Shown here piece after piece: positions 1 through 64,000 of a DNA stretch of 64,000 bases; position 1 is the stretch's first letter, and each line of letters opens with the position of its first letter. The translations under genes and the position numbers were made by a program. The DNA is taken from contig CAVTSX010000008.1 in assembly GCA_963737425.1 (NCBI GenBank), positions 353,681-417,680 of the forward strand. Reading direction: 5' to 3'. The notes below the pieces were generated by a model that saw only the letters and a list, made by a program, of their open reading frames with translations, searched no databases and was not told the origin of the DNA. Origin of the DNA: an uncultured Actinomycetota bacterium. Its GTDB lineage: Bacteria; Actinomycetota; Actinomycetes; Mycobacteriales; Jatrophihabitantaceae.

Positions 1-475
1 CGTCGCGCGATCGGCCCACCGGTGCACCGCACTTGGCGCAGAACCGTTTCTCCTCGCTGACCTGCGGGTTCGCCAAGATGACCGAGCGGGGGTCGGGAAC
101 CGGCGCGGGCGGGATGGACGTGATGCCCGCGCCGAGCCGAAGCGAGCCGGTGCGCGTGGTGCCGATCCGGCGGGTGGGACGCGTGCCGCCGCCGCGCGCC
201 GAGCCGATGGGCGCGCTCGACAAACGGGCCGAGCTACTTGTGCGGGTGCTGCCGGTGCGCGTGCTCGGTGCGGAGTCCGGGTAGGCAGCGCTCGCCGGGG
301 CGCCCGCCGGCGAGCCGCAGACGTTGCAGTAGCCGTCCTCGATCTGCCCGGTGCAGCCGGGTTGAGCGCACCGGCCCGCCATCATCGCCGCGTCCGCGAC
401 CTCGGCCGGGCTGCCGCAGACATTGCAGTAGCCGTCCTCGATCTGCCCGGTGCAGCCGGGTTGGGTGCAGTTCAC
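1..475 (-). CDS. pknG: PknG-like Ser/Thr protein kinase, N-terminal ~158 codons only (gene continues past the left edge)
   Basis: Absent from the ORF track (GTG start, no stop inside the window). Manual minus-strand translation from GTG at 475: VNCTQPGCTGQIEDGYCNVCGSPAEVADAAMMAGRCAQPGCTGQIEDGYCNVCGSPAGAPASAAYPD...LGAGITSIPPAPVPDPRSVILANPQVSEEKRFCAKCGAPVGRSRD. The frame is open down to position 2. The NP.V.E.KRFC..CG.PVGRS segment matches the rubredoxin-like Cys motif that precedes the PknG kinase domain. GTGA overlap with the upstream stop (472-475). It lies downstream of glnX/glnH-like genes, as in the known glnX-glnH-pknG operon. Confidence 0.75.
   Translation of the reverse strand, partial: MNCTQPGCTGQIEDGYCNVCGSPAEVADAAMMAGRCAQPGCTGQIEDGYCNVCGSPAGAPASAAYPDSAPSTRTGSTRTSSSARLSSAPIGSARGGGTRPTRRIGTTRTGSLRLGAGITSIPPAPVPDPRSVILANPQVSEEKRFCAKCGAPVGRSRD
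317..463. repeat. 48-bp direct repeat x2 (317-364 and 416-463, 1 mismatch, 99-bp period) inside the pknG 5' coding region
   Basis: GCAGAC(G/A)TTGCAGTAGCCGTCCTCGATCTGCCCGGTGCAGCCGGGTTG occurs twice. On the coding strand it encodes the duplicated motif C(T/A)QPGCTGQIEDGYCNVCGSPA. Confidence 0.9.
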
Positions 476-1731
476 TCCGCCTCCTCGGACGCGGTGGCCG
501 GAACGGCCGGGGCGGTTGGGGCGGGCCGCGGTGACGAGTCAGGCGCGGGGCCGCCCCGTCCGGGCACGGGTGGCTCCGTCGCCGGCATTGCGCCGACCGC
601 CACCTGAACCGCCTGCCCGTAGGCCGCGACGAGCGGCCGCGCCGCGGCCAGATCACACGGTGCCCGCCACAGCAGTGCGCGCAGGCTGGCGAACTGGGCG
701 CTGAGGGCGGGGTCTTCGGCCAACCCGGCGGCCCCGGCCTTGGCTTGGTACGCCTCGGCCAGCCCACGCAGTTCGGCCCGCTCGGTCAACGGCGCCGCAT
801 AGCGACGTCGCGCCTCGGCCAGCGCCGCGGCCGCCAGATCGAGGCGTGCCCGATAGCTCTCGAGCGCGACCTTGGCTGCTCTCCAGGTTCCGGGAGCGTC
901 CGGCCCGTCCGGGACCGGGGGCAGCGGCCCGAGCGCCACGACGTCAGGTACGGCCAGGCGCGGCGGCGCGAGAATCTTGTCGCGGCACCGTTCGGCGGTG
1001 GCTCGAACGTCGGCTTCGGTCGCGGTCAGTTGTGTGATCCGCGCGGCCAAGGCGGCCGATTCGCGCGCGACGGCCGCCCGCAGCGAGGTCTCCTTGATCA
1101 GATCGCGTTCGAGTAGCTCGGCGGCATCAGCGATCCGCTCGACCTCTTTGCCCAGCGCGGCCGGGCCGGCGTCGCCGCCCAGTGCCGCGTCGAGCTGCTC
1201 GCGCAGCGTTTCGGCCTCGCCGCCGTGGCGGCCCAAGGTGTCTGCGAGGTCGTGACAGCGCGAGAGCGTCTCGCGCAACGGGCCGATGCGGTCGGCCGCA
1301 CCGGAGCCCGCGATCGTGTCGGCGTCGAGACGCGATGCGAGTCGAGCCTCGAGCGCTGCCGCGAGGGTCGTCGCTTCGTCCAGTGAGAACGCCGAGGGAT
1401 TGCCGAGCGGATCGGGCAGGCGTCCCCACATGAGTTGCGCGATGATCGCGAGTTCCTTCTCGCCGACGCGCCCGCTGTCCCAAACCTGGATCAGCTCGTT
1501 CGTACGCTGGTCGATCGACTCCGACAGCGACATGGCCAGGGTGAGGTCGCCGGTGAAGGCGTCCGGGGCGGAGGAGACCTGGGCCCGCCGATCGAGCGAG
1601 CCGAGCGAGGTCTTCAGGTTGTCGCGCCAGATCCGCAGTTCGTCCAGGAATTTCAGGACGCTGCGCGAACCCGCCGGTGCCGTAAGGGATCCCGGGGCGG
1701 TCGGCGGTGTGGCGAGCGTGGTCACGGTCAT
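472..1731 (-). CDS. Hypothetical Ala/Leu/Arg-rich, predicted helical protein (419 aa) between glnH and pknG
   Basis: Internal ATG (MTVTTLATPP...) of track ORF 472..2211. ATGA overlap with the glnH stop at 1728-1731 and GTGA overlap with the pknG start at 472-475. No motif I recognise. The upstream 160 codons of the track ORF overlap glnH and are rejected. Confidence 0.7.
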   Translation of the reverse strand: MTVTTLATPPTAPGSLTAPAGSRSVLKFLDELRIWRDNLKTSLGSLDRRAQVSSAPDAFTGDLTLAMSLSESIDQRTNELIQVWDSGRVGEKELAIIAQLMWGRLPDPLGNPSAFSLDEATTLAAALEARLASRLDADTIAGSGAADRIGPLRETLSRCHDLADTLGRHGGEAETLREQLDAALGGDAGPAALGKEVERIADAAELLERDLIKETSLRAAVARESAALAARITQLTATEADVRATAERCRDKILAPPRLAVPDVVALGPLPPVPDGPDAPGTWRAAKVALESYRARLDLAAAALAEARRRYAAPLTERAELRGLAEAYQAKAGAAGLAEDPALSAQFASLRALLWRAPCDLAAARPLVAAYGQAVQVAVGAMPATEPPVPGRGGPAPDSSPRPAPTAPAVPATASEEAE

Positions 1732-2747
1732 GGCAGTGCGCGTCCGTAGACGGCCGCCGGCGGCGCGGGCACCGTGCCGGGCAACCACTTGTGGTAGATC
1801 GCGGCCCAGGTGCCGTCGGTCCGCATCCGCTGCAGCAGCGCGTTGACGAACTGAACGAAGTCGACGTTCTTGGCCGGGATGCCGAGGCCGTACGGCTCGT
1901 TGGTGAACTGCGGTCCCGCGATTCGCGCGTACGGGTCCTGGCTGGCGAACCCGGCCACCACCGTGTTGTCGGAGACGATGCCTTCGACGGTGCCTTGCTG
2001 GAACAGGACCATGCAGTCGCTGATGTTCGCGACTACCTCGCGTTCGACCTTGGGGTAGAGCGTCTTGAGGTTCTGCTCGCCGGTGGAGCCGGTTGCCGTG
2101 CAGACCTTCTTGCCGTTCAGGTCGGCGATCTTCTGGTAGGGGGAGTTCTTGCGCACCAGCACCTGCTGTCCGGCGGCGAAGTACTCCGTAGAGAACGCGA
2201 TCTGGCTCCATCTGGAGCAGTTGATCGTCATGATGTCGGCGACGAGATCGACCCGTCCCGCCTGAAGGTCCGGGATGCGCTGCGCGAAGTTCTCGACCCG
2301 ATACTCGACCTTGCCTTTGATGTCGGGCCCGAAGATCGCCTTGGCCACCTCGTTGACCATGTCGATGTCAAAGCCCTCGAGCTTGCCGGTGATCGGGTTG
2401 CGGAATCCGAACAGCAGATTGTCGGCCGATACCCCGACGGTGATCTTGCCCTTTTTCTTGATCGCCTCGACCGTCTGGCCGGCCTGATCGTCCGGCGGCA
2501 GCGGGCTGTCGGGCGCATAGGACTGAACCCTCGTGCTGTCGCTGTTGTTGCAGCCGGCCCGGGTCGGCGTCGGACTCGGACTCGGCGCCGCGGCCGACGA
2601 CGGCGCGGCGGTGGACGGCAGGGTCGGCGTACTGCCTGCGCTGCAGCCCGCAACGAGCGCGGCCGCGGAAATGACCGCTGCCACCGCCCAGATCGCCCGT
2701 CGGATGCGTGTCGATTCGGCGGGGACGGTGTGGAGTTCGTGTCTCAT
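1728..2747 (-). CDS. glnH: Amino-acid (Glu/Gln/Asp-type) ABC substrate-binding lipoprotein, family 3 SBP, GlnH-like
   Basis: Start MRHELH... with ATGA overlap on the glnX-like stop (2744-2747). Lipobox LVAGCSAG. SBP_bac_3-type body (KITVGVSADNLLFGFRNPITGKLEGFDIDMVNEVAKAIFG...). Confidence 0.85.
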   Translation of the reverse strand: MRHELHTVPAESTRIRRAIWAVAAVISAAALVAGCSAGSTPTLPSTAAPSSAAAPSPSPTPTRAGCNNSDSTRVQSYAPDSPLPPDDQAGQTVEAIKKKGKITVGVSADNLLFGFRNPITGKLEGFDIDMVNEVAKAIFGPDIKGKVEYRVENFAQRIPDLQAGRVDLVADIMTINCSRWSQIAFSTEYFAAGQQVLVRKNSPYQKIADLNGKKVCTATGSTGEQNLKTLYPKVEREVVANISDCMVLFQQGTVEGIVSDNTVVAGFASQDPYARIAGPQFTNEPYGLGIPAKNVDFVQFVNALLQRMRTDGTWAAIYHKWLPGTVPAPPAAVYGRALP

Positions 2748-4054
2748 CGGTACTCCCGCAACCGCAGCGAGATGCCGCGCACCGAGGCAACAGCGGCGCC
2801 GATCCCGACGATCAGCCCGATCCATGCGAAGGGCGTCAAGGGATCGCGCGCAGTGCCGAGATCGTTGCGCAGTTGGGCCGAGCGCTGGCGAAGCGCCTTG
2901 GCCGACGCGGTGTCGAACGCGCCGAACGCCGCATTGGCATCGGTTGCCGCGGAGCCGGTGGCAAGTGCGACAGCGCCATCCCAGTCGCCACTGTTGTCGG
3001 CCGCGCGGATCTTCTGGTGTACCGCCAGATAGTCGGCGAATGCGTTCTGCGCGGCCTGCTCGTCGGCGCCGCCGCGTTGTGCGGCGTCCTTGAGGATCAT
3101 GCCGGCGTTGGCGGCAAGGTCGTTGAAGCTTGCGTCGTATGCCTGCCCGGACCCGCGCGCGATCAGCGTCAGGCTCTCGGCGCTCTTGGCGTCAAACGCG
3201 TCGATGCGCGCAGTAGCACCCTCGACGGTGGCGAAGTATGCGTTGGAACGGGTCTTGTTGGCCTTGCTCTGGCTCCATGCCATGATGCCGATCAGGACGA
3301 CACCCACCACCAGGACGGCCGCGGTTGCCGTGACGAGCGGTAGGTTCAGCAGGCGGCGGGTGCGCGCGGACAGCCAGATCTGGGTGAAGATCAGCACGGC
3401 CAGCGCCAGCAGCACGCCGATCAGCAGCCAGTAGACGGCGTGCGCACTCGAGGAGTACGAGTGCGCGATGCGCGCCTGCTCGGTCTTGCCGAGATCTTCG
3501 AGCGGTGGCAGCGCGTCGGTGCGCAGCAGGTCGGTGGCCTGACGCAGGTACGCGGCGCCGAGGGGGTAACCCAGGCGGTTGTTGGCCCGGGCCGACTCGA
3601 CCAACCCCGTGTACCGCGTGACGACCTCGTTCACCTTGGCCAGGACGGCTGCGTCGTCTGAGTTGACGCCTGCGGCGTCGGCCAGGGTGGTCGACGCGGT
3701 CGCGATGCCCTGTTCGTACGCGCTGCGGGCGGCGGGCGGCTCCAGGCCGCCGACCAGGAATGCATTGGTCAGGTTCGCGTCGGCGAAGACGAGGTTGGTT
3801 CGGATCGCCTGGATGCGGACCAGCTGCGCCGCGTCCGAGCGTGCACTCGACAGCGCGCTGGCCCGGCTCGAGGCCGCGATGAATGCAAACAGGCCGAAGA
3901 CGAGGCATCCGAGGGCGACGAGCGCACCGTAGAGACGCATGCGTCCGGGCGTGCCCTCGAACGTGGCGCGGGCAACCGTGAGGGCGACCTGCCGGGCATG
4001 GGGCGGCTGCGGCGGGGGCGCGCCCGATTGCTGACCGGTCGCAGTGACCGTCAT
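2744..4054 (-). CDS. glnX: GlnX-like four-TM membrane protein with two large extracytoplasmic helical regions
   Basis: 436 aa. Predicted TM segments: LYGALVALGCLVFGLFAFIAA, VYWLLIGVLLALAVLIFTQIWL, LPLVTATAAVLVVGVVLIGIMAW, FAWIGLIVGIGAAVASV. The topology and the position upstream of glnH-pknG match GlnX. The start A is shared with the stop of the AAA gene (TGATG at 4052-4056). Confidence 0.6.
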   Translation of the reverse strand: MTVTATGQQSGAPPPQPPHARQVALTVARATFEGTPGRMRLYGALVALGCLVFGLFAFIAASSRASALSSARSDAAQLVRIQAIRTNLVFADANLTNAFLVGGLEPPAARSAYEQGIATASTTLADAAGVNSDDAAVLAKVNEVVTRYTGLVESARANNRLGYPLGAAYLRQATDLLRTDALPPLEDLGKTEQARIAHSYSSSAHAVYWLLIGVLLALAVLIFTQIWLSARTRRLLNLPLVTATAAVLVVGVVLIGIMAWSQSKANKTRSNAYFATVEGATARIDAFDAKSAESLTLIARGSGQAYDASFNDLAANAGMILKDAAQRGGADEQAAQNAFADYLAVHQKIRAADNSGDWDGAVALATGSAATDANAAFGAFDTASAKALRQRSAQLRNDLGTARDPLTPFAWIGLIVGIGAAVASVRGISLRLREYR

Positions 4055-5523
4055 CAGATCGTCTTGCTCGTCGTCATGCTGTCCCCATCGTGATTGGGCG
4101 GATGCACCGTATCGGGTAACTCGCCCAGATCGTCAGCGGCCAACTCGCGAAGCTGTTCCACACTCGGATCAGCTTCGTCTCGCAGGCGCCATGCCTGACG
4201 AACGACCGCGGCCTCAAAGAGGTTTCTGACGAAGCGCGCGTTGCCGAATCCGGTGTCGCGCGGGGTGAGCGTCAGAACCTGCCGCAGCCGCTGCACGGCC
4301 TCGTCGGTCGGCGTGAAGTCGGACCCCGCGGCGATCTTGCCGAAGATCTCGACGAGCTGGTCGTCGGTGTAGTCCTCGAAGGTCATCGTCAGGCGGAACC
4401 GGCTCGCGAGGCCCGGGTTGGCGTCGATGAACCCCTGCATCGGGCCGGGGTATCCGGCCACGATCACCACCAGCTCGTCGCGGTGGTCCTCCATCTGCTT
4501 GACCAGCGTCTCGATGGCTTCCTCGCCGTACTCGTCGTCGGCCAGGGCGTACGCCTCGTCGATGAACAGCGCGCCGCCGATCGCCTTGCCGACGATCTCC
4601 GTCGTCTTGAGCGCGGTCTGCCCGACGTAGCCGGCGACCAACGACGAGCGGTCGCTCTCGACGAGTTGCCCTTGCTCGAGGACGCCCAGCGCGCGGTAAA
4701 TGCCGGAGACGAGCCGGGCCACCGTGGTCTTGCCGGTGCCCGGATTGCCGACGAAGACGAGGTGGCGGGTGATGGCCGGGTCGCGCAGCTTCTTCGCGGT
4801 GCGCAGCTTGGCGACACGCAGCACCTCGGCCTGGTGGCGCACCTCGGTCTTGACGGCATCGAGGCCTGTCAGATCGTCGAGTTCGGCAAGCAGTTCATCG
4901 AGCGTCTTGGCCGGCGCCGGTGGGGACGTCAGCACCGTAGGCGCGGGAGACGCCGCGGAGGGAGCCGTCTCGGGTGAATCGCCCGTCGCGCCGGTCGCAG
5001 CACCAGCGGGTGGGCAGTTACGGCCCAGGTGGGCACTTGTATCTGCCCACCCAGGCCCTAACTGCCCACCCACGGGGGAACCTGCCGGGGCGGCCGCGGG
5101 GGAACTTGCCGGGGCGGCGGGCACCGCGGCCAGTTGCGCGGCGGCTATCGCGTTGGCGGTGACGATCGACCGAAGGCTCGGCTCGCCCAGCGAGCACGCG
5201 GCTGATGCGAGTTCGGCCAACGCCTGCGCATAAGGTGTCGCGGCTGCGTCCCCGCGCGTGACGAGACGGCCGAGCACCGCCGTCGGCCGCTTGGCAAATG
5301 GCGTCCCGGCGAGTGCAGCCGCCTCGAAGCCGCTTGCCCGCCCGCTGAAGACGGTTGCCCACTCGGCGTCTGCCCCGTCTGCCCGCTCGCTCGCCGTGGC
5401 GGCGAGAGCGCCCGCTTCAGCCAGAACGCTCGCCTCTGTCTCGCCTGCTGCCACGCCGACCGAGACGAGTGCGTCGGCTGCGACCCGGACGGCGTCGACC
5501 GCCTCGGCGCTCACCCGCCGCAC
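4054..5523 (-). CDS. AAA+ ATPase of the CbxX/SpoVK/EccA type with an Ala-rich N-terminal region
   Basis: Walker A GNPGTGKTTVARL, Walker B GGALFIDEAYAL, and LVVIVAGYPGPM...ANPGLASRF typical of the CbxX/SpoVK family. The low-complexity linker carries repeat copy A. Confidence 0.85.
   Translation of the reverse strand: MRRVSAEAVDAVRVAADALVSVGVAAGETEASVLAEAGALAATASERADGADAEWATVFSGRASGFEAAALAGTPFAKRPTAVLGRLVTRGDAAATPYAQALAELASAACSLGEPSLRSIVTANAIAAAQLAAVPAAPASSPAAAPAGSPVGGQLGPGWADTSAHLGRNCPPAGAATGATGDSPETAPSAASPAPTVLTSPPAPAKTLDELLAELDDLTGLDAVKTEVRHQAEVLRVAKLRTAKKLRDPAITRHLVFVGNPGTGKTTVARLVSGIYRALGVLEQGQLVESDRSSLVAGYVGQTALKTTEIVGKAIGGALFIDEAYALADDEYGEEAIETLVKQMEDHRDELVVIVAGYPGPMQGFIDANPGLASRFRLTMTFEDYTDDQLVEIFGKIAAGSDFTPTDEAVQRLRQVLTLTPRDTGFGNARFVRNLFEAAVVRQAWRLRDEADPSVEQLRELAADDLGELPDTVHPPNHDGDSMTTSKTI
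5008..5071. repeat. 64-bp dyad element, family 1 (GGTGGGCA core), copy A, in frame inside the AAA ATPase gene
   Basis: GGGTGGGCAGTTACGGCCCAGGTGGGCACTTGTATCTGCCCACCCAGGCCCTAACTGCCCACCC. Translated in the gene frame as GGQLGPGWADTSAHLGRNCPP. Confidence 0.85.
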
Positions 5524-5584
5524 CCCGTCGCCGCCGAATCAGCTCCGGGCGGGGCCGCCCGGTCACGCGCACGAGCGGGCGGCG

Positions 5585-6085
5585 TCATCGCAATCTCGGG
5601 TCGAGGGCAAGCGCGCCAGAGCCGAACTTCTCGGCCAGGAACCGCCCGTGCGCGATCAGGGCGTCGGCGTCGGCCCGGCACACGGCGTCGAACACGTCGT
5701 CCATCTTCGAGCCGAGCAGGTCGAGTTGGTCGCACAGGACGGTCAGCGAGGTCTTGCCGTTGCTGACCGGACGGTGGTCGGCGAAGGACCGGGGCAGGCG
5801 CATGTACGCAGCGACCGCCTCAGGCATGTAGGACGTTGCCGTGCGCAGCACGTCGTGCGCGGTCAGGCTGCCCGGGCCCAGAGTGGCCAGCCGGGGGACT
5901 GTCTCGCGGACGACGGTGGCAACGCGGTCGACGCGGGCTGTGACCATGTCGGGAACCTTGCCCGCGGCGGCAGCCTGCAATTGGTCGAGTGAAGCCAGGA
6001 TCTCGTCGTCGTCGGTCCGCGCTGGAGACGCCGGCGCGGGCGCCTGCCGGCGGAACAATGCGGCCAGCCGCCAATTAAAACCCAC
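5585..6085 (-). CDS. Hypothetical 166-aa protein, possibly XpaC-like partner of TelA
   Basis: ORF starts 5 nt after the telA-like stop. The C-terminal segment TSYMPEAVAAYMRLP resembles the YLP...Y..L region of XpaC-type proteins that pair with TelA/YaaN. The similarity is weak and judged by eye only. Confidence 0.5.
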   Translation of the reverse strand: MGFNWRLAALFRRQAPAPASPARTDDDEILASLDQLQAAAAGKVPDMVTARVDRVATVVRETVPRLATLGPGSLTAHDVLRTATSYMPEAVAAYMRLPRSFADHRPVSNGKTSLTVLCDQLDLLGSKMDDVFDAVCRADADALIAHGRFLAEKFGSGALALDPRLR

Positions 6086-6090
6086 GTCGA

Positions 6091-7305
6091 TCAGAGCGAG
6101 AGGTTCAAGTCGCCGCCGCTGTCGCCAGCCGTCTTTCCGTCGCTAACCCGGACCCGCGACAGGTAGGACTGGGCCTTGTCGATCTCGGTCTGCAGCGTGC
6201 CGACGGTCTGCTTCATCGAGTCGAGGGCCTGCGTCTTGAACGTGTCGATCGCGTCCATCGACTGGTAGATGTTGGCGAACGAGCGCTGCAGTGACTCGAT
6301 GCTGATCGCGGCATCGGCGGACTGTTTCTGGATCTCGACGCCCTGCGTGGCGAGCAATTGCGACGTCGACTCGATCAGGTTCGACGTGGTGGTGTTGAGC
6401 GCGCTGATCTGGTCGAGCACGAGCCGCTGATTGGCCAATGCCTGAGCCACGATCACCGCGGTGCGCAGCGCCGAGATGGTGGTGGTGGTTGCCCGGTCGA
6501 CGCCCTTGATCAGCTCGAGGTTGTTCTTGCGGACGAGGTCGATCGCGAGATAGCCCTGGATCGAGACCGCGAGCTGGGTGAGGAGGTCCTGGTGCTTCTG
6601 CCGGATGTTGAACAGCACGTCGTCGCGCAGCACCTTCGCCTTGTCGGCGTCGGTCTGCTCGATCTCGGCGATCTTCGCCGCCATCGCGGCATCGAGATGC
6701 TCGGCGACGTAGGAGTACTGGGCCAGGCGCTGCATCGTCTCCCAGAGATGCACCTTCTCCTGGTCGAGGGCGGCGTTGTCCTTGCGCAGTTCGTCCTGGC
6801 CGTCGAGCAGTGCCTTGAGGATGGCGTCGATGTGTTTCTGCGCGCTCTCGTACCGCTGGAAGTAGTCGCGCAACTTGTCGCCGAACGGGATCATGCCGAG
6901 AAGCTTCTTGACGCCGGTGGCCTGCTTGGGGTCAAGGTCTTCGACCGTGCGGCGCAGGTCGACCAGCGTGCCGGCGACCTTGCCGGTCTCGGATGTCTTC
7001 TGCATGGCGCGAACGGGCGATTGCAGGAGCTTGTTGGACGTTTCGGCCGATGCCCGGATCTCGTCGTTGCCCATCGTCCGCACGTCGTCGGCCTTGGCCG
7101 TGAAGGCGGGCGAGTGGACGTCGAGCATCACCACCGAGTCGACGTAGTCGGCCACCTTCTGATCGAGGGCCGGAAGAGCCGCGGCGGGAATCGGCACCAT
7201 TCCGCCGGCCTTCTCCGGCTCGACCTGCTTGACCGGCTCGGGTGCTGTCAAGGTCAGCTGGCTGGGTGGGGTCAAGGCAGCTGCCGCCGCGGTGTCTGAC
7301 ATCAC
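6091..7305 (-). CDS. telA: TelA-like toxic anion resistance family protein
   Basis: 404 aa. TelA-family stretch LDPKQATGVKKLLGMIPFGDKLRDYFQRYESAQKHIDAILKALLDGQDELRKDNAALDQEK and a coiled C-terminal half. Confidence 0.8.
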   Translation of the reverse strand: MMSDTAAAAALTPPSQLTLTAPEPVKQVEPEKAGGMVPIPAAALPALDQKVADYVDSVVMLDVHSPAFTAKADDVRTMGNDEIRASAETSNKLLQSPVRAMQKTSETGKVAGTLVDLRRTVEDLDPKQATGVKKLLGMIPFGDKLRDYFQRYESAQKHIDAILKALLDGQDELRKDNAALDQEKVHLWETMQRLAQYSYVAEHLDAAMAAKIAEIEQTDADKAKVLRDDVLFNIRQKHQDLLTQLAVSIQGYLAIDLVRKNNLELIKGVDRATTTTISALRTAVIVAQALANQRLVLDQISALNTTTSNLIESTSQLLATQGVEIQKQSADAAISIESLQRSFANIYQSMDAIDTFKTQALDSMKQTVGTLQTEIDKAQSYLSRVRVSDGKTAGDSGGDLNLSL

Positions 7306-7486
7306 GCACTCCTCAGTCGGGCGGCCGGGCGGTCAACCGCCCGCCCCCCACTTTCTAGCAGAATTCGCGATCTCATCGCCGTGCTTAAGCGCTAATCGTC
7401 TCCCGAACGCGACTTGTCCTACCGAAACCGCGTCGTCGAACGCCGGGGGTATGACAAGTCGGGCTGAGACGGCCGGGGTGCGCGAT

Positions 7487-7504
7487 TTGGGAAAGCATTC
7501 ACAA
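7487..7504. promoter_or_regulatory. Putative Rex operator (ROP)
   Basis: TTGgGAAAGCATTCACAA versus the Rex consensus TTGTGAA-N4-TTCACAA (13 of 14 specified positions). It lies 127 bp upstream of the rex ATG, in the telA/rex divergent intergenic region. Confidence 0.6.
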
Positions 7505-7630
7505 GCGCGTAGCGTTTCTTGGGTCCAATCGCCTTCTACCACACCGGTTCCGCGGCTCCTGTCCGGGTTCTCGCCGGGTACGCCCGGGTAGCTCACGGCC
7601 GCCGAACACCGGTCCCGTATCGAGGAGCAC

Positions 7631-8356
7631 ATGACCGTCCAGCGCGACGCGACGGCCGACAACAGCCTGCCTTCGGGGGCGCGCACCGGCAGCGAGGCCA
7701 TGCGCAACGTGCCCGAGGCGACGGTTGCCCGACTGGCCACCTACCTTCGCGTCCTGTCGTCGCTCGGTGAACGGCTCGCCACCACGACCGTCTCATCCGA
7801 CGAGCTGGCCGTGGCAGCCGGGGTGAATTCGGCCATGCTCCGCAAGGACCTCTCCTTCCTCGGCTCGTACGGAATTCGCGGTGTCGGCTATGACGTGGCG
7901 ACGCTGACCGAAGAGATCGTGCGAACGCTCGGGCTCACCGTGCACCGGTCCGTGGCGCTGATCGGTATCGGCAACCTTGGTCAGGCCCTTGCCGGTTATG
8001 CCGGTTTCGCCAGTCGCGGATTTCGCATCGCCGCGCTGGTCGACGCCGACCCGGCGCGCGTGGGCACGACGATCCACGGCATGACCGTCGCCGACATCGC
8101 CGACCTTGAGCGCATCGTCGCCGACGAGAACATCACGATCGGGGTGCTCGCCACCCCGGCGTCGGCAGCGCAGGAGATCTGCGATCGGCTGGTGAGCATC
8201 GGAGTCACCAGCATTCTGAACTTCGCGCCGGTCGTGCTCACCGTTCCGTCCTACGTCGACGTCCGCAAGGTCGACCTCGCCGCCGAGTTGCAGATCCTGT
8301 CCTTCCACGAGAACCGCAAGGCGGCGGCGCTGCTCGCCGAAGAGGTGGCGACATGA
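7631..8356 (+). CDS. rex: Redox-sensing transcriptional repressor Rex
   Basis: VPEATVARLATYLRVLSSL winged-helix N-terminus and a Rossmann GIGNLGQALAGY motif. GAGGAG Shine-Dalgarno (SD) 5 nt upstream of the ATG. Followed by hemA, as in other actinomycetes. Confidence 0.9.
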   Translation: MTVQRDATADNSLPSGARTGSEAMRNVPEATVARLATYLRVLSSLGERLATTTVSSDELAVAAGVNSAMLRKDLSFLGSYGIRGVGYDVATLTEEIVRTLGLTVHRSVALIGIGNLGQALAGYAGFASRGFRIAALVDADPARVGTTIHGMTVADIADLERIVADENITIGVLATPASAAQEICDRLVSIGVTSILNFAPVVLTVPSYVDVRKVDLAAELQILSFHENRKAAALLAEEVAT

Positions 8357-9645
8357 GCTTGTTGGTGGTCGGGCTGTCCTACCGCACGGCACCGGTGTCG
8401 GTACTCGAGCGCGCCAGCATCTCCGCCGAAGACCTGCCGAAGTTGCTCGGCGAACTGCACGCCGACGACACGATCAGCGAGGTGCTCGCCCTGTCGACGT
8501 GCAACCGCATCGAGGTCTACGCCGACGTCGCGCGCTTCCACCCGGCCGTCGCCGAGATCACCAACGTGCTGGCCCGCCAAGCAGGCCTGCCGATCGCCGA
8601 TCTCGGCGAGCACCTGTATGTCCACTTCGCCGAGGCCGCCGCCGAGCACATGTTCTCGGTGGCGTCCGGGATGAACGCGATGGTCGTCGGCGAGTCCCAG
8701 ATCCTCGGCCAATTGCGCAGTGCCTACGCGCTGGCCACCAGCACCGCCACGATCGGCGCCGTCTTGCACGACCTTGCCCAGACGGCGCTGCGGGTCGGCA
8801 AGCGGGTGCACACCGACACCGGTATCGGCCGAGCCGGAGCGTCGGTCGTGTCGGTCGCACTCGACCAAGCGGAGCGAACGCTCGGCTCGCTGCGCGGGCG
8901 CCGAGCAGTCATCGTCGGCGCCGGCTCGATGGGTGCGCTCGCCGGCGCGACACTGCGCCGCCGAGGCATTAACGACATCGTCCTCGCCAATCGCAGCGTC
9001 GAGCGGGGCGCCCGGCTGGCCACCAGACTCGGTGCGCGCGCAGTCGGGCTCGCGGATATCGCTGCCGAGATCGCCGACGCCGACCTACTTGTCAGCTCCA
9101 CCGGCGCCACCGGCCTGGTGGTCGAACTGTCCGCAGTGGGCAACCGTGCCGCATATCCGCTCGTTGTCCTCGACGTGGCGCTGCCCCGAGACGTCGATCC
9201 AGCGGTGGCCACGCTGCCCGGTGTCACCTACGTCGACCTCGACTCACTGCGCGCCGACGGCGCGATGGTCAGCGACGCCGAGGTTGCCGCCGCGAGCGAC
9301 GTGCTGGCCGAAGAACTCGCGGGCTACCTCGCCCAGCAGCAGGCGCTGGCCGTGGCCCCCACCGTCACCGCACTGCGCGCGCGGGCCGGGCAGGTGGTCG
9401 ACGCCGAACTCGCCCGGCTCGACGCCCGGATGCCCGGCCTCGACCCGTCAGTGCGCAACGAGGTTGCCGACGCCGTGCGGCGCGCGGTCGAAAAGGTGCT
9501 GCACGCGCCCACCGTCCGGGTCAAGGAACTTGCCGCCACTCCCGGCGGCGACCAGTACGCCGCCGCGCTGCGCGAGCTGTTCGACCTCGATCCGGCACGC
9601 GCCGAGTCCGTCACCGTGGTCCGCCGCACCGGGGAGACGCGATGA
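8353..9645 (+). CDS. hemA: Glutamyl-tRNA reductase
   Basis: LSTCNRIEVY active-site motif, NADPH-binding VIVGAGSMG, ATGA overlap with rex. Confidence 0.95.
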   Translation: MSLLVVGLSYRTAPVSVLERASISAEDLPKLLGELHADDTISEVLALSTCNRIEVYADVARFHPAVAEITNVLARQAGLPIADLGEHLYVHFAEAAAEHMFSVASGMNAMVVGESQILGQLRSAYALATSTATIGAVLHDLAQTALRVGKRVHTDTGIGRAGASVVSVALDQAERTLGSLRGRRAVIVGAGSMGALAGATLRRRGINDIVLANRSVERGARLATRLGARAVGLADIAAEIADADLLVSSTGATGLVVELSAVGNRAAYPLVVLDVALPRDVDPAVATLPGVTYVDLDSLRADGAMVSDAEVAAASDVLAEELAGYLAQQQALAVAPTVTALRARAGQVVDAELARLDARMPGLDPSVRNEVADAVRRAVEKVLHAPTVRVKELAATPGGDQYAAALRELFDLDPARAESVTVVRRTGETR

Positions 9646-10562
9646 CGGCGACCCGAACCCTGCGCGTGGGCACGCGTGGCTCGCTCCTGGCGCGCACCCA
9701 GACCGATCTGGTTGTCGCGGCGATCGGCGCGCCGGTCGAGATCGTGCCAATCGTCACGGCCGGCGACCGCTCGTCGGCCGCGTTCGATCAGATCGGCGGC
9801 ACCGGGGTGTTCGTCTCGGCGCTGCGTTCTGCTCTGCTCGACGGCGAGATCGACGTCGCCGTCCATTCCTATAAGGATCTGCCGACCGCAGACGCCGAAG
9901 GAATCGTTATTGCCGCCGTGCCGCCGCGCGAGGATCCGCGCGACGCACTGGTCGCCCGCGACGGGCTCACCCTCGGCGAACTGCCGCGGGGCTCCCGGGT
10001 CGGCACCGGCGCGGCGCGGCGCTCGGCACAGCTTGCGGCGCTCGGCTTCGGACTGTCGATCGTGCCGCTGCGTGGCAACGTCGACACCCGTCTGGGCCGG
10101 GTCGCGCACGGCGACCTCGACGCCGTCGTGCTGGCACTGGCCGGGTTGCGCAGGCTCGGGCGCGACGCTGAGGTCACCGAGATCCTCGACCCGATCCAGA
10201 TGCTGCCGGCCCCGGCACAGGGTGCCCTGGCCGTCGAATGCCGGGCGTCCGACCATGACGTCCGCGCGGTGCTGTCCACAGTGGACAGTCCCGATGCCCG
10301 CGCGGCAGTCGCCGCCGAGCGCGCGCTACTTGCCGCGCTCGAAGCGGGCTGCACCGCCCCCGTCGCCGCCCTGGCCGAGATCGCCGACGGCGATGACGGG
10401 GTCGAAGTTTTCCTCCGTGCCTCAGTAACGGCGCCGGACGGCTCGCGGGCTGTCCGGTTGTCTGCCACAGGCCCGGTAACCGATGCCGAAGGGGTAGGCC
10501 GGCGACTCGCCGCCGAGCTGATCGCCGAAGGCGCAGACGAGATGATGGGGAGCTCGCGATGA
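9642..10562 (+). CDS. hemC: Hydroxymethylbilane synthase (porphobilinogen deaminase)
   Basis: LRVGTRGSLLARTQT N-terminus, AVHSYKDLP, ALEAGCTAPV cofactor Cys region. Overlaps the hemA stop. Confidence 0.95.
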   Translation: MTATRTLRVGTRGSLLARTQTDLVVAAIGAPVEIVPIVTAGDRSSAAFDQIGGTGVFVSALRSALLDGEIDVAVHSYKDLPTADAEGIVIAAVPPREDPRDALVARDGLTLGELPRGSRVGTGAARRSAQLAALGFGLSIVPLRGNVDTRLGRVAHGDLDAVVLALAGLRRLGRDAEVTEILDPIQMLPAPAQGALAVECRASDHDVRAVLSTVDSPDARAAVAAERALLAALEAGCTAPVAALAEIADGDDGVEVFLRASVTAPDGSRAVRLSATGPVTDAEGVGRRLAAELIAEGADEMMGSSR

Positions 10563-12097
10563 CCCGCGCGCGGAAGACCGTAGGGCGTATCACCTTCGTA
10601 GGTTCCGGCCCGGGCGACCCGGGTTTGCTGGCCGTTCACGCCGCGCAGGCGTTGGCGGTCGCCGAGGTTGTATTTGCCGATGCGTCCGTCCCGGCGGCGA
10701 TCACCGACCAGGTGACCGCACCGATACACACGGCTGAGGGACTACCAGCCGACATTGCCAAGGCTGCGCTCACCGAGGCACGCAACGGGCTGCACGTGGT
10801 GCGGCTCATCGCCGGCGACGTCCTCACCGACGACGGCGCCATCAAGGAGGCCCTGGCTGTCGCGAAGACGGTCGTGCCGTTCGACATCGTCCCGGGCATT
10901 CCCGTCGGTGCCGGAACCTCGGCCTATGCGGGCGTCCCGGTCGGTCCGGTGCGCACCGAGGCCGACGTCGTCGACGTGGCCAACACCGACTTCGATGTTC
11001 TCGCGCACGCGCCCGGCACGCTGGTGCTGACCATCGCGGCGACCGACGTCCAGACGCTCGGCGAGCAACTCGTGTCAAGCGGCCTCAAGCCCGACACCCC
11101 GATCACGGTCAGCTGCGACGGCACCGGTACGTCGCAGCAGACGGTGTCCGGAACGCTGGGCGACGTCGACCTCACCGCGGTGGGCATGACCGGCACGCTG
11201 GTCGTCACCGTGGGCCGCGCCGCGCTGCAGCGCGAGAAGCTCGGCTGGTGGGAGTCGCGGGCCCTGTACGGCTGGCGGGTGCTGGTGCCGCGCACGAAGG
11301 ATCAGGCCGGCGCCATGAGCGACCGGCTGCGCGCGCACGGCGCGGTGCCCGTCGAGGTACCCACGATCGCCGTCGAGCCGCCGCGTACGCCCGCGCAGAT
11401 GGAGCGTGCGATCAAGGGTCTGGTCACCGGCCGCTACGAGTGGATCGTGTTCACGTCGACGAACGCGGTGCGTGCCGTCCGGGAGAAGTTCGAGGAGTTC
11501 GGCCTGGACGCCCGCGCGTTCGCCGGCGTCAAGATCGCCTGTGTCGGCGAGGCGACGGCTGATGCCGTGCGCGCGTACGGCATCACCCCGGAGTTGGTGC
11601 CGTCGGGCGAGCAGTCCTCCGAGGGCCTGCTGGCCGACTTCCCGCCGTTCGACGATGTGCTCGACCCGATCAACCGGGTGCTGTTGCCGCGTGCCGACAT
11701 CGCCACCGAGACGCTCGCCGCGGGCTTGCGCGAGGGCGGCTGGGAGATCGACGACGTCACGGCGTACCGCACGGTACGGGCCGCGCCGCCCGCGGCCGAG
11801 ATCCGCGACGCGATCAAGTCCGGTGGTTTCCAGGCGGTGTGCTTCACCTCGTCGTCCACGGTGCGCAACCTCGTCGGTATCGCGGGCAAGCCGCACGCGC
11901 GAACGGTGGTTGCCGCGATCGGCCCGCAGACGGCGGCTGCGGCCCGCGAGTTCGGGCTGCGGGTCGACGTCTCGCCCGAGACCGCCACGGTGCCGGCGCT
12001 GGTCGACGCGCTCGCCGAGTTCGCTGCCGCCCGGGCCGTCGAGGAGCGCGAGAAGGCCGCCGCCGCGGCGGCCCGAAAGGCGACGCGCCGCCGCTGA
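10559..12097 (+). CDS. Bifunctional uroporphyrinogen-III C-methyltransferase / uroporphyrinogen-III synthase
   Basis: N-terminal tetrapyrrole methylase (ITFVGSGPGDPGLL), C-terminal HemD fold (WRVLVPRTKDQAG...IVFTSTNAVR). This is the typical actinobacterial cobA-hemD fusion after hemC. Confidence 0.9.
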   Translation: MTRARKTVGRITFVGSGPGDPGLLAVHAAQALAVAEVVFADASVPAAITDQVTAPIHTAEGLPADIAKAALTEARNGLHVVRLIAGDVLTDDGAIKEALAVAKTVVPFDIVPGIPVGAGTSAYAGVPVGPVRTEADVVDVANTDFDVLAHAPGTLVLTIAATDVQTLGEQLVSSGLKPDTPITVSCDGTGTSQQTVSGTLGDVDLTAVGMTGTLVVTVGRAALQREKLGWWESRALYGWRVLVPRTKDQAGAMSDRLRAHGAVPVEVPTIAVEPPRTPAQMERAIKGLVTGRYEWIVFTSTNAVRAVREKFEEFGLDARAFAGVKIACVGEATADAVRAYGITPELVPSGEQSSEGLLADFPPFDDVLDPINRVLLPRADIATETLAAGLREGGWEIDDVTAYRTVRAAPPAAEIRDAIKSGGFQAVCFTSSSTVRNLVGIAGKPHARTVVAAIGPQTAAAAREFGLRVDVSPETATVPALVDALAEFAAARAVEEREKAAAAAARKATRRR

Positions 12098-12107
12098 CCT
12101 GATCACC

Positions 12108-12154
12108 GATCGTGCAACCTTCTGCGGTGCGAGACCGCAGAAAGTTGCACGATC
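12108..12154 (+). terminator. Long hairpin after cobA/hemD (21-bp stem, 1 mismatch, loop GCGAG) followed by TGTGTTTCTG
   Basis: GATCGTGCAACCTTCTGCGGT-gcgag-ACCGCAGAAAGTTGCACGATC, 11 nt after the stop. The outer stem is shared with the hairpin at 50422-50481. Confidence 0.6.
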
Positions 12155-12210
12155 TGTGTTTCTGACCGGGCAGACCACCACGCCCTGGGCCCGGCGTAGG
12201 CTCGAACGCC

Positions 12211-13206
12211 GTGAGCCAGTTGCCGAACCTGCCAGGATTTCCGACCTCTCGGCCCCGCCGGCTACGGGTCAACGCGGCGATGCGGCGGCTGGTATCTGAT
12301 GTTTCGTTGCGCCCGTCCGATTTCGTGCTGCCGATGTTCGTGCGCGAGAACGCCCCCGAACCGGTGGCCATCGCCTCGATGCCGGGGGTCGTCCAGCACA
12401 CGCACGAGTCGCTGCGCAAAGCGGCGGTCGAGGCGGTCGAAGCGGGCGTCGGCGGGCTGATGCTGTACGGCATCCCGACGCACAAGGACGCGCAGGGCTC
12501 CGGGGCGGACGATCCACACGGCGTGCTGAACGTCGCGCTGGCTTCGTTGCGGCGCGAGTTGGGCGACAGCACCGTCCTGATGGCCGATCTCTGCCTGGAC
12601 GAATTCACCGATCACGGCCACTGCGGTGTGTTGGGCGAGGACGGCAGCGTCGACAACGACGCATCGCTGCAGCGCTATCGAGACATGGCAAAAGCTCAGG
12701 CCGAATCCGGGGCCCATTTGCTGGGAACTAGCGGCATGATGGACGGGCAGGTCGGCGCCGTCCGGGCAGCGCTAGACGACGCCGGCCGCGCAGACGTAGG
12801 CATCCTGGCCTACGCGCCGAAATATGCCTCGGCGTTCTACGGACCGTTCCGCGAGGCGGTCAACTCGTCGCTCCAGGGCGACCGGAAGGCCTACCAGCAG
12901 GACTATTCCCGCGACGTTCGCGATGCGCTGGCCGAGGTTGCCCTCGATGTCGGCGAGGGCGCCGACATCATCATGGTCAAGCCCGCGCTGCCATACCTCG
13001 ACGTATTGCGCGCGGTGGCTGACGCGAGTCCCGTTCCGGTAGCCGCGTACCAGATCAGCGGTGAGTACGCGATGGTCGAGGCGGCTGCCGAGCGCGGCTG
13101 GCTCGATCGCGACCGAGTCATCGCCGAGACGCTCACCTCGATCCGTCGGGCCGGCGCGTCGATCATCCTCACCTACTGGGCGACCGAGGTCGCTCGCACG
13201 CTCTGA
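12211..13206 (+). CDS. hemB: Porphobilinogen synthase (delta-aminolevulinate dehydratase)
   Basis: RPRRLR N-terminus, DLCLDEFTDHGHCG, PKYASAFYGPFR, IIMVKPALPYLD. GTG start. Confidence 0.95.
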   Translation: MSQLPNLPGFPTSRPRRLRVNAAMRRLVSDVSLRPSDFVLPMFVRENAPEPVAIASMPGVVQHTHESLRKAAVEAVEAGVGGLMLYGIPTHKDAQGSGADDPHGVLNVALASLRRELGDSTVLMADLCLDEFTDHGHCGVLGEDGSVDNDASLQRYRDMAKAQAESGAHLLGTSGMMDGQVGAVRAALDDAGRADVGILAYAPKYASAFYGPFREAVNSSLQGDRKAYQQDYSRDVRDALAEVALDVGEGADIIMVKPALPYLDVLRAVADASPVPVAAYQISGEYAMVEAAAERGWLDRDRVIAETLTSIRRAGASIILTYWATEVARTL

Positions 13207-13316
13207 CGCACGGACCTCCCGAAAATCTCTTTCGCGGGGTGTGCAACATCGGGTCCTCTTCGCGCGTCCTGCTGTGAGACGTCCCAATGTGGGGACGCGA
13301 CACAGTGGAGGACTGC

Positions 13317-14150
13317 ATGACTTCGACCGGATCTCGCGGCACCAAGCGACGGATGATCGCCGCCGGTGCTGGTGGTTTCGCGATCGCCGCGACGTTCCTG
13401 GGCCTCGGCCTCTCGGCGGCGCAAGCCTCGGCAGCACCGCAGGGCGGACTCACGTTGAAGATCACCAGCGCTCAGGTGACCGACGTTGACCAGGACGGCC
13501 GCATCGGCCCGAACGACTCGATCGCCTACACGATGGTGGTGGACAACGAGACCGGCACGACGTTGACCGACCTGCGGATCGACGCGCCGGCAATCGGAAA
13601 CGTCAGCTGCCCGGATGGGCCCATACCTAGCGGTATGCCGTTCCGTTGCCAAACGGACGTGCCCTACAGCCTGACCGACGACGACGTGGACGCCGGTCAT
13701 TTCACGGCGACGGCGACCGCGACCGCGACATCGCCGGACGGCGCGCAGTTGACCAGCCGGCCGGCGAGCACGACGACCAAGATCCCGGCGTATCCGTCGA
13801 TCGCTCTGTCGTTCGACGCCGTCAACACCACCGACGTAAACGGTGACGGCCGAACAGATGCGGGTGACACGATCGACTACTCGCTCGTGCTTACCAACAC
13901 GGGCAATGTGACGGTGCGGGGCGTCGAGGTCAACGACCTGCGCAGCAGCGGCGTGACCTGCGTGGGCGTCCCCGGACCGGTGGATGTCCCGGCTGGAATG
14001 CCGTTCCATTGCCTGAGCAATTCCCCGTACGTGATCACCGCCCAGGACGAAGCGGCCGGCGTGGTCGTCGACAAGGCCACCGCTCGTGGCAAGGCGGCGA
14101 CAGGTAGCCCGGTGCAGGCAAGTGCTGAGGTGACCACCGCGCTCGACTGA
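13317..14150 (+). CDS. Secreted protein with two DUF11/DUF7507-like repeat domains
   Basis: GGAGGA SD 5 nt before the ATG at 13317. Signal peptide with KRRM and AQASA. Two internal repeats (...DGRIGPNDSIAYTMVVDNETGTTLTDL... / ...DGRTDAGDTIDYSLVLTNTGNVTVRGV...), each with a conserved Cys pair. Confidence 0.7.
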   Translation: MTSTGSRGTKRRMIAAGAGGFAIAATFLGLGLSAAQASAAPQGGLTLKITSAQVTDVDQDGRIGPNDSIAYTMVVDNETGTTLTDLRIDAPAIGNVSCPDGPIPSGMPFRCQTDVPYSLTDDDVDAGHFTATATATATSPDGAQLTSRPASTTTKIPAYPSIALSFDAVNTTDVNGDGRTDAGDTIDYSLVLTNTGNVTVRGVEVNDLRSSGVTCVGVPGPVDVPAGMPFHCLSNSPYVITAQDEAAGVVVDKATARGKAATGSPVQASAEVTTALD

Positions 14151-14166
14151 GTCGCCGGATGTAGCG

Positions 14167-14211
14167 ATCTTCATGCGCCGTCGTGCAATCCGCGCGACGG
14201 CGCATGAAGAT
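14167..14211. terminator. Perfect 17-bp-stem hairpin between convergent genes (likely bidirectional terminator)
   Basis: ATCTTCATGCGCCGTCG-tgcaatccgcg-CGACGGCGCATGAAGAT, between stops at 14150 (+) and 14218 (-). Confidence 0.6.
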
Positions 14212-14217
14212 GTCCGG

Positions 14218-15465
14218 CTACGGCGCCGGTCGTGCACGGACGGGTCGCATCTGATTGCGGGCCAACTTGGCGAATCCACGTGCGCCGACCAACCGGATCA
14301 GATTGCCGGGCGAGAAGAGTCTAGGGACGGGCACCGCGCCGGCGATCACTCCGAAGAATTGCGCGGTGTCGTCGGCACGTTCTGCCAGCACGGAGAAGAG
14401 CATCCGGTCGGCAGCACTCGGCGGCGTGAACGATGCCAGCCGGACGGTCAGGTCGTACATCGCCTTCGTCGCAGCGTCGCGGGCTTTCGCGTACTGGGCC
14501 AGCGACTTGTCGATCGGCGCGGCGCCGTCCAGCCCACCGGCGACAGCGTCCGACAGCATCTCCGCATCTCGCAGTGCGTGGCCAATGCCCTGTCCGGTGA
14601 TGGGATCCATGACCAGTCCGGCGTCGCCGGCCAGCGCCCAGCCCGGCCCGTACGGCTGGCGGAAGACATTGGGCAGGTCGACGGTGCCGCGCAGCGGGCC
14701 GACATGCTTGCCGGCGCGTATCCGCTCGCCGAGGTTGCCGGTGGCATCGAGGGTTTCCCGGACATTGAGCAGCGGATCGCCCTGGAACCTGTCGAATTCA
14801 CTGGCCGGCCAAGCAATGTAGGTGACCGTCAGCCCGTCATTGGTCGGCCACGCACCGACGACTCGCCGGTCGCGCGCGAACATCTCGCCACCGTCCATCG
14901 GCACGTCCTGCCAGTACGTGTAGAACGCCAACGATCGCGCGTCGCGCTGGTTATACCTGCGCGGCTGGAAGGTTTTGGCGACGAGCGAGTGCTTGCCGTC
15001 CGCGCCCACGATGAACGAAGCCCGCTCGTTCACCGGAGACGATCCCTTTTCACAGCAGCGGATTCCCGTCGCGCGGCCGTCTGACGTGATGATCTCGTCG
15101 ACGATGGTGCGCTCGCGCACTTCGGCGCCTGCGGCTCGCGCCGCATCGACGAGAATCGTGTCGAGGACGGTTCGTCTCGGGCTGTAAAGGGCGCCGCCGT
15201 TCGGGAAGGATCCGCTGAGGATCACCCCGTTGTTGTCGAACCGCACCCGGTGGGTGGCTGGAGTGCCGGCCATCGCGACCTGGTCCAGCAGGCCCCAGCG
15301 GGCGAGTCGCTCGGCCCCCGGCGGCTGCAGCTGATGGCTGGAGAGAGTGTCGCTCGGGAAGCGTGCGCGGTCGACAACCAGGACGCGCAAGCCCTTATTG
15401 GCCAGGAGCATCGCGGTTGCCGAGCCGGCTACCCGCGCCCCCACGACGATCACGTCGTACGCCAT
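14218..15465 (-). CDS. FAD-dependent oxidoreductase / monooxygenase (geranylgeranyl-reductase-like fold)
   Basis: Start MAYDVIVVGARVAGSATAMLLA (GxGxxG immediately after the start) with AAGGGGGAA SD. GDAGLVMDPITGQGI motif. The longer track ORF (to 15675) is rejected. Confidence 0.85.
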   Translation of the reverse strand: MAYDVIVVGARVAGSATAMLLANKGLRVLVVDRARFPSDTLSSHQLQPPGAERLARWGLLDQVAMAGTPATHRVRFDNNGVILSGSFPNGGALYSPRRTVLDTILVDAARAAGAEVRERTIVDEIITSDGRATGIRCCEKGSSPVNERASFIVGADGKHSLVAKTFQPRRYNQRDARSLAFYTYWQDVPMDGGEMFARDRRVVGAWPTNDGLTVTYIAWPASEFDRFQGDPLLNVRETLDATGNLGERIRAGKHVGPLRGTVDLPNVFRQPYGPGWALAGDAGLVMDPITGQGIGHALRDAEMLSDAVAGGLDGAAPIDKSLAQYAKARDAATKAMYDLTVRLASFTPPSAADRMLFSVLAERADDTAQFFGVIAGAVPVPRLFSPGNLIRLVGARGFAKLARNQMRPVRARPAP

Positions 15466-16105
15466 GGTGTTCCCCCTTCTTTGCTGACGACGCTTGTGGC
15501 GGTGGTGTCGATGTCGCGAGTTGCACCACCTTGATGAGCGTGTTGACGCGCTCCTCGAATCTGTCGTCACCGAGCTGATCGGTGAGAACCTGCATGCCGG
15601 TGAATCCGCCGACCGCGATCTGGGCGAGTTCGGCCGGATCGAGGTCGTCTCGGATGGCGCCCTCGGCCTGCGCATCGGCGAACTGCTGGGTGACGGTGTC
15701 TATCCAGAGGCGGAGGGTGCGCCGGACCTCGTCGCGCACCTCGGGGTAATCGCGGGCGAGTTCCTCGATGAGCCTGCCCAGTGCCGCCGGCCCCTCACCG
15801 GAACTTGCGTGCCGGGCGAGCACCCGGGGCACCGCGAAGAGGCGGTCGACGGCGCTCTCGTGCCGGCTGATCTCCTCGGCGACGCGGGAGAACGCGCGCT
15901 GGTGGTGGTCGGCAAGAACCGCGAGAGCCAGCGCGTGCTTGGACGGGTAGTGGAAGTAGAAGCCACCTTTGGTCAGCCCGGATGCCTCGATGATCTGGTT
16001 CAGCGACGCGGCGTACCCGTCTCTGGCGAAGATCGGCAGTGCTGCGTCGAGGATCGCTCGCCGTGATCGTTGCCCGCGGTGGGTGCCGGAGGCCGCCGTC
16101 GTCAT
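15395..16105 (-). CDS. TetR/AcrR family transcriptional regulator
   Basis: HTH RRAILDAALPIFARDGYAASLNQIIEASGLTKGGFYFHYPSK. Start chosen at MTTAASG (16105) so that the palindrome at 16118-16137 is upstream. The 3' end overlaps the next gene by 71 nt. Confidence 0.8.
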   Translation of the reverse strand: MTTAASGTHRGQRSRRAILDAALPIFARDGYAASLNQIIEASGLTKGGFYFHYPSKHALALAVLADHHQRAFSRVAEEISRHESAVDRLFAVPRVLARHASSGEGPAALGRLIEELARDYPEVRDEVRRTLRLWIDTVTQQFADAQAEGAIRDDLDPAELAQIAVGGFTGMQVLTDQLGDDRFEERVNTLIKVVQLATSTPPPQASSAKKGEHHGVRRDRRGGAGSRLGNRDAPGQ

Positions 16106-16117
16106 GCGCCGAAGGTA

Positions 16118-16137
16118 CAAACCGACTGGTCGGTTTG
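16118..16137. promoter_or_regulatory. Candidate TetR operator palindrome
   Basis: CAAACCGAC-tg-GTCGGTTTG (perfect 9-bp arms), 13 nt upstream of the TetR start and 21 nt upstream of the divergent GNAT gene. Confidence 0.5.
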
Positions 16138-16157
16138 GCAAGTAGAGGCATCTGCCC

Positions 16158-17132
16158 GTGGCGGCCGGCGGTCACTACGCTGTCGCCGTGACCTCGGCCG
16201 GGGGCAGTAGCGAGGTGGTTTATTTCGAGCCTGCGCGGACATATGCAAGTGCGTGGTGGCTCGCGGCGGTGTTGGTGGTCGGATTTGCGATCGACGCTGC
16301 CCTCGGCGGTGCGGCCGCGCACGTGTTCGCCTGGCTGGCGGCGCTCGTCATCGTCGTGGGTGCCGACGTGCTGGTAACCCGCGCCGCTCGCGCGACCCGG
16401 TCGATCACCGTGACGGCGTCGGAGTTGCGCGTCGGCGGCGAGTCGATCAGCAAGGCCTCGATTGTCGGCATTGCCGCCGATACCGATGCGCGAGTGCTCG
16501 GCCGCCGGCCGGGTGAGCAACTTCCGCGAGGAACGGTCGGGCTCGGCCTCTACCTGGCCGACGGCGAGTCGGTCGTGGTCGCCACCCGGCGTCCGCAGGC
16601 CCTGCGTGCGACGCTCGCCGTTGGCGACGCCGTGCCGGAGGTCAGGCCGGCGGACGACTACGAACTCGACGAACTGCTAGATCTCGAGCGGCGCAGCATC
16701 ACCCTGTTCACGGTGGCCGGGATTGCGCCGTTGCCGGACCCGGCCAGCGCCCACCCGCCGATAGGTGATGCGCGCGCCGTGCTCGTCGCGGGCCGGCCGG
16801 CAGTCGGTTTCGCGCGTGTCGACGAAGTCGACGGCCAGGCGCATCTCGAGCAACTCTTCGTGCTGCCGGGGCACATGCGGCGCGGTGTCGGCTCGTCGCT
16901 GCTCGAGGCGTCATGTGCCTGGGCTGCCGGGCATGGTTACCGCGCGATGACGCTGTGCACGTTCGCAGATGTCGAGTGGAACGCGCCGTTCTACGTAAAG
17001 CGCGGATTCGAACCGATGACGACGTTGACGCCCGGTCTGAACGAATTGCGCGACTGGGAACGCAATCTCGGCCTGGACATGCTGGGCACCCGCGTGGTCA
17101 TGCGCCGCGAGCTGCACGCTTCCGAGAGCTGA
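16158..17132 (+). CDS. Membrane-anchored GNAT family N-acetyltransferase
   Basis: N-terminal hydrophobic segments (WWLAAVLVVGFAIDAALGGAAAHVFAWLAALVIVVGADVLV). C-terminal GNAT core (QLFVLPGHMRRGVGSSLLEASCAWAAGHGYRAMTLCTF...APFYVKRGF). Confidence 0.75.
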   Translation: MAAGGHYAVAVTSAGGSSEVVYFEPARTYASAWWLAAVLVVGFAIDAALGGAAAHVFAWLAALVIVVGADVLVTRAARATRSITVTASELRVGGESISKASIVGIAADTDARVLGRRPGEQLPRGTVGLGLYLADGESVVVATRRPQALRATLAVGDAVPEVRPADDYELDELLDLERRSITLFTVAGIAPLPDPASAHPPIGDARAVLVAGRPAVGFARVDEVDGQAHLEQLFVLPGHMRRGVGSSLLEASCAWAAGHGYRAMTLCTFADVEWNAPFYVKRGFEPMTTLTPGLNELRDWERNLGLDMLGTRVVMRRELHASES

Positions 17133-17137
17133 GCGGC

Positions 17138-17440
17138 TCAATCCCGGCTCATCACGATGCGCCACGGACGGATCCGCACAGCGAGGACGCCGCTGGCCAC
17201 GGCCTGATCGTCGTGACGCGCCGAGCGCTCGACTTCGTCGGCCGACTCGGCGGCCAGCACCGTCATGCCTTCGCCGTCCGCGTCGGCGAATGGGCCTGCT
17301 GCGACGAGACGTCCTGCATCGAGCATGCGGCCCAGGAACGCGTAGTGCTCCTGCATGCCCCGGTGCTCGGCGACGCTCTGCCCATCGTCTATCGCCGGAC
17401 CAGGCGTGTGCAGCAGGACGAACCATGTCTGTTGGGTCAC
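17138..17440 (-). CDS. YciI family protein
   Basis: GTG start (VTQQTWFVLLHTPGP...). YciI-like HYAFLGRMLDAGRLVAAGPF...VLAVRIRPW. The 250-aa track ORF overlaps hemL and is rejected. Confidence 0.7.
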   Translation of the reverse strand: MTQQTWFVLLHTPGPAIDDGQSVAEHRGMQEHYAFLGRMLDAGRLVAAGPFADADGEGMTVLAAESADEVERSARHDDQAVASGVLAVRIRPWRIVMSRD

Positions 17441-17492
17441 CGGGGCAGCGTGACCGAGCCCGCTCGTACCGGCAAGCTGCGAGACTGGGCGG

Positions 17493-18797
17493 GTGACTGA
17501 CGCCCCCGTCTCCGCCGCTCTGTTCGATCGTGCCCAGCGGGTGATTCCGGGCGGCGTCAACTCACCGGTTCGAGCGTTTCGGGCGGTGGGCGGCACGCCT
17601 CGATTCATGGTCAGCGGGCGCGGCCCGTATCTCACCGATGCCGACGGGCGCGAGTACGTCGACCTTGTCGCGTCGTGGGGGCCGATGATCCTCGGACACG
17701 CCCACCCGGCGGTCGTCGAGGCCGCGCAAGCCGCCGCGGTGCACGGTCTTTCGTTCGGGACGCCGACCGAGGGCGAGGTCGAACTCGCCGAGGAGATCGT
17801 CGCGCGGGTGGCGCCGGTCGAGCAGGTTCGGCTCGTCAACTCCGGCACCGAGGCCACCATGAGCGCGATCCGCCTGGCCCGCGGCGTCACCGGCCGGCAC
17901 CGGGTCGTGAAGTTCGCCGGCTGCTACCACGGCCATGTCGATGCATTGCTTGCCGCCGCAGGCTCCGGAGTCGTCACGTTCGGGCTGCCCGACACGCCGG
18001 GCGTCACGGGTGCGCAGACGGCCGAGACGATCGTCCTGCCCTACAACGACCTGCCCGCCGTCGAGGCGGTGTTCGCCGAGCAGGGCGGCGACATTGCGTG
18101 CGTCATCACCGAGGCGGCCGCGGGAAACATGGGCGCTGTGGCGCCGCTGCCCGGATTCAATGCGGGCCTGCGCGAGATCACGGCACGGCACGGCGCGCTG
18201 CTGATCAGCGACGAAGTGATGACCGGTTTCCGGGTTTCTGCATCGGGTTGGTACGGCCTCGATCCCGTCGACGCCGACCTGTTCACGTTCGGCAAGGTGA
18301 TGAGCGGCGGGCTGCCGGCTGCTGCCTTCGGTGGGCGGGCCGATGTCATGGCGCGGCTGGCCCCGGCCGGGCCGGTCTACCAGGCGGGCACGCTGTCGGG
18401 CAATCCGGTGGCGGTGGCGGCCGGGCTCGTGACGCTGCGCAACTGCACGCCCGAGGTCTACGCCCGGCTTGACCTCGTGGCGACCACGATCGGCCGTCTG
18501 GCGTCAGAAGCCCTTACCGCACAAGGAGTTGCGCATCGCGTGCAGTACGCGGGCAACCTGTTCTCGGTGTTCTTCAGCGAGACGCCGGTGACGAACTTCG
18601 CGCAGGCGCAGGCGGCCGAGACGTTCCGGTACCGGCCCTTCTTCCACGCCATGCTCGATGCCGGGGTGTACCTGCCGCCGAGCGCGTTCGAGGCGTGGTT
18701 CGCGACTGCCGCGCACGACGATGCCGCGGTTGAGCGCATCGCGGCGGCGCTGCCGGTCGCGGCGAAGGCCGCCGCCTCGGCGCAGGCGCCGTCATGA
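17493..18797 (+). CDS. hemL: Glutamate-1-semialdehyde 2,1-aminomutase
   Basis: [12 protein letters not shown], class III aminotransferase body, [10 protein letters not shown] (PLP lysine). Confidence 0.95.
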
Positions 18798-18830
18798 CCC
18801 GCCGCCTGGCGGGGACGGGGGCTGGCGGCC

Positions 18831-19463
18831 GTGACTGAGCGGATCGTTCACCTGCTGCGGCACGGCGAGGTCTACAACCCCGATCGGGTGCTCTACGGGC
18901 GGCTGCCGGGCTTCCACCTCTCGCAGCACGGCCTGGACCAGGCGGAACAGGCCGCTGATTTCCTCGCCGCGCGCGACATCGACTACGTCGTCTCGTCGCC
19001 GCTCGAACGCGCGCAGCAGACGGCGCAGTCGCTGGCCAAACGGCTCGGGCTGCCGGTCGAGGTGGACGAACGGCTGATCGAGGCCGAGAACCACCTCGAG
19101 GGCAAGCACGTCGCCGGTGGCCCTGGCCTGTTCACCGACACGGCCAACTGGAAGTACCTGCGCAATCCGCTGCGCCCGTCCTGGGGTGAGCCGTACCTGC
19201 AGATCGCCGAGCGGGTGCTCGCGGCCACGCTGGCGGCCCGCGATGCGTCCGACGGGCGTGAGGCCGTGTGCGTGTCGCACCAGTTGCCGATCGTGGCGGC
19301 GCGCCGCTACGTCGAGGGCAAGCGACTCTTCCACGACCCGCGCAAGCGGCAATGCGCGCTCGCGTCGGTCACGTCGTTCACGTTCGTGGACGACGTGGTG
19401 GTGCGGGTCGGCTATGCCGAACCGGCCGGCGCCACTCCGAGCGGCGCCGTGGCCGGCGCATGA
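18831..19463 (+). CDS. Histidine phosphatase (phosphoglycerate mutase-like) family protein
   Basis: RHG catalytic motif (IVHLLRHGEV), SSPLERAQQTA, VSHQLPI. Confidence 0.85.
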   Translation: MTERIVHLLRHGEVYNPDRVLYGRLPGFHLSQHGLDQAEQAADFLAARDIDYVVSSPLERAQQTAQSLAKRLGLPVEVDERLIEAENHLEGKHVAGGPGLFTDTANWKYLRNPLRPSWGEPYLQIAERVLAATLAARDASDGREAVCVSHQLPIVAARRYVEGKRLFHDPRKRQCALASVTSFTFVDDVVVRVGYAEPAGATPSGAVAGA

Positions 19464-19512
19464 GCCGCCCGGCGTCAAGGTCCACAGGTGCATCTTGCAC
19501 ACTGGTTGCCTG

Positions 19513-20094
19513 ATGAAACGCCTGCTTGCTCTGCTTACCTGTGCGCTACTTGCCGTGACCGCCTGCAGCGGTGGCACGGACGCCGTCGACCAGTCCGCCG
19601 GTGGGCAGTTCCGGTTCATCGGCGCTACTCCGCACGGCAAGACGATCGCGGTCGGTAGCCGAAAGACCGCGGGCGACGTGAGTGGCGACCTGCTCGGCAA
19701 GGGCACGTTCAGCCTCGCGGCGCAGAAGGGCAAGGTGGTCGTCCTCAACTTCTGGGCCTCCTACTGCGGCCCGTGCCGAACCGAGTCGCCCAACTTCGAC
19801 AAGCTCAACCGGCAGATGAAGGGCCAGGACGTCGAGTTCGTCGGCCTCGATATCAAGGAGGTCGGCCGCGACGCGCCGACCGCGTTCATCCGCGACTTCA
19901 AGATCACCTACCCGAGTGTGTGGGACCCGAAGGCCAAGTCCGCGTTGCAGCTTGGCAAGTTGCCCGTGGTGACCGCTGGCTTGCCCTGGACGGTCCTCAT
20001 CGACAAGCAGCAGCGGGTCGCGGCCGTCTACATCGGCGAGGTGCTCCCGGCCGACGTCGAGCCGGCCCTCAAATCGCTGCTCGCCGAGTCCTGA
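19513..20094 (+). CDS. resA: TlpA/ResA-like thiol-disulfide oxidoreductase lipoprotein
   Basis: Start MKRLLALLTCALLAVTACSGG (lipobox). Thioredoxin motif NFWASYCGPC. Upstream of ccdA-resB-ccsB. Confidence 0.85.
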   Translation: MKRLLALLTCALLAVTACSGGTDAVDQSAGGQFRFIGATPHGKTIAVGSRKTAGDVSGDLLGKGTFSLAAQKGKVVVLNFWASYCGPCRTESPNFDKLNRQMKGQDVEFVGLDIKEVGRDAPTAFIRDFKITYPSVWDPKAKSALQLGKLPVVTAGLPWTVLIDKQQRVAAVYIGEVLPADVEPALKSLLAES

Positions 20095-20134
20095 TCCCCA
20101 TGACGACCCTCCCCGCCTCGGCCCGCTCGCTCGT

Positions 20135-20911
20135 GTGGGATCTCGGCTCGTGACCGCCGTCCTGGCCAATGGCTTCACCACGACCGTCACCGACGGCTCG
20201 CTGTTCGCGGCCGCCGGAGTGGCCGCCCTGGTCGGGCTGATCGGCTTCCTCTCGCCGTGCGTGCTGCCGCTGGTTCCGGGCTACCTGTCCTACGTTGCGG
20301 GCCTGTCCGGATCCCAGGAGCAGCCGCGGCCGAGACGGATGATCGTCGGCGCGCTGCTCTTCGTCGCAGGCTTCACCGCCATCTACGTCGCCGAAGGCGC
20401 GCTGTTCGGCAGCCTGGGCGAGGCGATCCGCAACCACACCGTCGCGATCGAGCGGGTGCTCGGCGCCGTCACCATCGTGTTCGGGCTGGTCTTCATCGGC
20501 TGGTTCCCCTTGCTGCAAAGGGAGATTCGCTTTCACCGGCTGCCGCGCGCGGGCCTCGCCGGGGCCCCGCTGCTGGGGGTGGCGTTCGGCCTGGCCTGGG
20601 CCCCTTGCCTCACCCCGACGCTCGGCGCCGTGACCTCGCTCGCCTACACCCAGGGCACCGCCGGACGCGGCGCCTTGCTCATGGTGTTCTACTGCATCGG
20701 CCTCGGCGTCCCGTTCGTGCTCGTGGCGGCCGGCATCGGTTGGGTGTCGGGCGCCCTAGGCCTGGTCCGCCGGCACGGCCGGGTGGTGAGCCAGGTCGGC
20801 GGCGTGCTGCTGATCGTCATCGGCATCCTGCTCGTGACCGGCACCTGGGATCACTGGATGATCGAATTGCGCTCGCACTTCAGCACATCCGGCGTCGGGT
20901 CGGGCCTGTGA
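20135..20911 (+). CDS. ccdA: Cytochrome c biogenesis thiol-reductant transporter CcdA
   Basis: FLSPCVLPLVPGYLSY and WAPCLTPTLG Cys motifs, six hydrophobic segments. Confidence 0.9.
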   Translation: MGSRLVTAVLANGFTTTVTDGSLFAAAGVAALVGLIGFLSPCVLPLVPGYLSYVAGLSGSQEQPRPRRMIVGALLFVAGFTAIYVAEGALFGSLGEAIRNHTVAIERVLGAVTIVFGLVFIGWFPLLQREIRFHRLPRAGLAGAPLLGVAFGLAWAPCLTPTLGAVTSLAYTQGTAGRGALLMVFYCIGLGVPFVLVAAGIGWVSGALGLVRRHGRVVSQVGGVLLIVIGILLVTGTWDHWMIELRSHFSTSGVGSGL

Positions 20912-22458
20912 ACAATGCCGTCCGGATAGCCCGCCGGTGGTGGCGTCGGCTGATCAGCATGCGTACGGCGCTGGTGCTGCTGTTCCTGCTGGCCCTCGCT
21001 GCCGTGCCGGGTTCGTTGCTTCCGCAGCGTCCGCTGAATCCGACCAAGGTCGACGCCTACCTCAAATCCCACGGTGCCTGGGGTCGCCTGCTCGATCGCC
21101 TCGGCATGTACGACGTCTTCGGCTCGGCGTGGTTCGCGGCCATCTATCTGCTGCTTTTCGTGTCGCTGGTCGGCTGCCTGATCCCGCGCATCCGGGTGCA
21201 CGGCCGCGCCATGCTCGCCAAGCCGCTGCGCGCGCCGAAGAATCTCGATCGGTTGCCTGAGTCCGGACGCTTCGACAGCGGCGACTCGGCGGAGGAGTAC
21301 GCCCGTGCTGCCCGGGCGGTACTCGGGCGCCGCTGGCGGGTCACGCGCCGCGACGAGCCGTCCGGGGCGATCACGCTCTCGGCCGAGAAGGGCTACAGCC
21401 GCGAGACCGGCAACCTGATCTTCCACATCGGGCTGCTGACCGCCTTGATACTGATCGCGGTCGGGCGGCTGTACCACTACGAAGGGTCGATCATCGTCCA
21501 GCAGGGGCAGGGCTTCTGCAACGTCGTGACGTCCTACGACTCGTGGCGGCCCGGACGCCTCGCTGCCGAGGGCAAAATCGGGCCCGCACCGTTCTGCGTC
21601 GACAACCTCGACCGGTTCACCGCCGACTACCTGCCAGACGGCGAGGCGTCCCAGTTCTCCGCCGCCGTCACGTACTCGCTCGGCGCGGACGGCCAGCCGC
21701 GGCATCACGTCATCTCCGTCAACCACCCGCTGCGGCTCGAAGGCGATCGCCTTTACCTGATCGGACACGGCTACGCGCCGAAGATCACCGTGCGGATGCC
21801 GGACGGCTCGGTGCGCCACGACCAGGCGGCGTTCATTCCGACGCAGCCCGAGACGCTGCTTTCCGAGGGGGCGTTCCAGGAGCAGGGCAAGCCGGACGCC
21901 AACCAGGACATCGGCATCGAGGGCTTCTTCGCGCCGACCCCGCTGAACACGGGCAACGGTGTCATCACGTCGGCCGCGCCGCAGGCCAACAACCCGGTGC
22001 TCGGCATCTTCATTTACCAGGGCGCGCTGAACCCGAACGGTTTGCCCCAGTCCGTCTACACGCTGAACAAGACGAAGCTGCACCGGATCGGGCAGGCGAA
22101 TCTGAGTATCGGGCAGACGACGCGCCTGCCGAACGGGGTCACCGTCACCTTCGACGGCTGGGTTCCGTGGGCCAGCATGCAGGTCTCGCACGATCCGACG
22201 CAGGGCTACCTGCTGATCGCGGCGGTGGCGATGGTGGTCGGGCTCATCGGCTCGCTGGGCATCCGAAGGCGGCGGCTGTGGCTGCGCATCACCCCAGCGG
22301 CCGCTGAGAATGAGGCCTCGCCTACCGTTGTTTCGGTGGGCGGGCTCGCCCGCAGCGACTCGGGCAACTTCACGACGGAGTTCGCCGGCATTCTCGAACG
22401 GCTCCGAGCCGCCGCGACGGTCGCCGAACCCAACCTGATTAGTGCAGGGAAGGAGTGA
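20908..22458 (+). CDS. resB: Cytochrome c biogenesis protein ResB (Ccs1)
   Basis: GTG start with GTGA overlap on the ccdA stop. WWRRLISMRTALVLLFLLALAAVPGSLLPQR N-terminus typical of ResB. The 733-aa track ORF begins inside ccdA in another frame and is rejected. Confidence 0.9.
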   Translation: MNNAVRIARRWWRRLISMRTALVLLFLLALAAVPGSLLPQRPLNPTKVDAYLKSHGAWGRLLDRLGMYDVFGSAWFAAIYLLLFVSLVGCLIPRIRVHGRAMLAKPLRAPKNLDRLPESGRFDSGDSAEEYARAARAVLGRRWRVTRRDEPSGAITLSAEKGYSRETGNLIFHIGLLTALILIAVGRLYHYEGSIIVQQGQGFCNVVTSYDSWRPGRLAAEGKIGPAPFCVDNLDRFTADYLPDGEASQFSAAVTYSLGADGQPRHHVISVNHPLRLEGDRLYLIGHGYAPKITVRMPDGSVRHDQAAFIPTQPETLLSEGAFQEQGKPDANQDIGIEGFFAPTPLNTGNGVITSAAPQANNPVLGIFIYQGALNPNGLPQSVYTLNKTKLHRIGQANLSIGQTTRLPNGVTVTFDGWVPWASMQVSHDPTQGYLLIAAVAMVVGLIGSLGIRRRRLWLRITPAAAENEASPTVVSVGGLARSDSGNFTTEFAGILERLRAAATVAEPNLISAGKE

Positions 22459-23519
22459 CGGTGGCAGTCAACTCGGGGCTCGCACACCTGTCCGACGGGC
22501 TGTTCACGACAGCCATCGCGACCTACTCGCTGGCCATGGCGTGCTACACGGCCGAGTACGCCTTCGGCCGCCGGGGGCGGGTGGCCCAGACCTCGCAGGT
22601 CGCCGAGCCTGCCCGCGTGCTCGTGGGTGCCGGTGGCCCGGCTGTCGATGATGCGCCGTCTGGGGGGCGGTCTTCCGGACCGTCTGCAGGGCCGCCTGCT
22701 GAGCGATCTGCTGCGCCGCCCGCCCAGGAGGCAGGCCGCGCCGCAGGTGATCGCTTCGGGCGGTTCGCCGTCACGCTCACCGTGTTGGGTGCGATCATCC
22801 ACACCGCCTCGGTCGCGCTGCGCGGCATCGCCGTCGACCGCGTGCCATGGGGCAACATGTACGAGTTCTCCGCCGTGGTTGGGCTGATCGCGGTGGTGGC
22901 GTTCCTCGGCGCGTTATGGCGGGCGCCGCAGATCCGCTACCTCGGCCTGTTCGTGATGCTGCCGGTCATATTGATCATGTTCCTGGCCGGCACGGTCCTG
23001 TACGCCAAGGCCGAGCCGCTCGTGCCGGCTCTGCAGTCGTACTGGCTGGCCATCCACGTCTCGGCGGCCGCCAGTTCCGAGGGCATCCTGATGACCAGTG
23101 CCGTCATCACCATGCTGTTCCTCATCCGCCAGCGCTACGACGTCGCGTCCAAGCAGCCCGGACGGCGCATAAGGTTCCCGGTTTCGCTCGGGGCCCGGCT
23201 GCCCGCGCCGGCCACGCTCGACAAGGTGGCCTACCGCACCGTCGCCTTCGCCTTCCCGATTTACACGTTCGGTGTCATCGCCGGCGCGATCTGGGCCGAG
23301 GCCGCGTGGGGGCGCTACTGGGGCTGGGACCCCAAGGAGACGTGGGCGTTCATCGCGTGGGTCATCTACGCCGCGTACCTGCACGCGCGCGCAACGGCCG
23401 GCTGGAAGGGTCGCGCCGCCGCCTGGATCAACCTGCTCGGCTTCGCCGCGATGACCTTCAACTTCTTCGTCGTCAACATCGTCATCTCCGGGCTGCACTC
23501 CTACGCCGGCCTGAACTAG
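22455..23519 (+). CDS. ccsB: c-type cytochrome biogenesis protein CcsB (ResC)
   Basis: Haem-handling WWD motif WGRYWGWDPKETW. GTGA overlap with resB. Pro/Ala/Gly-rich insert after TM1. Confidence 0.9.
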   Translation: MTVAVNSGLAHLSDGLFTTAIATYSLAMACYTAEYAFGRRGRVAQTSQVAEPARVLVGAGGPAVDDAPSGGRSSGPSAGPPAERSAAPPAQEAGRAAGDRFGRFAVTLTVLGAIIHTASVALRGIAVDRVPWGNMYEFSAVVGLIAVVAFLGALWRAPQIRYLGLFVMLPVILIMFLAGTVLYAKAEPLVPALQSYWLAIHVSAAASSEGILMTSAVITMLFLIRQRYDVASKQPGRRIRFPVSLGARLPAPATLDKVAYRTVAFAFPIYTFGVIAGAIWAEAAWGRYWGWDPKETWAFIAWVIYAAYLHARATAGWKGRAAAWINLLGFAAMTFNFFVVNIVISGLHSYAGLN

Positions 23520-23572
23520 CCGACGCCCGTCGCGCTCGGGGGGTTAGCCGGGCCGGTGTGGTGCCTTGTGGT

Positions 23573-23636
23573 GGGTGGGCAATTGGGCCGCTAGTGGGCA
23601 GTTATAAGTGCCCACCTGCGGGGTAAGTGCCCACCC
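23573..23636. repeat. 64-bp dyad element, family 1, copy B (intergenic, between convergent ccsB and the pfkB-type kinase gene)
   Basis: GGGTGGGCAATTGGGCCGCTAGTGGGCAGTTATAAGTGCCCACCTGCGGGGTAAGTGCCCACCC. Flanked by an imperfect 28-bp direct repeat (23538-23565 and 23646-23673). Confidence 0.85.
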
Positions 23637-23695
23637 GCGGGGCCCGGGGGTTCGGCCGGGCCGGTGCGGCGCCCCACTCGTGCAGAACGCGTGCG

Positions 23696-24772
23696 TCAGG
23701 CGTCCGAGGTCCGGGCAATCGTGGCGCTTGCCCGGCGGACGGCGCGCATCGGCCCGTCCGGCAGCACGTCGCCGAGGAATTCGTAGCCGTGCGCGAGGAC
23801 GGCGGCCGCCCGGGATCCGCCACGGGCGTGATCTTGCGCCGTGCTCAGCCAGTCGGCGAGGTCGCCCCAGCCCGGAGCCGCGAGCGAACCGCCGACCTGC
23901 TGCACGGAGAGCGCCGCGCACAGATTGGCGAAAGCCAGCCGGTGGCGCAGCGGCCACTCCCGCAACGTGCCGAGGATGAACGCGGCGGCGAAGACGTCGC
24001 CGGCGCCGGTGGCGTCGATCTCGTTGACGGGCAGTGAGGGCACCCACTCGTCCTCGCCCGTCATCGAGTCAACGGCGATCGCGCCCTGCCCGCCACACGT
24101 CACGACCGCGACCGGCACCGAGTCGGCGAGCTGCAGCAATGCTGCACGCGGATCTTCGGTGCGCGTGTAGGCCATCGCCTCGGTGCTGTTGGGCATGAAG
24201 GCGTAGAAGTTCTCCAACTGCGCGAGCAGGTCGGCTGACCACCGCTGGGTGGGATCCCAGCCGACATCGCCGAAGAGCCGCATGCCCTGGCCGCGCGCCT
24301 TGGTCACCCACGCCTCGCTGCCCTCGCCCAGATGCGCGACCCCGGCGGCGGCACGGGGTGGGTCGCCCGCCAGATCGCTCGACGGCATCGGCGCGGGATG
24401 GCTGTGCGTCACCATCGACCGATCGCGGTGCACGGCCAGCGACACGGTCACCGGCGAGTGCCAATCGGGAAAGCGCCGCGACCGGGACAAGTTCACGCCC
24501 TCCTGCTCCTCGAGCGTGCGCCACAGGAACTCGCCGTAGAGGTCGTCGCCGAACGCCGCGGACAGGCTGGTGCGCAGGCCCAGCCGGCTGGCCGCCACGG
24601 CCAGGTTGGCGATACCGCCCGGGCATGACCCCATGCCCTCGGCGAGCACTTCGGTGCCGCGGGCCGGCAACGACGGCAGCCCGGTCAGGACAACGTCGAA
24701 GAACACCGTGCCCTGCAAGAACACGTCGAACTCGGGCTCGTTCATCTGGCCACCTTGCCCCTCATCGCTCAT
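23696..24772 (-). CDS. PfkB-family carbohydrate kinase
   Basis: PfkB signature DATGAGDVFAAAF, N-terminal GG motif (SCPGGIANLAVA). Confidence 0.85.
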   Translation of the reverse strand: MSDEGQGGQMNEPEFDVFLQGTVFFDVVLTGLPSLPARGTEVLAEGMGSCPGGIANLAVAASRLGLRTSLSAAFGDDLYGEFLWRTLEEQEGVNLSRSRRFPDWHSPVTVSLAVHRDRSMVTHSHPAPMPSSDLAGDPPRAAAGVAHLGEGSEAWVTKARGQGMRLFGDVGWDPTQRWSADLLAQLENFYAFMPNSTEAMAYTRTEDPRAALLQLADSVPVAVVTCGGQGAIAVDSMTGEDEWVPSLPVNEIDATGAGDVFAAAFILGTLREWPLRHRLAFANLCAALSVQQVGGSLAAPGWGDLADWLSTAQDHARGGSRAAAVLAHGYEFLGDVLPDGPMRAVRRASATIARTSDA

Positions 24773-24899
24773 TCCTGATCGAGCCGGAGAGCATCCCCGC
24801 GATGAAATGCCGCTGCACGAAGATGGAGACGAGCACCACCGGCGCCGCGACGATCACCAAACCCGCTGCGAGCAACTGTGCTGACCTTGCAAGAACGCC
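24762..24899 (-). pseudogene. 3' remnant (about 45 codons) of a carbohydrate ABC transporter permease
   Basis: ...ARSAQLLAAGLVIVAAPVVLVSIFVQRHFIAGMLSGSIRNER* looks like the last TM and C-terminal tail of MalG/BPD-type permeases. The stop overlaps the kinase start as in an operon junction. Nothing permease-like lies upstream. Confidence 0.4.
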
Positions 24900-25071
24900 A
24901 GACCGAACAGAATCGTTCGGCGGTTCTCGCTGGTCGGACGCCCTATCGGCGCGAGAACCCGCCACGGTGTCGTCCAACTCGACGAGCCGTCGACGCGAGG
25001 GTCGGCCCGTCGCCGCATGGCCCAATTCACACTGATTCGCACACAGAAGTGTTCGGGTAACTTAGGTGCCC

Positions 25072-25206
25072 GTGACGACTGACGTCAAGGTGCTTTCGGC
25101 GATCGAGCGCCGCTGGCTGAAGATTCTTTCCGCCGTGCGGTCCGGCGATTGGGTGCAGGTCGCCGACCTCGCGGATCGGCTCGGCCTCTCGTGGGCGTCA
25201 TCGTGA
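25072..25206 (+). pseudogene. 44-codon winged-helix/DeoR-like HTH fragment (remnant or mini-ORF)
   Basis: Manual translation from GTG at 25072: VTTDVKVLSAIERRWLKILSAVRSGDWVQVADLADRLGLSWASS*. A second frame continues (...LVGVIVTDTDPEPALAGFTIEGVHA*) and ends in a GTGA overlap with the GH4 start at 25262. This suggests a frameshifted, internally deleted regulator. Confidence 0.3.
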
Positions 25207-25261
25207 CCGATACCGACCCGGAACCTGCCCTGGCCGGCTTCACGATCGAGGGGGTGCACGC

Positions 25262-26602
25262 GTGAAACTGGCCGTTCTCGGTGGCGGTGGGTTTCGGGTG
25301 CCGCAGGTGTACCGGGCCCTGCTCGGCGACACCGGCGAACCCCGGGTCACCGACGTCGCCCTCTACGACCCGTCGCCCGAACGTCTCGCGGTCATCGAGT
25401 CCGTGCTGGCGCAGCAGTCGGCCGGCGTCGCGGATGCGCCGCGGGTGGTCTCGACGTCTCACCTGTCAGAGGCGCTGGACGGCTCCGACTTCGTGTTCTC
25501 CGCAATTCGCGTCAGTGGCCTGGAGGGCCGTACCCGCGACGAACGCGTAGCCCTGCGGCTGGGTGTTCTCGGCCAGGAGACCACCGGCCCGGGCGGAATC
25601 GCCTTTGGCTTAAGGACAATCCCGACCGCGCTTCAGGTGGCCGAGCGGGTGGCCGCATTGTGCCCGGACGCGTACGTCATCAACTTCACCAACCCCGCCG
25701 GCATGATCACCGAGGCGATGCAGCGGGTTCTGGGCGAGAAGGTCATCGGCATCTGCGATACGCCCGAAGGGCTCGGCCGTCGCGTAGCCGCCGCCGTGGG
25801 CGTCAGCGCGTCGCAGGTGCAATTCGACTACGTCGGGCTCAACCATCTCGGCTGGATGCGTCGCGTGCTCTGCGACGGGCGAGATGTGCTGCCTGATCTG
25901 CTCGCCGACGACACCCGGCTGGCCGGCCTGGACGAGGCCGCGATCTTCGGCGTCCCGTGGCTGCGAACGTCGGGGTGCATCCCCAACGAGTACCTGTACT
26001 ACTACTACTTCAATCGCGACGCGATCCGGTCGATCCTCGATCACGGCGCGACGCGCGGCGAGTTCCTGCTCGGGCAGCAACGCGACTTCTACGCCGCGGC
26101 GGCGGCCGCACCCCAGCAGGCGTTCGAGCTGTGGCAGCGCACCGTCGACGAGCGAAGCGCGCTGTACATGGCCGAGGCCAAGCACGGCCGCGCCGAACCC
26201 GAGCCTGCGCAGGCGGGCGGTTACGAGCAGGTCGCGCTGGCGGTGATGACCGCGATCGCCCGCAACGAGCCGGCCACGATCATCCTGAATGTTCGCAACG
26301 GCACGGCCGTCGACGGCCTGGACGCCGACGCCGTCGTCGAGCTGCCGGCGCTCGTCGACTCGGCCGGGGTGCATCCACTACCTGTCCAGCCGCCCGACCT
26401 GCACCAGATCGGGCTGATGCAACAGGTCAAGGCGGTCGAGCGGTTCACGATCGAGGCGGCGGTGACCCGCTCGCCCGATGCGGCGCTGAAGGCGTTCGCG
26501 TTGCATCCCCTCGTCGATTCGGTTTCTGTGGCTCGCGATTTGCTGCGTGGCTACGTCGAGGCGATCCCCGAAGTGGCCTCCGCCCTGGGGCGGCGCGACT
26601 AG
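25262..26602 (+). CDS. Glycoside hydrolase family 4 (6-phospho-glucosidase-like)
   Basis: MKLAVLGGGGFRVPQ NAD-binding N-terminus, INFTNPAGMITEA, GICDTP, NHLGW. Confidence 0.85.
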   Translation: MKLAVLGGGGFRVPQVYRALLGDTGEPRVTDVALYDPSPERLAVIESVLAQQSAGVADAPRVVSTSHLSEALDGSDFVFSAIRVSGLEGRTRDERVALRLGVLGQETTGPGGIAFGLRTIPTALQVAERVAALCPDAYVINFTNPAGMITEAMQRVLGEKVIGICDTPEGLGRRVAAAVGVSASQVQFDYVGLNHLGWMRRVLCDGRDVLPDLLADDTRLAGLDEAAIFGVPWLRTSGCIPNEYLYYYYFNRDAIRSILDHGATRGEFLLGQQRDFYAAAAAAPQQAFELWQRTVDERSALYMAEAKHGRAEPEPAQAGGYEQVALAVMTAIARNEPATIILNVRNGTAVDGLDADAVVELPALVDSAGVHPLPVQPPDLHQIGLMQQVKAVERFTIEAAVTRSPDAALKAFALHPLVDSVSVARDLLRGYVEAIPEVASALGRRD

Positions 26603-26607
26603 CCGCG

Positions 26608-28584
26608 CTACCCGCCCGTGCTCGACGCCAGGTCGTACACCGTCGTGTTGCCGACCGCCTGGGCCGTGAACGTCGAGGTGATCCATTGCTGGATCTGGTA
26701 CGCCGTCGAGGATTGCGCGTTGCCCGAGCCGATGAAGCCTGACGCGTCCGCTACGTAGTAATGCACCTTTCCTTGCGCCACCAGTTGTTTGAACGCGCTG
26801 AGCGAGATTGCCGGGTCAGTGCCGTTGTAGCCGCCGAGCGACATCGCCGCCTGGCCGGTGCCCAGCTCGAGCGAGGCCGCCTCGTTGTCGCCGGTCGTCG
26901 CGGCAACCCAGCGGTAGGCACCGGCATTGGCCGTGAGCAGTGCCTTGAGCGAGGCGTCTACCGTCGACGCGCCGCCGAGACCGCCGCCGCCCATCGCGCC
27001 GCCGCCCATCGCGCCGCGGCCGGTCCCGAGGCCGCCTGGTGCTAAGCCCGGATTGCCGCCGGGCGCGCCCTGTCTCGTGCCGGGTGGCCCGTTCCGGGGT
27101 CCACCGGGTCCGCCGCCGAAGGTGCTGGATGCCGGCCCGGCACTCGGAATCGCGCCGGTGTGTGCGGTAGAGGCGGTCTGCAGCGAGTACGCGACCGGCC
27201 CAGCGAGCAGTGCGACGGCGACGGTCGTCGCCACGAGCCGGGCCGAACGAGCCGCGAGTACAGCGCCGACTGCGGCGGCGCCCGCGAGCAGAACGACCCA
27301 GCGCAGCCAGGGCGTCCAATCGCTGCGGCCGAGAAGTTCGAAAGTCCACCAGCTTGCGGCCGCCACGAGCGCTGCGAGCGTCAGCCGCGCTCCCTCGCTG
27401 TGGCGTGACCGCCAGAGCGTGGCCACACCCAGGCCGACCAGGGCAGCGATCGCCGGTGCCAATGCCACTGTGTAGTACGGGTGGATGATCCCGCTCGCGA
27501 AGCTGAGCACGGCGCCGGTGACGAGCAGCCAGCCACCCCAGACGATGAGACTCGCCCGTAACGCGTCGGTACGCGGACGGCGGGCGGTCAGCCAGGCCAG
27601 GGCGGCGATCGCGACGAGAGCCGCAGGCAACAACCAGCTGATCTGCGCACCCATTTCGGTGCCGAACAGCCTGGTCAGGCCGGTCTGTCCGGACGAGAAG
27701 CCACCGGTTCGGCCGCTGACGTTGCCGTTGTTGCTCGTCCCGTCCAACCGGCCGAGTCCGTTGTAGCCGAACGTCAACTCCAGGATGCTGTTGCCGTTCG
27801 AACCGCCGATATAAGGACGGGATCCGGCTGGCCACAACTCGACGAGCGCAATCCACCAACCGGCCGCGACGATCATCGTGCCGAGCGCTGCCGTGAGGTG
27901 CCCGACCCGGCGCCAGGGGGTGGTCGGGGCCGCGACCAGATAGGCAGCGCCGAGGCCGGGCACGACGAGCAGGCCCTGCAGCATCTTGGTGAGGAACGCG
28001 AAGCCGATCAGCGCTCCGGCGAGCATGAGCCAGCGCGCGCTTGCTCGCTCCGTCGCCCGTACCGTGGCGTATGCAGCCGCCGTCATCAGCAGGACGAGCA
28101 GCGCATCGGGGTTGTCGAAGCGGAATATCAGCGTCGCCACCGGCGTGGCTGCCAGAATCGCGCCGGCGAGCAACCCGGCAGTGGGCGTCGACACTCTCCG
28201 TACTGCGGCGTACAGAAGTGCGACAGCGGCCATGCCTTCCAATGCCTGTGGAACAAGGATTGACCACGAGCTCAACCCGAAGAGCCGGACCGAGAGGTCC
28301 ATGACCCATAGCGAGGCAGGCGGCTTGTCGACGGTGATGAAGTTCGACTGGTCGAGGGAGCCGAACAGGAATGCCGTCCAGCTCTTGCTGCCCGACTGGG
28401 CGGCGGCCGCGTAGAACTGATTCGCCCACCCGGATCCGGACAGACCCCACGTGTACAGCGCGGCCGTCGCGGTAAGCAGCACGGCCAACGCCGGTGGGCA
28501 CTTACGCCGCAGGTGGGCACTTGCAAGTGCCCACCTGGACGCGAACTGCCCACCCGCGGGGGGAGCGGCGAGCCTCGTGGTCAT
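26608..28584 (-). CDS. Glycosyltransferase family 39 (ArnT/PMT-like) membrane protein with extracytoplasmic C-terminal domain, paralogue 1
   Basis: WANQFYAAAAQSGSKSWTAFLFGSLDQSNFITVDKPPASLW, multiple TM segments, Gly/Pro-rich linker. ATGA overlap with paralogue 2. Codons 10-31 are repeat copy C. Confidence 0.85.
   Translation of the reverse strand: MTTRLAAPPAGGQFASRWALASAHLRRKCPPALAVLLTATAALYTWGLSGSGWANQFYAAAAQSGSKSWTAFLFGSLDQSNFITVDKPPASLWVMDLSVRLFGLSSWSILVPQALEGMAAVALLYAAVRRVSTPTAGLLAGAILAATPVATLIFRFDNPDALLVLLMTAAAYATVRATERASARWLMLAGALIGFAFLTKMLQGLLVVPGLGAAYLVAAPTTPWRRVGHLTAALGTMIVAAGWWIALVELWPAGSRPYIGGSNGNSILELTFGYNGLGRLDGTSNNGNVSGRTGGFSSGQTGLTRLFGTEMGAQISWLLPAALVAIAALAWLTARRPRTDALRASLIVWGGWLLVTGAVLSFASGIIHPYYTVALAPAIAALVGLGVATLWRSRHSEGARLTLAALVAAASWWTFELLGRSDWTPWLRWVVLLAGAAAVGAVLAARSARLVATTVAVALLAGPVAYSLQTASTAHTGAIPSAGPASSTFGGGPGGPRNGPPGTRQGAPGGNPGLAPGGLGTGRGAMGGGAMGGGGLGGASTVDASLKALLTANAGAYRWVAATTGDNEAASLELGTGQAAMSLGGYNGTDPAISLSAFKQLVAQGKVHYYVADASGFIGSGNAQSSTAYQIQQWITSTFTAQAVGNTTVYDLASSTGG
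28492..28555. repeat. 64-bp dyad element, family 1, copy C (in frame, 5' end of GT39 paralogue 1)
   Basis: CGGTGGGCACTTACGCCGCAGGTGGGCACTTGCAAGTGCCCACCTGGACGCGAACTGCCCACCC. The centre at 28511-28536 is a perfect 26-bp palindrome. Read in the gene as GGQFASRWALASAHLRRKCPP. Confidence 0.9.
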
Positions 28585-30590
28585 GAGGTGGCCGTCGTCA
28601 GGTCGTAGACGGTGGATGCACCGACGGTGGTTGCCGTGTAGTTCGCCGCGACCCAGTTGGCGATCTCGCTGTTACCGCCGCCCGGACCGCCCCCGCCGGC
28701 CGCTATGTAGTAGCTGATGTCGCCCGCCGCGACGTATGCCTTGAACTGCGCGAGGGTGGGCGCCGGGTCCGAACCGCTCCAGCCACCGATTGCCATGACG
28801 GCCTTGCCGCTCGCCAGTTCGAGTGACGCGGCGCTCTGGTCCCCAACGGTCGCTGCCGCCCAGCGGGTAGTCGCCTTTTTGAGCAGGCTGGTCAGGGCCG
28901 AATTCGCGGTACTGCCGCCCGAGCCGCCCGTGCCTCCCGTGCCGCCCGTGCCGCGACTCGGCAAGCTGCCGCTCGGTGGCGTGCCGCCTTGCCCGCCGCC
29001 CGGTGCGCCGCTCGGTGGTGTGCCCCTTTGCGTGCCGCTCGGTGGCGTGCCGCCTTGCCCGCCGCCCGGCGCACCGCCCAGACCTCCTCGTGCGTCACCG
29101 ATGCCCGAAGTCACTGCCGGCCCCGCCGAGGGCGTGCTGCCGTTGTGGGGTGCAGCGGCCGTACTCAGCGCATACGCCGACGACGCGCCGGTGGCGACGA
29201 CCAGTCCGACGACGCCGACGGCCATGGCGCCGCGAGCCAGCCGTTGTGGCGGCACGAGCAGCGCGACGGCAGTGCCGAGGGCGAGCACGAGCAGCAGTGG
29301 GCGCAGCCACGGGTTCCAATCAGGTGAGCGCGAAAGCAGTTCGAAGCTCCACGCTCCGGTCGCCGCGACGCCGGCCGCGAGGGCCACGCGGGCGCCGAGG
29401 CGGGATCGGTTGCGCCACATGACGACCGAGCCGACGCCGACCAGCGCGGCGATCGGCGGTGCCAGTTCAACGGTGTAGTAGGGATGGATGATGCCGCCCG
29501 CATAGCTCAGCACCAGGCCGGTGACAACGAGCCAGCCACCCCAGAGCACAGCTGCAGCGCGCACCTTGTCGACGCGTGGCGTCCCCCGGCTGATGACAGC
29601 CAGCGCGACGAGCGCGATCAATGCTGCTGGCAGCAACCAGGAGATCTGCGTGCCCATTTCGGAGTTGAACAGCCGGCCCGGCCCGGCGGGACCGCTGAAG
29701 TTCGGCCCGCCTCCGCCGCCTGCACTGCCCGTCTCGTCGCCGGTGATGCGGCCGAGCCCGTTGTAGCCGAAGGCAAGGTCTAGCGCGCTGTTGTTCTTCG
29801 AGCCGCCGATGTATGGACGATCCGACGCCGGCCACAGCGCGACGGCAAGCACCCACCAGGCCGCTCCCGCGGCAAGCGCGACGCTCGCTGCGAAAAGGTG
29901 CGCGAGTCGCCGGCGCAGGGTGCCGTTCGAGGCGAGGAGGTAGAACAGCGCCAGAGCGGGTAGCACGGTGAACGGCTGCAGGCCCTTGGTGAGGAAGTTC
30001 AGGCCCATGACGCCGCCCGCCAGCAGCATCCACCGCAGCCGACCGTCGTCCACTGCGCGGGTGACGAAATAGGCCGCCGCGACAAGGAGAAGCGTCATCA
30101 GGGCGTCTGGCTGGTCGAACCGAAACATCAGGACGGCCACCGGGGTGACGGCGAGCAGGCCGCCGGCGATGAGACCGGCGACCGGCCCGAACCATCTCCG
30201 TACCGTGGCGTATAGAAGCGCTACGGCTAGGACTCCCTCAAGGGCCTGCGGCACCAGCAGGGTCCAGCTGTTGAAGCCGAAGAGCCGTCCGGCCAGCTCC
30301 ATCGGCCAAAGCGACAGCGGTGGCTTGTCGACGGTGATGAAGTTCGACTGGTCGAGCGATCCGAAGAAGAACGCCTTCCAGTTCTTCGTTCCCGCCTGGA
30401 CGGCGGCGGCGTAGAACTCGTTGCCGTATCCCGAAGCCGAGAGCCCCCACAGGTAGAGCAGCGCCGTCGCGCCGAGCAAAGCTACCAACGTGGGTGGGCA
30501 CTTACGCCGCAGGTGGGCACTTGCAACTGCCCACCTGCGCGGCAACTGCCCACCGGTGGAGGGGGCGGGCGGCGTCAATACAGCAGTCAT
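28581..30590 (-). CDS. Glycosyltransferase family 39 (ArnT/PMT-like) membrane protein, paralogue 2
   Basis: YGNEFYAAAVQAGTKNWKAFFFGSLDQSNFITVDKPPLSLW. ATGA overlap with the GT2 gene stop. Codons 12-33 are repeat copy D. The GTPPSG-repeat linker sits before the C-terminal domain. Confidence 0.85.
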   Translation of the reverse strand: MTAVLTPPAPSTGGQLPRRWAVASAHLRRKCPPTLVALLGATALLYLWGLSASGYGNEFYAAAVQAGTKNWKAFFFGSLDQSNFITVDKPPLSLWPMELAGRLFGFNSWTLLVPQALEGVLAVALLYATVRRWFGPVAGLIAGGLLAVTPVAVLMFRFDQPDALMTLLLVAAAYFVTRAVDDGRLRWMLLAGGVMGLNFLTKGLQPFTVLPALALFYLLASNGTLRRRLAHLFAASVALAAGAAWWVLAVALWPASDRPYIGGSKNNSALDLAFGYNGLGRITGDETGSAGGGGGPNFSGPAGPGRLFNSEMGTQISWLLPAALIALVALAVISRGTPRVDKVRAAAVLWGGWLVVTGLVLSYAGGIIHPYYTVELAPPIAALVGVGSVVMWRNRSRLGARVALAAGVAATGAWSFELLSRSPDWNPWLRPLLLVLALGTAVALLVPPQRLARGAMAVGVVGLVVATGASSAYALSTAAAPHNGSTPSAGPAVTSGIGDARGGLGGAPGGGQGGTPPSGTQRGTPPSGAPGGGQGGTPPSGSLPSRGTGGTGGTGGSGGSTANSALTSLLKKATTRWAAATVGDQSAASLELASGKAVMAIGGWSGSDPAPTLAQFKAYVAAGDISYYIAAGGGGPGGGNSEIANWVAANYTATTVGASTVYDLTTATS
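28971..29069. repeat. 33-bp tandem repeat (3 units, outer two identical) in the GT39 paralogue 2 linker
   Basis: GCTCGGTGGCGTGCCGCCTTGCCCGCCGCCCGG at 28971-29003 and 29037-29069, with a diverged unit between them. It encodes the GGTPPSG-type repeats. Confidence 0.85.
30492..30555. repeat. 64-bp dyad element, family 1, copy D (in frame, 5' end of GT39 paralogue 2)
   Basis: GGGTGGGCACTTACGCCGCAGGTGGGCACTTGCAACTGCCCACCTGCGCGGCAACTGCCCACCG. Read in the gene as GGQLPRRWAVASAHLRRKCPP. Confidence 0.9.
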
Positions 30591-31804
30591 GACGCGTCCT
30601 TCCGAGAGGCGAAGACCCAGTGCCGCAGCAGGACGAATCGCAGCACGGTGGCGGCGAGGTTCGCCGCGACCAGCACCGTGACCTCGATGAGTCGAGGCGG
30701 ATCGGCGTACGCATGGGCAAGCAGGGCAAGGGAGCCGCTCGTCAGCGCAAGGCCGAGGCCGAACACGACCAGGCCCTGCGCCTGGTGGCGGGCAACGCCG
30801 TCCGCGCCGACCACGCCGAACGTAAACCGGCGATTGGCCGCCGTGTTGGCGACAGCAGTGAGCAGCAAGGCAGCGAGATTGGCCGCCTGGGCTCCGAGCG
30901 GGGCGCGTAGCAGCAAGAACAGCACGAGGTACGCGATCGTCGACAGAACGCCGATCGAAGCGAAGCGAATCGCCTGCCAGGAAAGGGGTTTCGGCACCCC
31001 GGGCACGTCGATCGGATGCCGGCCGAATTGCCGGCGCAGGTCCCGCAGCGGCAGCGCGCCGGTGGCGAACGCGCGCCCGAGTCGCGCAACGCCGCGCAGA
31101 TCGGCAAGAGCGGTAGCCGCGATATCCACGCGGCTGTCCGAGTCGTCGATCCAGTCGACCGGTATCTCGGCGATTCGCAGTCCAGTGCGTTCAGCGAGCA
31201 CGAGCAGTTCGGTATCGAAGAACCATCCCGTGTCATGCACATGGGGCAGCAGGGCACGTGCGCAGTCGGCACGCATCGCCTTGAAGCCGCATTGCGCGTC
31301 GGAGAACCGAGCATGCAACGCCATACGCAGAAGCAGGTTGTAGCAGCGGGAGATCAGCTCGCGCTTCGGACCGCGCACGACACGGGCCGAGCGAGACAGC
31401 CGGCTGCCAATTGCGACGTCGCTGTGTCCCGACATGAGTGGCGCGACCAACGGCAGCAACGCGGAGAGGTCGGTGGAAAGGTCCACGTCCATATAGGCGA
31501 CGACTGTTGCAGTGCTGACGGACCACACATCGCGCAGTGCCCGACCGCGTCCCTTGGCATTGAGGTGCTTGACGCGAACGTCGGGGTATTCAGCGGCCAA
31601 CGCGTACGCACGGGGCAGAGTCGCGTCCGTGCTGGCGTTGTCGGCGATCGTTATCAACGTGCTGAATGGGAATTGCTCGAGGTACTGGTGCAGCCGGCGG
31701 ATGCAGGGCTCGAGGTCTTCCTGCTCGTTATGCACCGGGACGACGATCTCGACATCGACCGTGCCTGCCTCAGTCGGTCCGCGTACTTCGCGCAACGCGT
31801 GCAT
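30587..31804 (-). CDS. GT2 polyprenyl-phosphate glycosyltransferase fused to a GtrA-like membrane domain
   Basis: VEIVVPVHNE, ITIADNASTD and VAYMDVDLSTD GT2 motifs. C-terminal GtrA-like TM region (TAVANTAANRRFTFG). ATG at 31804 with GGTGGA SD. A GTG at 31813 directly abuts the ferredoxin stop and is an alternative start. Confidence 0.85.
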   Translation of the reverse strand: MHALREVRGPTEAGTVDVEIVVPVHNEQEDLEPCIRRLHQYLEQFPFSTLITIADNASTDATLPRAYALAAEYPDVRVKHLNAKGRGRALRDVWSVSTATVVAYMDVDLSTDLSALLPLVAPLMSGHSDVAIGSRLSRSARVVRGPKRELISRCYNLLLRMALHARFSDAQCGFKAMRADCARALLPHVHDTGWFFDTELLVLAERTGLRIAEIPVDWIDDSDSRVDIAATALADLRGVARLGRAFATGALPLRDLRRQFGRHPIDVPGVPKPLSWQAIRFASIGVLSTIAYLVLFLLLRAPLGAQAANLAALLLTAVANTAANRRFTFGVVGADGVARHQAQGLVVFGLGLALTSGSLALLAHAYADPPRLIEVTVLVAANLAATVLRFVLLRHWVFASRKDAS

Positions 31805-31813
31805 GAGATCCAC

Positions 31814-32008
31814 CTATCGAGTCGTCAGCCGCAGGGCAAGCGCGGGGCACAAGGCGACGGCACGCCGGGTGTCACGCTCGGCGCCGTGCGACACGGGCTT
31901 CGCCGCGATGATCGGGTAGCCCCACTCGTCGCGAGTGATCTGCGCCGGCAACAGTTCTGCGCACAGGCCGTGGCCGTCGCAGCGGGTCCAGTCGATGTCA
32001 AGTTTCAC
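31814..32008 (-). CDS. Small ferredoxin
   Basis: GTG start (VKLDIDWTRCDGHGLCAELLP...AVALCPALAL) with GTGA overlap on the NuoF-like stop. Single-cluster ferredoxin Cys pattern. Confidence 0.7.
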   Translation of the reverse strand: MKLDIDWTRCDGHGLCAELLPAQITRDEWGYPIIAAKPVSHGAERDTRRAVALCPALALRLTTR

Positions 32009-33228
32009 GGTGTCACCTCGAGAAATCCGCGGACGGGTCTCCCGCATCCGCCATAGGTCAGGTGTGTCTCGATCTCCTGACGCAGAGCCCGCAGTCCCGA
32101 CATGACGAAACGCGAGGCGCCGCCAGGGTGGTGGCAGGCGCCGCGGCCGTCGACGAGTTGCGCATGGCGGGCCGCGGCGGCAAGACCCTCGCGGGTACCA
32201 GCCGTCAGGGCCGCGATGTCACGTGCGAGGGCAGGCAGGCCGAAGTGGCAAGGCCCGCATTGATGCGCCGACTGGGCCGCCAGCCAATCGGCTACCCGGG
32301 TCAATTCGCCAAGCGCACACGTGCTGCTGTCAAGTACTTGCAGGACGCCTGCTCCGAGAGTGCCGTTGGCTTCGCCCACGCCGGCGCGGGACAGCCGCAT
32401 CTGTGGCAGCGGAGGGTGCCATGTTCCGTGGTATCCGCCGATGACCAGGGTCTGCGGATCAACGGCTCCCGCCGCGGATAGGACGATGCCGAGCGGTGTG
32501 CCCAGCGGGATCTCGACTACACCCGATCGGGTCACGGCACCGCCGATGGTGAGCAGCGTCGTGCCGGGCTCGGCAGTCGTCCCCGTGTCGCGGAAACGGT
32601 GCGCCCCCAGCCGCAATGCCACGGCGATATGGGCGAAAGTCTCGGCGTTGGAGAGCAACGTGCCGTGTTCGGTGAGGTGGACGCGGCGGCCCGGGGGGAG
32701 TGCCGGGCCGCCGCCGAGTCCTCGCACGAGCGCGCGCGCCTCGCCTGAGACGAACCCGCCGAGGACGCTTTCGACGCGAACCTTCGACGCGTCGTGACGC
32801 CGGCCGATAGCCCGCTGCACACTCACGCCGGCATCGGCGTCGTGCACCGCGACCGTCACGGTTCGAGCGCCGATTGCGGCGGCGACCGCCAGCGCGCCGT
32901 CGAGAACGAGGTGCGGCGTGCGGCGAAGTAGCGTGCGGTCCTTGAAGCTCGCCGGCTCGCTCTCACTGCCGTTGACGACAATCGCGCCGTTCCGCTCGGG
33001 CATTGCACGAAGCTTGGTCGCGAACGGGAATCCAGCGCCGCCACGTCCGGTCAGCGCGATCGACTCGAGAAGCGCGGTCAGGCGGGCCCTGTTCGTTTGC
33101 GGCATCGCGCCGTGCACCGCGAGGTGCGCGGCGTGGTCGACGGATTCGTAGCTGTCGAGCCCGGCCAGCAGTCGCGGCGCGCCGATCGCCCAGGGACGGG
33201 TGGTGGGGGCGACAAGGGTGGCGGTCAT
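32005..33228 (-). CDS. NuoF-like protein (NADH-ubiquinone oxidoreductase-F Fe-S binding region family)
   Basis: GRGGAGFPFATKL FMN/NADH-site motif, NGSESEPASFKDR, C-terminal Cys cluster SAHQCGPCHFG...GACHHPGG. Start MTATLVAPTT with ATGA overlap (33225-33228). Confidence 0.8.
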   Translation of the reverse strand: MTATLVAPTTRPWAIGAPRLLAGLDSYESVDHAAHLAVHGAMPQTNRARLTALLESIALTGRGGAGFPFATKLRAMPERNGAIVVNGSESEPASFKDRTLLRRTPHLVLDGALAVAAAIGARTVTVAVHDADAGVSVQRAIGRRHDASKVRVESVLGGFVSGEARALVRGLGGGPALPPGRRVHLTEHGTLLSNAETFAHIAVALRLGAHRFRDTGTTAEPGTTLLTIGGAVTRSGVVEIPLGTPLGIVLSAAGAVDPQTLVIGGYHGTWHPPLPQMRLSRAGVGEANGTLGAGVLQVLDSSTCALGELTRVADWLAAQSAHQCGPCHFGLPALARDIAALTAGTREGLAAAARHAQLVDGRGACHHPGGASRFVMSGLRALRQEIETHLTYGGCGRPVRGFLEVTP

Positions 33229-33785
33229 CGCATCGCTCCTACGACGACGCCGCGCCGGGCCTGCCCGCCCAGCCGCACTGCCACCGAGGCGATCACTGCG
33301 ATGAGGCACATCGCCCACAGCGTCCGAACCCAAGCCAGGCTCGCGTCAGTTCCGGCCGTCAGCCCGTGCAACATCGCGAGAGCCCAGCCTCCATACGCCA
33401 GCGCATGGATGCCGCGCCAGACCGCCGCACCACGGGCCGATGCCGCGAGACGTCCGCGCGCAAAGCCCAACGCGGCGATCGCGATGAAGAGGTAGGCCGC
33501 GATCGAACCGAGCGCCACCGCGTTCGGCCGGTATGCCGCTGCGAATGGGACGAGGGCACCGCGCACACCGACGCCCGCGTGCGCGTCGGCGAGAACCGTA
33601 CCCAGGTGTACGGCGATCAGGCCGAGCCCGAGTGCCGCCGCGGCGCGGTGCATGTACTGCATGACCACGCGCGTCGACGCCGAACGGATCTTCACCGATG
33701 TGAGAGCGCCCAGCGATGTCGCCAGTGTCAGCGCGACGAGCGCCGCCAGTCCAGCCCCACGTGCCGTGTACCAGAGTGTCATCAC
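33225..33785 (-). CDS. Ferric-reductase-like transmembrane (di-haem b type) protein
   Basis: Six hydrophobic segments. Two His pairs spaced 13-14 residues apart in TM helices (HRAAAALGLGLIAVH and HALAYGGWALAMLH), as in FRD/NOX/MsrQ-type haem ligation. Confidence 0.75.
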   Translation of the reverse strand: MMTLWYTARGAGLAALVALTLATSLGALTSVKIRSASTRVVMQYMHRAAAALGLGLIAVHLGTVLADAHAGVGVRGALVPFAAAYRPNAVALGSIAAYLFIAIAALGFARGRLAASARGAAVWRGIHALAYGGWALAMLHGLTAGTDASLAWVRTLWAMCLIAVIASVAVRLGGQARRGVVVGAMR

Positions 33786-34696
33786 GCCACCGCCGCCGCT
33801 GCGTGTTCCGGCCAGCCGGCTGTCGTGTGCACTTGCCCGTCGACGCCGACCAGCCGGGCGGCCAGGTGCCGAGCGGTCAGCCAGTCGACGGCGTCCTCTC
33901 CGAGGACGATGGCCGCCGTGCTGGCAATGTTCGCGGCCAGCGCGAGAGGTGCGTACACCGAGGCCGTCCGCCAGGGTCCGTCCGCCGGTGCGCCGGTGCG
34001 TGGGTCGATGATGTGATGGACGTTCTGCTTGCCGCGCTGCCAGGTTCTGACCGTCGTGGTCGAAGTGGTCAGGCCACCGTGCCGGAGTACGACGGTCTGC
34101 CCAGGCGCGTCCTCGCGTTCGGCCACCCGCACGGGCCAGCCGCCGCGCGGATCGCCTGCGACAGCGATATCGCCGCCCAGTTCGACGAGCACGGCCGTGC
34201 TGTAGCGCCGGGACAGCGCACGTGCCGCGTGATCGGCGGCGTACGCCTTGGCGGTCGCGCCCAGGTCGAGGGCAACTCCGACCGGGACGATGAGCAAGCC
34301 AGCCTCGCGATACAGCCGCACGTCCTGCCAGCTACGTGCCTGGGGGCACGCGTCGATCGCCGGTCCTTGGGCGGGGATATCGGCGATGTCGCAGTCGTAG
34401 CCGATGCGGTGCATCGCGAGGCCGACAGTTGGGTCGACGGCGCCACCGGTCTGGTCGGCTCCGTCGAGAGATGCCTTGACGAGATCAGCGAGCATGCGGG
34501 GCACCGGCACCGGGCGTCCCGCGTTGGCATTGGCGATCGAAAGGTCCGAGTCCGGGCGGAATCTGCTGGCCATGCGGTCGATCCGGTCGAGCAATGCCCG
34601 AAGATCAGCGGCGGCCGGAGCGAGCGCCCGGCGGTCCTCGACGACGAGCCGCACCGTGCAGCTCCACGTCCGAAACACATGGGTGTGCGTACTCAT
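33782..34696 (-). CDS. apbE: FAD:protein FMN transferase ApbE
   Basis: ASRFRPDSDLSIAN, LDLGATAKAYAADHAA, GGDIAVAG, HHIIDPRTG - classic ApbE motifs. Confidence 0.9.
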   Translation of the reverse strand: MSTHTHVFRTWSCTVRLVVEDRRALAPAAADLRALLDRIDRMASRFRPDSDLSIANANAGRPVPVPRMLADLVKASLDGADQTGGAVDPTVGLAMHRIGYDCDIADIPAQGPAIDACPQARSWQDVRLYREAGLLIVPVGVALDLGATAKAYAADHAARALSRRYSTAVLVELGGDIAVAGDPRGGWPVRVAEREDAPGQTVVLRHGGLTTSTTTVRTWQRGKQNVHHIIDPRTGAPADGPWRTASVYAPLALAANIASTAAIVLGEDAVDWLTARHLAARLVGVDGQVHTTAGWPEHAAAAVA

Positions 34697-34983
34697 GATC
34701 CATTGCTCCCGCCCACGGTGGTCGAGCTCTGGCTACCTGCGCTGAGCCCGCTGTTGTTGCTGGACGACGTGGCGGCGCTTGTCGGTGTGCTGCTCGTCGG
34801 GGTGCTCGTGGTCGAATTGTTCGACGTCGTGGTGGTGGTCGTGGTCGTGCCTGCCGGCTGCGCAGCGGAGTGTCCGACCGCCGAGACGAGCGTTGCGGTG
34901 AGCGCGACGCCGGCTGAGCCGATCCCAAAGGCGGCAAGACCGGCGCGGTTCAGCAGGCGCCTGGTCGGAGGTTGTGTCGTCAT
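34693..34983 (-). CDS. Tat-signal, Thr/Ser-rich 96-aa secreted mini-protein
   Basis: MTTQPPTRRLLNRAGLAAFGIGSAGVALTATLV (twin-Arg signal) followed only by low-complexity TTTTTTTTSNNSTTSTPTSSTPTSAATSSSNNSG... ATGA overlap with apbE. It occupies the slot where an FMN-binding-domain protein would be expected. Confidence 0.55.
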   Translation of the reverse strand: MTTQPPTRRLLNRAGLAAFGIGSAGVALTATLVSAVGHSAAQPAGTTTTTTTTSNNSTTSTPTSSTPTSAATSSSNNSGLSAGSQSSTTVGGSNGS

Positions 34984-35123
34984 GGGTCGACTGTCGCGTC
35001 AGGACCATCAGCCCCGCGTCACCGCAAGATCAAGCCCGTCCTAAGGCGGCTTAGGAACCCGCTGAGGTGCGACCCCGAACCCGGCGCCCACGGCAGCGCC
35101 CGAAACGCGCTGCAATCGGTCGG

Positions 35124-36461
35124 CTACGGCGGGCCCAGCTCCAGCGTGATCTGCGCCCCGCCCGACGGCGAGCGTCCCACGCGCAGGGAGCCACCCGACG
35201 TTTCGGCGCATTGCCGGGCGATGTCGAGGCCCAACCCGCTTGAGCCGCGGTCGCTACGGCCGCGCTCGCCGGCGCCTTCGGGCAATCCGGGGCCTTCGTC
35301 GCTTACGACGAGGGTTGCTCCGCTCTCCGACGCGGCCAGGGTCACCGCGAACGGCGTGCCCTCCGGGGTATGCGCAATGACGTTCTCCAGCAGGGCATCG
35401 ACCGCCGCCGCCAGGTCTTCGGCCGATGCTCGCACCGGAAGCGGAGAGTCCGGCAGCGAGATCTCGCGGTGTCGCTCCTGATCGTCGGCCAGCGCCGACC
35501 AGAAGCTGACCCGCGATGCGACGACTGACGTCGCGTCGGCCGAGGGCAGCAGCCCTTCACGTTGGGGCCGGCGGGCAGCGCGGATCACGGCGGTCAGGGT
35601 GCGCTCCAGCGACGTGACGTGCGCTCCGATCCGCTCGGCCTCATCGGCGTCGCGTAGCCCTTCGGCGTCCAGACGAAGGGCCGTCAACGGCGTACGCATG
35701 CGGTGCGACATGTCGGCGACGGTCTCGCGCTCTTCGGCGATGAGTTCGTCGATGCGATCGGCGAGCAGGTTCAGCGCCGATCCGACCTCGGCGATCTCGC
35801 GCGGGCCCGACGTGGGCGCCCGCGCCGTGACGTCGCCGGTGCTGAGCCGCCGGGCCGTCTGCGCGGTACGCACCAGCGGCGCAACGATTCGCCGGGTCAG
35901 CAACTCCCCGCCGATCACCCCGATCAGGAGCAGCCCGACGCTGCCCGCCGCGATCAGCGCGTACCAGCGTCCGACGCCGTTGTTGAGCGAATTGGTGGAC
36001 GCGAACACGCTGATCCGATAGGTGCCAGTCGGGATGCGCGTGAAGAGCTCGGCGACCTTGCCGCCTGGCACGTTGCGCAACTGGGCGTTGTTGGGCGGCG
36101 GTCCGCGAACGGGGCCGGTTCCTTCGCCGGACGTCTCCGCGGGATTTCCCGCACCCTCGTCGGACGGACGCGGGCCGGCGTTGTCGCCCTCTCGCTCGGT
36201 GCCGAGGACGGTCCCGTCGGGCATCTGCACCGACGTGCTGCGATTGTCGTCTTGCTGGAGCTTGTCCAGATAGGTCGTGATCGTGCTCGTGGTCGGGGTG
36301 CCGGTACCGAGGAATTGCGCGACGGACTGAGCCTGATCGCGGATCGAACGCTCGCCGCGCTGCTCCACCGCCGAGCGCACCATCAGCGCCACCGGCACCG
36401 CGAAAGCCAACACCACGAGGACGGTGATGCCGGTGACGAGCAACAGGATCCGGCGTCGCAT
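35124..36461 (-). CDS. Sensor histidine kinase (two TM, HAMP, HisKA, HATPase_c)
   Basis: H-box ADMSHRMRTPLTAL, N/G boxes (LLENVIAHTP, VSDEGPGLP, GSSGLGLDIA). Immediately follows the response regulator (TGAATG). Confidence 0.85.
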   Translation of the reverse strand: MRRRILLLVTGITVLVVLAFAVPVALMVRSAVEQRGERSIRDQAQSVAQFLGTGTPTTSTITTYLDKLQQDDNRSTSVQMPDGTVLGTEREGDNAGPRPSDEGAGNPAETSGEGTGPVRGPPPNNAQLRNVPGGKVAELFTRIPTGTYRISVFASTNSLNNGVGRWYALIAAGSVGLLLIGVIGGELLTRRIVAPLVRTAQTARRLSTGDVTARAPTSGPREIAEVGSALNLLADRIDELIAEERETVADMSHRMRTPLTALRLDAEGLRDADEAERIGAHVTSLERTLTAVIRAARRPQREGLLPSADATSVVASRVSFWSALADDQERHREISLPDSPLPVRASAEDLAAAVDALLENVIAHTPEGTPFAVTLAASESGATLVVSDEGPGLPEGAGERGRSDRGSSGLGLDIARQCAETSGGSLRVGRSPSGGAQITLELGPP

Positions 36462-37148
36462 TCAGGCCTCGGGCGCCGCGAGCCGCACGCCGACCCCACG
36501 GACGCTGTGCAGGTACCGCGGATGCTTGGCCGATTCGCCGAGCTTGCGACGCAGCCACGACAGGTGCACGTCGACTGTGCGGTCCGAGCCGCCCCAGGCG
36601 AGCTGCCAGACCTCGGCGAGCAGATCGCGTTTCGTGACGACCTCGCCGGGGTGGCGGGCGAGGGCGAGCAGTAGGTCGAACTCCTTGCGGGCAAGTTCGA
36701 CCGGCTGGTTGTCGAGGCTGACCTCGCGGCTGCGGGTGTCGATATGCAGCCCGCCCAACACGATCGTCGGATCCTCTTCCTCGGCACGACCGGAGCGGCG
36801 CAGCACCGCCCCGATCCGCGCGTTCAGCTGTGCCGCCGTGAACGGCTTGATCACGTAGTCGTCCGCGCCGAGGTTGAGCAGTCGCACCACATCGGCCTCG
36901 TCGTCTCGCGCCGTCGCGATGATCACCGGGACATCGCTGACGGCGCGCAGCATCGAGAGCACGTCCGCGCCGTCGATGTCGGGAAGCCCCAGATCGAGCA
37001 GGACGACGTCCGGGCGCTGTTCGACCGCGGCCGTCAGCGCCGGCATACCCGAGCCCACGCTTGTGACGACGTGCCCGTGATCGTGCAGGGAGCGGGTCAG
37101 GGCAACGCGTATCGCCGCGTCATCCTCGACCAGCAGCACCTGCGGCAT
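36462..37148 (-). CDS. OmpR/PhoB-family response regulator
   Basis: MPQVLLVEDD...DVVLLDLGLPDIDG receiver domain. C-terminal winged helix (EFDLLLALARHPGEVVTKRDLL...VDVHLSWLRRKL). Start at 37148 avoids overlap with the upstream gene. The track start at 37205 is an alternative. Confidence 0.9.
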   Translation of the reverse strand: MPQVLLVEDDAAIRVALTRSLHDHGHVVTSVGSGMPALTAAVEQRPDVVLLDLGLPDIDGADVLSMLRAVSDVPVIIATARDDEADVVRLLNLGADDYVIKPFTAAQLNARIGAVLRRSGRAEEEDPTIVLGGLHIDTRSREVSLDNQPVELARKEFDLLLALARHPGEVVTKRDLLAEVWQLAWGGSDRTVDVHLSWLRRKLGESAKHPRYLHSVRGVGVRLAAPEA

Positions 37149-37155
37149 CGAGGTG

Positions 37156-37515
37156 CTAGCGCTGCGGTTCGTCGCCGTCGGGACGGTCGCGACGGATGTC
37201 GTCATTGAGCCGGCGCAGGAACTCGGGGTCGTCGTCCGGCGCGATCGATCGTCGCGACGGACCCGCGGACGAGCCGGAGTGGCCCTGCCAGCCGAAGGGA
37301 GACCGCGGAGCGCGCACGTTCACCGATGCGCGTGGCCGGCCCCAGATGAACCAGGCGATGGCGCCGATGTCGAGCAGCAGCAGGACGATGATCAGCCAGA
37401 TCGCCTTGGGCAGGGTGCGGATGCGCTCAGCCGGCGCGGTGAGAGCGTCGAAGATTGCGTACAACCATGCAAGAACCGCGATCAGGGTGAATACGCCGCC
37501 GAGCCGGATGAACAT
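37156..37515 (-). CDS. Small membrane protein with PLD-nuclease N-terminal (PLDc_N) type domain
   Basis: MFIRLGGVFTLIAVLAWLYAIFDAL...LPKAIWLIIVLLLLDIGAIAWFIWGRP, two TM helices and a basic/acidic tail. Confidence 0.65.
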   Translation of the reverse strand: MFIRLGGVFTLIAVLAWLYAIFDALTAPAERIRTLPKAIWLIIVLLLLDIGAIAWFIWGRPRASVNVRAPRSPFGWQGHSGSSAGPSRRSIAPDDDPEFLRRLNDDIRRDRPDGDEPQR

Positions 37516-37568
37516 GCGTCCAGCGTATGCCTCCACAGCCGGGAGAGCCTTAGGCCGATACTGACGGG

Positions 37569-39032
37569 GTGGGATTCACGGATTTGCAGGATTTTCTGGC
37601 CGCGCTCGAGCGTGATGGCGATCTCGCGCGGGTGCGCGTACCCGTCGACCCCCACCTCGAGGTGACCGGCATAGTGCAGCGAGCCGTACGCGAGCAGGGC
37701 CCCGCCCTGCTGTTCGAGAACCCCACCCGCGGGCGGCTCCCGCTCGCGATCAACGTCTTCGGTACGCAGCGGCGCATGGCGCGCGCACTCGGCGTCGATC
37801 ATCTGGACGAGATCGGCGAGCGCATCGGCGAACTCCTCAAGCCCGAGTTGCCCCGCGGCATCGGCGGGCTGCGCGACGCGCTGGGCAAGGCGGCCCAGCT
37901 GCGCGCTGCCCCACCGCGGCGGGTGAAGGTCGCCCCGGTGCAGGAGATGGTCTACAAGGACGACGAGGTTGATCTCGCCATCCTGCCCGGCATCAAGGCA
38001 TGGCCCGACGACGGCGGGGTGTTCCTCAATCTGGGTCTGACCCATACGAAGCATCCCGAGACGGGCGCGCGAAATCTGGGCATGTACCGCCTGCAGATGC
38101 ACGACCAGCGCACGGTCGGGCTGCACTGGCAGATCCACAAGGACTCCACCTCGCACGCCGCGATCGCCGAGCGGCTCGGCGAGCGGCTGCCGGTGGCGAT
38201 CGCGTTCGGCTGCCCGCCCGCGGTCACGTACGCGGCGAGCGCGCCGCTGCCCGCCGACATCGACGAGTACCTGTTTGCCGGCTTCGTGCGGCGCGAACGC
38301 GTCGAACTCGTCGACTGCCTGTCCGTTCCGCTACAGGTGCCCGCTGCGGCGCAGGTCGTCCTCGAAGGATGGGTGACGCCTGGCGAGCGCCTGCCCGAGG
38401 GGCCGTTCGGCGACCACACCGGTTTCTACACGCCGGTCGAGCCGTTCCCGTTCATGCGGGTCGAGACGATGACGATGCGGTCCGACGCCGTCTACCAGTC
38501 GATCATCGTGGGCCGCCCGCCCCAGGAGGACGGCCCGATCGGCAAGGCGACCGAACGCATCTTCCTTCCCTTGCTGCGATTGACGATTCCCGAGATCGTC
38601 GACTACGACCTGCCCGAGGCAGGCGTCTTCCACAACTGTGTGATCGTGTCGATCGACAAGCGTTTCCCGAAGCACGCGCAGAAGGTGATGAACGCGATCT
38701 GGGGCGCGGGCCTGATGTCGTTGTCGAAGCTGATCGTCGTGGTCGACGCCGACTGCGATGTGCACGACTACGCCGAGGTCGCGTGGCGCGCGTTCGGCAA
38801 CGTCGACTACGCCCACGACGTGCAGCACACCGTCGGCCCGGTCGACCACCTCGACCACTCGTCCTACGAGCAGTTCTTCGGCGGCAAACTCGGGGTGGAC
38901 GCCACGCGCAAACTGCCGAGCGAGGGCTACCGCCGCGGCTGGCCGGCCGAGTGCGTGCTCGACGAGGCGACGACCGCCCGGGTTACGCGCCGCTGGAGCG
39001 AGTACGGCATCGGCCGCGGCGACAGCCGATGA
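37569..39032 (+). CDS. ubiD: UbiD-family decarboxylase (menaquinone late-step decarboxylase type)
   Basis: LQDFLAALERDGDLARV N-terminus, GMYRLQ, FGDHTGFY. Followed by UbiA- and UbiX-like genes. Confidence 0.9.
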   Translation: MGFTDLQDFLAALERDGDLARVRVPVDPHLEVTGIVQRAVREQGPALLFENPTRGRLPLAINVFGTQRRMARALGVDHLDEIGERIGELLKPELPRGIGGLRDALGKAAQLRAAPPRRVKVAPVQEMVYKDDEVDLAILPGIKAWPDDGGVFLNLGLTHTKHPETGARNLGMYRLQMHDQRTVGLHWQIHKDSTSHAAIAERLGERLPVAIAFGCPPAVTYAASAPLPADIDEYLFAGFVRRERVELVDCLSVPLQVPAAAQVVLEGWVTPGERLPEGPFGDHTGFYTPVEPFPFMRVETMTMRSDAVYQSIIVGRPPQEDGPIGKATERIFLPLLRLTIPEIVDYDLPEAGVFHNCVIVSIDKRFPKHAQKVMNAIWGAGLMSLSKLIVVVDADCDVHDYAEVAWRAFGNVDYAHDVQHTVGPVDHLDHSSYEQFFGGKLGVDATRKLPSEGYRRGWPAECVLDEATTARVTRRWSEYGIGRGDSR

Positions 39033-39964
39033 CCGACCCCGTTCGCGATGAGGTTGAGCAATCGCCCGGCCCAGGCGTGAAGGCCGGTCCTACGGGTGGC
39101 GTAAGGAAGTTCTTCCGGCTGGTCATGATCGAGCACTCGGTATTCGCCCTGCCGTTCGCCTACATCGCGGCGCTGACGGCGATGTGGAGTGAGAGCCGCT
39201 CGGTGCACTGGTGGGAGCTGGTGCTCATCACGGTCGCCATGGTGTCGGCTCGGACGGTGGCGATGAGCGCCAACCGCATCCTCGACCGCGGCTTCGATGC
39301 GCTGAACCCCCGTACCGCCAAGCGCGAACTGGTCACCGGCGAGATGTCGGTGCGTTCGGCGTGGACGGGCACTGTCGTCGCCCTGGTGGTGTTCCTGGCC
39401 TCGGCGGCTGCGCTGTCGTGGCTGTGCCTGGTGCTGGCGCCGGTCGCGGTCGGGCTGCTCGTCCTCTACTCGTACGGCAAGCGGTTCACCGACTTTCCGC
39501 AGGTGCTGCTTGCGCTTGCGCAGATGGTGGCACCGGTCGGGGCGTGGCTCGCCGTCACCGGGCAGCTGAGCTGGGCCTCGTTCGCCTTGGGCCTCGCGGT
39601 CGGCACGTGGATCGGCGGCTTCGATCTCATCTACTCCTGCCAGGACGCCGAGGTCGACCGGCGCATCGGCTCGCGCTCGTTCCCGGCACGGTTCGGCATT
39701 CCGGCCGCCTTGCGCGCGTCCGCGATCGTGCACGTCGGCACGTTCGCCTGCTTCGCATGGTTCGGTGCCGCCGCAGGTCTTGGCTGGTTGTGGTGGACGG
39801 GCCTGGCGCTCACCGCGGTCGTCCTCGCCTACGAGCACCGCATCGTCCGCGCCGACGACCTGAGCCGGGTGAACCGCGCGTTCTTCACCGCCAACGGCGT
39901 CATCGGCATCGGACTGTTCGGGTTCGCTCTGGCCGACCTGATCGTCCAAGGGCTGGGCGCATGA
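39029..39964 (+). CDS. ubiA: UbiA-family aromatic prenyltransferase (menaquinone prenylation type)
   Basis: ATGA overlap with the ubiD stop. IEHSVFALPFAYIAAL, NRILDRGFDALNPRT (NxxxD motif), CQDAEVDRRIG (second Asp-rich motif). Confidence 0.85.
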   Translation: MTDPVRDEVEQSPGPGVKAGPTGGVRKFFRLVMIEHSVFALPFAYIAALTAMWSESRSVHWWELVLITVAMVSARTVAMSANRILDRGFDALNPRTAKRELVTGEMSVRSAWTGTVVALVVFLASAAALSWLCLVLAPVAVGLLVLYSYGKRFTDFPQVLLALAQMVAPVGAWLAVTGQLSWASFALGLAVGTWIGGFDLIYSCQDAEVDRRIGSRSFPARFGIPAALRASAIVHVGTFACFAWFGAAAGLGWLWWTGLALTAVVLAYEHRIVRADDLSRVNRAFFTANGVIGIGLFGFALADLIVQGLGA

Positions 39965-39990
39965 GACGCGGTCTGCTCTCGTCACCTCAG

Positions 39991-40058
39991 TTGAGTGGTG
40001 AGTTATCGCTTGAGTGGTGCGTTGTAACGCACCACTCAAGCCCAAACGCACCACTCAA
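39991..40058. repeat. 68-bp dyad element, family 2 (TTGAGTGGTGC core), copy F, 19 nt upstream of ubiX
   Basis: TTGAGTGGTG-AGTTATCGC-TTGAGTGGTGCGTTGTAACGCACCACTCAA-GCCCAAAC-GCACCACTCAA. It has two direct and two inverted cores with a central palindrome. Confidence 0.85.
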
Positions 40059-40076
40059 CGAAAAGGGCGGCGGCTC

Positions 40077-40763
40077 ATGAGCAGCCGCGCGCCGTGGATT
40101 GTGGGGGTGTCCGGGGCATCGGGCACGCCTTACGCGCGGGCTGTGCTGTGCGGCCTGCTCGACGCCGGCCTGCCGGTCGACCTGGTCATCTCCCGCGCGG
40201 CGCGGCTGACCTTGCTGGACGAGACCGGGCTGGCCTTTCGCGACGCGCACTGGCGCGACGATCTCGCCGCGTGGCTCGGGCGCGAGCCGTCCGGTGTCGG
40301 GTACTGGAGCGCGGCTGACCTCGCGGCCGGCCCGGCTTCGGGCTCCTACCGGGCGAGGGGCATGGTCGTCGTGCCCGCCTCGACGGCGTCGCTTGCCGGC
40401 ATAGCGATCGGGCTGTCCAAGGACCTGCTGCAACGCGCCGCCGAGGTCACGCTCAAGGAGCGGCGTCCGCTCGTCGTCGTGCCGCGCGAGGCGCCCTACA
40501 GCCGCTCGACGTTGCAGCACATGCTCGCGCTGCACGATGCGGGCGCGGTGGTACTACCGGCGAGCCCCGGCTTCTACGGCGCACCGGCGTCGGTGCAGCA
40601 ACTCGTCGACTTCGTCGCCGCGAAGGTGCTCGACGTCCTCGGCATCGAGCACGACCTGATCGTCCGGTGGACGGGTGAACTCGGCGCGGCTCGAGCTGCA
40701 GATCGATCCGCCGCTCGATCCGCGGCCGATTTGACGGCCGGCCATCCGTCCGGGTCAGACTGA
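40077..40763 (+). CDS. ubiX: UbiX-family flavin prenyltransferase
   Basis: Start MSSRAPWIVGVSGASGTPYA, VVPASTASLAGIAIG, LVVVPREAP. The track start at 40014 lies inside the repeat and is rejected. Confidence 0.9.
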   Translation: MSSRAPWIVGVSGASGTPYARAVLCGLLDAGLPVDLVISRAARLTLLDETGLAFRDAHWRDDLAAWLGREPSGVGYWSAADLAAGPASGSYRARGMVVVPASTASLAGIAIGLSKDLLQRAAEVTLKERRPLVVVPREAPYSRSTLQHMLALHDAGAVVLPASPGFYGAPASVQQLVDFVAAKVLDVLGIEHDLIVRWTGELGAARAADRSAARSAADLTAGHPSGSD

Positions 40764-40767
40764 CTAC

Positions 40768-41214
40768 GTGGATTCCGTTGATCGGCAGCTACTCGACGCC
40801 CTGCGCGCCAATGGCCGCGCGACATATGCCGAACTGGCCCGCGTGGTCGGGCTGTCCGCACCTGCCGTCCACGAGCGAGTGGGCAAGCTCGAAGCCGCCG
40901 GCGTGATCAGCGGCTATCACGCGGCGGTCGCGCCCGAGTCGCTCGGCTACTCCATGAGCGCCCTGATCGGGCTGTTCCTCTCTGACAAGGCGAACCCCGA
41001 TGTCGTGTCCAGCGAGCTCGGGAAGGTGCCCGAGGTCGAGGACTGCTGGTTCGTCGCCGGTGAGGAGTCCTACGTCGTCAAGGTGCGCGTCGCCGACGTC
41101 GGCGCGCTCGAGCAGATGATCGGGACGCTGAACAGCATCCGCGGGGTGGCTCGAACGCGCACGACCGTGGTGCTGTCGACCAAGTTCGAGGGACGCGTTC
41201 AGCCCGCCGGGTGA
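40768..41214 (+). CDS. Lrp/AsnC family transcriptional regulator
   Basis: DRQLLDALRANGRATYAELARVVGLSAPAVHERVGKLE HTH plus a C-terminal RAM/ACT-like domain. Confidence 0.9.
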   Translation: MDSVDRQLLDALRANGRATYAELARVVGLSAPAVHERVGKLEAAGVISGYHAAVAPESLGYSMSALIGLFLSDKANPDVVSSELGKVPEVEDCWFVAGEESYVVKVRVADVGALEQMIGTLNSIRGVARTRTTVVLSTKFEGRVQPAG

Positions 41215-41885
41215 GCCTTCGCGAGCCATGCGCTGAACTGCTCGGCGTCGGGGTCGCCGGTGAGGTCCATGACCGCATGGCCGATGGCCGCGGCGCGCAG
41301 TACCCGGTCGGCGACCACCTCGAGGTCACCCCAGGGCAGGAACGGTTTCGCGACGAACAGCGACGCAATGCCGTGCGCCGCGGCCCACAGTTCGAGGACG
41401 AGCGGCAGCGGGTCGCCGCGGGCGAAGATGCCGGCGTCCATGCAATCGAGGACCGTCGCGTGGATGTACAGGAACGCCGATGTGCCGAGCACCTCGTCGA
41501 CGTCGCCGGCCTCGGTCCGGAAGTTCATCGTCACGAGCCGGTAGCACTCCGGGTTGGCCCGCGCGAAGCGCACGCACGCCAGGCCCTGCCGGCGCAGCCG
41601 CTCCAGCGGGTGCTCGACGCCCTCGCCCGCCTGCCGGATCGCCTCACCGATGTCGGTGAACAGGTCGGCCGCCACCGCGTCGAGCAGGGCGTCCTTGTCG
41701 GCGAAGTGCAGGTATATCGACGGCGGGGTGACGCCGACGTGGGCGGCGACGGCCCGGATCGACACCGCGTCCGCGCTGCCGAGTTCGGTCAGGCACTCGC
41801 GGGCGGCGGCGATTATCTCGCCCCGCAGCTGCTCGCCGGAGCCCTTGGGGGAGCGGTGCCGGCGAGCAGTGGGTTTCAGCGTCAC
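41199..41885 (-). CDS. TetR/AcrR family transcriptional regulator
   Basis: GTG start with GTGA overlap on the MMPL stop. HTH RGEIIAAARECLTELGSADAVSIRAVAAHVGVTPPSIYLHFADK. The 458-aa track ORF is rejected. Confidence 0.85.
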   Translation of the reverse strand: MTLKPTARRHRSPKGSGEQLRGEIIAAARECLTELGSADAVSIRAVAAHVGVTPPSIYLHFADKDALLDAVAADLFTDIGEAIRQAGEGVEHPLERLRRQGLACVRFARANPECYRLVTMNFRTEAGDVDEVLGTSAFLYIHATVLDCMDAGIFARGDPLPLVLELWAAAHGIASLFVAKPFLPWGDLEVVADRVLRAAAIGHAVMDLTGDPDAEQFSAWLAKAHPAG

Positions 41886-44128
41886 GCGTCGATCATTGCT
41901 CGCTCCTGCTCGACTGGCACGTCCGACTCGCGAATCCCTCGTCGCTCGTGCCATCGGGCCAGCGGCGCGGGCGCCCACCAGTTGGCCCGTCCGGCCAGTC
42001 GCATGAACGCGGGGACGAGCACCCCGCGTACGAGCGTCGCGTCCATGAGAACCGCGAGGGTGAGCCCGGTGCCGAACATCTGCATGAACGACACCTTCGA
42101 CGTGGTCATCGTCGCGAACACGATCGCCATCAGCAGGGCCGCCGCGGTGACCAGGCGGCCGGTACGGGCCAGCCCGAGCCCCACCGCGCGGGTGTTGTCG
42201 GCCGTGGTGCGTCCGGAACTCAGCCATTCCTCGCGAATGCGGGAGAGCAGGAAGACCTCGTAGTCCATGGACATCCCGAACGCCAGGCAGAACATGAGGA
42301 TCGGCATGGTCGGCACGAGATAACCGGTGATGCCGGCGCCGAACACGTTGAGGTGGCCGTCCTGGAAGATCCACACCATCGCCCCGAACGTCGCCGACAA
42401 GGACAGCGTGTTGAGCACCAGCGCCTTGAGCGGCAGCACCAGACTTCCCGTGAACAGGAACAGGATCGCGAAGGTCGCGAGCACGATGCCGCCGAGCGCC
42501 AAGGGCAGCTTGGCGCCCAGCGAGTTCAGGCTGTCGACGTTCTCGGCGGCGAGCCCGGTCAGCATCACCGGCCACGGCGCAGGCGTCGCCTTGATTTCGC
42601 CGACGAAGTGCGCCCCCTGACGCGAATAAGGGTCAATGGTCGTGCCCACCTTGAGGTACGCGCTGTTGCCCGAGGTCATCGGGGCTCCGGACGGCGGCGC
42701 CACCCGGTCACCGTGGACGTAAGTTCCCGTGGACGAGGTGACCGCCGTGACACCGTCCACAGTGGACAGACGGGTGGCGTATGAGCCGATAGCGTCGGGG
42801 GATTGCGAGATGTCGGCTGCGACAACCGTGATGGTGCCGGTCGCGTTCTGGGCGAAGTCCGAGCGCACCGAGTCGCCGACCTGACGGCTCGATGCCGATG
42901 TCTGCAGCACGCGATCGTCGGGGTAGCCGAACCGGGCGCCGAGGAATGGCGAACCGAGCACGACCAGCAATGCCGTGACGGCGAGCCCGATCGGCAAGGC
43001 CCGCCGCATCACCGTCCGCGCGATGCGGTACCAGAAGCTCTGCTCGGGTTCGACGACCGTAGGCGGCGGACGACGCAGCCAGCGGCGCACCGGCACGCGC
43101 ACGTCCAGCGAATTCACCCGGTTGCCGAGCAAGGTGAGCAGCGCGGGCAGCAGCAGCAACGCCGCCGCGGCCGCAAGCGCCACCACGGCGATGCCTGCGT
43201 ACGCGAACGAGCGCAGGAAGTACTGCGGGAACACGAGAAGCGCGGCCAGGGCCAGGGCAACCGTCAGCGCGGAGAACAGCACCGTGCGCCCGGCGGTCTG
43301 TACCGTTCGGATCACCGCTTCGTCCGAGCTCCTTCCCGCGCGGATCTCCTCGCGGTAGCGGCTCACGATGAACAGGCTGTAGTCGATGGCGAGCGCCAAG
43401 CCGAGCGCGGTGGTGAGATTGAGCGCGTATATCGAGACGTCGGTGCCCAGGGACAGTCCGCGCAACGCGGCCATGGTGCTGATGATCGAGAAGAGTCCGA
43501 CCGCCAGTGGCAGGAGCGCCGCGATCATGCTGCCGAATACCCAGATCAGGACCACCGTGGTGAGCGGAACGGCGATCGCCTCGGCCATCGCGAGGTCCTT
43601 GCGGCTCTGCTCGTTGACCTGGTGGTAGCCCATCGCGATACCGCCGGCCCGTATCTGAACCGCATCGCCGCTGTGGCTGGTGAGCGCGTCGGCGAGCTTG
43701 CCTGCTCGTTTCGGCGCCTGGTCGTCGTCGCCGGCCACGCGTGCGACGACCAGCGCGCTGCGCCCGTCGTTGCTGCGCAATCCGCCCGTGGCCTGGGCCG
43801 GCGAGGTCCAGTAGGACTGGATCTGGCTGACGTCGCGGTCGCTTGCAAGTGTGTCGACGATCCGCGCGCCCGCTGCTCGGGCCGCGCTGCTGTCGACACC
43901 CGCGCTGCTGGTCACCTGGAAGACCAGGTTCGGGTCGCCGGCGTCGAATCGGGATGCGAGCAGGTCTTTCGCCTTGCTCGACGGGGCGTGCGGGTCGGAG
44001 AACCCGCCGGCCGACAGGTGCTTGGCCACCGGAGCCCCGAGCACGAAGGCGGCGACGAAGATCAGCCCGGCAGTGGCGAGTACGCGCCGCGGTGCCCGGA
44101 TACCGAGGAGGGCGAGCCGAGTCAGCAC
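41882..44128 (-). CDS. MMPL-family (RND superfamily) membrane transporter
   Basis: 748 aa, two blocks of about six TM segments each with MMPL motifs (LALAIDYSLFIVSRYREE, GMSMDYEVFLLSRIREE). Confidence 0.9.
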   Translation of the reverse strand: MLTRLALLGIRAPRRVLATAGLIFVAAFVLGAPVAKHLSAGGFSDPHAPSSKAKDLLASRFDAGDPNLVFQVTSSAGVDSSAARAAGARIVDTLASDRDVSQIQSYWTSPAQATGGLRSNDGRSALVVARVAGDDDQAPKRAGKLADALTSHSGDAVQIRAGGIAMGYHQVNEQSRKDLAMAEAIAVPLTTVVLIWVFGSMIAALLPLAVGLFSIISTMAALRGLSLGTDVSIYALNLTTALGLALAIDYSLFIVSRYREEIRAGRSSDEAVIRTVQTAGRTVLFSALTVALALAALLVFPQYFLRSFAYAGIAVVALAAAAALLLLPALLTLLGNRVNSLDVRVPVRRWLRRPPPTVVEPEQSFWYRIARTVMRRALPIGLAVTALLVVLGSPFLGARFGYPDDRVLQTSASSRQVGDSVRSDFAQNATGTITVVAADISQSPDAIGSYATRLSTVDGVTAVTSSTGTYVHGDRVAPPSGAPMTSGNSAYLKVGTTIDPYSRQGAHFVGEIKATPAPWPVMLTGLAAENVDSLNSLGAKLPLALGGIVLATFAILFLFTGSLVLPLKALVLNTLSLSATFGAMVWIFQDGHLNVFGAGITGYLVPTMPILMFCLAFGMSMDYEVFLLSRIREEWLSSGRTTADNTRAVGLGLARTGRLVTAAALLMAIVFATMTTSKVSFMQMFGTGLTLAVLMDATLVRGVLVPAFMRLAGRANWWAPAPLARWHERRGIRESDVPVEQERAMIDA

Positions 44129-44255
44129 GGAAAGCTCCCTGGGTCGAAGATCGCGAATCCGGCTAAGTTAACGAGCCTAAGTTATCGTCGTCAACTAGTT
44201 TGCGGGCGCCGTCTCAGGCGGCTGCCAGAGTCAGCCGGAAGCCGCCCAGATTCCG

Positions 44256-44344
44256 TTGAGTGGTGCATTTCGGTCTCGAGTGGTGCGTTTCGGGCTCGAG
44301 TGGTGCGTTATAACTCACCACTCGAGCCCAAACGCACCACTCAA
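44256..44344. repeat. 89-bp dyad element, family 2, copy G (three direct + two inverted cores), 35 nt upstream of mqnE
   Basis: TTGAGTGGTGC-ATTTCGGTC-TCGAGTGGTGC-GTTTCGGGC-TCGAGTGGTGCGTTATAACTCACCACTCGA-GCCCAAAC-GCACCACTCAA. Confidence 0.85.
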
Positions 44345-44378
44345 CGGAAGTCGTCGGACGCGCACGTACCCTCGACGC

Positions 44379-45524
44379 ATGCCGTTGACCGAATCCCGCA
44401 AGGCCGAACTGACCGACAAGATCGAGGCCGGGAAGCGCCTGTCCTACGACGACGGCGTCGACCTCTACGAGTCGGACGATCTCGCCTGGCTCGGCGGCCT
44501 CGCCCACGGTGTCCGCACCGCCAAGAACGGCAATGTCACCTACTTCAACGTCAACCGGCATCTGAACCTGACGAACGTCTGCACCGCGTCCTGCGCGTAC
44601 TGCAGCTTCCAGCGCAAGCCCGGCCAGGCCGACGCGTACACCATGCGCGTCGAGGAGGCCGTCGAGAAGGCGTTGGCTATGAAGGACGACGGCATCACCG
44701 AACTGCACATCGTCAACGGCCTGCACCCGACGCTGCCGTGGAAGTACTACCCGCGCGTGCTGCGCGAGCTCAAGGCCGCGCTGCCGGGCGTCGCGCTCAA
44801 GTGCTTCACCGCCACCGAGATCCACTTCTTCGAAGAGATCTCCGGCCTGTCGGCCGACGCGATCCTCGACGAGCTCATCGACGCCGGCCTCGAATCACTC
44901 ACCGGCGGCGGCGCCGAGATCTTCGACTGGGACGTGCGCAAGCAGATCGTCGATCACAAGACGCACTGGGAGGACTGGTCGCGCATCCACCGCGTGGCCC
45001 ATGGCAAGGGCCTGCGCACGCCGGCCACCATGCTCTACGGCCACATCGAGGAGCCGCGTCACCGCGTCGACCACGTCATGCGCCTGCGTGAGTTGCAGGA
45101 CGAGACGGGCGGCTTTGTGGTCTTCATCCCGCTGCGGTTCCACAACGACAACAACCGGCTCTCGCACCTGCCCATGGCCCAGCCCGCGGATGTGCTCAAG
45201 ACGTTCGCCGTCTCCCGTCTGATGCTCGACAACTTCGATCACGTCAAGGTGTTCTGGGTGATGCACGGCCTTTCGACCTCGCAGCTCGCGCTGAACTACG
45301 GCGCCGACGACATGGACGGCTCAGTCGTCGAGTACAAGATCACGCACGACGCCGACGGGTTCGGCACCCCGGACAAGCTGACCCGCGACGATCTCCTGAA
45401 CCTCATCCGCGACGCCGGCTTCACCCCGACGGAGCGCAACACGCGTTACGAGATCGTGCGCGAGTACGACGCGCCGGTGCCGCTGGCCGAGCGCCGAGCC
45501 GAGCCGCAGGCCGTCTGGGCGTGA
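44379..45524 (+). CDS. mqnE: Radical SAM aminofutalosine synthase (MqnE type)
   Basis: Start MPLTESRKAEL. FNVNRHLNLTNVCTASCAYCSF radical-SAM CxxxCxxC in the MqnE-like context. The track start at 44256 lies in the repeat and is rejected. Confidence 0.8.
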   Translation: MPLTESRKAELTDKIEAGKRLSYDDGVDLYESDDLAWLGGLAHGVRTAKNGNVTYFNVNRHLNLTNVCTASCAYCSFQRKPGQADAYTMRVEEAVEKALAMKDDGITELHIVNGLHPTLPWKYYPRVLRELKAALPGVALKCFTATEIHFFEEISGLSADAILDELIDAGLESLTGGGAEIFDWDVRKQIVDHKTHWEDWSRIHRVAHGKGLRTPATMLYGHIEEPRHRVDHVMRLRELQDETGGFVVFIPLRFHNDNNRLSHLPMAQPADVLKTFAVSRLMLDNFDHVKVFWVMHGLSTSQLALNYGADDMDGSVVEYKITHDADGFGTPDKLTRDDLLNLIRDAGFTPTERNTRYEIVREYDAPVPLAERRAEPQAVWA

Positions 45525-45538
45525 TCCGGGTGATTTTG

Positions 45539-45590
45539 CGAGTTGTCATGCCTCGCCCGCGCGAGCGGACGCCGAAGGCATGACAACTCG
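45539..45590 (+). terminator. Perfect 15-bp-stem hairpin after mqnE
   Basis: CGAGTTGTCATGCCT-(22 nt loop)-AGGCATGACAACTCG, 15 nt after the stop. The left arm recurs alone at 61224-61236 after dacB. Confidence 0.5.
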
Positions 45591-45615
45591 GCAGGGCAAC
45601 AGTGAGGGGGCTGAG

Positions 45616-45894
45616 GTGACCGAGCAACCGTCGTTCGGGCGCTCGATGAGCGCGATGTGGCTGTACACCGTCTTGCGCTTCGGGCTGTTCTTCGCACTGT
45701 TCGGGCTGCTCTGGCTTGTCGGCGTCAAGGGGTTCCTCGGCGCCATCATCGCGCTGGTGCTCTCGGTGCCGCTGTCGTTCGTCCTGCTGGCCAAGCCGCG
45801 CGCGGCCTTCGCCGCGGTGCTCGAGCAGCGCATGAACGCTCGCCGGGCCCGGCAGGCCGAACTGGACGCGAAGCTGCGCGGCGACGATGAGTAA
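45616..45894 (+). CDS. DUF4229-like small membrane protein
   Basis: GTG start with GAGGGGG SD. WLYTVLRFGLFFALFGLLWLVGVKGFLGAIIALVLSVPLSFVLL, then a basic helix. Confidence 0.7.
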   Translation: MTEQPSFGRSMSAMWLYTVLRFGLFFALFGLLWLVGVKGFLGAIIALVLSVPLSFVLLAKPRAAFAAVLEQRMNARRARQAELDAKLRGDDE

Positions 45895-45946
45895 GCACTG
45901 TGCTCTGACAAATCACACTGGGCGCTGAGTTCGGGACGGGCGCAAA

Positions 45947-46408
45947 ATGATGGGCATGACTGCGCCGTTCCCTCCGGGTATCCGCATCGGCAACGACGAG
46001 CGAGCAGCCGCGATTTCGGCTCTCGACGAGCACATGTCGGCCGGACGCCTCGATCCGGACGAGTATGGCCAGCGGGTGGGCCAGGCCAGCGTCGCCCGCA
46101 CCCGTGAGGGGCTCGACGAGCTGTTCACCGATCTGCCCGCCCCGCATCCGTTTGGCGCGCCGCCACCGACTGCGTGGCCGAAGGCGGGCCGCCAGCGGCC
46201 GAGCGTCTTCGCCGAGCGCGTGGTGCGGCGCTACGCCGGCGACTCCACGCTCGTACGCATCACGATGCTGGTGCTGGCCGCCCTGGTGTTCCTCGTCGCG
46301 TTGCCGTTCATCATCCTCGGCGCAGTCCTCGTCTTCGTGGTGCTGCCGATACTTGCGAGCCGCGGTTTGGGCGGGCGGGTCCGGTACCGCCGAGCCTGGC
46401 GCTGGTAG
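45947..46408 (+). CDS. DUF1707 (SHOCT-like) domain membrane protein
   Basis: IRIGNDERAAAISALDEHMSAGRLDPDEYGQRVGQA DUF1707 motif. C-terminal TM segments. Confidence 0.75.
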   Translation: MMGMTAPFPPGIRIGNDERAAAISALDEHMSAGRLDPDEYGQRVGQASVARTREGLDELFTDLPAPHPFGAPPPTAWPKAGRQRPSVFAERVVRRYAGDSTLVRITMLVLAALVFLVALPFIILGAVLVFVVLPILASRGLGGRVRYRRAWRW

Positions 46409-46461
46409 CCACGCTCAGCCGAGCCACCCCCTCCGTGTGGCGGCACCTTTAACCTGACGGG

Positions 46462-47265
46462 GTGCCCACCTTCACCAGCTATGACGGTCTTGAGTTGACG
46501 TGCCACGTGCTGGGCGACGGCGATCCGGTCGTCGTCCTGCCCGGCGGGCCGCTGCGCGCAACGCGTTACCTGGGCGACCTCGGCGGACTCGATGCCCACC
46601 GCGAGCTCGTCCTGCTCGAATTGCCGCACCGGCGCGTCGACCACATCGTCAACGATCTTGAAGCCCTGCGCGAGCACCTGCGGGCCGAACGCCTCGACGT
46701 CATCGCGCATTCAGCCGGGGCGAACCTCGCCGAGATCTACGCGGCCACCCACCCCGACCGGCTGGGCAAGCTCGCGCTCATCACACCGGGAAGCCTCGCC
46801 GTGGGCATCGATCAACCCGACGACGAATGGCTCGTCGCGCTGCGCGAACGCGAGGTTGAGCCGTGGTACGACACCGCCTACGCAGCGATCAACGCGTGGA
46901 ATGACGGCGACGACTCGCCGGAGAACCGGGCCGCGGCCATGCCGTTCTTCTACGGCCGCTGGGACGCCGCCGCGCAGGCGCACGCTGCCGCCACGCCGGA
47001 CGAACTGACGCCGGAGGCAGCCGCGATCTACCACGCCGAGGGTTCCCTCGATCCGGCGACCACGTCAGCTGCCCTGGCGAACGTGCCCGCCGATGTGCTC
47101 GTGCTGATCGGCGGCCTCGACACCTCACCCACCCGCAAGGAGGGCGAGGCACTGGCTGCGCTCTTCCCGAAGGCCAAAGTGGTCGTGCAGCCCGGGGCCG
47201 GCCATTACCCGTGGCTGGACGACCCGAGCGCGTTCGTCCGGACGCTGGCAGGATTCTTCAGCTGA
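46462..47265 (+). CDS. Alpha/beta hydrolase
   Basis: VVVLPGGP, nucleophile elbow VIAHSAGAN, C-terminal GAGHYPWLD. Confidence 0.85.
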   Translation: MPTFTSYDGLELTCHVLGDGDPVVVLPGGPLRATRYLGDLGGLDAHRELVLLELPHRRVDHIVNDLEALREHLRAERLDVIAHSAGANLAEIYAATHPDRLGKLALITPGSLAVGIDQPDDEWLVALREREVEPWYDTAYAAINAWNDGDDSPENRAAAMPFFYGRWDAAAQAHAAATPDELTPEAAAIYHAEGSLDPATTSAALANVPADVLVLIGGLDTSPTRKEGEALAALFPKAKVVVQPGAGHYPWLDDPSAFVRTLAGFFS

Positions 47266-48034
47266 TCAGGGCGGTGATCTCGTCGACCACCTGGCGCGAT
47301 CCGGCGATGTGCCAGCGTCGCGCGCCGAGCGAAACGACGTTCGTCGCCCCGCCCGCAGCATGGACGAGCGCGGCACCCGGCAGCCAGTCCCAGTCGGCGC
47401 AGTCGTACTGCACCCAGGCGCCCAGCCGGCCGGCGGCGACCGAGGCGAGCTCGATCGAACCCGAGCCGAGCATCCGCACGGTCGCCGCACCGCGCAGTGC
47501 GCGCAGCAGTGGCAGGCGCACTTCGTCGTCGGGCAGTGTGTCCGGATGCAGGTAGCTCGCCAAGGACACCTGACTCAGCGCTCTGTTCTCCAGGCGCGCG
47601 ACCGGGTCGCCGTTGCGGGTGGCCGGATGGTCGCGCCCGCCCAGCCACAACTCGTCGCTCGCCGGGTGGTAGATCGCGCCGAGCACCGGGCCCTCCGCGT
47701 CAGCCGATTCGACCGATTCGACCGACTCGACCAGGGCGACGGCTGAGCACCAGAACGGCAGCCCGGACAGGAAGTTGTACGTGCCGTCGACCGGGTCGAT
47801 GAACCAGGTGCGGGCGCCGGGTTCGTTCGTGCCCTCCTCGCCCACGAGCCCGTCGCCGGGACGCTCGATGCGCAAGCGGGAGACGATCAGCTCCTCGGCG
47901 GCCTGGTCTGCTGCGGACACGACGTCGGAAACGGACGTCTTGTGCTTCACCTGCAGCCCCGCACGGAGCATCTCGCCGGCCAGGACGCCCGCTTCGCGCA
48001 CCAGCGAAGCGGCCAGTTCAAGGTCGTCCGACAT
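47258..48034 (-). CDS. Inositol monophosphatase family protein
   Basis: Start MSDDLELAASLV. GEEG and WFIDPVDGTYNF motifs. WDWLPGAALV C-terminal motif. Confidence 0.85.
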   Translation of the reverse strand: MSDDLELAASLVREAGVLAGEMLRAGLQVKHKTSVSDVVSAADQAAEELIVSRLRIERPGDGLVGEEGTNEPGARTWFIDPVDGTYNFLSGLPFWCSAVALVESVESVESADAEGPVLGAIYHPASDELWLGGRDHPATRNGDPVARLENRALSQVSLASYLHPDTLPDDEVRLPLLRALRGAATVRMLGSGSIELASVAAGRLGAWVQYDCADWDWLPGAALVHAAGGATNVVSLGARRWHIAGSRQVVDEITALIS

Positions 48035-48272
48035 GCTCGCGACCCTACCCATGCCCGGCGAGTGTGAGACCTCAACCTGTTCCTCTCCGACGGCGAGGCG
48101 GCCTTCCAGGAGGTATTCCTCATGCACCTGCACGTGTTCCCCCGCTACCCCGGAGGCGGGTTCCGCCTCGACGCCGAGTGGCGCACCCGCGACCGCCGCG
48201 AGCTGAACGCGACCGAGCCAACCACTGGCCTCGGGCACCGTCTTGTCGGCCTTCCCGGACCCGGGTGACCCG

Positions 48273-48660
48273 TCAGAGCGGCATCCTTGTCTCGGCCAGT
48301 GACAGCTCCCGCTCGACCTCCGCGGGGCCGAAGTGGCGGATCACCCAGTCCACCTGACGCAGGCTCATCGCCGCCCAGAAGGTGAGGTTGGGTGGCGGGA
48401 CGTCCCGCCGGTCGACCAGCAGGTCGCGGCATCGGTCGATCATCTCGACCGTGGCCGCCACGACGCCTGGGTCGGCACGATCGGGTCAATGGCCCGGTAG
48501 CCGCTCCTGCACGATCGCCACAGCACCGGGCACCTCGGCGATCAGGTCGTAGCGCGGCACCGGAAGACCGCGTCCGCGCGCGACCCGACTCGTTGACCGC
48601 ATCGACGAAACTCCGCGCGTCGAGCCGCCGTACGGGGGCGAGCGCGGGATTGTCGGACAC
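48273..48660 (-). pseudogene. Frameshifted, stop-interrupted gene remnant (phosphotransferase-like?)
   Basis: Minus-strand frame a: VSDNPALAPVRRLDARSFVDAVNESGRA. It then shifts to frame b: GLPVPRYDLIAEVPGAVAIVQERLPGH*PDRADPGVVAATVEMIDRCRDLLVDRRDVPPPNLTFWAAMSLRQVDWVIRHFGPAEVERELSLAETRMPL*. GLPVPR...ERLPG resembles the N-lobe of APH-type kinases. It is too short to be intact. Confidence 0.3.
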
Positions 48661-48733
48661 GACCGCCGAATCTAGCGGCCGGCCCGGCCTGGAGGAAACG
48701 ACCTTGAGCCAGCCACGGGCGGTGCTGGCGTAG

Positions 48734-49579
<846 letters not shown>

Positions 49580-49630
49580 GCCCTAAGAATTCGCTGTCGC
49601 GCACTGGCCGCAGACGGCACGCTGTCGCTC

Positions 49631-50425
49631 GTGACAACCCGAGAGGCGCTTCTTGCTGCCTACGACTCGCAAGTACGCACCGCCCTGGCCACCCGCCTGC
49701 CCGCAGGAGTCAGCTGCGAGTGGGACGGTCCGTTGCTGCGCTGCACCGGGATGCATCGCGGCTTCGTGAACTATCGCGACCTGGGTGGTTTGCGTGGTGC
49801 CAACCTCGATGCCGTCATTGCTCGCACTCGCGACTTCTTCGCCGCGCGCAACGAGTCGTTCGAGTGGAAGACGCATTCGCACGACGAACCGGCCGACCTC
49901 ATCGATCGCCTGCGCGCACACGGGTTCGTGCCCGAGGACGCCGAGTCCGTAGTCATCGGCGAGACCGCGATGTTGGCGCGCGAGCCGGCGCTGCCCGGCG
50001 GCGTGACGCTGCGCGAAGTCGACAAGCCCGCCGACTTCGCGCGGGTTGCGGCCATGGAGTCCGAGGTCTGGGGCGAGGACTGGTCGTGGTTGGCCGACGA
50101 CCTCGCCAGTCGCGCTGCCGCCGATCCCGACATCCTGACCGTGCTCGTCGCGGAGGCCGACGGAGTCGTCGTCAGCGCGGCATGGCTCGCCTACAACCCG
50201 GGCACCGAGTTCGCGGGCCTCTGGGGCGGTTCGACCCTGGCCGCCTGGCGCGGGCGTGGAATCTACCGCGCGCTGGTTGCCCGCCGCGCCCAGCTCGCCG
50301 CCGAGCGCGGCGTCAAGTACCTGCAGGTGGACGCATCCGACAACAGCCGGCCCATCCTCGAACGCCTCGGCTTCGTCAAGGTGACGACCACGACGCCCTA
50401 CATCTGGACGCCCGCACCGAACTGA
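49631..50425 (+). CDS. GNAT family N-acetyltransferase
   Basis: WGGSTLAAWRGRGIYRALVARRAQLAAERGVKYLQVDASDNSRPILERLGF acetyl-CoA-binding core. Confidence 0.85.
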   Translation: MTTREALLAAYDSQVRTALATRLPAGVSCEWDGPLLRCTGMHRGFVNYRDLGGLRGANLDAVIARTRDFFAARNESFEWKTHSHDEPADLIDRLRAHGFVPEDAESVVIGETAMLAREPALPGGVTLREVDKPADFARVAAMESEVWGEDWSWLADDLASRAAADPDILTVLVAEADGVVVSAAWLAYNPGTEFAGLWGGSTLAAWRGRGIYRALVARRAQLAAERGVKYLQVDASDNSRPILERLGFVKVTTTTPYIWTPAPN

Positions 50426-50481
50426 CCCGATCGTGCAACTCTCGGCGTCGTAGGGACGCCCTGGGTTGCACAATCGGTCAG
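50422..50481. terminator. Long hairpin spanning both stop codons of convergent genes (bidirectional terminator candidate)
   Basis: CTGACCC-GATCGTGCAAC-tctcGGCGTC-gtagg-GACGCCctgg-GTTGCACAATC-GGTCAG. The outer stem GATCGTGCAAC/GTTGCAC(G/A)ATC is the same as in the 12108-12154 hairpin. Confidence 0.55.
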
Positions 50482-50951
50482 GACGTGCGGTCTGACATCG
50501 ACTCGGCGAACCGGCGCAAGATCATCGCCCAGCCGACGTCGTAGCTGCCGCGCTTCGCACCGAGCGCCTCGAGGTCGGTGCCGCTGAGTTGCTCCCATCC
50601 GCGATGCTCGACCTGCACCCGGGTCAGCGACGGCCCGAGCGGGCGAAACGTCAACTCCACCTCGGTGACGGCCGGCGCCATGATGTCCCACGTCAGGACG
50701 AAACGAGTCGGTGGCTCCCAGGCAAGAAGCGTTCCCCAGGTACGCGTCTGCCCGTCCGCCCAGGTCTCGTAGACCCGCCCGCCGACTCGCTCTTCGAAGG
50801 TGACACCTACAACCTCGTGCTGGCCCTGCGAGTGCGTCTGCAGTGGCCACCACTGGTCGAGCTTGCGGACGAAGATGTCGAAGGTGTGCTGGGCGCTGCT
50901 GCGTACCGTCGTGGCCTGGCGGATCGGGGGCCGCATTGGCGTGACCGTCAT
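50478..50951 (-). CDS. SRPBCC (Aha1/START-like) domain protein
   Basis: HTFDIFVRKLDQWWPLQTHS...VLTWDI typical AHSA1-like protein. ATGA overlap with the ArsR gene. Confidence 0.85.
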   Translation of the reverse strand: MTVTPMRPPIRQATTVRSSAQHTFDIFVRKLDQWWPLQTHSQGQHEVVGVTFEERVGGRVYETWADGQTRTWGTLLAWEPPTRFVLTWDIMAPAVTEVELTFRPLGPSLTRVQVEHRGWEQLSGTDLEALGAKRGSYDVGWAMILRRFAESMSDRTS

Positions 50952-51292
50952 CCGACACCTGCCTCGCGGTCGTCTTCGCGTCCGGCGTCAGCCTCTACGA
51001 GTCGGCGGGCGATGTCCAGGGACGAGGCCCAGAGGTCGTCGAGCAGCTCGCGCAGGGCCTGCAGGCCGGATGGCTCCGCCCGATACATCCGGCGCGTCCC
51101 GTCCCGGCGTTCGACGAGCAGGCCGGCGTTCTTGAGCACGGTCAGGTGCTGGCTCACGGCCGGCCGGGTCACGTCGAAGGCTGCCGCGATCTCTCCGGCG
51201 GACAGCTCGTCGTGCGCGACGAGCTGCAAGATCGCGCGCCGGCGCGGTTCGGCCAGCGCCCGTAGCGCCTCGTCGGTGGCGTCGGTGCTCAT
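50948..51292 (-). CDS. ArsR/SmtB family transcriptional regulator
   Basis: Start MSTDATDEALRALAEPRRRAILQLV. HTH LSAGEIAAAFDVTRPAVSQHLTVLKNAGLL. The track N-terminal extension (MGSCKCPPAAELP) is a translation of repeat copy E and is rejected. Confidence 0.9.
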   Translation of the reverse strand: MSTDATDEALRALAEPRRRAILQLVAHDELSAGEIAAAFDVTRPAVSQHLTVLKNAGLLVERRDGTRRMYRAEPSGLQALRELLDDLWASSLDIARRLVEADAGREDDREAGVG

Positions 51293-51312
51293 AGCGCGCT
51301 CCGCATCAGCCC

Positions 51313-51376
51313 GGGTGGGCAGTTCCGCCGCAGGTGGGCACTTGCAACTGCCCACCTGCGGGCCAACTGCCCACCT
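51313..51376. repeat. 64-bp dyad element, family 1, copy E, 21 nt upstream of the ArsR start
   Basis: GGGTGGGCAGTTCCGCCGCAGGTGGGCACTTGCAACTGCCCACCTGCGGGCCAACTGCCCACCT. Confidence 0.9.
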
Positions 51377-51394
51377 GCGTAACCTGCTCGGCGC

Positions 51395-51760
51395 TCACTT
51401 CCAGAGACCTACCTGGTTGCCGTCCGGGTCGGTGAAGATCGCGATCGTGCCGAAATCACCGGGCAATTCGACCGGCTCGCCGACGCGCTTGCCGCCGAGC
51501 TGCTCGGCGCGCGCGAGGTACGTCTCGAGGTCGTCGACGCGCAGGTAGATCTTGACGCCGGTCGGATCCGACGCGTCGGCCGCCGGGCCGATGCCGCCGC
51601 CGACGGCGCCCTCGCCGGCACCGGTGTCGACGATGCCGTAGCCGCCCATGTTCGGATCGGCGTTCACCGTCCAACCGAACAGCTCGGCGTAGAACTTCTG
51701 CGCCCGCTCGTGGTCGTTGCTGGTTACCTCGAACCAGGCAACTGGTGCTCCCATGGCCAT
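51395..51760 (-). CDS. VOC (glyoxalase/bleomycin resistance) family protein
   Basis: WFEVTSNDHERAQKFYAELFGW...IAIFTDPDGNQVGLW. Confidence 0.9.
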   Translation of the reverse strand: MAMGAPVAWFEVTSNDHERAQKFYAELFGWTVNADPNMGGYGIVDTGAGEGAVGGGIGPAADASDPTGVKIYLRVDDLETYLARAEQLGGKRVGEPVELPGDFGTIAIFTDPDGNQVGLWK

Positions 51761-51873
51761 GCTCCCTTCGTTGCTGTCGAGGTGCGAACGTTAGTGACCG
51801 CTAACGTAAGTGTCAACTGACGAATGAGGAGCGGTGCGGCCAAGATCCACGGGACAGGCCCTAGGCTGGAGCA

Positions 51874-53040
51874 ATGACGCGCGCGATCTCAGCCCTGCTT
51901 GCTCACGCCGCCGACGGCGGCCGGATCTCGCCGGACGAGGCGCTCCTGCTCTACACCGACGCGCCGCTGCACGGGCTCGGCGCGGCGGCCGACGCAGTGC
52001 GCCGACGCCGCTATCCCGACAACATCGCCACTTACATCATCGATCGCAATATCAACTACACGAACGTCTGCCTCACGGCGTGCAAGTTCTGCGCGTTCTA
52101 CCGGGCGCCCAACCACGCCGAGGGCTGGACGCACTCCAACGAGGAGATCCTGCGCCGTTGTGGCGAGGCGGTTGATCTCGGCGCTACACAGATCATGTTG
52201 CAGGGCGGCCACTCGCCCGAACTCGGCATCGAGTGGTACGAGCGGATCTTCGCCGCGATCAAGCGTGACTATCCGCAGTTGGTGCTCCACTCGCTCGGCG
52301 GATCCGAGGTCGTCCATATCGCCCGCACGTCTGATCTTGACTACGAGACGGTGATCGCGCGCCTGCACGCGGCGGGCCTCGACTCGTTCGCCGGGGCCGG
52401 CGCCGAGATCCTCGTGCGGCGCCCGCGCGCAGCGATCGCGCCGCTGAAGGAGCCCGGCGAAGTCTGGCTCGAGGTGATGGAGACCGCGCACCGGCTCGGC
52501 GTCGAGTCCACTGCGACGTTCATGATGGGCACCGGGGAGACGAATGCCGAGCGCATCGAGCATCTGCGCATGATTCGCGACGTACAAGATCGCACCGGCG
52601 GCTTTCGCTCGTTCATCCCCTGGACGTACCAGCCCGAGAACAATCACCTCAAGGGCCGTACCCAGGCGACGTCGCTCGAGTACCTGCGCATGATCGCCAC
52701 CGCCCGGCTGTTCTTCGACAACATCAACCATCTGCAGGGGTCCTGGCTGACCACGGGCAAGGACATCGGCCAGCTGACGCTGCACTTCGGCGCCGACGAT
52801 CTGGGCTCGGTGATGCTCGAGGAGAACGTCGTCTCGTCCGCGGGCGCGCGACACCGCTCGAACCGCACCGAGTTGATCGAGCTGATCCGCGGCGCCGGGC
52901 GCATACCCGCGCAACGCGACACGTTGTATCGCCACATCGCCGTGCACGAGGACCCGTCACAAGATCCGGTTGATGCCCGGGTGCACTCGCACTTCTCCTC
53001 GACGGCGTTGCGCGAACTGCCGGTCGTCGCCGCGAGCTAG
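51874..53040 (+). CDS. mqnC: Radical SAM cyclic dehypoxanthinyl futalosine synthase (MqnC type)
   Basis: YIIDRNINYTNVCLTACKFCAFYR radical-SAM motif in the MqnC-like context. CofH/MqnC-type C-terminal half. Confidence 0.8.
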   Translation: MTRAISALLAHAADGGRISPDEALLLYTDAPLHGLGAAADAVRRRRYPDNIATYIIDRNINYTNVCLTACKFCAFYRAPNHAEGWTHSNEEILRRCGEAVDLGATQIMLQGGHSPELGIEWYERIFAAIKRDYPQLVLHSLGGSEVVHIARTSDLDYETVIARLHAAGLDSFAGAGAEILVRRPRAAIAPLKEPGEVWLEVMETAHRLGVESTATFMMGTGETNAERIEHLRMIRDVQDRTGGFRSFIPWTYQPENNHLKGRTQATSLEYLRMIATARLFFDNINHLQGSWLTTGKDIGQLTLHFGADDLGSVMLEENVVSSAGARHRSNRTELIELIRGAGRIPAQRDTLYRHIAVHEDPSQDPVDARVHSHFSSTALRELPVVAAS

Positions 53041-53280
53041 CCCCGGCACGTCTCGGCTGTGCGCCGGCCATGACCTCACTGTATGAGAACGGCCGTCCGC
53101 GTACGTTCGGCCGGCAAGCGGGACATTCCCGCCTACTGCCAACCAGGTGTTGGCACGGCCGTATGTCCGTTCGGGTGACCGCCGGCGGACGGTGACGCTC
53201 CGGGTCGGGGATTTCCCCGGCTGCGGAACGGCTTTCGGGGGCCCGGTCGGTTCCGACTACCCAAGAGGAGTGTCGAAACC

Positions 53281-53976
53281 GTGAACCCCAAGGATGTTGT
53301 ACGCATTGCCGTTGTCACCGGAGTCGCGGCGATGTGCGTGGGACTGGGCGCGCCTCCGGCGCTCGCTCACCCGCCCGGATCCGGCGCGTCCGAAGCGGCA
53401 ACATCGCAGCAGCACAAGGCGTCCGTAGCGGACGTGCAGGCGTCGGTCGACCGTTTCATCAGCAACCGATCGGCGTGGCTTGCCGACCTCAGCGCAAAGG
53501 TCGCGGCCGACCCGAAGATCAGCGCCGCGGCGAAAGACAAGATCACATCAGCCATTCAGCAGGAGCAGGCGGCGTTGACCGCGCTGAAGGCCAAGGTCGA
53601 CAGCGCCACCACGCTGGGTGAAGTCTGGTCCGACGTTCATGCCGCGTTGAGCGCAATGCCGCACTTCTGGTGGCACTGGTGGTGGTTCCGTCCGGCTCTG
53701 CACAGGTCGGAGCACCCCGCGGCCGCGAGGGCTGGCCGGCATGCCGATCCAGCGAAGTCACGGTCGCATCGTGATCCCTCGACGGTGGCGCGGCCCGTCT
53801 CGGCCGCTCGCACGATGCCGGGCGCTTCGGTCAACCGCAACCTGCAACCCAGATTCCGGCTGACGTTCGCGCGATTCGGACGCCATGGTGCGGATCCCCG
53901 CTTCGGTTCGTTCTCGTCCGGACGCCACCATCACGGTGGTGCGGGCGGGTTCGGGCACCATCGCCGACACCGCTGA
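53281..53976 (+). CDS. Secreted hypothetical protein with helical N-domain and Trp/His/Arg-rich tail
   Basis: AAGAGGAG SD and GTG start. Signal peptide VAAMCVGLGAPPALA. Tail ...MPHFWWHWWWFRPALHRSEH...GRHHHGGAGGFGHHRRHR. Confidence 0.5.
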   Translation: MNPKDVVRIAVVTGVAAMCVGLGAPPALAHPPGSGASEAATSQQHKASVADVQASVDRFISNRSAWLADLSAKVAADPKISAAAKDKITSAIQQEQAALTALKAKVDSATTLGEVWSDVHAALSAMPHFWWHWWWFRPALHRSEHPAAARAGRHADPAKSRSHRDPSTVARPVSAARTMPGASVNRNLQPRFRLTFARFGRHGADPRFGSFSSGRHHHGGAGGFGHHRRHR

Positions 53977-54041
53977 GGGTGCGTCGTAGCTGATCTTGGC
54001 TGGCTGACGCTGATCGCGGCCAAGACCTCTACGGTCGTCGT

Positions 54042-54953
54042 ATGTCCCTGCTCGTCGCCGTGCCCTGCGGGATCGCTGCCGCGATCGCGTACGGCGCGGC
54101 GACAGCGGTGCAGCATTCGGCCGCGCATACCGGGACGGGCTCGGCCGACGCGGTCGGCTTGCTGCGGCTACTGCGCGATCCGCGGTGGCTGCTCTCCATC
54201 GGCGGCGACGCGATCGGCCTTGTGCTGCAGGTGATTGCGCTCTCTACCGGGCCGGTGGTCGTGATCCAACCGCTGCTCGTCATCGCCTTGCCGGTGTCGC
54301 TGATCGCGGGCTGGGCGCTCGGCGGGCCGCGGCCGCAGCGCGGCGATTACGTTGCCTGCCTGGGGATTCTCGGCGGCCTAGCTGCTTTCTTCGCCCTGAT
54401 CGACGACCCGGGCACGGGCTCGCCGCTGGAAACGCGTCCGGCCGTCATCGCGATTGTCCTGGCGTTGACCGTGGGGGTCACGCTGTGCCTCTCGGTTCGG
54501 GGACGCGGAGCCGCGGTGCGTGCGGGCGTCTACGGCGGAGTCGCCGGCGCATGGTTCGGCTTGGTCGGCGTGTTGCTGAACGCCACCGCGACGATCTGGC
54601 GCGACAGCGGCCTGTCCGGGTTCACGCAGGCGGAGGGCCTCGTGCCATTGGTCGGCCTGCTCGTCATCGGGGCGATGGGCATCACGCTCACCCAGATCTC
54701 GTTCCAGATCGGCGCGCTCGGGGCGAGCTTTCCCGCGAACAAGGCGGCCGATCCGGTCGTGGCCGTCGTGCTTGGCAGCGTCCTGCTCCACGAGCGGGTG
54801 CCGGTCAGCGTGCTGCTCGTCGCCGGGTACCTCGCGTGCCTGGCTGCCATCGTCGCGGGAACGATCCGGCTCGCGAATCCACCCGCCGCCGCACACCGCG
54901 GCCCCGGCCGCCCCGGCGACTTGTCATACCTAGGACGTGCGGGCGAGCGCTGA
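54042..54953 (+). CDS. Polytopic membrane protein, DMT-superfamily-like
   Basis: About ten hydrophobic segments with two-fold internal organisation. No catalytic motif. Confidence 0.65.
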   Translation: MSLLVAVPCGIAAAIAYGAATAVQHSAAHTGTGSADAVGLLRLLRDPRWLLSIGGDAIGLVLQVIALSTGPVVVIQPLLVIALPVSLIAGWALGGPRPQRGDYVACLGILGGLAAFFALIDDPGTGSPLETRPAVIAIVLALTVGVTLCLSVRGRGAAVRAGVYGGVAGAWFGLVGVLLNATATIWRDSGLSGFTQAEGLVPLVGLLVIGAMGITLTQISFQIGALGASFPANKAADPVVAVVLGSVLLHERVPVSVLLVAGYLACLAAIVAGTIRLANPPAAAHRGPGRPGDLSYLGRAGER

Positions 54954-55075
54954 AGGTAGGACGACTCGCGAGGGGATGAATGCCCGGTGACACCTGGTTG
55001 TGTCCTGTTGCTGTCACGCCAGGATGAGGGGTGCAGGGTTATCGCATCGCTTGCTCAGGGCACAATGTCGCGACG

Positions 55076-55822
55076 ATGAGCCGCGCAGCTTTGGACAAGC
55101 AGCCCCGTGCCGTCGCAGCGATGTTCGATGGGGTCGCGCGGCGCTACGACCTCACGAATACCCTCATGTCGCTCGGGCAGGACCACCGGTGGCGGCGCCG
55201 CACCCGGCAGTCACTCGAACTGGTCCCGGGCGAGGTGGTCCTGGACCTCGCCGCCGGCACCGGCGTGTCGACCGTCGAACTGGCGACGTCCGGCGCGTTC
55301 GCCGTCGGCTGCGACTTCTCACTCGGCATGTTGCAGGCCGGCCGGGCGAAGCGCGATCGCCAGCACGTACCCCTCGTCGCGGGCGACGCGCTGCACCTGC
55401 CGTTCGCGGACGCGTCGTTCGACGCTGTGACGATCTCGTTCGGGCTGCGCAACGTCGCCGACGTCGACCGGGCATTGCGCGAGATGGCGCGTGTCGTGCG
55501 CCCGGGCGGGCGCCTGGTGGTCTGCGAATTCAGTCGGCCGACGTTCGCGCCGTTCCGCAAGATCTATTTGAACTACCTGATGCGCGCCATGCCGGCGATC
55601 GCCCGCCGGGTCTCGTCGAATCCGGACGCGTACATCTATCTCGCCGAATCGATCCGCCACTGGTCACCACAGCTCGAGCTGGCGCGCCGGCTCGCTTCGG
55701 CGGGTTGGGTCGACGTCCATTGGCGCAACCTCAGCGGCGGCATCGTGGCGATGCATCGCGCGAAGCGGGGGGAAGCCGAAGCGGACGGGCTGCGCGGTGA
55801 GGTGCAGAGCGCGGCAAGCTAG
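55076..55822 (+). CDS. menG: Demethylmenaquinone methyltransferase (MenG/UbiE)
   Basis: Start [27 protein letters not shown] motif [28 protein letters not shown]. Confidence 0.9.
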
Positions 55823-56358
55823 CAGCGAAACGATCCGGATACCTGGATGCTGCCGTCGGCGCCGTTGAACTTGCCGCCCTTCAGATCGTTGTCGAGGGTG
55901 CCCGACAGGGTTACGGCGTGCGGGCTGCCGACCGCGTCGAGCGTCGCCGAGGCGTCGCTGAACGGCCCGGCCGAGGGCTTGAGGACCAGGCCGAAGTAGT
56001 CCGGCGGCGTGCCGGCGAAGTCCGGGCCCACGAGTACGCCGACGTTGATCGACATGAATGTGAGGCTCTCGACGCAGGAACCGCCGTCGAGAGTGAACGA
56101 CGTGCCGCCTACCGTGCCGCTGGCCTTCGCTGATCCGCCGCAGAAGACATTGATGACGCCGGCCTTGCCTTTGGTGTAGCCGTTGCAGGTGGTCGGTGCA
56201 GCTGCTGTAGCCGAGCTTGACGGCGCCGACGTGTGCTTCGATTTCGAATCGGAACCGCCACACGCTGCGAGGGCGGTGATCATTAAGCAGCAGGCGACGA
56301 TGACTGCTCTCCGATGGGCCACCTTGCCATGGTGGTTGACGACCCCAGAAGATACCAA
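55819..56358 (-). CDS. Putative lipoprotein
   Basis: Signal/lipobox [13 protein letters not shown], mature part Ser/Gly/Thr-rich with Cys pairs. The stop shares the palindromic CTAG (55819-55822) with the menG stop. Confidence 0.6.
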
Positions 56359-56507
56359 ATCGGTCCAGACAATCCGGGTGTTTCAGCCCCCATTCAGGGT
56401 CGCGCCGTCGCAGCCGTGGGAGGTCTGGTCGCGGCGGGACAGGCTCGCTAGCGTGTGCTTCCGGCGGGCTGTCCGCCGGAACAATCGCCTCGATCAAGGA
56501 GACGGAC

Positions 56508-56759
56508 ATGAGCCTGGATACAGACGCAAACGACGCTGACGGTGGCGCCGATGGTGCGGCCGACGCAGGCGGCGACGGCGGAGCGGGTTTCGGCGACGGC
56601 GGTGCTGACGGCGGTGCGGGCGGCGACGGCGGTGCTGACGGCGGTGCGGGCGGCGACGGCGGTGCAGACGGTGGCGCCGATGGTGGTGCCGATGGCGGCG
56701 CGGCCGACGCGGGCGGCGACGGTGGAGCCGATGGTGGAGCCGATGGCGGCGCTCAGTAA
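56508..56759 (+). CDS. Candidate 83-aa acidic Gly/Ala/Asp repeat micro-protein, (GGAD)n
   Basis: AAGGAG SD 6 nt upstream of the ATG. Product: MSLDTDANDADGGADGAADAGGDGGAGFGDGGADGGAGGDGGADGGAGG.... Codon statistics are ambiguous: the antisense frame 56448..56762 has almost all-C third positions and the +1 frame almost all-G. Confidence 0.35.
   Translation: MSLDTDANDADGGADGAADAGGDGGAGFGDGGADGGAGGDGGADGGAGGDGGADGGADGGADGGAADAGGDGGADGGADGGAQ
56591..56665. repeat. 30-bp tandem repeat (2 perfect units plus a half unit) within a wider GGC/GAC/GCC triplet-repeat tract (56530-56755)
   Basis: CGGCGACGGCGGTGCTGACGGCGGTGCGGG at 56591-56620 and 56621-56650. The first 15 nt occur again at 56651-56665. Confidence 0.9.
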
Positions 56760-56927
56760 CAACTAATCGCGCATCACCTACTGACAGCAGCCCGATCAGC
56801 GACTACCGTCTCGGGAGCGGCGGGGAAGCCTCGGATAGCTAAGCGGGTCATCCGTTCTGCGCGATTCGCCGCTCAAGGTGGCATACGGCGGGGCCACGAC
56901 ACAGGACTGAGTGTCTTCGCCACGACA

Positions 56928-56951
56928 GGGCCCGGCAGTGTTGCCGGGCCC
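56928..56951 (+). terminator. Perfect 10-bp GC hairpin (possible terminator about 170 nt after the micro-ORF)
   Basis: GGGCCCGGCA-gtgt-TGCCGGGCCC, followed within 9-25 nt by TGTTTC and GTTTTC. Confidence 0.35.
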
Positions 56952-57013
56952 GTCCACCTGTTTCGGCCCGTTTTCGAATGTTGCAGCCAGCCGAATGAGC
57001 CTGGAGTGTCGCA

Positions 57014-58246
57014 ATGGACCACGACCAGGCGACCCACCCCACCGGCGACCCGCTGGCCCGGCTCATCGCCCTCACGCCGCAGCAGTTCGCCGAGGAATGT
57101 TGGGGCCGCCGTCCACTGCTGACTCGCCGCGACGAGCTGCAAACCGGATTCGACGACCTCCTCGACGAGGCCGCGGTCGATGAGCTGATCTCGCGTCGGG
57201 GGTTGCGCACCCCGTTCCTGCGCATGGCGAAGGACGGCGACCTGGTCTCGCCGAAGCGATACACGCGCGGCGGTGGGGCCGGCGCCGGTGCGGCTGATCA
57301 GGCAGCTGACGACCGGGTGCTCGACCAGATCGGCGCCGGCGCGACGCTCGTCCTGCAGGGTCTGCATCGCACCTGGCCGCCGCTCGTCATGTTCGCCTCG
57401 GCGCTTGCCGCCGAGATCGGGCATCCCGTCCAGGTGAACGCATACGTCACCCCGCCGCAGAACCAGGGCTTTGCCGCGCACTACGACGTCCACGACGTCT
57501 TCGTGCTGCAGATCGCCGGGCGCAAGACGTGGCGAATCCACGAGCCGGTGCTTGCCGACCCGCTCGGCGACCAGCCGTGGGAGCGACGGCGCGACGAGGT
57601 CGCTGCCCGCGCGAAAGAGACGCCCCTGATCGACACGGTTCTCGAACCGGGCGATGCGCTGTACCTGCCCCGGGGCTACCTGCACTCGGCGGCTGCGCTG
57701 GGCGTGCTGTCGATCCACCTGACCGTCGGTGTCCACGCCCTCTCGCGCTACCAACTCATCCGGCATGTGCTGACCAAAGCCCAGGACGACCCGGCGCTTC
57801 GCCGGTCGTTGCCGATGGGCGTCGACCTCAGCGACCCAGCCGTCCTCGCGCCGCAGTTGCGCGAGACGCTCGACGCGCTACGCCACCACCTCGACGCCGT
57901 CGGGCCCGAGGCAGTGGCCGAGCTCGTCGGCACCGACCTGATGCGCCAGACGCGTCCGGCCCCGATCGCGCCGCTTGCCCAGCTGGCCGCCGCCGACTCG
58001 ATCGACATCGCTACGCGGCTGCGGATGCGTCCGGGTCTGCGTGTCCGGGTGCGTGCCGACGAGGCGACGGTGCGGCTGGAACTGCTCGACAAGACCGTCG
58101 AGCTTCCGGCAGCCGCCGAGCACGCGGCGAAGGCAATTCTGAGCGGCTGGGCGTTCATCCCGGGCGAGCTGGCGGGGCTTGCTGCTGACGAGCAGTTGGC
58201 GGTTGCCCGTCAGCTACTTCGCGAAGGCATCGTCATCCCTGCCTGA
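57014..58246 (+). CDS. Cupin_4 / JmjC-like Fe(II)-2OG oxygenase family protein
   Basis: GATLVLQGLHRTWPPL, VNAYVTPPQNQGFAAHYDVHDVFVLQIAGRKTWRIHEP, GDALYLPRGYLHSA (HxD...H facial triad context). Confidence 0.8.
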   Translation: MDHDQATHPTGDPLARLIALTPQQFAEECWGRRPLLTRRDELQTGFDDLLDEAAVDELISRRGLRTPFLRMAKDGDLVSPKRYTRGGGAGAGAADQAADDRVLDQIGAGATLVLQGLHRTWPPLVMFASALAAEIGHPVQVNAYVTPPQNQGFAAHYDVHDVFVLQIAGRKTWRIHEPVLADPLGDQPWERRRDEVAARAKETPLIDTVLEPGDALYLPRGYLHSAAALGVLSIHLTVGVHALSRYQLIRHVLTKAQDDPALRRSLPMGVDLSDPAVLAPQLRETLDALRHHLDAVGPEAVAELVGTDLMRQTRPAPIAPLAQLAAADSIDIATRLRMRPGLRVRVRADEATVRLELLDKTVELPAAAEHAAKAILSGWAFIPGELAGLAADEQLAVARQLLREGIVIPA

Positions 58247-58314
58247 CCCGGACGACGCCGTCTTTGGCAGTCTGGTGAGACGACTGGTTCGCGCAATTCG
58301 AGGGGGATCCGCTG

Positions 58315-59226
58315 GTGCCAGAGCAACGCCATCACCCTCATCCGCGCGAGACGCTCGACCGGTGCGCGTTGCGCGCGCAGCTTCGTGGCGACCAGATGCT
58401 CGGTACCGCCTTTCCGGCCAGCTGCCTGCTGCTCGTCGAGCAGCCTGGCCCGTGGGGACGCGCTGGGCTGCGCGGCTCGCGCTTCGATCACGCGACGGCC
58501 AGCGCCCTCGAGACGCGAGCCACCGCGGCCGGACTGCGCGTGCTCGCAATCCGGCGCCCGGGGCGTACGCCAAGAGGCGCGCTGCGCAAGTGGGCAGTTG
58601 CCGATTGCCGTCCAGGCCACGAGTCGCTTCGCTGGGGCACCTACGAGCGCGACGCCGACCTGCTCACGTTGCCGCTCGACGGGTCGTCCGGCACTCCGGA
58701 CGACGCGCCGATCTATCTCGTCTGCGCGCACAGCAAACATGACACCTGCTGCGCGCTGCGCGGACGCCCGGTGGCGGCGGCGCTGGCACACGCCCGTCCG
58801 GGCCGGGTCTGGGAATGCAGTCACGTCGGCGGTGAGCGCTTCGCGGCCAATGTGCTGGTACTTCCCGGCGGCCTGCTGTACGGGCGGGTGCTGCCGTTCG
58901 CCGCGGTGGAGTTCGTCGAGGCAACCGAGCAGGGCGAGGTGATCGGCGCGCTGCTGCGCGGACGCGTCGGCCTCAAGCCGGCGGCGCAGGCAGCGTTGGC
59001 GTTCGCCCACGAACACCTCGCGATCCGCCGCGCCGATGCGTTACGCGTCGTGTCGGTGCGCGCCGCCGGCGAGGGTGAATCGGTCGTGCGCGTTCGCGGC
59101 CCGCACGGCCTCATCGACGTGGTGGTGCGGATCGAGCGAGTTCGGGCCGACGGTCTGACCTGCGCCCGACCGGGCCCGAGCGCGTACATCGCATTCCGCC
59201 CGCTCGGGGCGACCGTTGTCGAGTAG
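58315..59226 (+). CDS. Sucrase/ferredoxin-like (thioredoxin-like 2Fe-2S) family protein
   Basis: LLLVEQPGPWG, VCAHSKHDTCCALRGRP, WECSHVGGERFAANVLVLPGGLLYGRV. Exact start uncertain. Confidence 0.8.
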   Translation: MPEQRHHPHPRETLDRCALRAQLRGDQMLGTAFPASCLLLVEQPGPWGRAGLRGSRFDHATASALETRATAAGLRVLAIRRPGRTPRGALRKWAVADCRPGHESLRWGTYERDADLLTLPLDGSSGTPDDAPIYLVCAHSKHDTCCALRGRPVAAALAHARPGRVWECSHVGGERFAANVLVLPGGLLYGRVLPFAAVEFVEATEQGEVIGALLRGRVGLKPAAQAALAFAHEHLAIRRADALRVVSVRAAGEGESVVRVRGPHGLIDVVVRIERVRADGLTCARPGPSAYIAFRPLGATVVE

Positions 59227-59730
59227 TCAGTGGGGCAGGGCGTCCGGGTTCTGCTTGAGGCGCAGGCGCGATGCCTCGATCTCCAGCTCTGCGTCGGTGC
59301 GCCCGACCCAGCGCGCCCCTTCGACGCTCTTGCCCGGCTCGAGTTCTTTGTAGACCTCGAAGAAGTGCTGGATCTCCAACCGGTCGAACTCGGGCAGATG
59401 GTGGATGTCGCGCAGATGCTCGAGCCGCGGGTCGCGGGCCGGCACGCACAGCACCTTGTCGTCGCCGCCCTTCTCGTCGGTCATCCGGAACATGCCGATC
59501 GCGCGACAGCGAACCAGCACGCCGGGGAACAGCGGATCGCCCTGCAGGATCACCAGTGCGTCGAGCGGGTCGCCGTCTGAGCCCAGCGTGTTCTCGATGA
59601 AGCCGTAGTCGGCCGGGTACTGGGTCGAGGTGAACAGGGTGCGGTCGAGCCGGATGCGGCCCGAGGCGTGATCGACCTCGTACTTGTTGCGGCTGCCTCG
59701 TGGGATCTCGATGAGGACGTCAAACTCCAT
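59227..59730 (-). CDS. ppa: Inorganic pyrophosphatase
   Basis: Start [41 protein letters not shown]. The track N-terminal extension is rejected. Confidence 0.95.
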
Positions 59731-59744
59731 CCGCCCAGTCTCCC

Positions 59745-61223
59745 GTGCCGCTCCGCCCTGCACCATCCGGCACTCAGGCGCGACGACACGCTCACACCGA
59801 CCGGTTAGGGTTTCCCACCGTGGCGGGGCAGCACGCGGCACGAACCCGCACAGGCACGTCATTCGCCGTCGTTGTCGCGATCGTCCTTGCCGCGGTCGCC
59901 GGTTCGGGCGCGTACCTCGGGTCCTGGCAATGGCGGCTACATCACCAACCGGCGCGGCCCAAGCCCACTGTCAACGTGCCGGCGTTGGCGCTGGCACAAG
60001 CCACCGTGCCACCGCAGGCGGTCGTCTCGTCGCCGGCGCCGATCCCCAAGGCGGCGGTACTGGCAGCGGCGCTGCGGGCGCCGCTCGCCGACCCGAAACT
60101 CGGCGCCCACACCCTGGTCGAGGCGCGTGATGCGTCGACGGGCACCGTCCTGTTCAACCGCGGGGGCACGGTCGCGGCGCCGCCTGCGTCCACCGCCAAG
60201 CTCGCCACGGCAATCGCGGTGCTCGCCGTCCACCGCCCGAGCGACCAGATCGTCACCCGCGTCGTGCGCGGCGCGCCGGGCACCGTCGTGCTCGTGGGCG
60301 ATGGTGATCCGACGCTGACCGCAGCCCTCACCGGCAAGGCCGGCGCGTACCCGGACGCCGCGCGGGTCAGTGACCTCGCCCGGCAGCTGCGCGGCGTCCC
60401 GATCGCGCGCATAGTCGTGGACGGATCCCGCTACGGGGGCCCGGCCGTGTCGCCTCATTGGGCGCCCGAAGACATCCCGAGCGACTACGCGGCGCCCATC
60501 ACGGCCGCGATGGTCGACGGTGGCCGCAATGCGCCCGGCGACGTCATCCGCAGCACGGCGCCCGACCTTGCCGCCGGAAAGGCGCTCGCGGCGGCGCTCG
60601 GGAAGACGGGCCTGCCGGTGAGCCGCGGGACGGCGCCACCGAACGCCCCGACGCTCGCCGGCGTCCGATCCGCGCCGATCGGTGATCTTGTCTCGCAGAT
60701 GCTTGCCGCCTCGGACAACGTCATCGCCGAGAGCCTGGCCCGGCAGGTCGCGATCGCCAAGCATGAGCCCGCCTCGTTCGCCGGGGCGGCGATCGCCGTC
60801 CGCCACGTGCTGCTCGGCCTCGGCGTCGACGTCGGCACCGGCATGTTCGACGGCAGCGGCCTGGCCGCCGCTGACCGGATGACGCCGGACTCGCTCGTGC
60901 AGATGCTGCGAGTCGCGTCGGCGTCCAGGCATCCGGCGCTGCACCTCGTCATCGGCGCGCTGCCGATCGCGGGTTGGAGCGGAACGCTCGCCGGCCGCTA
61001 CACCAGTCCGTCGGCAAAGGCCGGCGCGGGACTGGTGCGCGCGAAGACCGGCACGCTCACGTCCGTGTCGACGCTCGCCGGGCTGGCGCATGACGCCGAC
61101 GGCCGGCTGCTCGCATTCGCCGTGATGGCCGACCGGGTGGGCCGAACGGCGGCCGACACCGCGGCGGCGGAAGCCGCGATCGACCGCATTGCGGCCACGC
61201 TCGCCGGCTGCGGCTGCCCCTGA
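59745..61223 (+). CDS. dacB: D-alanyl-D-alanine carboxypeptidase/endopeptidase (PBP4, S13 family)
   Basis: SxxK (PASTAKLAT), SxN (AASDNVIAE), KTG (RAKTGTL). The true start is probably downstream of 59745 (for example GTG at 59820), because 59745 is only 15 nt from the divergent ppa start. Confidence 0.85.
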
Positions 61224-61335
61224 CGCGAGTTGTCATACCCGCGGCGTTTGGTCGTGCGCGGAACGTGTGACCACCCGGGGCGGCGGGGCGATGTCGGTAC
61301 CGTGGCGCCATGAGCGCGTTCGGGCTGAGCGGTCC

Positions 61336-62382
61336 ATGAGTCCACTGATCGACTGGGACCTTGCGGCCCGCTCGGCGAAGAACATGAGCCCGCCGCCGCC
61401 GCAGGTGTCTGCCGCCGAGGCCGACGCGGTCGTCGGCGAGCTCTACCGGTGCGCGTCCGTTGCGGCGCAGCACGTTGCCGAGTTGACGCACCTCACCGAA
61501 CCGCCGGTCACGGCGCTCACCCGGGTTGTCGACCGCGCCAGCTGGATAGACGTCAACGCCAGCGGCATGCGTCAGGTGATGACGCCGCTCGTCGACCGGC
61601 TCGCCGCGGCGAGCAAGGCCGGGCGTTTCGCCGAGTCCGTCGGCGGACGCGTCACCGGCGTCCAGGCGGGGGCGGTCCTGGGCTTCCTGTCCGGCAAGGT
61701 GCTCGGCCAGTTCGAGTTCTTCGACCAGCCGGACGGCCAGCTGCTTCTGGTCGCTCCGAACGTGGTCAGCGTCGAGCAGCAACTGGGCGTCGACGCGTCC
61801 GACTTCCGGCTGTGGGTGTGCCTGCACGAGGTCACCCATCGGGTGCAGTTCAGTGCGGTGCCGTGGATGCGCCAGCACCTGCTGGACGAAGTCGGCGCGC
61901 TGTCCGAAGGCATCGAGACCGATCCCAGCGTCTTGCGCGAACGTGCCCGCGACGCCCTTGGTGAGCTGGTCAAGGTCATCCGCGGCCAGGGCGACGGCTC
62001 GGGATTGATGACCGCGCTCGCCACCCCGGAACAGCGGGCCGTGATCGATCGGGTGACTGCCTTCATGTCACTCGTCGAGGGGCACGCCGAGTACGTCATG
62101 AACGCCGTTTCGCCGGACGTCATCCCGACCCAGAAGCTGATCGAGGATCGCTTCGGGCTGCGCCGGCGCCGTGGCGGCAATCCGCTCGACCGTCTGCTGC
62201 GCCGCCTGCTCGGCCTCGACGCGAAGACGCGCCAATACGTCGACGGCGCTGCATTCGTCCGTTACGTCGTCGGCAAGGTCGGCGTGGACGGATTCAACGT
62301 CATCTGGACCTCGCGCGAAACGCTGCCCCGCAAGGACGAGATAGCGTCGCCGGCCGACTGGCTCGCCCGGGTACACGGCTGA
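61336..62382 (+). CDS. Zinc-dependent metalloprotease (DUF2342 family)
   Basis: Start MSPLIDWDLAAR. HExxH (CLHEVTHRVQF). Conserved position between dacB and tilS. Confidence 0.8.
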   Translation: MSPLIDWDLAARSAKNMSPPPPQVSAAEADAVVGELYRCASVAAQHVAELTHLTEPPVTALTRVVDRASWIDVNASGMRQVMTPLVDRLAAASKAGRFAESVGGRVTGVQAGAVLGFLSGKVLGQFEFFDQPDGQLLLVAPNVVSVEQQLGVDASDFRLWVCLHEVTHRVQFSAVPWMRQHLLDEVGALSEGIETDPSVLRERARDALGELVKVIRGQGDGSGLMTALATPEQRAVIDRVTAFMSLVEGHAEYVMNAVSPDVIPTQKLIEDRFGLRRRRGGNPLDRLLRRLLGLDAKTRQYVDGAAFVRYVVGKVGVDGFNVIWTSRETLPRKDEIASPADWLARVHG

Positions 62383-62397
62383 ACGAAGGAGCCGACG

Positions 62398-63387
62398 ATG
62401 GGACCCCATCCGGCGGTCGCGCAGATCCGGCGGGCGGTTCGGGCGGCTGTCTCGTCGGATGACGCCGTACTGGTCGCCTGCTCCGGCGGAGCGGACTCGT
62501 TGGCGCTGGCCGCGGCGGCCGCATTCGAGTGCCGCAGCCAACGTGCAGCGCTGATCACCGTCGACCACGCATTGCAGCCGGGCTCGGCTGAGCAGGCGGC
62601 GGCCGTTGCCGCAATCGGATACGAGCTCGGCTTCGACCCAGTCGAAACCGTCCGGGTCGAGGTCACCGGCAACGGCGGGCCGGAGGCCAATGCCCGCGCC
62701 GCCCGCTACGCCGCGATCGACGCGACCGCGGCCGCACTGGACGCGGTGGTGCTGCTCGGGCACACGCTCGACGACCAGGCAGAGACGGTGTTGCTCGGCC
62801 TCGGCCGGGGTTCGGGCCCGCGCTCGATCGCCGGGATGCGACCGGTTGCCGGACGCTACCGTCGCCCGCTGCTCGGCGTTCGCAGGTCGACGACAGAGGC
62901 AGCCTGCCGTGCACTCGGCCTGGCGCCGTGGCGCGATCCGCACAACGACGACCCTTCGTTTCAGCGCGTCCGGCTGCGACGCGAGGTGCTGCCGCTGCTC
63001 GAGGACGTCCTGCAAGGCGGCGTCGCCGAGGCGCTCGCTCGAACTGCAGCCCTGACCCAGGCTGATCTCGATGCCTTGGACGACATCGCCGAGCAAGCCT
63101 TGATCGACTCGGCTCCAGCCGCGACGGGTGGCGGAGCCGGCAGAGATGATCATGAAACTCTTGACGTCGCCGGCCTCGATCGACAGCCGCGCGCCGTACG
63201 CACGCGCATCATTAGGGCGTGGGCGACTGCGGGCGGTGCCGGCTCGCTCGCGGCCGTCCACCTCGCCGCTCTCGACGCGTTGGTGACCGACTGGCATGGT
63301 CAAGGGGCGGTCGACCTGCCCGGCGGGTTCGCGGTCGTCCGGGCATCTGGCAGGCTGCAGGTGCAAAGCAGGCCGCCTGAGGAGTGA
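62398..63387 (+). CDS. tilS: tRNA(Ile)-lysidine synthetase
   Basis: PP-loop [30 protein letters not shown]. Confidence 0.9.
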
Positions 63388-63941
63388 CATTGCCGTCAGC
63401 GCTCGACGGCGACATCGAGGCCGTGGTCGTCACGGCTGACGAGATCGCCGACAAGACCACCGAACTGGCCAAGATCATCGACGCCGATTACGCCGACCGC
63501 GAACCTCTGCTCGTCGGTGTGCTCAAGGGCGCGGCGATGTTCATGTCCGACCTCGCACTGGCCCTCGAACGTCCATCGACGATGGAGTTCATGGCCGTGA
63601 GTTCGTACGGTTCATCGACGACGTCGTCGGGTGTCGTGCGCATCCTGAAGGATCTCGACCGCGACATCGCGGGCCAGCACGTCCTGATCGTCGAGGACAT
63701 CATCGATTCCGGGCTCACCCTGTCGTGGCTGCTGAAGAACCTGCACAGCCGCAATCCCGGATCAATCGAGGTCGTCGCGTTGCTGCGCAAGCGCGAAGCG
63801 GCGAAGGTCGACGTTCCGGTCAAGTACGTCGGCTTCGACATCCCGAACGAGTTCGTCGTCGGCTACGGCCTCGACTACGCCGAGCGGTACCGCAATCTGC
63901 CCTACATCGGCCGTCTGAAACCGTCGGTCTACGGCGGCTGA
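63384..63941 (+). CDS. hpt: Hypoxanthine phosphoribosyltransferase
   Basis: GTGA overlap with til[17 protein letters not shown] motif [21 protein letters not shown]. Confidence 0.95.
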
Positions 63942-64000
63942 GAACGTGCCCAGAGCGCGCTCGGCTGCCGGTCCGGCGGGTACGGGCGAGGCGGAACGCC

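Follow-up and report, generated by a model that had tools for sequence, protein, structure and literature searches.

The question raised by this locus is whether a run of minus-strand genes encodes one system that ties electron transfer and flavinylation to glycosylation, or separable functions that lie side by side. The genes are found in a 64,000-nt stretch of DNA (the window), where an earlier note had singled out a ten-gene block as the best candidate for an undescribed multi-component envelope system and had taken the spacing of its last eight genes as the signature of obligatory co-translation. When the ORFs were re-read, all ten were found on the minus strand at the coordinates claimed, and the block contains the genes described, packed as tightly as stated. 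From the gene for a 96-aa mini-protein (34693..34983) to that for the second of two GT-C glycosyltransferases (GTC2, 26608..28584), eight genes follow one another with gaps of no more than 9 nt. Direct reading of the junctions confirmed ATGA overlaps between the mini-protein and ApbE genes, between those for a ferric-reductase-like membrane protein (FRD) and a NuoF-like protein, between GT2 and GTC1 and between GTC1 and GTC2, as well as GTGA overlaps of ApbE with FRD and of NuoF with ferredoxin. The TAG of the ferredoxin gene is followed directly by a GTG (31813), with an ATG 9 nt later (31804). Four-base overlaps are a common operon signature in high-GC genomes, so "obligatory co-translation" is too strong a term; such overlaps permit translational coupling but do not demonstrate an obligation.

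The upstream end of the block encodes an OmpR/PhoB-type response regulator (36462..37148; Response_reg 94.5 bits and Trans_reg_C 85.1 bits in Pfam) and a membrane sensor histidine kinase (35124..36461; HAMP, HisKA and HATPase_c in Pfam), and the TGA of the regulator gene abuts the ATG of the kinase gene. The regulator ORF can be extended to 37205; since the receiver domain starts at residue 23 of the longer ORF, the proposed start at 37148 is plausible. In the NCBIfam search the regulator reached no equivalog and the kinase stayed under every cutoff. An eleventh same-strand gene, beyond the ten first listed, encodes a small membrane protein with a PLDc_N domain (37156..37536; PF13396, 24.7 bits). 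It ends 7 nt before the regulator start and is kept upstream of the regulator gene in seven other loci. The regulator clusters with those of redox-type loci and not with those of glycosyltransferase cassettes, and the regulator and kinase genes adjoin redox genes in 45 of the 72 loci having enough upstream sequence. The mini-protein gene adjoins the kinase gene in every locus where a two-component system is present.

In the window, 140 nt separate the kinase gene from the mini-protein gene (34984..35123), as described earlier. The palindrome CCTAAG-n4-CTTAGG reported in this gap is indeed present at 35040-35055, with conservation limited to its right arm; the left arm is not conserved. The right arm is overlapped by a conserved motif, CTTAGGACGGGCTTGA (35030-35045), which occurs only once in the 64,000-nt window. 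About 95 nt before the ATG of the mini-protein gene are conserved in five other loci, and this conservation holds even with the two-component system 4-5 kb away. The ten genes would therefore form at least two transcription units, such units being judged here from spacing and conservation. A consensus sigma-70 scan of the region upstream of the mini-protein gene gave no match, and between that gene and GTC2 no terminator-like sites above chance were detected. We consider 34984..35123 to be the likely promoter/operator of the eight-gene unit, which would be controlled by the OmpR-type pair with the PLDc_N gene ahead of it.

The first five genes of this unit would encode a transmembrane module that exports electrons from NADH and belongs to the 'MsrQ-like flavinylation-associated' kind. 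The putative cytoplasmic electron donor is a soluble, NuoF-like, NADH-binding flavo-iron-sulfur protein (32005..33228), which carries Complex1_51K (PF01512, 108.5 bits) and NADH_4Fe-4S (PF10589, 45.5 bits) domains and would oxidize NAD(P)H. The motifs GRGGAGFP and ESEPASxKD are invariant in its family, and its nearest solved relatives are NuoF, HydB and HoxF (E 1e-31). Assignment as the NuoF of respiratory complex I was rejected: TIGR01959 gave 145.6 bits where 558.65 is required, the neighbouring genes include no nuo genes, and the first Cys of the CxxCxxC...C cluster N3 motif is replaced (QSAHQCGPC versus ESCGKCTPC). A small, single-cluster ferredoxin (31814..32008; CxxHxxC...CP; Fer4_15 46.6 bits in Pfam) resembles the M. 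tuberculosis ferredoxin of 8amq, and its gene stands directly after the NuoF-like gene in nearly all of 80 NuoF-anchored loci.

For the 186-aa membrane protein (33225..33785), the earlier ferric-reductase assignment stands through homology to a PF01794-positive Streptomyces orthologue only, the protein having no Pfam or NCBIfam match of its own. Four His residues are invariant in an alignment of its family, as H-x13-H and H-x12-H, and are spaced as in FRD domains. The best meaningful fold match of its AF2 model (pLDDT 81) was cytochrome b561 4o6y (probability 0.99, TM 0.59). Using hhalign, the window family was aligned to the syntenic Streptomyces orthologue with Prob 99.7 and E 3e-25; the orthologue itself scores 38.8 bits for PF01794, where the cutoff is 28. 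The hhalign comparison with E. coli MsrQ was not significant beyond the motif level. The predicted role, that of a divergent five-helix ferric-reductase/MsrQ-like di-haem b electron conduit, holds only by transitive homology. Electrons would pass from the Fe-S cluster of the NuoF-like protein to the ferredoxin and then to the two b-haems of this protein.

This redox half is found widely in actinobacteria as a self-contained module. Genes for the mini-protein, ApbE, FRD, the NuoF-like protein and ferredoxin occur together in at least 568 actinobacterial genome loci, usually with a two-component system alongside and almost never with glycosyltransferases. Across Actinomycetota, FRD and ferredoxin were retained in 76 of the 80 NuoF-anchored loci and ApbE was present within 4 kb in 65. 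Glycosyltransferase genes accompanied only 13, with none within 10 kb in the other 67, and downstream of the ferredoxin gene nothing else is conserved. A complete Streptomyces genome has the same redox gene order with 4-nt overlaps and a Pfam Ferric_reduct match. The kind is already catalogued, 'MsrQ-like' flavinylation clusters having been listed in silico, 31 of them with a NuoF-like protein (PF10589) (Méheust et al. 2021, PMC8238504).

The mini-protein is the only unassigned conserved ORF of the redox module. Its basic N-terminus contains TRRLLNR and is followed by a single hydrophobic helix and a disordered linker rich in S/T; the protein ends in GGSNGS-stop and gave no Pfam or NCBIfam match. 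Its family shares this plan of basic N-terminus, single helix and disordered linker, with the C-terminus [ST]-x-[GA]-S-stop. The ending [ST][GNHS][GAS]S-stop was present in 59 of 70 syntenic ORFs, compared with 21 of 4561 background ORFs (0.5%); its last Ser is invariant in all 59, and the motif is independent of how far away the next start codon lies (-9 to +95 nt). ApbE modifies the last residue of the flavinylation motif D-x-x-[S/T]-G-A-[S/T], and terminal tags of 7 residues are flavinylated with high efficiency (PMC12052999). In 26 of the 70 relatives the C-terminus is [ST]-G-[AG]-S; the Streptomyces orthologues end in TTGAS, and exact TGAS is found in Streptomyces and Nocardia. The window protein ends in S-N-G-S, two positions off the canonical S/T-G-A-S/T, and the conserved Asp is absent, as it mostly is across the family. 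No gene for an FMN-binding-domain (or DUF2271/DUF3570) protein was found among the ten window proteins or in the two Pfam-annotated contexts (L081 and L163).

We propose from these features that ApbE naturally uses the mini-protein as a substrate and attaches FMN to its last serine. The ApbE-family FAD:protein FMN transferase (33782..34696; PF02424, 177.6 bits) is predicted to be cytoplasmic because it has no signal peptide or lipobox; its domain begins as early as residue 14, and N-terminal extension is blocked by a stop codon immediately upstream, as also in about 35 other loci. The N-terminus of the mini-protein reads T-R-R-L-L-N followed by the helix, compared with the Tat motif [ST]-R-R-x-F-L-K, and any N-in anchor would also fit; RR, RK or KR lies no more than 15 residues before the helix in 45 of 59 family members. 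Since the ApbE lacks a signal peptide and this N-terminus is twin-arginine-like, flavinylation would probably occur in the cytoplasm and be followed by Tat-type export or anchoring. The attached FMN would act as the extracytoplasmic electron acceptor, and the mini-protein would replace the usual FMN-binding-domain protein, as suggested by motif, synteny and the lack of FMN_bind genes where Pfam annotation exists. The final electron acceptor is not encoded near the block. The mini-protein looks like a natural carrier of covalently attached flavin, and we regard its conserved family, with a C-terminus resembling the ApbE motif, as the most novel result.

The remaining three genes constitute a standard multi-component transmembrane polyprenyl-phosphate glycosylation cassette (PMC8035078), in which a GT-A enzyme, a GtrA-type flippase and GT-C enzymes are encoded together. 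The first (30587..31813) encodes a GT2 (GT-A) polyprenyl-phosphate glycosyltransferase (Glycos_transf_2, PF00535, 68.4 bits) fused to a GtrA-type flippase domain (GtrA_DPMS_TM, PF04138, 49.2 bits). Homologues with 58-82% identity are widespread in soil metagenomes beside GT-C genes. GTC1 (28581..30590) contains PMT_2 (PF13231, 112.3 bits) and YkcB_C (97.7 bits), and its paralogue GTC2, 52% identical, contains the same domains at 109.6 and 84.7 bits. Both had been called GT39; they are PMT_2/YkcB-type GT-C enzymes and not demonstrable GT39 Pmt, which was rejected because NCBIfam Pmt (NF058602) scored 19.9 bits against a cutoff of 800 and Pfam reports PMT_2 and YkcB_C, not PMT (PF02366). ArnT (GT83; NF009784, 18.7 bits against 567) and orthology to ArnC (30.8 bits against 529) were likewise rejected. 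GTC2 converges on a plus-strand GH4 gene (25262-26602) 5 nt away. Elsewhere the cassette usually comes with a two-component system of its own and without redox genes: among 35 GT2-anchored loci, a kinase gene lies upstream in 21 and redox genes are present in two.

We agree with the earlier note that no characterised pathway is known to link the two halves, and their adjacency is not a single-strain accident, since 12 genome loci and 2 metagenome contigs from this one clade show it. The halves recur joined in one Jatrophihabitantaceae-like clade and, as an independent fusion with another gene order, in one Acidimicrobiales MAG (L079); they are apart in 67 of the 80 redox loci and 33 of the 35 glycosyltransferase loci. 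The two fusions retain different two-component systems. Across the clade the ferredoxin-GT2 gap ranges from -4 to 88 nt, and a single syntenic site either has or lacks the cassette: in the closest relative (88-97% amino acid identity) the redox operon and both flanks are kept and the cassette is absent. The median S+T fraction of the mini-protein linker is 0.56 in GT-linked loci (n = 11, including L079 with 0.51) versus 0.27 in the other 48 loci, a contrast that is largely phylogenetic because it stems from only two independent fusion events. With one half widespread and the other standard, the block is not one integrated, unseen system.

We consider it somewhat probable, judging from sequence comparison, that the locus is a three-part composite of control genes, a redox electron-export module with a flavinylated mini-protein, and a lineage-specific glycosyltransferase cassette. 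In this lineage only, the GT2-GtrA fusion and the two PMT_2/YkcB GT-C enzymes would have been placed directly behind the ferredoxin gene, and owing to this position the redox-type two-component system would probably control both modules as a single expression unit. The modules appear separable, and their coupling would most simply be co-regulation of two envelope functions. The L079 fusion and the higher S/T content of GT-linked linkers hint at a functional link that goes beyond co-regulation.

The earlier reading, one obligatory system in which electron transfer or flavinylation is required for glycosylation, for example by reducing a lipid-linked keto-sugar outside the membrane, seems to us highly improbable. 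The close packing of the eight genes and the recurrence of the arrangement in the clade and once independently are consistent with it. Redox steps on polyprenyl-phosphate sugars also have precedents, as in DprE1/DprE2, among other three-component systems (compare PMC11127046). However, most redox loci have no glycosyltransferase genes nearby, most glycosyltransferase loci have no redox genes, the closest relative does without the cassette at the same site, and no sugar epimerase or reductase was found by Pfam in the block. A neutral juxtaposition, in which insertion of the cassette between the ferredoxin and GH4 genes had no consequence for function or regulation and the cassette is transcribed from its own internal promoter, is also quite unlikely. 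The presence/absence polymorphism, the wide occurrence of the cassette on its own, and ferredoxin-GT2 gaps of up to 88 nt with a hairpin in L003 would suit such an insertion, but in the window and four other loci the GT2 start overlaps or directly adjoins the ferredoxin stop, which leaves no promoter room outside coding sequence. Moreover, the cassette lacks here the two-component system carried elsewhere, and the L079 fusion is independent.

A closer coupling, which we regard as unlikely though conceivable, is O-glycosylation of the mini-protein that carries the flavin: the two GT-C enzymes would modify its Ser/Thr-rich tether, using the polyprenyl-phosphate sugar made by GT2-GtrA. If the tether were glycosylated, the mini-protein would be protected or positioned in the wall, and both halves would be one pathway in this lineage. 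This would account for S/T-rich linkers in all GT-linked loci, two independent fusions of the same modules, each with a different two-component system, and a ferredoxin-GT2 junction that is tight throughout the clade. Yet the closest relative has an S/T-rich mini-protein and no cassette, similar mini-proteins occur at six further loci, and others, that have no adjacent glycosyltransferase genes, the linker contrast is largely phylogenetic, and characterised PMT_2-type cassette enzymes act on teichoic acids or on polysaccharides of the wall rather than on proteins (PMC8035078). It is doubtful, but a possibility we take seriously, that the mini-protein is not flavinylated and serves instead as a subunit for structure or docking, or as an accessory of the kinase, the ApbE target being elsewhere or the membrane protein. 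S-N-G-S is a poor fit to the motif, about 10 loci keep the mini-protein, FRD, NuoF-like and ferredoxin genes but have no ApbE gene within 10 kb, the simplest target for a cytoplasmic ApbE would itself be cytoplasmic, and the mini-protein gene keeps its place beside the kinase gene. On the other hand, every other conserved ORF of the module has an assigned role, the two annotated contexts hold no FMN_bind gene, no conserved [ST]G[AG][ST] stood out by eye in the NuoF-like or membrane proteins, and the exact TGAS endings and the invariant terminal Ser favor the mini-protein as substrate.

Like the MsrQ-like clusters of the NuoF subtype (PMC8238504), the block groups an ApbE, a putative di-haem protein related to PF01794 by transitive homology and a cytosolic NAD(P)H donor, with transmembrane electron export to an extracytosolic flavin as the proposed role. 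It differs in having a disordered mini-protein with a C-terminal motif instead of an FMN_bind gene, a dedicated ferredoxin and two-component system, a five-helix membrane protein too divergent for Pfam in this clade, and an ApbE with no signal peptide. The published pipeline called for a signal peptide or lipobox on ApbE or its substrate (PMC8238504) and would skip most members for this last reason. E. coli HprSR-MsrPQ, by annotation, likewise sets an OmpR-type regulator and kinase beside an MsrQ-family transmembrane electron carrier with an extracytoplasmic redox role; there the donor is quinol or Fre rather than a NuoF-like protein and ferredoxin, and the window block has no MsrP-like molybdoenzyme.

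In CsbB/GtcA/YfhO, YkcC/YkcB and GtrABC, a GT-A enzyme makes C55-P-sugar, a GtrA-type protein flips it, and outside the membrane the sugar is transferred by a PMT_2 GT-C enzyme (PMC8035078). The window cassette shares this three-component plan (PMC8035078), but its GT-A is fused to GtrA, it has two paralogous YkcB_C GT-C enzymes, and it sits behind a redox operon instead of alone or behind its own two-component system. PmrAB-ArnC/ArnT also places a GT2 polyprenyl-phosphate sugar synthase and a PMT_2-family GT-C under a two-component system; the window genes are not orthologues, and the host is an actinobacterium with no lipid A.

In the engineered Flavin-tag (Tong et al. 2021, reviewed in PMC12052999), a terminal [S/T]-G-A-[S/T] peptide suffices for attachment of FMN by ApbE. 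FMN is attached to the last residue, and terminal tags perform best (PMC12052999). That tag is artificial, whereas the mini-proteins are a natural family apparently using the same principle, with a relaxed [ST]-[GNHS]-[GAS]-S at the very C-terminus and no Asp. Finally, NADPH oxidase, STEAP and ferric reductases share with the proposed module a path in which electrons leave a nicotinamide donor in the cytosol and reach an outside acceptor by way of flavin and two stacked b-haems, as well as haem ligation by an H-x13-H/H-x12-H pair. In the window, a stand-alone NuoF-like protein plus a ferredoxin would take the part of the dehydrogenase instead of a fused FNR-like domain, and the proposed outside acceptor is a tethered FMN.

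The ten minus-strand open reading frames described in the earlier note were all found where it had placed them, and their junctions were read directly. The TGA of the response regulator abuts the ATG of the histidine kinase, and a 140-nt gap containing CCTAAG-n4-CTTAGG (35040-35055) separates the kinase gene from that of the 96-aa mini-protein (34693-34983). ATGA overlaps join the mini-protein to ApbE, the 186-aa membrane protein to the NuoF-like protein, GT2-GtrA to the first GT-C gene and the first GT-C gene to the second; GTGA overlaps join ApbE to the membrane protein and the NuoF-like protein to the ferredoxin. At the ferredoxin/GT2 junction, the TAG is followed immediately by GTG (31813) and 9 nt on by ATG (31804). 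GC3 is 0.79-0.87 across all genes. Directly upstream of the regulator lies the gene of a 126-aa PLDc_N membrane protein (37156-37536, minus strand), which ends 7 nt before it and keeps this position in a Jatrophihabitantaceae-like clade defined by NuoF-like proteins of at least 58% identity. The block therefore has eleven genes, not ten. At its far end, 5 nt separate the last GT-C gene from the convergent GH4 gene (26602-26608), leaving no intergenic room for a terminator hairpin. Genes for a UbiD-family decarboxylase and a UbiA-family prenyltransferase diverge from the block (37569-39964, plus strand), and the order UbiA-UbiD-PLDc_N-regulator-kinase is retained in many clade members. These may be quinone-biosynthesis genes beside a redox operon.

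Most of the gene labels in the earlier note were borne out by Pfam, namely an OmpR-type regulator, a HAMP/HisKA/HATPase kinase, ApbE, a NuoF-like protein (Complex1_51K and NADH_4Fe-4S), a Fer4_15 ferredoxin and a GT2-GtrA fusion. The label GT39 was not: each of the two GT-C proteins carries PMT_2 and YkcB_C, and the NCBI equivalog models scored 19.9 bits for Pmt (cutoff 800) and 18.7 bits for ArnT (cutoff 567). Neither Pfam (E up to 10) nor NCBIfam gave anything useful for the membrane protein or the mini-protein.

In order to examine the distribution of the redox half, an alignment of NuoF-like homologues was used to scan one genome per species. A relative was present in at least 568 loci, and the ten window proteins were mapped onto the best 80 of these. 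The best 80 cover much of Actinomycetota, including Jatrophihabitantaceae, Nocardioides, Kribbella, Streptomyces, Amycolatopsis, Nocardia, Leifsonia, Streptosporangiaceae, Acidimicrobiia and Gaiellaceae. Within this set the membrane protein and ferredoxin adjoin the NuoF-like protein in 76/80 loci, ApbE lies within 4 kb of it in 65/80, and a regulator and kinase are nearby in 45 of the 72 loci with enough upstream sequence. A glycosyltransferase gene of any kind was found within 10 kb in 13/80. All-against-all clustering of open reading frames gave no conserved extra gene 3′ of the ferredoxin that might be a terminal acceptor. The redox half is thus a widespread, self-contained module. In the complete Streptomyces genome CP106798.1 it consists of regulator, kinase, a 132-aa open reading frame, ApbE, a Ferric_reduct protein, NuoF-like protein and Fer4_15 ferredoxin, with 4-nt overlaps. 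Clusters of this kind are already catalogued: Méheust et al. (2021) described "MsrQ-like" flavinylation clusters, "broadly conserved in Actinobacteria", 31 of which include a NuoF-like protein (PMC8238504). In the literature searched, no such cluster had been characterised experimentally, and searches on the Streptomyces two-component system and on ApbE with NuoF returned nothing relevant beyond that study and its follow-ups.

Several loci show variations on this layout. The redox genes are doubled in L020 (membrane protein-NuoF, then ApbE-membrane protein-NuoF-ferredoxin), and L044 has two full, convergent ApbE-membrane protein-NuoF-ferredoxin sets. A Streptosporangiaceae group (L042, L054, L057 and L072) carries its cognate regulator and kinase 3′ of the ferredoxin rather than upstream of the mini-protein gene, and its regulators are 58-59% identical to that of the window; the open reading frame picked upstream of ApbE terminates in GG, not S, in L042, L057 and L072, and L054 has no candidate. 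In a Jatrophihabitans MAG (L014, 6530-8377), UbiD is directly upstream of the mini-protein and ApbE genes with no two-component system between, and therefore the regulator pair can be lost or moved within the clade. The Streptomyces copy (L163, 2187-17347) is ∼130 kb from the chromosome end, next to Usp, cNMP-binding and CBS/BON genes and a V-type ATPase operon, surroundings that look like a stress-island context. A tie to the OsdR stress island had no support in the literature retrieved, and we do not claim it.

The glycosylation half was followed in the same way by scanning metagenome contigs with a GT2-GtrA alignment, which gave 80 loci at 58-82% identity. GT-C genes lie beside GT2-GtrA in 53 of them, and the usual layout is regulator-kinase-(GT-C)-GT2-GT-C. 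Among the 35 loci with at least 3 kb of upstream sequence, a histidine kinase was found upstream in 21 and redox genes in two, both from the clade of the window. The glycosylation half is a separate cassette, as widespread as the redox half.

How the two halves came together can be seen within the clade, where 12 genome loci and two metagenome contigs carry the cassette behind the ferredoxin, with a ferredoxin-GT2 gap of -4 to 88 nt and often an ATGA or GTGA overlap. The closest relative of the window (L029, also mapped as L081; NuoF-like protein 88% and other proteins 87-97% identical) shares its flanks, with UbiD, PLDc_N-regulator-kinase, the redox genes, convergent GH4 and PfkB, and has GH4 directly after the ferredoxin with no glycosyltransferase genes between. 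L002 resembles it. The cassette therefore amounts to a discrete 5.2-kb presence/absence polymorphism at a single site, and the redox operon can do without it. In the same relative, an ISL3-family transposase, a 72-aa open reading frame, an MFS transporter and a 200-aa open reading frame occupy the interval between the kinase and the mini-protein gene (3505-8071 of L081); a comparable gap of ∼3.9 kb is present in L001.

A second joining was found in an Acidimicrobiales MAG (L079). Here, on one strand, the modules are interleaved: GT2, a GT87-like GT-C, a mini-protein ending TTSGAS, membrane protein, NuoF-like protein, ferredoxin, regulator, kinase, ApbE, a PMT_2/YkcB_C GT-C and LysE. Its regulator is 56% identical to those of glycosylation cassettes and 33-36% to the redox type, whereas that of the window is 46-84% identical to redox-type regulators and 38% to the cassette type, the grouping coming from a neighbour-joining tree without bootstrap. 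The same two modules were thus fused at least twice, with different regulators kept. Two fusions are more than we would expect by chance and offer the strongest indication of a functional or regulatory benefit; they also give a concrete hypothesis linking envelope redox chemistry with envelope glycosylation.

Adjacency in this strain alone, which the earlier note had named as a refutation, is not what was found: the halves are fused in the clade and independently in L079, so their adjacency is real. Elsewhere they are usually apart, and the proposal of one integrated, undescribed system does not hold, given 13/80 redox loci with a glycosyltransferase, 2/35 cassette loci with redox genes and a closest relative devoid of the cassette. 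The two halves are clearly separable, and the block unites envelope modules of two known kinds in a lineage-specific fusion, both probably expressed together under the redox-type two-component system.

With respect to regulation, ∼95 nt upstream of the mini-protein gene are conserved in L029 and L001, despite the two-component system being 4-5 kb away there. The conserved region includes CTTAGGACGGGCTTGA (35030-35045). The palindrome at 35040-35055 was discarded as a conserved operator, only its right arm being kept in relatives. Rfam gave no family anywhere in the window, and hence no FMN riboswitch or other known leader, and consensus promoters and terminators between 26000 and 38000 occurred at or below chance. 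In the ferredoxin-GT2 spacer of L003 (11412-11500) there is a perfect inverted repeat of 11 bp, GCCGGCCTCCG ... CGGAGGCCGGC, which lacks a T-run and may be an attenuator or terminator in that locus only.

The description of the membrane protein as di-haem ferric-reductase-like was right in substance. The Streptomyces protein of CP106798.1 scores 38.8 bits on PF01794 (cutoff 28), and hhalign relates the window family to it with a probability of 99.7% (E 3e-25); the window clade's protein is too divergent for Pfam. Four invariant histidines lie on two helices (H-x13-H and H-x12-H). The AlphaFold model (pLDDT 81) has five helices, and its sole meaningful fold match in the PDB is a di-haem cytochrome b561 (probability 0.99, TM 0.59, E 0.29). 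The family profile matched no PDB sequence, even at E 10. Comparison with E. coli MsrQ and cytochrome b561 YodB by hhalign gave short, non-significant, motif-level matches only, and direct MsrQ membership is consequently not claimed. The NuoF-like protein (32005-33228, minus strand) retains the FMN and NADH motifs. At residues ∼320-327 its family has QSAHQCGPC in place of the canonical ESCGKCTPC, so that the first cysteine of CxxCxxC is replaced; together with the other invariant cysteines (C304, C365 and C395) this suggests altered Fe-S ligation. The ferredoxin has the actinobacterial CxxHxxC...CP pattern.

We consider the mini-protein the most interesting element of the block. The earlier note had recognized a Tat-signal, Ser/Thr-rich mini-protein and treated it only as a curiosity; it belongs to a large family with an invariant terminal serine. 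The small gene always immediately precedes ApbE or, where ApbE is not its neighbour, the membrane protein gene. Of 70 candidate open reading frames, 59 end in [ST]-[GNHS]-[GAS]-S-stop, compared with 21 of 4561 other similar-sized open reading frames of the same loci. All 59 have an uncharged helix of ∼20 residues, 45 have RR, RK or KR in the basic N-terminus, and the low-complexity linker varies in composition and length (33-157 residues). The C-terminus is GGSNGS in the window, GTHAS or GSNAS in Nocardioides, TSGGS in Streptosporangiales and Acidimicrobiia, and TTTGAS in Streptomyces and Nocardia. It does not differ between the 32 loci in which the stop overlaps the next start and the 27 in which the stop comes 1-95 nt before it, and its retention at gaps of 18-95 nt removes a Shine-Dalgarno footprint as its source. 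Large indels in the linker leave both termini in the same frame, an argument for the gene being coding.

ApbE recognizes D-x-x-[S/T]-G-A-[S/T], the last residue of which receives the FMN; the Asp is not essential, Gly/Ala substitutions merely reduce the yield, and seven-residue terminal tags of the engineered "Flavin-tag" are fully flavinylated (PMC12052999). Because the family C-terminus fits this motif and terminal tags are flavinylated, we propose that ApbE acts on the mini-protein, which would in effect be a flavin tag of natural origin carried on a flexible tether. The window C-terminus, S-N-G-S, fits the canonical motif poorly, and ∼10 loci have no ApbE within 10 kb. No gene for an FMN-binding domain was found among the ten window proteins or in two Pfam-annotated relatives. 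ApbE of this family lacks a signal peptide; its start codon leads straight into the ApbE core and is closely preceded by a stop codon in the window and ∼35 other loci. This absence and the twin-arginine-like N-terminus of the mini-protein suggest that the flavin is attached in the cytoplasm and that Tat-type export or anchoring comes afterwards. Cytoplasmic ApbE would attach FMN to the very last serine of a small, intrinsically disordered protein, which, once anchored or exported, would accept electrons outside from the NuoF-like/ferredoxin/di-haem conduit in place of a folded FMN-binding domain. A published survey pipeline accepted clusters only if ApbE or the FMN-binding protein had a signal peptide, and would thus have skipped most family members. 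On flavinylated small or disordered proteins, the literature gave nothing relevant beyond Méheust et al. (2021) and follow-ups.

A Ser/Thr-rich tether serving as the GT-C target would explain two fusions of the modules. The Ser/Thr fraction of glycosyltransferase-linked linkers has a median of 0.56 versus 0.27 in the other loci, a contrast that reflects two independent events only, and Ser/Thr-rich linkers also occur with no glycosyltransferase genes adjacent. We regard as rather doubtful the full proposal of a natural flavin-tag family spread over several hundred actinobacterial species or more, Streptomyces among them, with the tether glycosylated by co-encoded GT-C enzymes in the lineages of the window and the Acidimicrobiales MAG. 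Flavinylation of the mini-protein would be the first natural instance of ApbE modifying a terminal peptide that has no structure, instead of a folded domain, and would establish a minimal and flexible redox carrier outside the cell. The module was largely missed by earlier surveys, for which a signal peptide and a known substrate domain were prerequisites. As it is common in soil Actinomycetota including Streptomyces, flavinylation would also open a tractable route to its extracellular reduction targets and kinase signal. Should the mini-protein carry no flavin, the block would be an ordinary operon fusion that joins two known module kinds. The invariant C-terminal serine motif makes the prediction specific and cheap to test.

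Both halves can be compared with known systems. Multi-component transmembrane glycosylation systems combine a polyprenyl-phosphate-charging GT-A, a GtrA-type flippase and a PMT_2 GT-C and add sugars to teichoic acids and wall polysaccharides, an uncharacterised example being YkcC/YkcB of B. subtilis (PMC8035078); the same three functions are present in the glycosylation half of the window. On the redox side, the Flavin-tag is an engineered terminal tag, and the mini-protein is its proposed natural counterpart.

Follow-up and report, generated by a model that had tools for sequence, protein, structure and literature searches.

A four-box palindromic repeat dispersed mainly between genes in Jatrophihabitantaceae-like Actinomycetota

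Repeat units of the window

The DNA considered here is a stretch of 64 kb (the window) from an uncultured Actinomycetota bacterium, in which seven palindromic units are found, that is about one unit per 9 kb. Five of them are family 1 dyads of 64 bp (copies A to E), which had been described in an earlier note together with a common consensus; their positions proved right and the copies can be aligned over the full 64 bp. Two additional units of the four-box type, with a GAGTGGTG core (family 2), were absent from that note. The units, their hosts and their flanking repeats are as follows.

4054-5523, minus strand: AAA+ ATPase gene (PF00004, PF17866; conserved N-terminal domain), host of copy A
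5008-5071: copy A, family 1, in the linker that joins the conserved N-domain to the AAA+ domain of ORF 4054-5523(-), its minus-strand translation being GGQLGPGWADTSAHLGRNCPP
23547-23558, plus strand: left 12-bp direct repeat GCCGGGCCGGTG beside copy B
23573-23636: copy B, family 1, intergenic in a convergent gene pair, the most diverged copy
23655-23666, plus strand: right 12-bp direct repeat GCCGGGCCGGTG beside copy B
26608-30590, minus strand: tandem GT39/PMT_2-family glycosyltransferase paralogues, 52% identical, hosts of copies C and D
28492-28555: copy C, family 1, codons about 10-31 of the GT39 paralogue 26608-28584(-)
30492-30555: copy D, family 1, codons about 12-33 of the GT39 paralogue 28581-30590(-)
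39960-39965, plus strand: left CATGAG, containing the ubiA stop codon
39993-40056: family 2 unit of four boxes, core (T/C)GAGTGGTG(A/C)GTT, between ubiA-like and ubiX-like genes
40076-40081, plus strand: right CATGAG, containing the ubiX start codon
about 44258-44342: family 2 variant with five boxes (three direct, two inverted), in the spacer of a divergent gene pair and upstream of a radical-SAM gene
51313-51376: copy E, family 1, in the spacer between two same-strand genes

Copy B is placed between the end of a cytochrome c assembly gene at 23519 (+) and the end of a kinase-like gene at 23696 (-). Copy E follows the stop codon of a VOC/glyoxalase-like gene by about 20 bp and precedes the start of an ArsR-family gene by 21-22 bp. 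Both GT39 paralogues have ATGA-coupled starts with copies C and D downstream of the start codon, and the ATG of the copy C host overlaps the stop codon of the upstream gene.

Each unit is built of four 13-nt boxes, two direct and then two inverted, of the pattern YGAGTGG-N4-TT, for which GGTGGGCA-NTT is the version of the source genome. Box starts are spaced by 19/20/19 bp around a centre TTRYAA and the unit length is about 70-80 bp; the family 1 dyad extends about 3 nt per side beyond the 64 bp, giving about 70 bp. In the window GGTGGGCA occurs 24 times (2.9 expected; none of 100 shuffles reaches 24) and the inner palindrome pattern is matched 10 times against 0.08 expected. Conservation extends to bases outside the search pattern: every unit (100%) has Y preceding the box, TT is kept in 85-87%, and the loop is conserved as well. 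Neither internal dyad symmetry nor GTAG is present in the 13-nt box YGAGTGGNNNNTT, and complementarity exists only between box pairs; all four boxes are equally alike and hairpin partners are not favoured. The perfect 26-bp palindrome previously claimed at 28511-28536 is evident from the sequence itself, and the predicted hairpin with arms of about 30 bp is formed by every family 1 copy on both strands (z = -4.7 to -9.1). As a small, non-coding dyad of about 70 bp with terminal inverted repeats, the unit has MITE-type traits.

Occurrence, dialects and insertion in related genomes

A core-agnostic scan of 872 kb from about 35 Jatrophihabitantaceae-like metagenome-assembled genomes (MAGs) yielded 117 four-box units and none in the shuffled DNA used as control, which bears out the dispersed dyad element as real, multi-copy and present in many related genomes. 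The boxes belong almost entirely to such arrays, with 347 inside full units and 26 elsewhere. When the architecture was searched in 185,579 species genomes, at least 100 matches were obtained and all but one of those listed come from Actinomycetota MAGs, labelled Jatrophihabitans, Jatrophihabitantaceae, Pseudonocardiales or simply Actinomycetota; the lone outlier among the matches listed, on a contig of 68% GC, is taken to be mis-binned. Plasmids, phages and viral contigs searched for the unit gave no matches. One or two cores dominate in each genome, and the variable N4 is the same in all units of one genome and different from genome to genome, which is expected from copying and not from independent operators.

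Several sites are occupied in more than one lineage by units of different dialects. The GT39 N-terminus carries an orthologous element with a different core in other lineages, copy E in the ArsR leader is in exact register with a different-core element of the relative L036, the pyrE spacer holds an element in four genomes whose PyrE proteins are 65-78% identical, and the 3' end of an FO-synthase-like gene is another such site. At these persistent sites the four boxes switch as a set, to match the dialect of the genome that carries them. Since orthologous sites keep their register and carry genome-specific cores, homogenisation or replacement in place is indicated. Chimeric units blending both families of one genome also exist (for example L092:2362 and L036:1685). 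Copies C and D are identical at 57/64 positions (89%), with paralogue flanks at 71% and proteins at 52%; their kinship had been attributed to the GT39 gene duplication, yet simple co-divergence does not account for 89% against 71% in the flanks. Copy D and its orthologous element (L001:10036) agree at 61/64 positions (95%) and their flanks at 86.7%.

Insertion is visible at the family 2 unit between ubiA and ubiX. In the relative L002 these genes overlap by 4 bp (ATGA), which represents the empty orthologous site, whereas in the window they are separated by an insertion of about 110 bp that contains the unit and has CATGAG duplicated on both sides. The genome L039 carries two copies identical over 79 bp and 2.6 kb apart, with only regulators and a membrane protein between them. 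The GCCGGGCCGGTG repeats around copy B may represent a target duplication. Evidence for target duplication is contradictory as a whole: flanking repeats of 6-12 bp accompany no more than about 4% of units, where their distance from the unit varies and the intervening spacers are not conserved; fixed-offset repeats of at least 3 bp show no excess; and the identical L039 pair, the youngest, has no flanking duplication. There was no recurrent transposase-like neighbour among 739 genes near units, no mobilising or binding protein near units or between paired copies, no separated half-units flanking a gene in 872 kb, and no RAYT in the approximately 0.9 Mb searched.

Position relative to genes and translated copies

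The great majority of units are intergenic (100/117, about 85%) and are clustered just after stop codons. Occupancy is 26.5% for convergent spacers, 9.9% for tandem and 8.2% for divergent ones (p = 2e-5 and 6e-4), so that convergent occupancy is about three times that of the other two. Several units precede a start codon by 21-50 bp, among them those at ArsR and at a DnaE2-like gene. A longest ORF includes 17 of the 117 units; most of these are ORF-extension artefacts, the unit being really situated in a 5' leader, ahead of a recognisable protein start. Only about 5-8 of the 117 are convincingly translated.

Among the translated ones are copies A, C and D, which lie in long ORFs and share one phase, as had been claimed, element base 1 being codon position 3; the mirror phase of the opposite strand is likewise stop-free in all three. 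Stop-free readings of this family in phases 0, 1 and 2 number 15, 14 and 20 of 23 element-strand readings, therefore the shared phase is not forced by stop codons. With only two independent coding sites, it is weak evidence. The common phase largely mirrors which frame is open, being stop-free at 71% and each of the other two at 35%.

The element can be translated without gene disruption. Copy A is internal to a conserved two-domain AAA ATPase in which the codons upstream of the element score as coding in frame 0 only. Twenty-two orthologues share the conserved N-domain of this host, and the copy A segment is missing from the closest of them. The insertion into the ATPase that was anticipated is thus supported by these orthologues, but it is not a clean one, because other palindromes occupy the same linker position in other lineages. 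A further internal translated copy is present in P0241, an unrelated protein of 357 aa. For the GT39 copies, translation is supported by the orthologue P0078, in which no other start codon is available from the element up to the first membrane helix.

These observations bear on the proposal that the unit is similar to Rickettsia palindromic elements (RPEs), adapted for in-frame entry into genes in either orientation, with a 21-22-aa peptide that is tolerated or useful. The likeness is that RPEs are palindromic repeats able to sit in frame and add a peptide segment, with several families per genus; the common phase of A, C and D, the element-free closest orthologues of the ATPase, the copy in P0241 and the more frequently open phase 2 agree with it. 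RPEs, of about 100-150 bp, are however very often situated in ORFs (PMC10969869), whereas the present units are not and are enriched at gene 3' ends. The handful of truly translated units, the leader artefacts that make up most of the in-ORF remainder, the stop-codon effect on the phase and the lack of any sequence relationship to RPEs set the two apart, and a profile of the peptide found only 24 proteins among 1.84 billion representatives, 19 of them of 36-131 aa. As a defining trait, RPE-like behaviour does not describe a family that is about 85% intergenic, and the proposal is regarded as very unlikely.

In the GT39 proteins the translated segment could also be seen as an ancestral motif (GGQL..RWA..SAHL..NCPP) kept at the protein level. 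About 20 distant GT39 orthologues do have a similar peptide, SG.F..EW.....HS..N.PL, in the same N-terminal position. The peptide is nevertheless absent from other orthologues of 72-78% identity, the orthologues' DNA has the same four-box dyad, and the same DNA recurs in intergenic spacers and in the unrelated ATPase. One hexamer is repeated in the four boxes in different reading frames and is also found in intergenic units, which identifies a DNA element and would be impossible from constraint on a protein. Conservation of the peptide, but not of the DNA, in distant orthologues had been named as a sign of a protein motif; the outcome is mixed, in that the peptide is indeed there, but what is conserved is the DNA architecture. 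An ancestral GT39 motif is therefore effectively refuted, and its probability is negligible.

Operator sites or structured RNA

It can be asked whether the boxes are operators, bound in a sequence-specific manner by a protein such as a tetramer or a pair of dimers on one helix face, in which case the units would be non-mobile regulon or nucleoid sites. Four equivalent boxes about two helical turns apart (19/20/19 bp) with invariant GAGTGG and TT would suit such a protein, as would the equal likeness of all boxes with no preference for hairpin partners, the absence of strand asymmetry, the units fixed 21-50 bp upstream of starts and the conserved orthologous sites. Operators are hardly expected after stop codons and between convergent genes, where the units are favoured, nor at a density of one per 9 kb; uniform N4 within genomes and different N4 between them, presence/absence variation and the identical 79-bp copies speak for copying instead. 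This explanation is considered improbable.

A second possibility is that the units are immobile, vertically inherited RNA structures, conserved by hairpin selection and serving as terminators devoid of a U-tract or as processing sites. Very stable hairpins, positions at 3' ends and in convergent spacers and sites conserved across lineages fit this description, and Mycobacterium tuberculosis has a named repeated terminator motif, TRIT, at defined mRNA 3' ends (PMC3384566). As an actinobacterial repeated hairpin motif TRIT resembles the present units, which also lie at gene 3' ends; it is described as a terminator, a role that is only hypothetical for the units. To our knowledge, neither a four-box architecture nor genome-specific dialects have been reported for TRIT.

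The substitution pattern does not back an RNA-hairpin function. With respect to the transcribed strand, G.U and A.C counts are not asymmetric in ORFs (15 vs 16) or in tandem spacers (39 vs 46), and Watson-Crick pairing holds at only 49% of linker positions. Box splits of the hairpin-consistent type abba (37) are accompanied by 30 of the inconsistent type aabb and 14 of abab, so the compensatory signal is weak, and parallel change in non-pairing boxes (1 with 2, 3 with 4) is left unexplained by stem upkeep. The hairpin is followed by no T-tract, the 3' flank having 45-57% G and few T at every position, hence it is not a canonical intrinsic terminator. Rfam at gathering thresholds gave no matches over the window, and its permissive mode only sub-threshold ones to eukaryotic miRNA hairpin models. 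Immobile structures are also opposed by the insertion polymorphism and by the existence of identical copies at separate places, and selection for an RNA role is an unlikely origin of the family.

Comparison with known repeats and interpretation

The earlier note knew of no equivalent in actinomycetes, and a literature search likewise turned up no description. The closest reading of the family is a dispersed repeat similar to REP/BIME and not an in-frame element of the Rickettsia kind. A REP unit is itself an imperfect palindrome of about 20-40 nt with a GTAG-like tetranucleotide head, and REP/REPIN-RAYT systems have a single-copy gene for RAYT, a Y1/HUH transposase, typically flanked by repeats. 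With REP/BIME/REPIN of Proteobacteria the present units share short size, high copy number, mostly extragenic palindromic character, positions after stop codons and in operon spacers, a species-specific consensus, vertical persistence and inverted halves giving a long hairpin. Homogenisation by gene conversion was reportedly proposed for REPs by Higgins et al. in 1988. The persistence of REPINs is described in published work. In contrast to REPs, the box here is not palindromic and lacks a GTAG head, the two-direct and two-inverted array is strict with fixed spacing, a minority of units is translated, and the hosts are high-GC actinomycetes of a group that goes unmentioned in a RAYT survey.

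Bacterial MITEs (Correia, ERIC, BOX) are also small, non-coding and multi-copy, with inverted-repeat ends, insertion polymorphism and variants with extra internal repeats. Unlike them, the units have no target duplication of fixed length and no conserved tips beside the occasional flanking repeats, and the 872 kb yielded no insertion sequence with matching ends that could be their parent. DNA uptake motifs (DUS/USS) are short, have lineage-specific dialects and are often present as inverted pairs after genes, with tolerated frames inside genes. All of this is shared by the present units, whose boxes, in contrast, are almost never single, and we know of no natural competence in the Jatrophihabitantaceae-like group.

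We consider it quite probable that the 64-bp dyad represents the dialect of one genome within a superfamily of dispersed, non-coding palindromic repeats, confined as sampled to Jatrophihabitantaceae-like Actinomycetota. An activity that recognises the boxes, or gene conversion between copies, would produce the copies and keep them homogeneous. Transcripts crossing a unit would contain, or terminate in, a very stable hairpin, which may act as a 3'-end barrier, stabiliser or insulator like REP/BIME elements. The few translated copies, in the GT39 N-terminal tails and the AAA ATPase linker, would be tolerated passengers in disordered segments rather than protein modules.

Repeat units in the window

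Five 64-bp units (copies A to E), each composed of four 13-nt boxes (YGAGTGG-N4-TT), two direct and then two inverted at 19/20/19-bp spacing, were recovered exactly where the earlier note had placed them, and their alignment agrees with its consensus. The perfect 26-bp palindrome claimed at 28511-28536 is visible directly in the sequence, and a hairpin with ~30-bp arms, likewise claimed, is obtained by folding for every unit and on both strands (z = -4.7 to -9.1). The window contains 24 occurrences of the octamer GGTGGGCA (2.9 expected), a count reached in 0 of 100 shuffles, and 10 matches to the inner palindrome pattern (0.08 expected). No match was found in Rfam at gathering thresholds. Two further units, with the core GAGTGGTG, were detected in the window by a core-agnostic scan.

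Repeat units of the window
5008-5071, copy A, within ORF 4054-5523(-), an AAA+ ATPase gene
23573-23636, copy B, in the spacer of convergent genes
28492-28555 and 30492-30555, copies C and D, at codons ~10-33 of two GT39 glycosyltransferase paralogues in tandem, each with a start codon that overlaps the preceding stop (ATGA)
39993-40056, unit with core GAGTGGTG, between ubiA-like and ubiX-like genes
~44258-44342, five-box version of the unit with core GAGTGGTG
51313-51376, copy E, in the spacer of an operon, ahead of an ArsR-family gene

Immediately upstream of copy A, on the sense strand of the AAA ATPase gene, lies a tandem duplication of ~24 bp (window 5090-5140; CCCCGGCAAGTTCCCCCGCGG / CCCCGGCAGGTTCCCCCGTGG, peptide PAAPASSP/AAAPAGSP).

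Dialects and taxonomic spread

The 64-bp dyad belongs to a far larger family, of which it represents one dialect. Distant GT39 homologues have a similar peptide (SG.F..EW.....HS..N.PL) at the same N-terminal place because the DNA there carries a dyad of identical architecture with another core, namely GAGTGGTC in the related locus L002, GAGTGGCGCG in the L002 paralogue and GAGTGGGCA in locus L003. When the core was left open, 117 four-box units were counted in the 872 kb of DNA examined and 0 in shuffled sequence, and 347 boxes fell inside complete units against 26 outside. At positions left free by the search pattern, the base preceding each box is always C or T and the four variable bases are followed by TT in 85-87% of units; the unit centre is TTRYAA. 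One or two cores dominate in each genome, and MAG MFD00822.bin.3.64 has the same core pair as the window.

In a genome-collection scan with the generalised architecture, all but one of the at least 100 loci listed belonged to Jatrophihabitans, Jatrophihabitantaceae, Pseudonocardiales-labelled or unnamed Actinomycetota MAGs. The family is carried by at least ~35 MAGs, and per-genome copy numbers and the full taxonomic range are likewise lower bounds. Carriers with long contigs include CAVZHT01 (MFD02416.bin.2.40; 4.0 and 1.8 Mb), CAVPUA01 and CAWAVG01. The odd locus (L045, CAZZZW010000021.1), labelled as an Oscillatoria nigro-viridis MAG, is a contig of 68% G+C with a four-box unit of core GAGTGGCTA, and it is probably actinomycete DNA mis-binned into a cyanobacterial MAG. 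Expanded arrays were also noticed: additional direct boxes with a 19-20-nt period stand 5' of the unit at L040:794-897, and two whole units 137 bp apart, with a common flanking 12-bp repeat, occupy L065:6488-6688; slippage or tandem duplication of boxes and whole units therefore occurs.

Level of constraint

As an alternative to insertion, the earlier note had considered that the encoded peptide might be an ancestral motif conserved as protein and not as DNA. This did not hold, as the DNA of the GT39 homologues keeps the four-box dyad architecture. Because one box begins 19 or 20 nt after the previous one, the identical hexamer falls in different reading frames at the four boxes, and no protein-level constraint could produce four identical DNA boxes; the protein-motif alternative is accordingly rejected. 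Selection on the sense-strand RNA was suggested by the better sense folds of copies A, C and D and is unsupported across 57 oriented units. There is no asymmetry of G.U versus A.C mispairs relative to transcription (15 versus 16; 39 versus 46), box-box similarity is equal for all pairs (0.77-0.82), hairpin-consistent box splits number 37 versus 30 inconsistent ones, and 49% of positions in the 7-nt linkers are Watson-Crick paired. What is conserved is a single motif, present four times at fixed intervals, and the constraint is on DNA, neither on protein nor on a simple RNA stem.

Units are flanked by C-rich sequence 5' and by G-rich sequence 3', and a T-tract is absent; the unit is therefore not a canonical terminator. 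A resemblance to the actinobacterial operators HAIR (CTTGAGT-N7-ACTCAAG), CIRCE and DasR dre is rejected on spacing and orientation. Insertion into older hairpins was proposed because these skewed flanks and the recurrent occupation of sites needed explaining. It is rejected, since flanks with the unit excised fold at -26.8 versus -26.3 kcal/mol for mismatched flanks (p = 0.44) and complementarity ends 3-4 nt beyond the unit.

Genomic location and translated copies

Genes around the units were called from codon usage, with a caller trained on the loci themselves, GC3-only calling being too noisy (GC3 ~0.82). One hundred of the 117 units are intergenic, with a usual distance of 10-40 bp from the stop codon. 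Convergent spacers are occupied in 26.5% of cases, against 9.9% for tandem (Fisher p = 2e-5) and 8.2% for divergent spacers (p = 6e-4), figures meaningful only relative to each other because the loci were chosen for containing a unit. At L024:3151-5241 the ORF of an MFS transporter crosses a four-box unit without meeting a stop and joins, in the same frame, a Gfo/Idh/MocA-type oxidoreductase; the transporter's stop codon was erased by the unit, or else the fusion is genuine.

Seventeen of the 117 units lie within a longest ORF, 16 of them in one phase, which is simply the phase most often stop-free (71% versus 35%); for the window's family, 15/23, 14/23 and 20/23 readings are free of stops in the three phases. 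Reading of the host ORFs indicates that most in-ORF units are artefacts with a recognisable protein start downstream of the unit, as in a DnaE2-like gene, an oxidoreductase, an acyl-CoA carboxylase beta-subunit-like gene and a cyclase. Translation is convincing for copy A (135 upstream codons score as coding in this frame only, and the N-domain is conserved in orthologues), for the GT39 tails (in homologue P0078 the stretch from the unit to the first membrane helix lacks a start codon) and for P0241, a protein of 357 aa in which an internal copy has three direct boxes. A profile built from the peptide matches 24 of 1.84 billion representative proteins, 19 of these 24 being 36-131 aa long. The likeness to Rickettsia palindromic elements drawn in the earlier note thus describes a minority behaviour, that of the few translated copies, and it is not supported for the family at large, in which most units are intergenic and most in-ORF calls artefactual. 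In the close relative ERZ25039490 (L001:11995-14004), the second GT39 paralogue retains its N-terminal unit and runs into Arg-rich nonsense after ~440 codons, the deposited calls being fragmentary; it is likely a pseudogene or an assembly frameshift.

Mobility and concerted change

Units have been copied to new sites. The ubiA and ubiX genes overlap (ATGA) in the relative L002, whereas in the window they are separated by ~110 bp more, which hold a unit with CATGAG on either side. Locus L039 has two copies 2.6 kb apart that are identical over 79 bp (CCCGTT + 64 bp + AACGAGACT), with neither flanking duplication nor intervening transposase. Copy A is absent from the nearest AAA ATPase orthologues; a comparison aimed at a clean insertion met a linker that is unalignable throughout and holds other palindromes in relatives. 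Flanking direct repeats of at least 10 bp accompany 4.4% of units versus 1.3% of controls, and those of at least 12 bp 2.6% versus 0.1%, copy B (12-bp repeat) included. These long repeats stand at variable distance from the unit, their spacers are unconserved and tests at fixed offsets were negative, so a target duplication of fixed length is rejected. Neither an autonomous parent with split ends (in the 872 kb examined) nor a recurrent transposase neighbour of units (among 739 nearby genes) was found, and searches of plasmids, phages and viral contigs returned zero copies.

There are also signs of long residence, as several orthologous sites are occupied in different lineages, each unit being written in the dialect of its own genome.

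Sites occupied in different lineages
GT39 N-terminus
ArsR leader: window and L036 units both 21-22 bp from the start codon and in exact register, all four boxes differing in parallel
pyrE spacer: four genomes, PyrE proteins 65-78% identical
3' end of an FO-synthase-like gene

Between the paralogous copies C and D the unit is identical at 57/64 positions and the flanks at 71%, and between D and its L001 orthologue the values are 61/64 and 86.7%. Some units, such as L092:2362 and L036:1685, are chimeras of the two families present in their genome. Units within a genome are thus homogenised. An element kept at intergenic and intragenic sites across lineages whose flanking proteins are 65-80% identical, with four boxes changing in parallel, is a rare signal.

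Other palindromes at permissive sites

In other lineages the AAA linker position has different, unrelated palindromes, and therefore some permissive sites attract or retain palindromes generally. A separate family is present in an intergenic spacer of the window (12104-12158; GATCGTGCAAC...GTTGCACGATC, 25-nt arms, 92% complementary), and its close kin, the perfect palindrome CGTGCAACCGTCGGCGTC/GACGCCGACGGTTGCACA, is translated in the AAA ATPase linker of L105 at the position of copy A; the corresponding peptide in orthologues P0122 and P0123 is LPDRAT..VAQSP. A third type (GGTTGTGGCCGCCCAG...CTGGGCGGCAAAAACC, peptide GCGRPGGYTTLGGKNREAPP) has the same linker position in the orthologue L106:6001-7347, and still another peptide, GFGHQ.SNNRPGDQNQ, is seen at protein level in P0150, P0152 and P0162. 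GT39 homologues P0009-P0012, P0015, P0026, P0029 and P0037 have, at the corresponding N-terminal position, a second recurrent peptide (such as SPRSETPEPPSLNTEIRHS or DSPSLI.RNRHS), which by eye back-translates to a palindrome and may represent yet another element family. Two convergent ORFs of the window, with ends at 14147 (+) and 14221 (-), enclose an inverted repeat at 14167-14211 (20-nt arms, 95% complementary; ATCTTCATGCGCCGTCGTGC / GCGCGACGGCGCATGAAGAT). It has no relation to the four-box family and resembles a common hairpin of the bidirectional terminator type.

Interpretation and significance

The best-supported reading is a REP/BIME-like superfamily of dispersed repeats with a new four-box grammar, mostly extragenic at the 3' ends of genes and occasionally carried into disordered protein segments. 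A description of such a family in actinomycetes was not found in the literature; among actinobacteria, the TRIT terminator motif (PMC3384566) comes closest to a precedent, and a 2024 review of prokaryotic MITEs leaves actinomycetes unmentioned (PMC10969869).

Homogenisation and copying would call for an agent, and either gene conversion or an enzyme that recognises the boxes could fill this part. At the RNA level the units might act as a 3' barrier or stabiliser, a role made plausible by location and stability, to which substitution patterns lend no support. It is possible, if rather unlikely in our judgement, that the unit is the recognition site of a box-specific factor (a recombinase, an HUH-type nuclease or another class) that copies units to new sites and rewrites resident ones. 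With one such factor all copies in a genome, those at orthologous and intragenic sites included, would track one evolving dialect. The hypothesised pairing is analogous to REPIN-RAYT, but architecture and host phylum differ here.

For annotation, it matters that gene calling at units yields spurious small ORFs and falsely extended N-termini, that units contribute ~22 residues to real proteins (GT39, AAA ATPase), and that short-read assemblies of these abundant soil bacteria are likely to break at units. Dispersed palindromic repeats are well studied in Proteobacteria and scarcely described in high-GC Gram-positives. The grammar of this family is clear, with four boxes at fixed spacing and a constant and a variable part in each; together with many genomes and parallel box change it makes an old question testable, that is, whether gene conversion, a dedicated enzyme or hot-spot turnover keeps such repeats alike. 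Should a box-specific factor be at work, the family would be a new repeat-plus-factor partnership and a tractable example of how dispersed short repeats evolve in concert across a genome.

Follow-up and report, generated by a model that had tools for sequence, protein, structure and literature searches.

A candidate NOX-like electron conduit encoded with a NuoF-like protein and a ferredoxin in an actinobacterial operon

Only for a few systems is it known in detail how Gram-positive bacteria bring reducing power from the cytoplasm to the cell surface. Flavin-based extracellular electron transfer in Listeria uses Ndh2, EetA/B, the FMN-binding lipoprotein PplA and FmnB, an ApbE. Characterised members of the ferric-reductase-domain superfamily (FRE, STEAP and NOX) reduce Fe(III), Cu(II) or O2, and the haem ligands of NOX2 are His101/115 and His209/222. 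E. coli MsrQ–MsrP with Fre has been termed a 'two-component NOX-like system' (Juillan-Binard et al. 2017, as cited in PMC8238504). In addition, 31 clusters combining MsrQ-like proteins and ApbE with a NuoF-like (PF10589) protein have been published, and for MsrQ-like systems that have such a partner, NAD(P)H was proposed to supply the electrons (Méheust et al. 2021, eLife, PMC8238504). A preliminary description of the locus studied here called its combination of parts uncharacterised. This is correct biochemically, but the association of MsrQ-like/ApbE pairs with NuoF-like proteins was already contained in that survey.

The locus lies in a 64-kb stretch of DNA (the window), and the host is a soil actinobacterium. 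The unit, in order of reading, is as follows.

36462..37205, minus strand: OmpR-family response regulator, first in the unit (PF00072 + PF00486)
35124..36461, minus strand: sensor histidine kinase (HAMP-HisKA-HATPase) with two transmembrane segments (PF00672, PF00512, PF02518)
34693..34983, minus strand: secreted Ser/Thr-rich peptide, 96 aa, matching neither Pfam nor NCBIfam, with a conserved tail
33782..34696, minus strand: ApbE-family protein (FAD:protein FMN transferase family), 304 aa (PF02424)
33225..33785, minus strand: five-helix membrane protein, 186 aa, placed in the ferric-reductase-domain (NOX/STEAP/MsrQ) superfamily via homologues and fold
32005..33228, minus strand: NuoF-like soluble flavoprotein, 407 aa (PF01512 + PF10589)
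31814..32008, minus strand: single-cluster ferredoxin, 64 aa (PF13459, Fer4_15)
30587..31813, minus strand: GT2 glycosyltransferase with a fused GtrA-like membrane domain, of the polyprenyl-phosphate sugar synthase type (PF00535 + PF04138)
28581..30590, minus strand: GT-C glycosyltransferase (PMT_2 + YkcB_C; PF13231 + PF24878)
26608..28584, minus strand: second GT-C glycosyltransferase (PMT_2 + YkcB_C; PF13231 + PF24878), ending the coupled series

Several features recall the MsrQ-like systems of Méheust et al.: ApbE adjoins a membrane protein of the ferric-reductase-domain type for which two haem sites are predicted, NAD(P)H is proposed to enter at a NuoF-like protein, the hosts are actinobacteria, and both systems are functionally uncharacterised. 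Those clusters typically include a gene for an FMN-binding domain, whereas this locus has none. The survey demanded that a target gene encode a signal peptide or lipidation site and used PF01794 as its defining key (PMC8238504); ApbE here has no signal peptide, and the membrane protein falls under the PF01794 threshold. Neither the ferredoxin nor the S-x-G-S peptide is among the partners named in the MsrQ-like section of that paper. With E. coli MsrQ–MsrP/Fre the locus shares a ferric-reductase-domain haem protein separate from a soluble cytoplasmic flavin reductase, and a proposed passage of electrons across the membrane. It differs in its putative donor (NuoF-like protein and ferredoxin, not Fre or quinol), in lacking MsrP, and in a five-helix core with all four NOX-type His.

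An ORF check recovered all four ORFs of the preliminary description on the minus strand at the coordinates above, and its part list was right. The peptide gene (34693–34983), fifth of the set, had been overlooked. Overlaps of 4 nt (ATGA or GTGA) join the peptide ORF to ApbE, ApbE to the membrane gene, the membrane gene to the NuoF-like gene and the latter to the ferredoxin gene. The translational coupling claimed for the last three genes is thereby confirmed, as is the position of ApbE directly upstream. The kinase start directly adjoins the response regulator stop, and the peptide gene is immediately 3' of the kinase gene. The ferredoxin stop directly adjoins the start of the GT2–GtrA gene, which in turn overlaps the first GT-C gene by 4 nt. 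The best NCBIfam matches of the response regulator are CseB and MtrA, both under their own cut-offs; the unit is probably under the control of this upstream two-component system. The GT2–GtrA glycosyltransferase is in the same operon, outside the conserved redox core.

We compared synteny in 61 related loci from several actinobacterial orders, using evaluable cases as denominators. ApbE precedes the membrane gene in 48/52 loci, the NuoF-like gene follows it in 46/52, and the ferredoxin gene comes next in 45/50. The co-conservation on which the preliminary reading depended is thus present for both proposed donor genes, and for ApbE, which is more constant beside the membrane gene than the NuoF-like gene. 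The small peptide occurs in at least 46 of 51 loci and is the membrane protein's most constant partner. A two-component system lies upstream of the cassette in half of the evaluable loci (22/44), and also in L062, L063, L069 and L070, while a GT2–GtrA gene follows it in 24/49. The same cassette also surrounds a longer, PF01794-positive homologue. The NuoF-like gene is missing in L051 and L066, where the ferredoxin gene still adjoins the membrane gene, and both are missing in L058, L061, L067, L036, L044 and L046, so that the donor module is optional.

The membrane protein has no match in Pfam or NCBIfam even at E ≤ 10. Its family profile retrieves 4588 representatives (50% clustering), and 8 of 10 tested homologues, retrieved at E 1e-30 to 1e-36, pass the PF01794 cut-off of 28 (28.7–40.1 bits), so that PF01794 membership of the window protein is transitive, not direct. 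The candidate haem ligands, H46-x13-H60 and H127-x12-H140, are spaced Hx13H and Hx12H on two transmembrane helices. None of the four varies in alignments of 23 close homologues, of 20, and of 80 (down to 30% identity). They are the His pairs quoted in the preliminary description, which had made its proposal depend on their conservation. The protein is predicted to be a di-haem b cytochrome, one haem ligated by H46/H127 and the other by H60/H140. The best Foldseek match of the AF2 model (pLDDT 94.9) is the transmembrane domain of NOX5 (5o0t; probability 1.00, TM 0.49, weak E 0.07); other top matches are STEAP2 (TM 0.58) and cytochrome b561 (TM 0.58–0.60). Probabilities are 0.99–1.00 across the top matches and E-values are weak (0.07–0.5, all > 0.001), with the ferric-reductase and b561 folds not separated. 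The protein has only five helices, compared with the six-helix transmembrane domain of the ferric reductase superfamily, and its C-terminus extends 14 residues beyond the last helix. The charge distribution suggests that the N-terminus is outside and the C-terminus inside. An alternative start is ATG 33782; homologues carry a length of 185 aa in the databases, and JGI annotation names them YedZ/MsrQ.

Transitive PF01794 homology and the predicted fold support a NOX-like character. The earlier label 'ferric-reductase-like' thus has indirect support: homologues reach PF01794 and the fold resembles NOX5, but the protein's own Pfam match is absent. Likeness to NOX (NOX5, SpNOX) lies in the His spacing on two helices, in the best structural match and in the proposed flow from NAD(P)H through flavin and two haems to the outside. 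Unlike in NOX, there is no fused FAD/NADPH (FNR-type) domain, Fe–S carriers would stand between flavin and haem, the first NOX helix is missing and O2 is only a putative acceptor. FAD_binding_8, NAD_binding_6 and NAD_binding_1 are neither fused nor neighbouring, here or in the Pfam-annotated related loci, which agrees with the claim that other proteins replace the FNR-type domain.

The NuoF-like protein matches PF01512 (E 3.6e-31) and PF10589 (E 7.1e-12) and aligns with solved NuoF, HydB and HoxF (E 1e-27 to 9e-32). It shares the FMN/NADH-binding fold, SLBB region and C-terminal Fe–S helix bundle with NuoF (complex I 51-kDa), HoxF, HydB, FdsB and RnfC. The GRGGAGFP motif reported earlier is present; this FMN-binding Gly-rich loop and the acidic motif of the NADH site, NGSESEPASFKDR, are both kept relative to solved NuoF. 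Conserved Cys residues are C304, C324, C327, C365 and C395. Of the four canonical N3 positions, the first Cys of CxxCxxC is replaced by Ala and the other three remain (C324, C327, C365), with C304 and C395 as conserved alternatives; the 'C-terminal Cys cluster' noted before thus has three canonical positions and lacks the fourth. The protein is predicted to have an FMN and NAD(P)H site and one Fe–S cluster. It differs from NuoF and its relatives in standing alone, without NuoE or NuoG (no NuoE is encoded near its gene), and in scoring 145 bits against TIGR01959 (NuoF equivalog), far under the cut-off of 558.65. The non-canonical cluster site and the missing NuoE partner weigh against the conduit reading.

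The ferredoxin matches Fer4_15 (PF13459) at E 5.7e-12. Its CxxHxxC..CP motif (C10, H13, C16, C54-P) is invariant in 45 sequences and points to the actinobacterial 3Fe-4S type, with three Cys, His at the variable position and about 60–70 aa. Among solved structures its sole relative is the ferredoxin of M. tuberculosis that is fused to CYP143 (8amq). An alternative start at ATG 32047 would give 77 aa. The protein is not acidic and so offers no obvious electrostatic docking argument.

ApbE matches PF02424 (E 4.5e-52) and aligns with solved ApbE/Ftp structures (E 2e-23). HHIIDPRTG is conserved, matching their His-containing motif, and the catalytic His and TS motif are retained. No signal peptide or lipobox was found on ApbE in about 50 loci or > 100 homologues, and no N-terminal extension in any locus or among 120 listed homologues (264–335 aa); an in-frame stop lies 12 codons upstream of the start. 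The protein is predicted to be cytoplasmic. Because cytoplasmic ApbEs exist (PMC12052999), the missing secretion signal does not exclude transferase activity, and ApbE is able to flavinylate 7-residue motifs located at a protein's C-terminus (PMC12052999). In 52/53 family members, Asn replaces the Asp of the motif (D/E)-A-D-x3-T. By alignment this Asp would correspond to V. cholerae Asp285, given as a conserved catalytic-centre residue (PMC12052999), and its replacement may mean that the protein has no transferase activity.

The peptide has a signal-peptide-like N-terminus (TRRLLNR, hydrophobic core, HSAA|Q), a mucin-like Ser/Thr-rich middle and an invariant C-terminus, GGSNGS-COOH, with the family motif S-[N/H/G]-[G/A]-S-COOH. 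Among upstream ORFs chosen purely by position, 47 end in [ST]-x-[GAS]-S, and the two exceptions are ApbE C-termini at contig edges. Distant relatives end in SGGS or SHAS. The tail is retained where the peptide gene precedes the membrane gene in place of ApbE (L036, L044, L046) and despite a switch of Ser codon family from AGC to TCG (L045, L049); by these comparisons it is conserved at the peptide level. That the three glycosyltransferases, co-translated with the unit in this lineage, glycosylate the Ser/Thr-rich stretch is speculation.

The tail S-x-G/A-S resembles the [S/T]GA[S/T] flavinylation motif. However, S-N-G-S deviates from the canonical D-x-x-[S/T]-G-A-[S/T], and the peptide has no folded FMN-binding domain. 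The preliminary description ended its chain on an extracytoplasmic flavinylated acceptor, and here the sequence did not bear it out: Pfam finds no FMN_bind (PF04205) protein or other known ApbE substrate (DUF2271, DUF3570) in the operon, and the canonical motif D-x-x-[ST]-G-[AS]-[ST] is absent from every credible ORF of the window. Nor is a conserved [S/T]GA[S/T]-like site seen in the NuoF-like protein, the ferredoxin or the cytoplasmic loops. The peptide may be the terminal acceptor and ApbE substrate, a candidacy that we regard as doubtful.

Together, the two-haem membrane protein, flavoprotein, ferredoxin, ApbE and peptide probably form a five-gene set that moves electrons out of the cell. 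We consider it on balance likely, though only just, that separate proteins here form a modular NOX-like export route from the NuoF-like protein through the ferredoxin to two haems. Cytoplasmic NuoF-like FMN would oxidise NAD(P)H and hand single electrons to its own Fe–S cluster, as its conserved motifs suggest. The 64-aa ferredoxin, coupled to and co-conserved with the other genes, would carry them to the cytoplasmic face of the five-helix protein. Two bis-His b haems, inner H46/H127 and outer H60/H140, could then take them across, in keeping with the invariant His, NOX-type spacing and predicted fold. On the outside, the leading candidate acceptor is the secreted peptide; signal-less ApbE could add FMN to it while it is still in the cytoplasm, so that a flavin acceptor, either tethered or soluble, would result after export. 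More generally, and just as tentatively, the secreted peptides that always precede the cassette might represent a novel, minimal kind of ApbE substrate, in which the tail Ser would receive FMN from the cytoplasmic ApbE before export and a (possibly glycosylated) flavin string would accept outer-haem electrons from a conduit powered by the NuoF-like protein and ferredoxin. If so, a flavin carrier could do without an FMN-binding domain, and covalent flavin could reach the outside of a Gram-positive cell without FAD export. Such a system would resemble that of Listeria in being a Gram-positive NADH-to-outside route with an ApbE-flavinylated extracytoplasmic carrier, here a candidate only. In Listeria, by contrast, quinone and not haems crosses the membrane, ApbE is a secreted lipoprotein needing exported FAD, and the carrier has folded FMN-binding domains.

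The main alternative for the last step is direct reduction: the same chain would pass electrons from the outer haem to Fe(III) or Fe(III)-chelates, as an assimilatory or dissimilatory ferric reductase, or to O2 with NOX-like superoxide production, and the peptide would be non-redox, for example a glycosylated wall scaffold or kinase ligand. We think this somewhat unlikely, though a real possibility. These are the substrates of the characterised FRE, STEAP and NOX proteins, and the peptide tail is not a canonical flavinylation motif. VIT1 iron transporters are linked to some MsrQ-like clusters (Méheust et al., PMC8238504), but no iron transporter or siderophore gene occurs in this operon or its conserved neighbourhood. 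Similarly, the peptide gene directly follows the kinase gene, yet it stays paired with the membrane gene in L036, L044 and L046, which have no two-component system. Direct reduction would also leave a universally coupled ApbE without a substrate.

It is improbable, in our judgement, that the ApbE-like protein is instead a cytoplasmic FAD-holding subunit docked on the membrane protein, relaying ferredoxin electrons to the inner haem in place of the NOX FAD domain, or that it flavinylates a cytoplasmic partner. The Asn in place of the transferase-conserved Asp, the lack of signal peptides across the listed ApbE homologues and the closer tie of ApbE than of the NuoF-like gene to the membrane gene would fit such roles. 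Set against them are the retained catalytic His and TS motif, the three loci without adjacent ApbE (L036, L044, L046) and the lack of a conserved flavinylation-like site in the cytoplasmic proteins and loops; moreover, ApbE-bound FAD is not known to have a redox role. Still more improbable is an MsrQ-like role, in which the membrane protein would exchange electrons with the menaquinone pool to serve an extracytoplasmic reductase encoded elsewhere, or aid haem/cytochrome c maturation by ResB/CcsA, leaving the NuoF-like protein and ferredoxin accessory or feeding another reaction. The YedZ/MsrQ names of homologues favour it, as do the flanking genes, for cytochrome c biogenesis (ResB/CcsA) on one side and prenyl-quinone synthesis (UbiD/UbiA) on the other, here and in L062, L069 and L070. 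Distant loci that retain the cassette do not keep these flanks, however, no MsrP-type molybdopterin oxidoreductase is encoded among the ten operon genes or scanned neighbours, and the translational coupling argues that the NuoF-like protein and ferredoxin are a dedicated donor.

The cassette is widespread in Actinomycetota, as the 4588 membrane-protein representatives indicate. If the modular export route is right, these bacteria would possess a NOX-type haem conduit fed by Fe–S proteins in place of an FNR-type domain, and this naturally 'split' form would help to dissect electron entry into NOX-like haems. Should the peptide not be flavinylated, the system would remain a candidate ferric or oxygen reductase under two-component control. 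Should it be flavinylated, the substrate range of ApbE would widen, some 'orphan' apbE genes would be explained, and a compact natural flavin tag would be at hand.

The best-supported reading of the operon is a split NOX-like electron exporter. Electrons would pass from NAD(P)H to the NuoF-like protein (through FMN, then an Fe–S cluster), from there to a 3Fe-4S ferredoxin, on to the inner haem of the membrane protein, and through the outer haem to the outside; we infer all of these steps from homology, motifs and gene linkage. Ten minus-strand genes run from 37205 to 26608 in the window, which has a G+C content of ~69% and, by its nearest database relatives, derives from the Jatrophihabitantaceae (Actinomycetota) or a close relative of that family:

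36462-37205, minus strand, response regulator
35124-36461, minus strand, histidine kinase
34693-34983, minus strand, 96-aa small ORF
33782-34696, minus strand, ApbE
33225-33785, minus strand, membrane protein, 186 aa
32005-33228, minus strand, NuoF-like protein
31814-32008, minus strand, ferredoxin, 64 aa
30587-31813, minus strand, GT2-GtrA fusion
28581-30590, minus strand, first GT-C glycosyltransferase (PMT_2/YkcB_C)
26608-28584, minus strand, second GT-C glycosyltransferase (PMT_2/YkcB_C)

All junctions 3' from the 96-aa ORF are 4-nt ATGA/GTGA overlaps or direct abutments. These junctions and the ORF positions, checked on the minus strand, bear out the coordinates, motifs and translational coupling of the preliminary description, which had overlooked the small ORF. 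A promoter and terminator scan gave no signal exceeding chance, and the public sequencing runs proved to be soil-metagenome DNA, with no RNA among them.

Translational coupling links the GT2-GtrA fusion and the two GT-C genes (26608-31813, minus strand) to the ferredoxin gene. Immediately upstream of the response-regulator gene, and overlapping it, lies a gene for a small PLDc_N-domain membrane protein (37156-37536, minus strand), also found in a related locus of Jatrophihabitans sp. GAS493 (LT907982.1, L062). ResB/CcsA cytochrome c biogenesis genes and UbiD/UbiA-family genes flank the operon (20257-23519 and 37569-39964, plus strand), surroundings shared with L062 and two further related loci (L069, L070) and absent in remoter ones.

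The membrane protein has no Pfam or NCBIfam match even at E ≤ 10, and its family profile matched no solved-structure sequence. Three indirect lines of evidence place it in the ferric-reductase-domain superfamily: its profile relatives, its histidines and its predicted fold. A profile of 23 homologues retrieved 4588 representatives among 1.84 billion proteins, and 8 of the 10 relatives scanned (profile E 1e-30 to 1e-36) exceeded the gathering score of PF01794, the ferric reductase domain. The four histidines H46, H60, H127 and H140, put forward earlier as haem ligands, do not vary in any of three alignments, of 23, 20 and 80 sequences (identity down to 30%). Their spacing, Hx13H and Hx12H, is that of NOX/FRE haem ligands (NOX2 His101/115 and His209/222). 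The 80-sequence alignment gave a confident AF2 model (pLDDT 94.9, pTM 0.88), which best matched the NOX5 transmembrane domain (5o0t, probability 1.00), STEAP2, cytochrome b561 and STEAP1. Foldseek E-values were weak (0.07-0.5), and the search could not tell the ferric-reductase and b561 folds apart. This model superseded an earlier one from a shallow alignment (pLDDT 76), which gave identical fold matches at lower confidence.

The protein has five helices rather than six. Its charge distribution predicts an outside N-terminus and an Arg-rich C-terminus inside, so that helices 1-5 would correspond to NOX helices 2-6. We considered whether the hydrophobic helix of the small peptide encoded by the 96-aa ORF could supply the missing first helix in trans. 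The hydrophobic segment is, however, followed by conserved AxA-like cleavage sites, which leaves this idea unsupported.

Longer relatives of 340-390 aa have a sixth helix in addition, together with an outer domain of ~120 aa that is rich in beta structure and has no Pfam match; no conserved flavinylation motif was found in the C-terminal domain of these homologues. This subfamily (typified by the homologue P0147; also 8001-9161 in locus L063 and 7001-8050 in L068) carries a conserved GPLxxGWARRAGTP motif, and its clusters still contain the small peptide, ending SGGS. Another homologue (P0252; 1506-3491 in locus L067) carries a phosphodiesterase/nucleotide-pyrophosphatase-like domain fused to its membrane domain, and L067 has a second gene of this kind close by. 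Apparent ApbE-membrane (P0182, P0196) and membrane-NuoF (P0254) fusions were discarded as Rosetta-stone evidence of contact, because their Arg-rich, out-of-frame-looking linkers and termini typify frameshifted metagenome gene calls, which they probably are.

On the donor side, residues 58-395 of the NuoF-like protein align with solved NuoF, HydB and HoxF (E down to 9e-32), and both GRGGAGFP, the FMN loop, and NGSESEPASFKDR, the motif of the NADH site, are retained. With 145 bits it falls short of the equivalog cut-off (559) and does not qualify as a NuoF orthologue; it has no NuoE partner. Its CxxCxxC cluster motif has Ala in place of the first Cys, while five further cysteines (C304, C324, C327, C365 and C395) are conserved across 46 sequences. 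The ferredoxin motif C-x2-H-x2-C...C-P is invariant and presumably denotes the actinobacterial 3Fe-4S type; the sole solved relative is the Mycobacterium tuberculosis ferredoxin crystallised with CYP143 (8amq).

Scanning one genome per species yielded 61 related loci, from Jatrophihabitantaceae, Pseudonocardiales, Nocardioides, Aeromicrobium, Cellulomonas and other Mycobacteriales; partners were counted only where flanking DNA sufficed. The NuoF-like gene lies immediately 3' of the membrane gene in 46/52 loci, the ferredoxin gene follows in 45 of 50, and ApbE is immediately 5' in 48/52. A GT2-GtrA gene occurs downstream of the cassette in 24 of 49 loci and a two-component system upstream of the membrane gene in 22 of 44. 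The PF01794-positive long homologues sit in the same cassette in Pfam-annotated contigs, and a search begun from the NuoF-like side recovers it too. From either side, Pfam-annotated contigs with the cassette contained no FNR-type domain (FAD_binding_8, NAD_binding_6 or NAD_binding_1). Donor genes are missing from some variants: two loci keep the ferredoxin without the NuoF-like gene (L051, L066), three lack both (L058, L061, L067), and in three the small ORF is the membrane gene's sole partner (L036, L044, L046). The membrane gene is thus more closely tied to the ferredoxin; the NAD(P)H module, though common, is optional.

Several genomes hold two paralogous cassettes (L006 and L009, L020 and L041, L004 and L027, L038 and L045, L042 and L049), one with a two-component system and glycosyltransferases, the other bare in variable surroundings.

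The membrane gene's most constant companion is the small ORF, which always sits directly 5' of ApbE, or directly 5' of the membrane gene itself in loci that lack ApbE. Its product has no Pfam or NCBIfam match. The N-terminus resembles a signal peptide, carries an AxA-type site and precedes a low-complexity, mucin-like middle rich in Ser/Thr. The C-terminus is invariant: it reads GGSNGS here, close relatives end in GGS[N/H]GS-COOH, and distant ones end in SGGS or SHAS, giving a family tail of S-x-G/A-S-COOH. When the upstream ORF was chosen purely by position, 47 ended [ST]-x-[GAS]-S, the sole two exceptions being ApbE C-termini at contig edges. We rejected the ORF as a detached ApbE signal peptide, arising by programmed frameshift or a split gene, because its stop codon is conserved in ~50 loci, none of the 120 listed ApbE homologues is an in-frame fusion, and the ORF persists before the membrane gene without ApbE. 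Nor is the tail a by-product of the ApbE Shine–Dalgarno sequence (GGGAG), since it survives a switch of Ser codon family (L045, L049) and is kept ahead of a different gene, that of the membrane protein. It is speculation that the Ser/Thr stretch is O-glycosylated in this lineage by the co-translated polyprenyl-phosphate-sugar synthase/GT-C enzymes.

The flavinylated extracytoplasmic acceptor proposed in the preliminary description has no recognisable counterpart here. A Pfam scan of the operon found no FMN_bind, DUF2271 or DUF3570 protein, and the canonical motif D-x-x-[ST]-G-[AS]-[ST] occurs once in high-GC3 ORFs of the window, antisense to hemL and spurious. The outer haem might instead reduce Fe(III) or O2 directly. 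We tentatively favour the small peptide as candidate acceptor. Its tail resembles the [S/T]GA[S/T] flavinylation motif, and it would give a role to an ApbE otherwise without substrate. ApbE can modify seven-residue motifs at a protein C-terminus, and cytoplasmic ApbEs exist (PMC12052999); FMN attachment before export would make FAD export unnecessary. Against the peptide, its tail is non-canonical, it has no folded flavin pocket, and export of the modified form is presumed.

The ApbE itself bears on this choice. It begins straight at the first beta-strand, with an in-frame stop 12 codons upstream, and no signal peptide or lipobox occurs in any locus or among 120 listed homologues of 264-335 aa. 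The His motif HHIIDPRTG is retained. However, 52 of 53 family members have Asn (residue 256) instead of the (D/E)-A-D-x3-T Asp seen in solved ApbE/Ftp, a position that by alignment would equal the conserved Asp285 of Vibrio cholerae ApbE (PMC12052999). The protein may accordingly be no transferase, which counts against the peptide as acceptor; a rival reading makes it a non-transferase FAD subunit. Another gives the membrane protein an MsrQ-like, quinone-linked role.

The observations of the preliminary description are confirmed, and its interpretation is supported in part: the linkage of NuoF-like, ferredoxin and membrane genes without an FNR-type domain stands, no flavinylated acceptor is recognisable, and the association had been reported before. 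In eLife 2021 (PMC8238504), Méheust et al. already defined 'MsrQ-like' flavinylation-associated systems and reported 31 such clusters with a NuoF-like PF10589 protein, NAD(P)H being their proposed donor. The present system is of this known but biochemically uncharacterised kind, MsrQ-like/ApbE with a NuoF-like donor. Compared with the systems as published, the operon here has a signal-less ApbE and no FMN-binding-domain protein, and it adds two components, a ferredoxin and a small, conserved secreted peptide.
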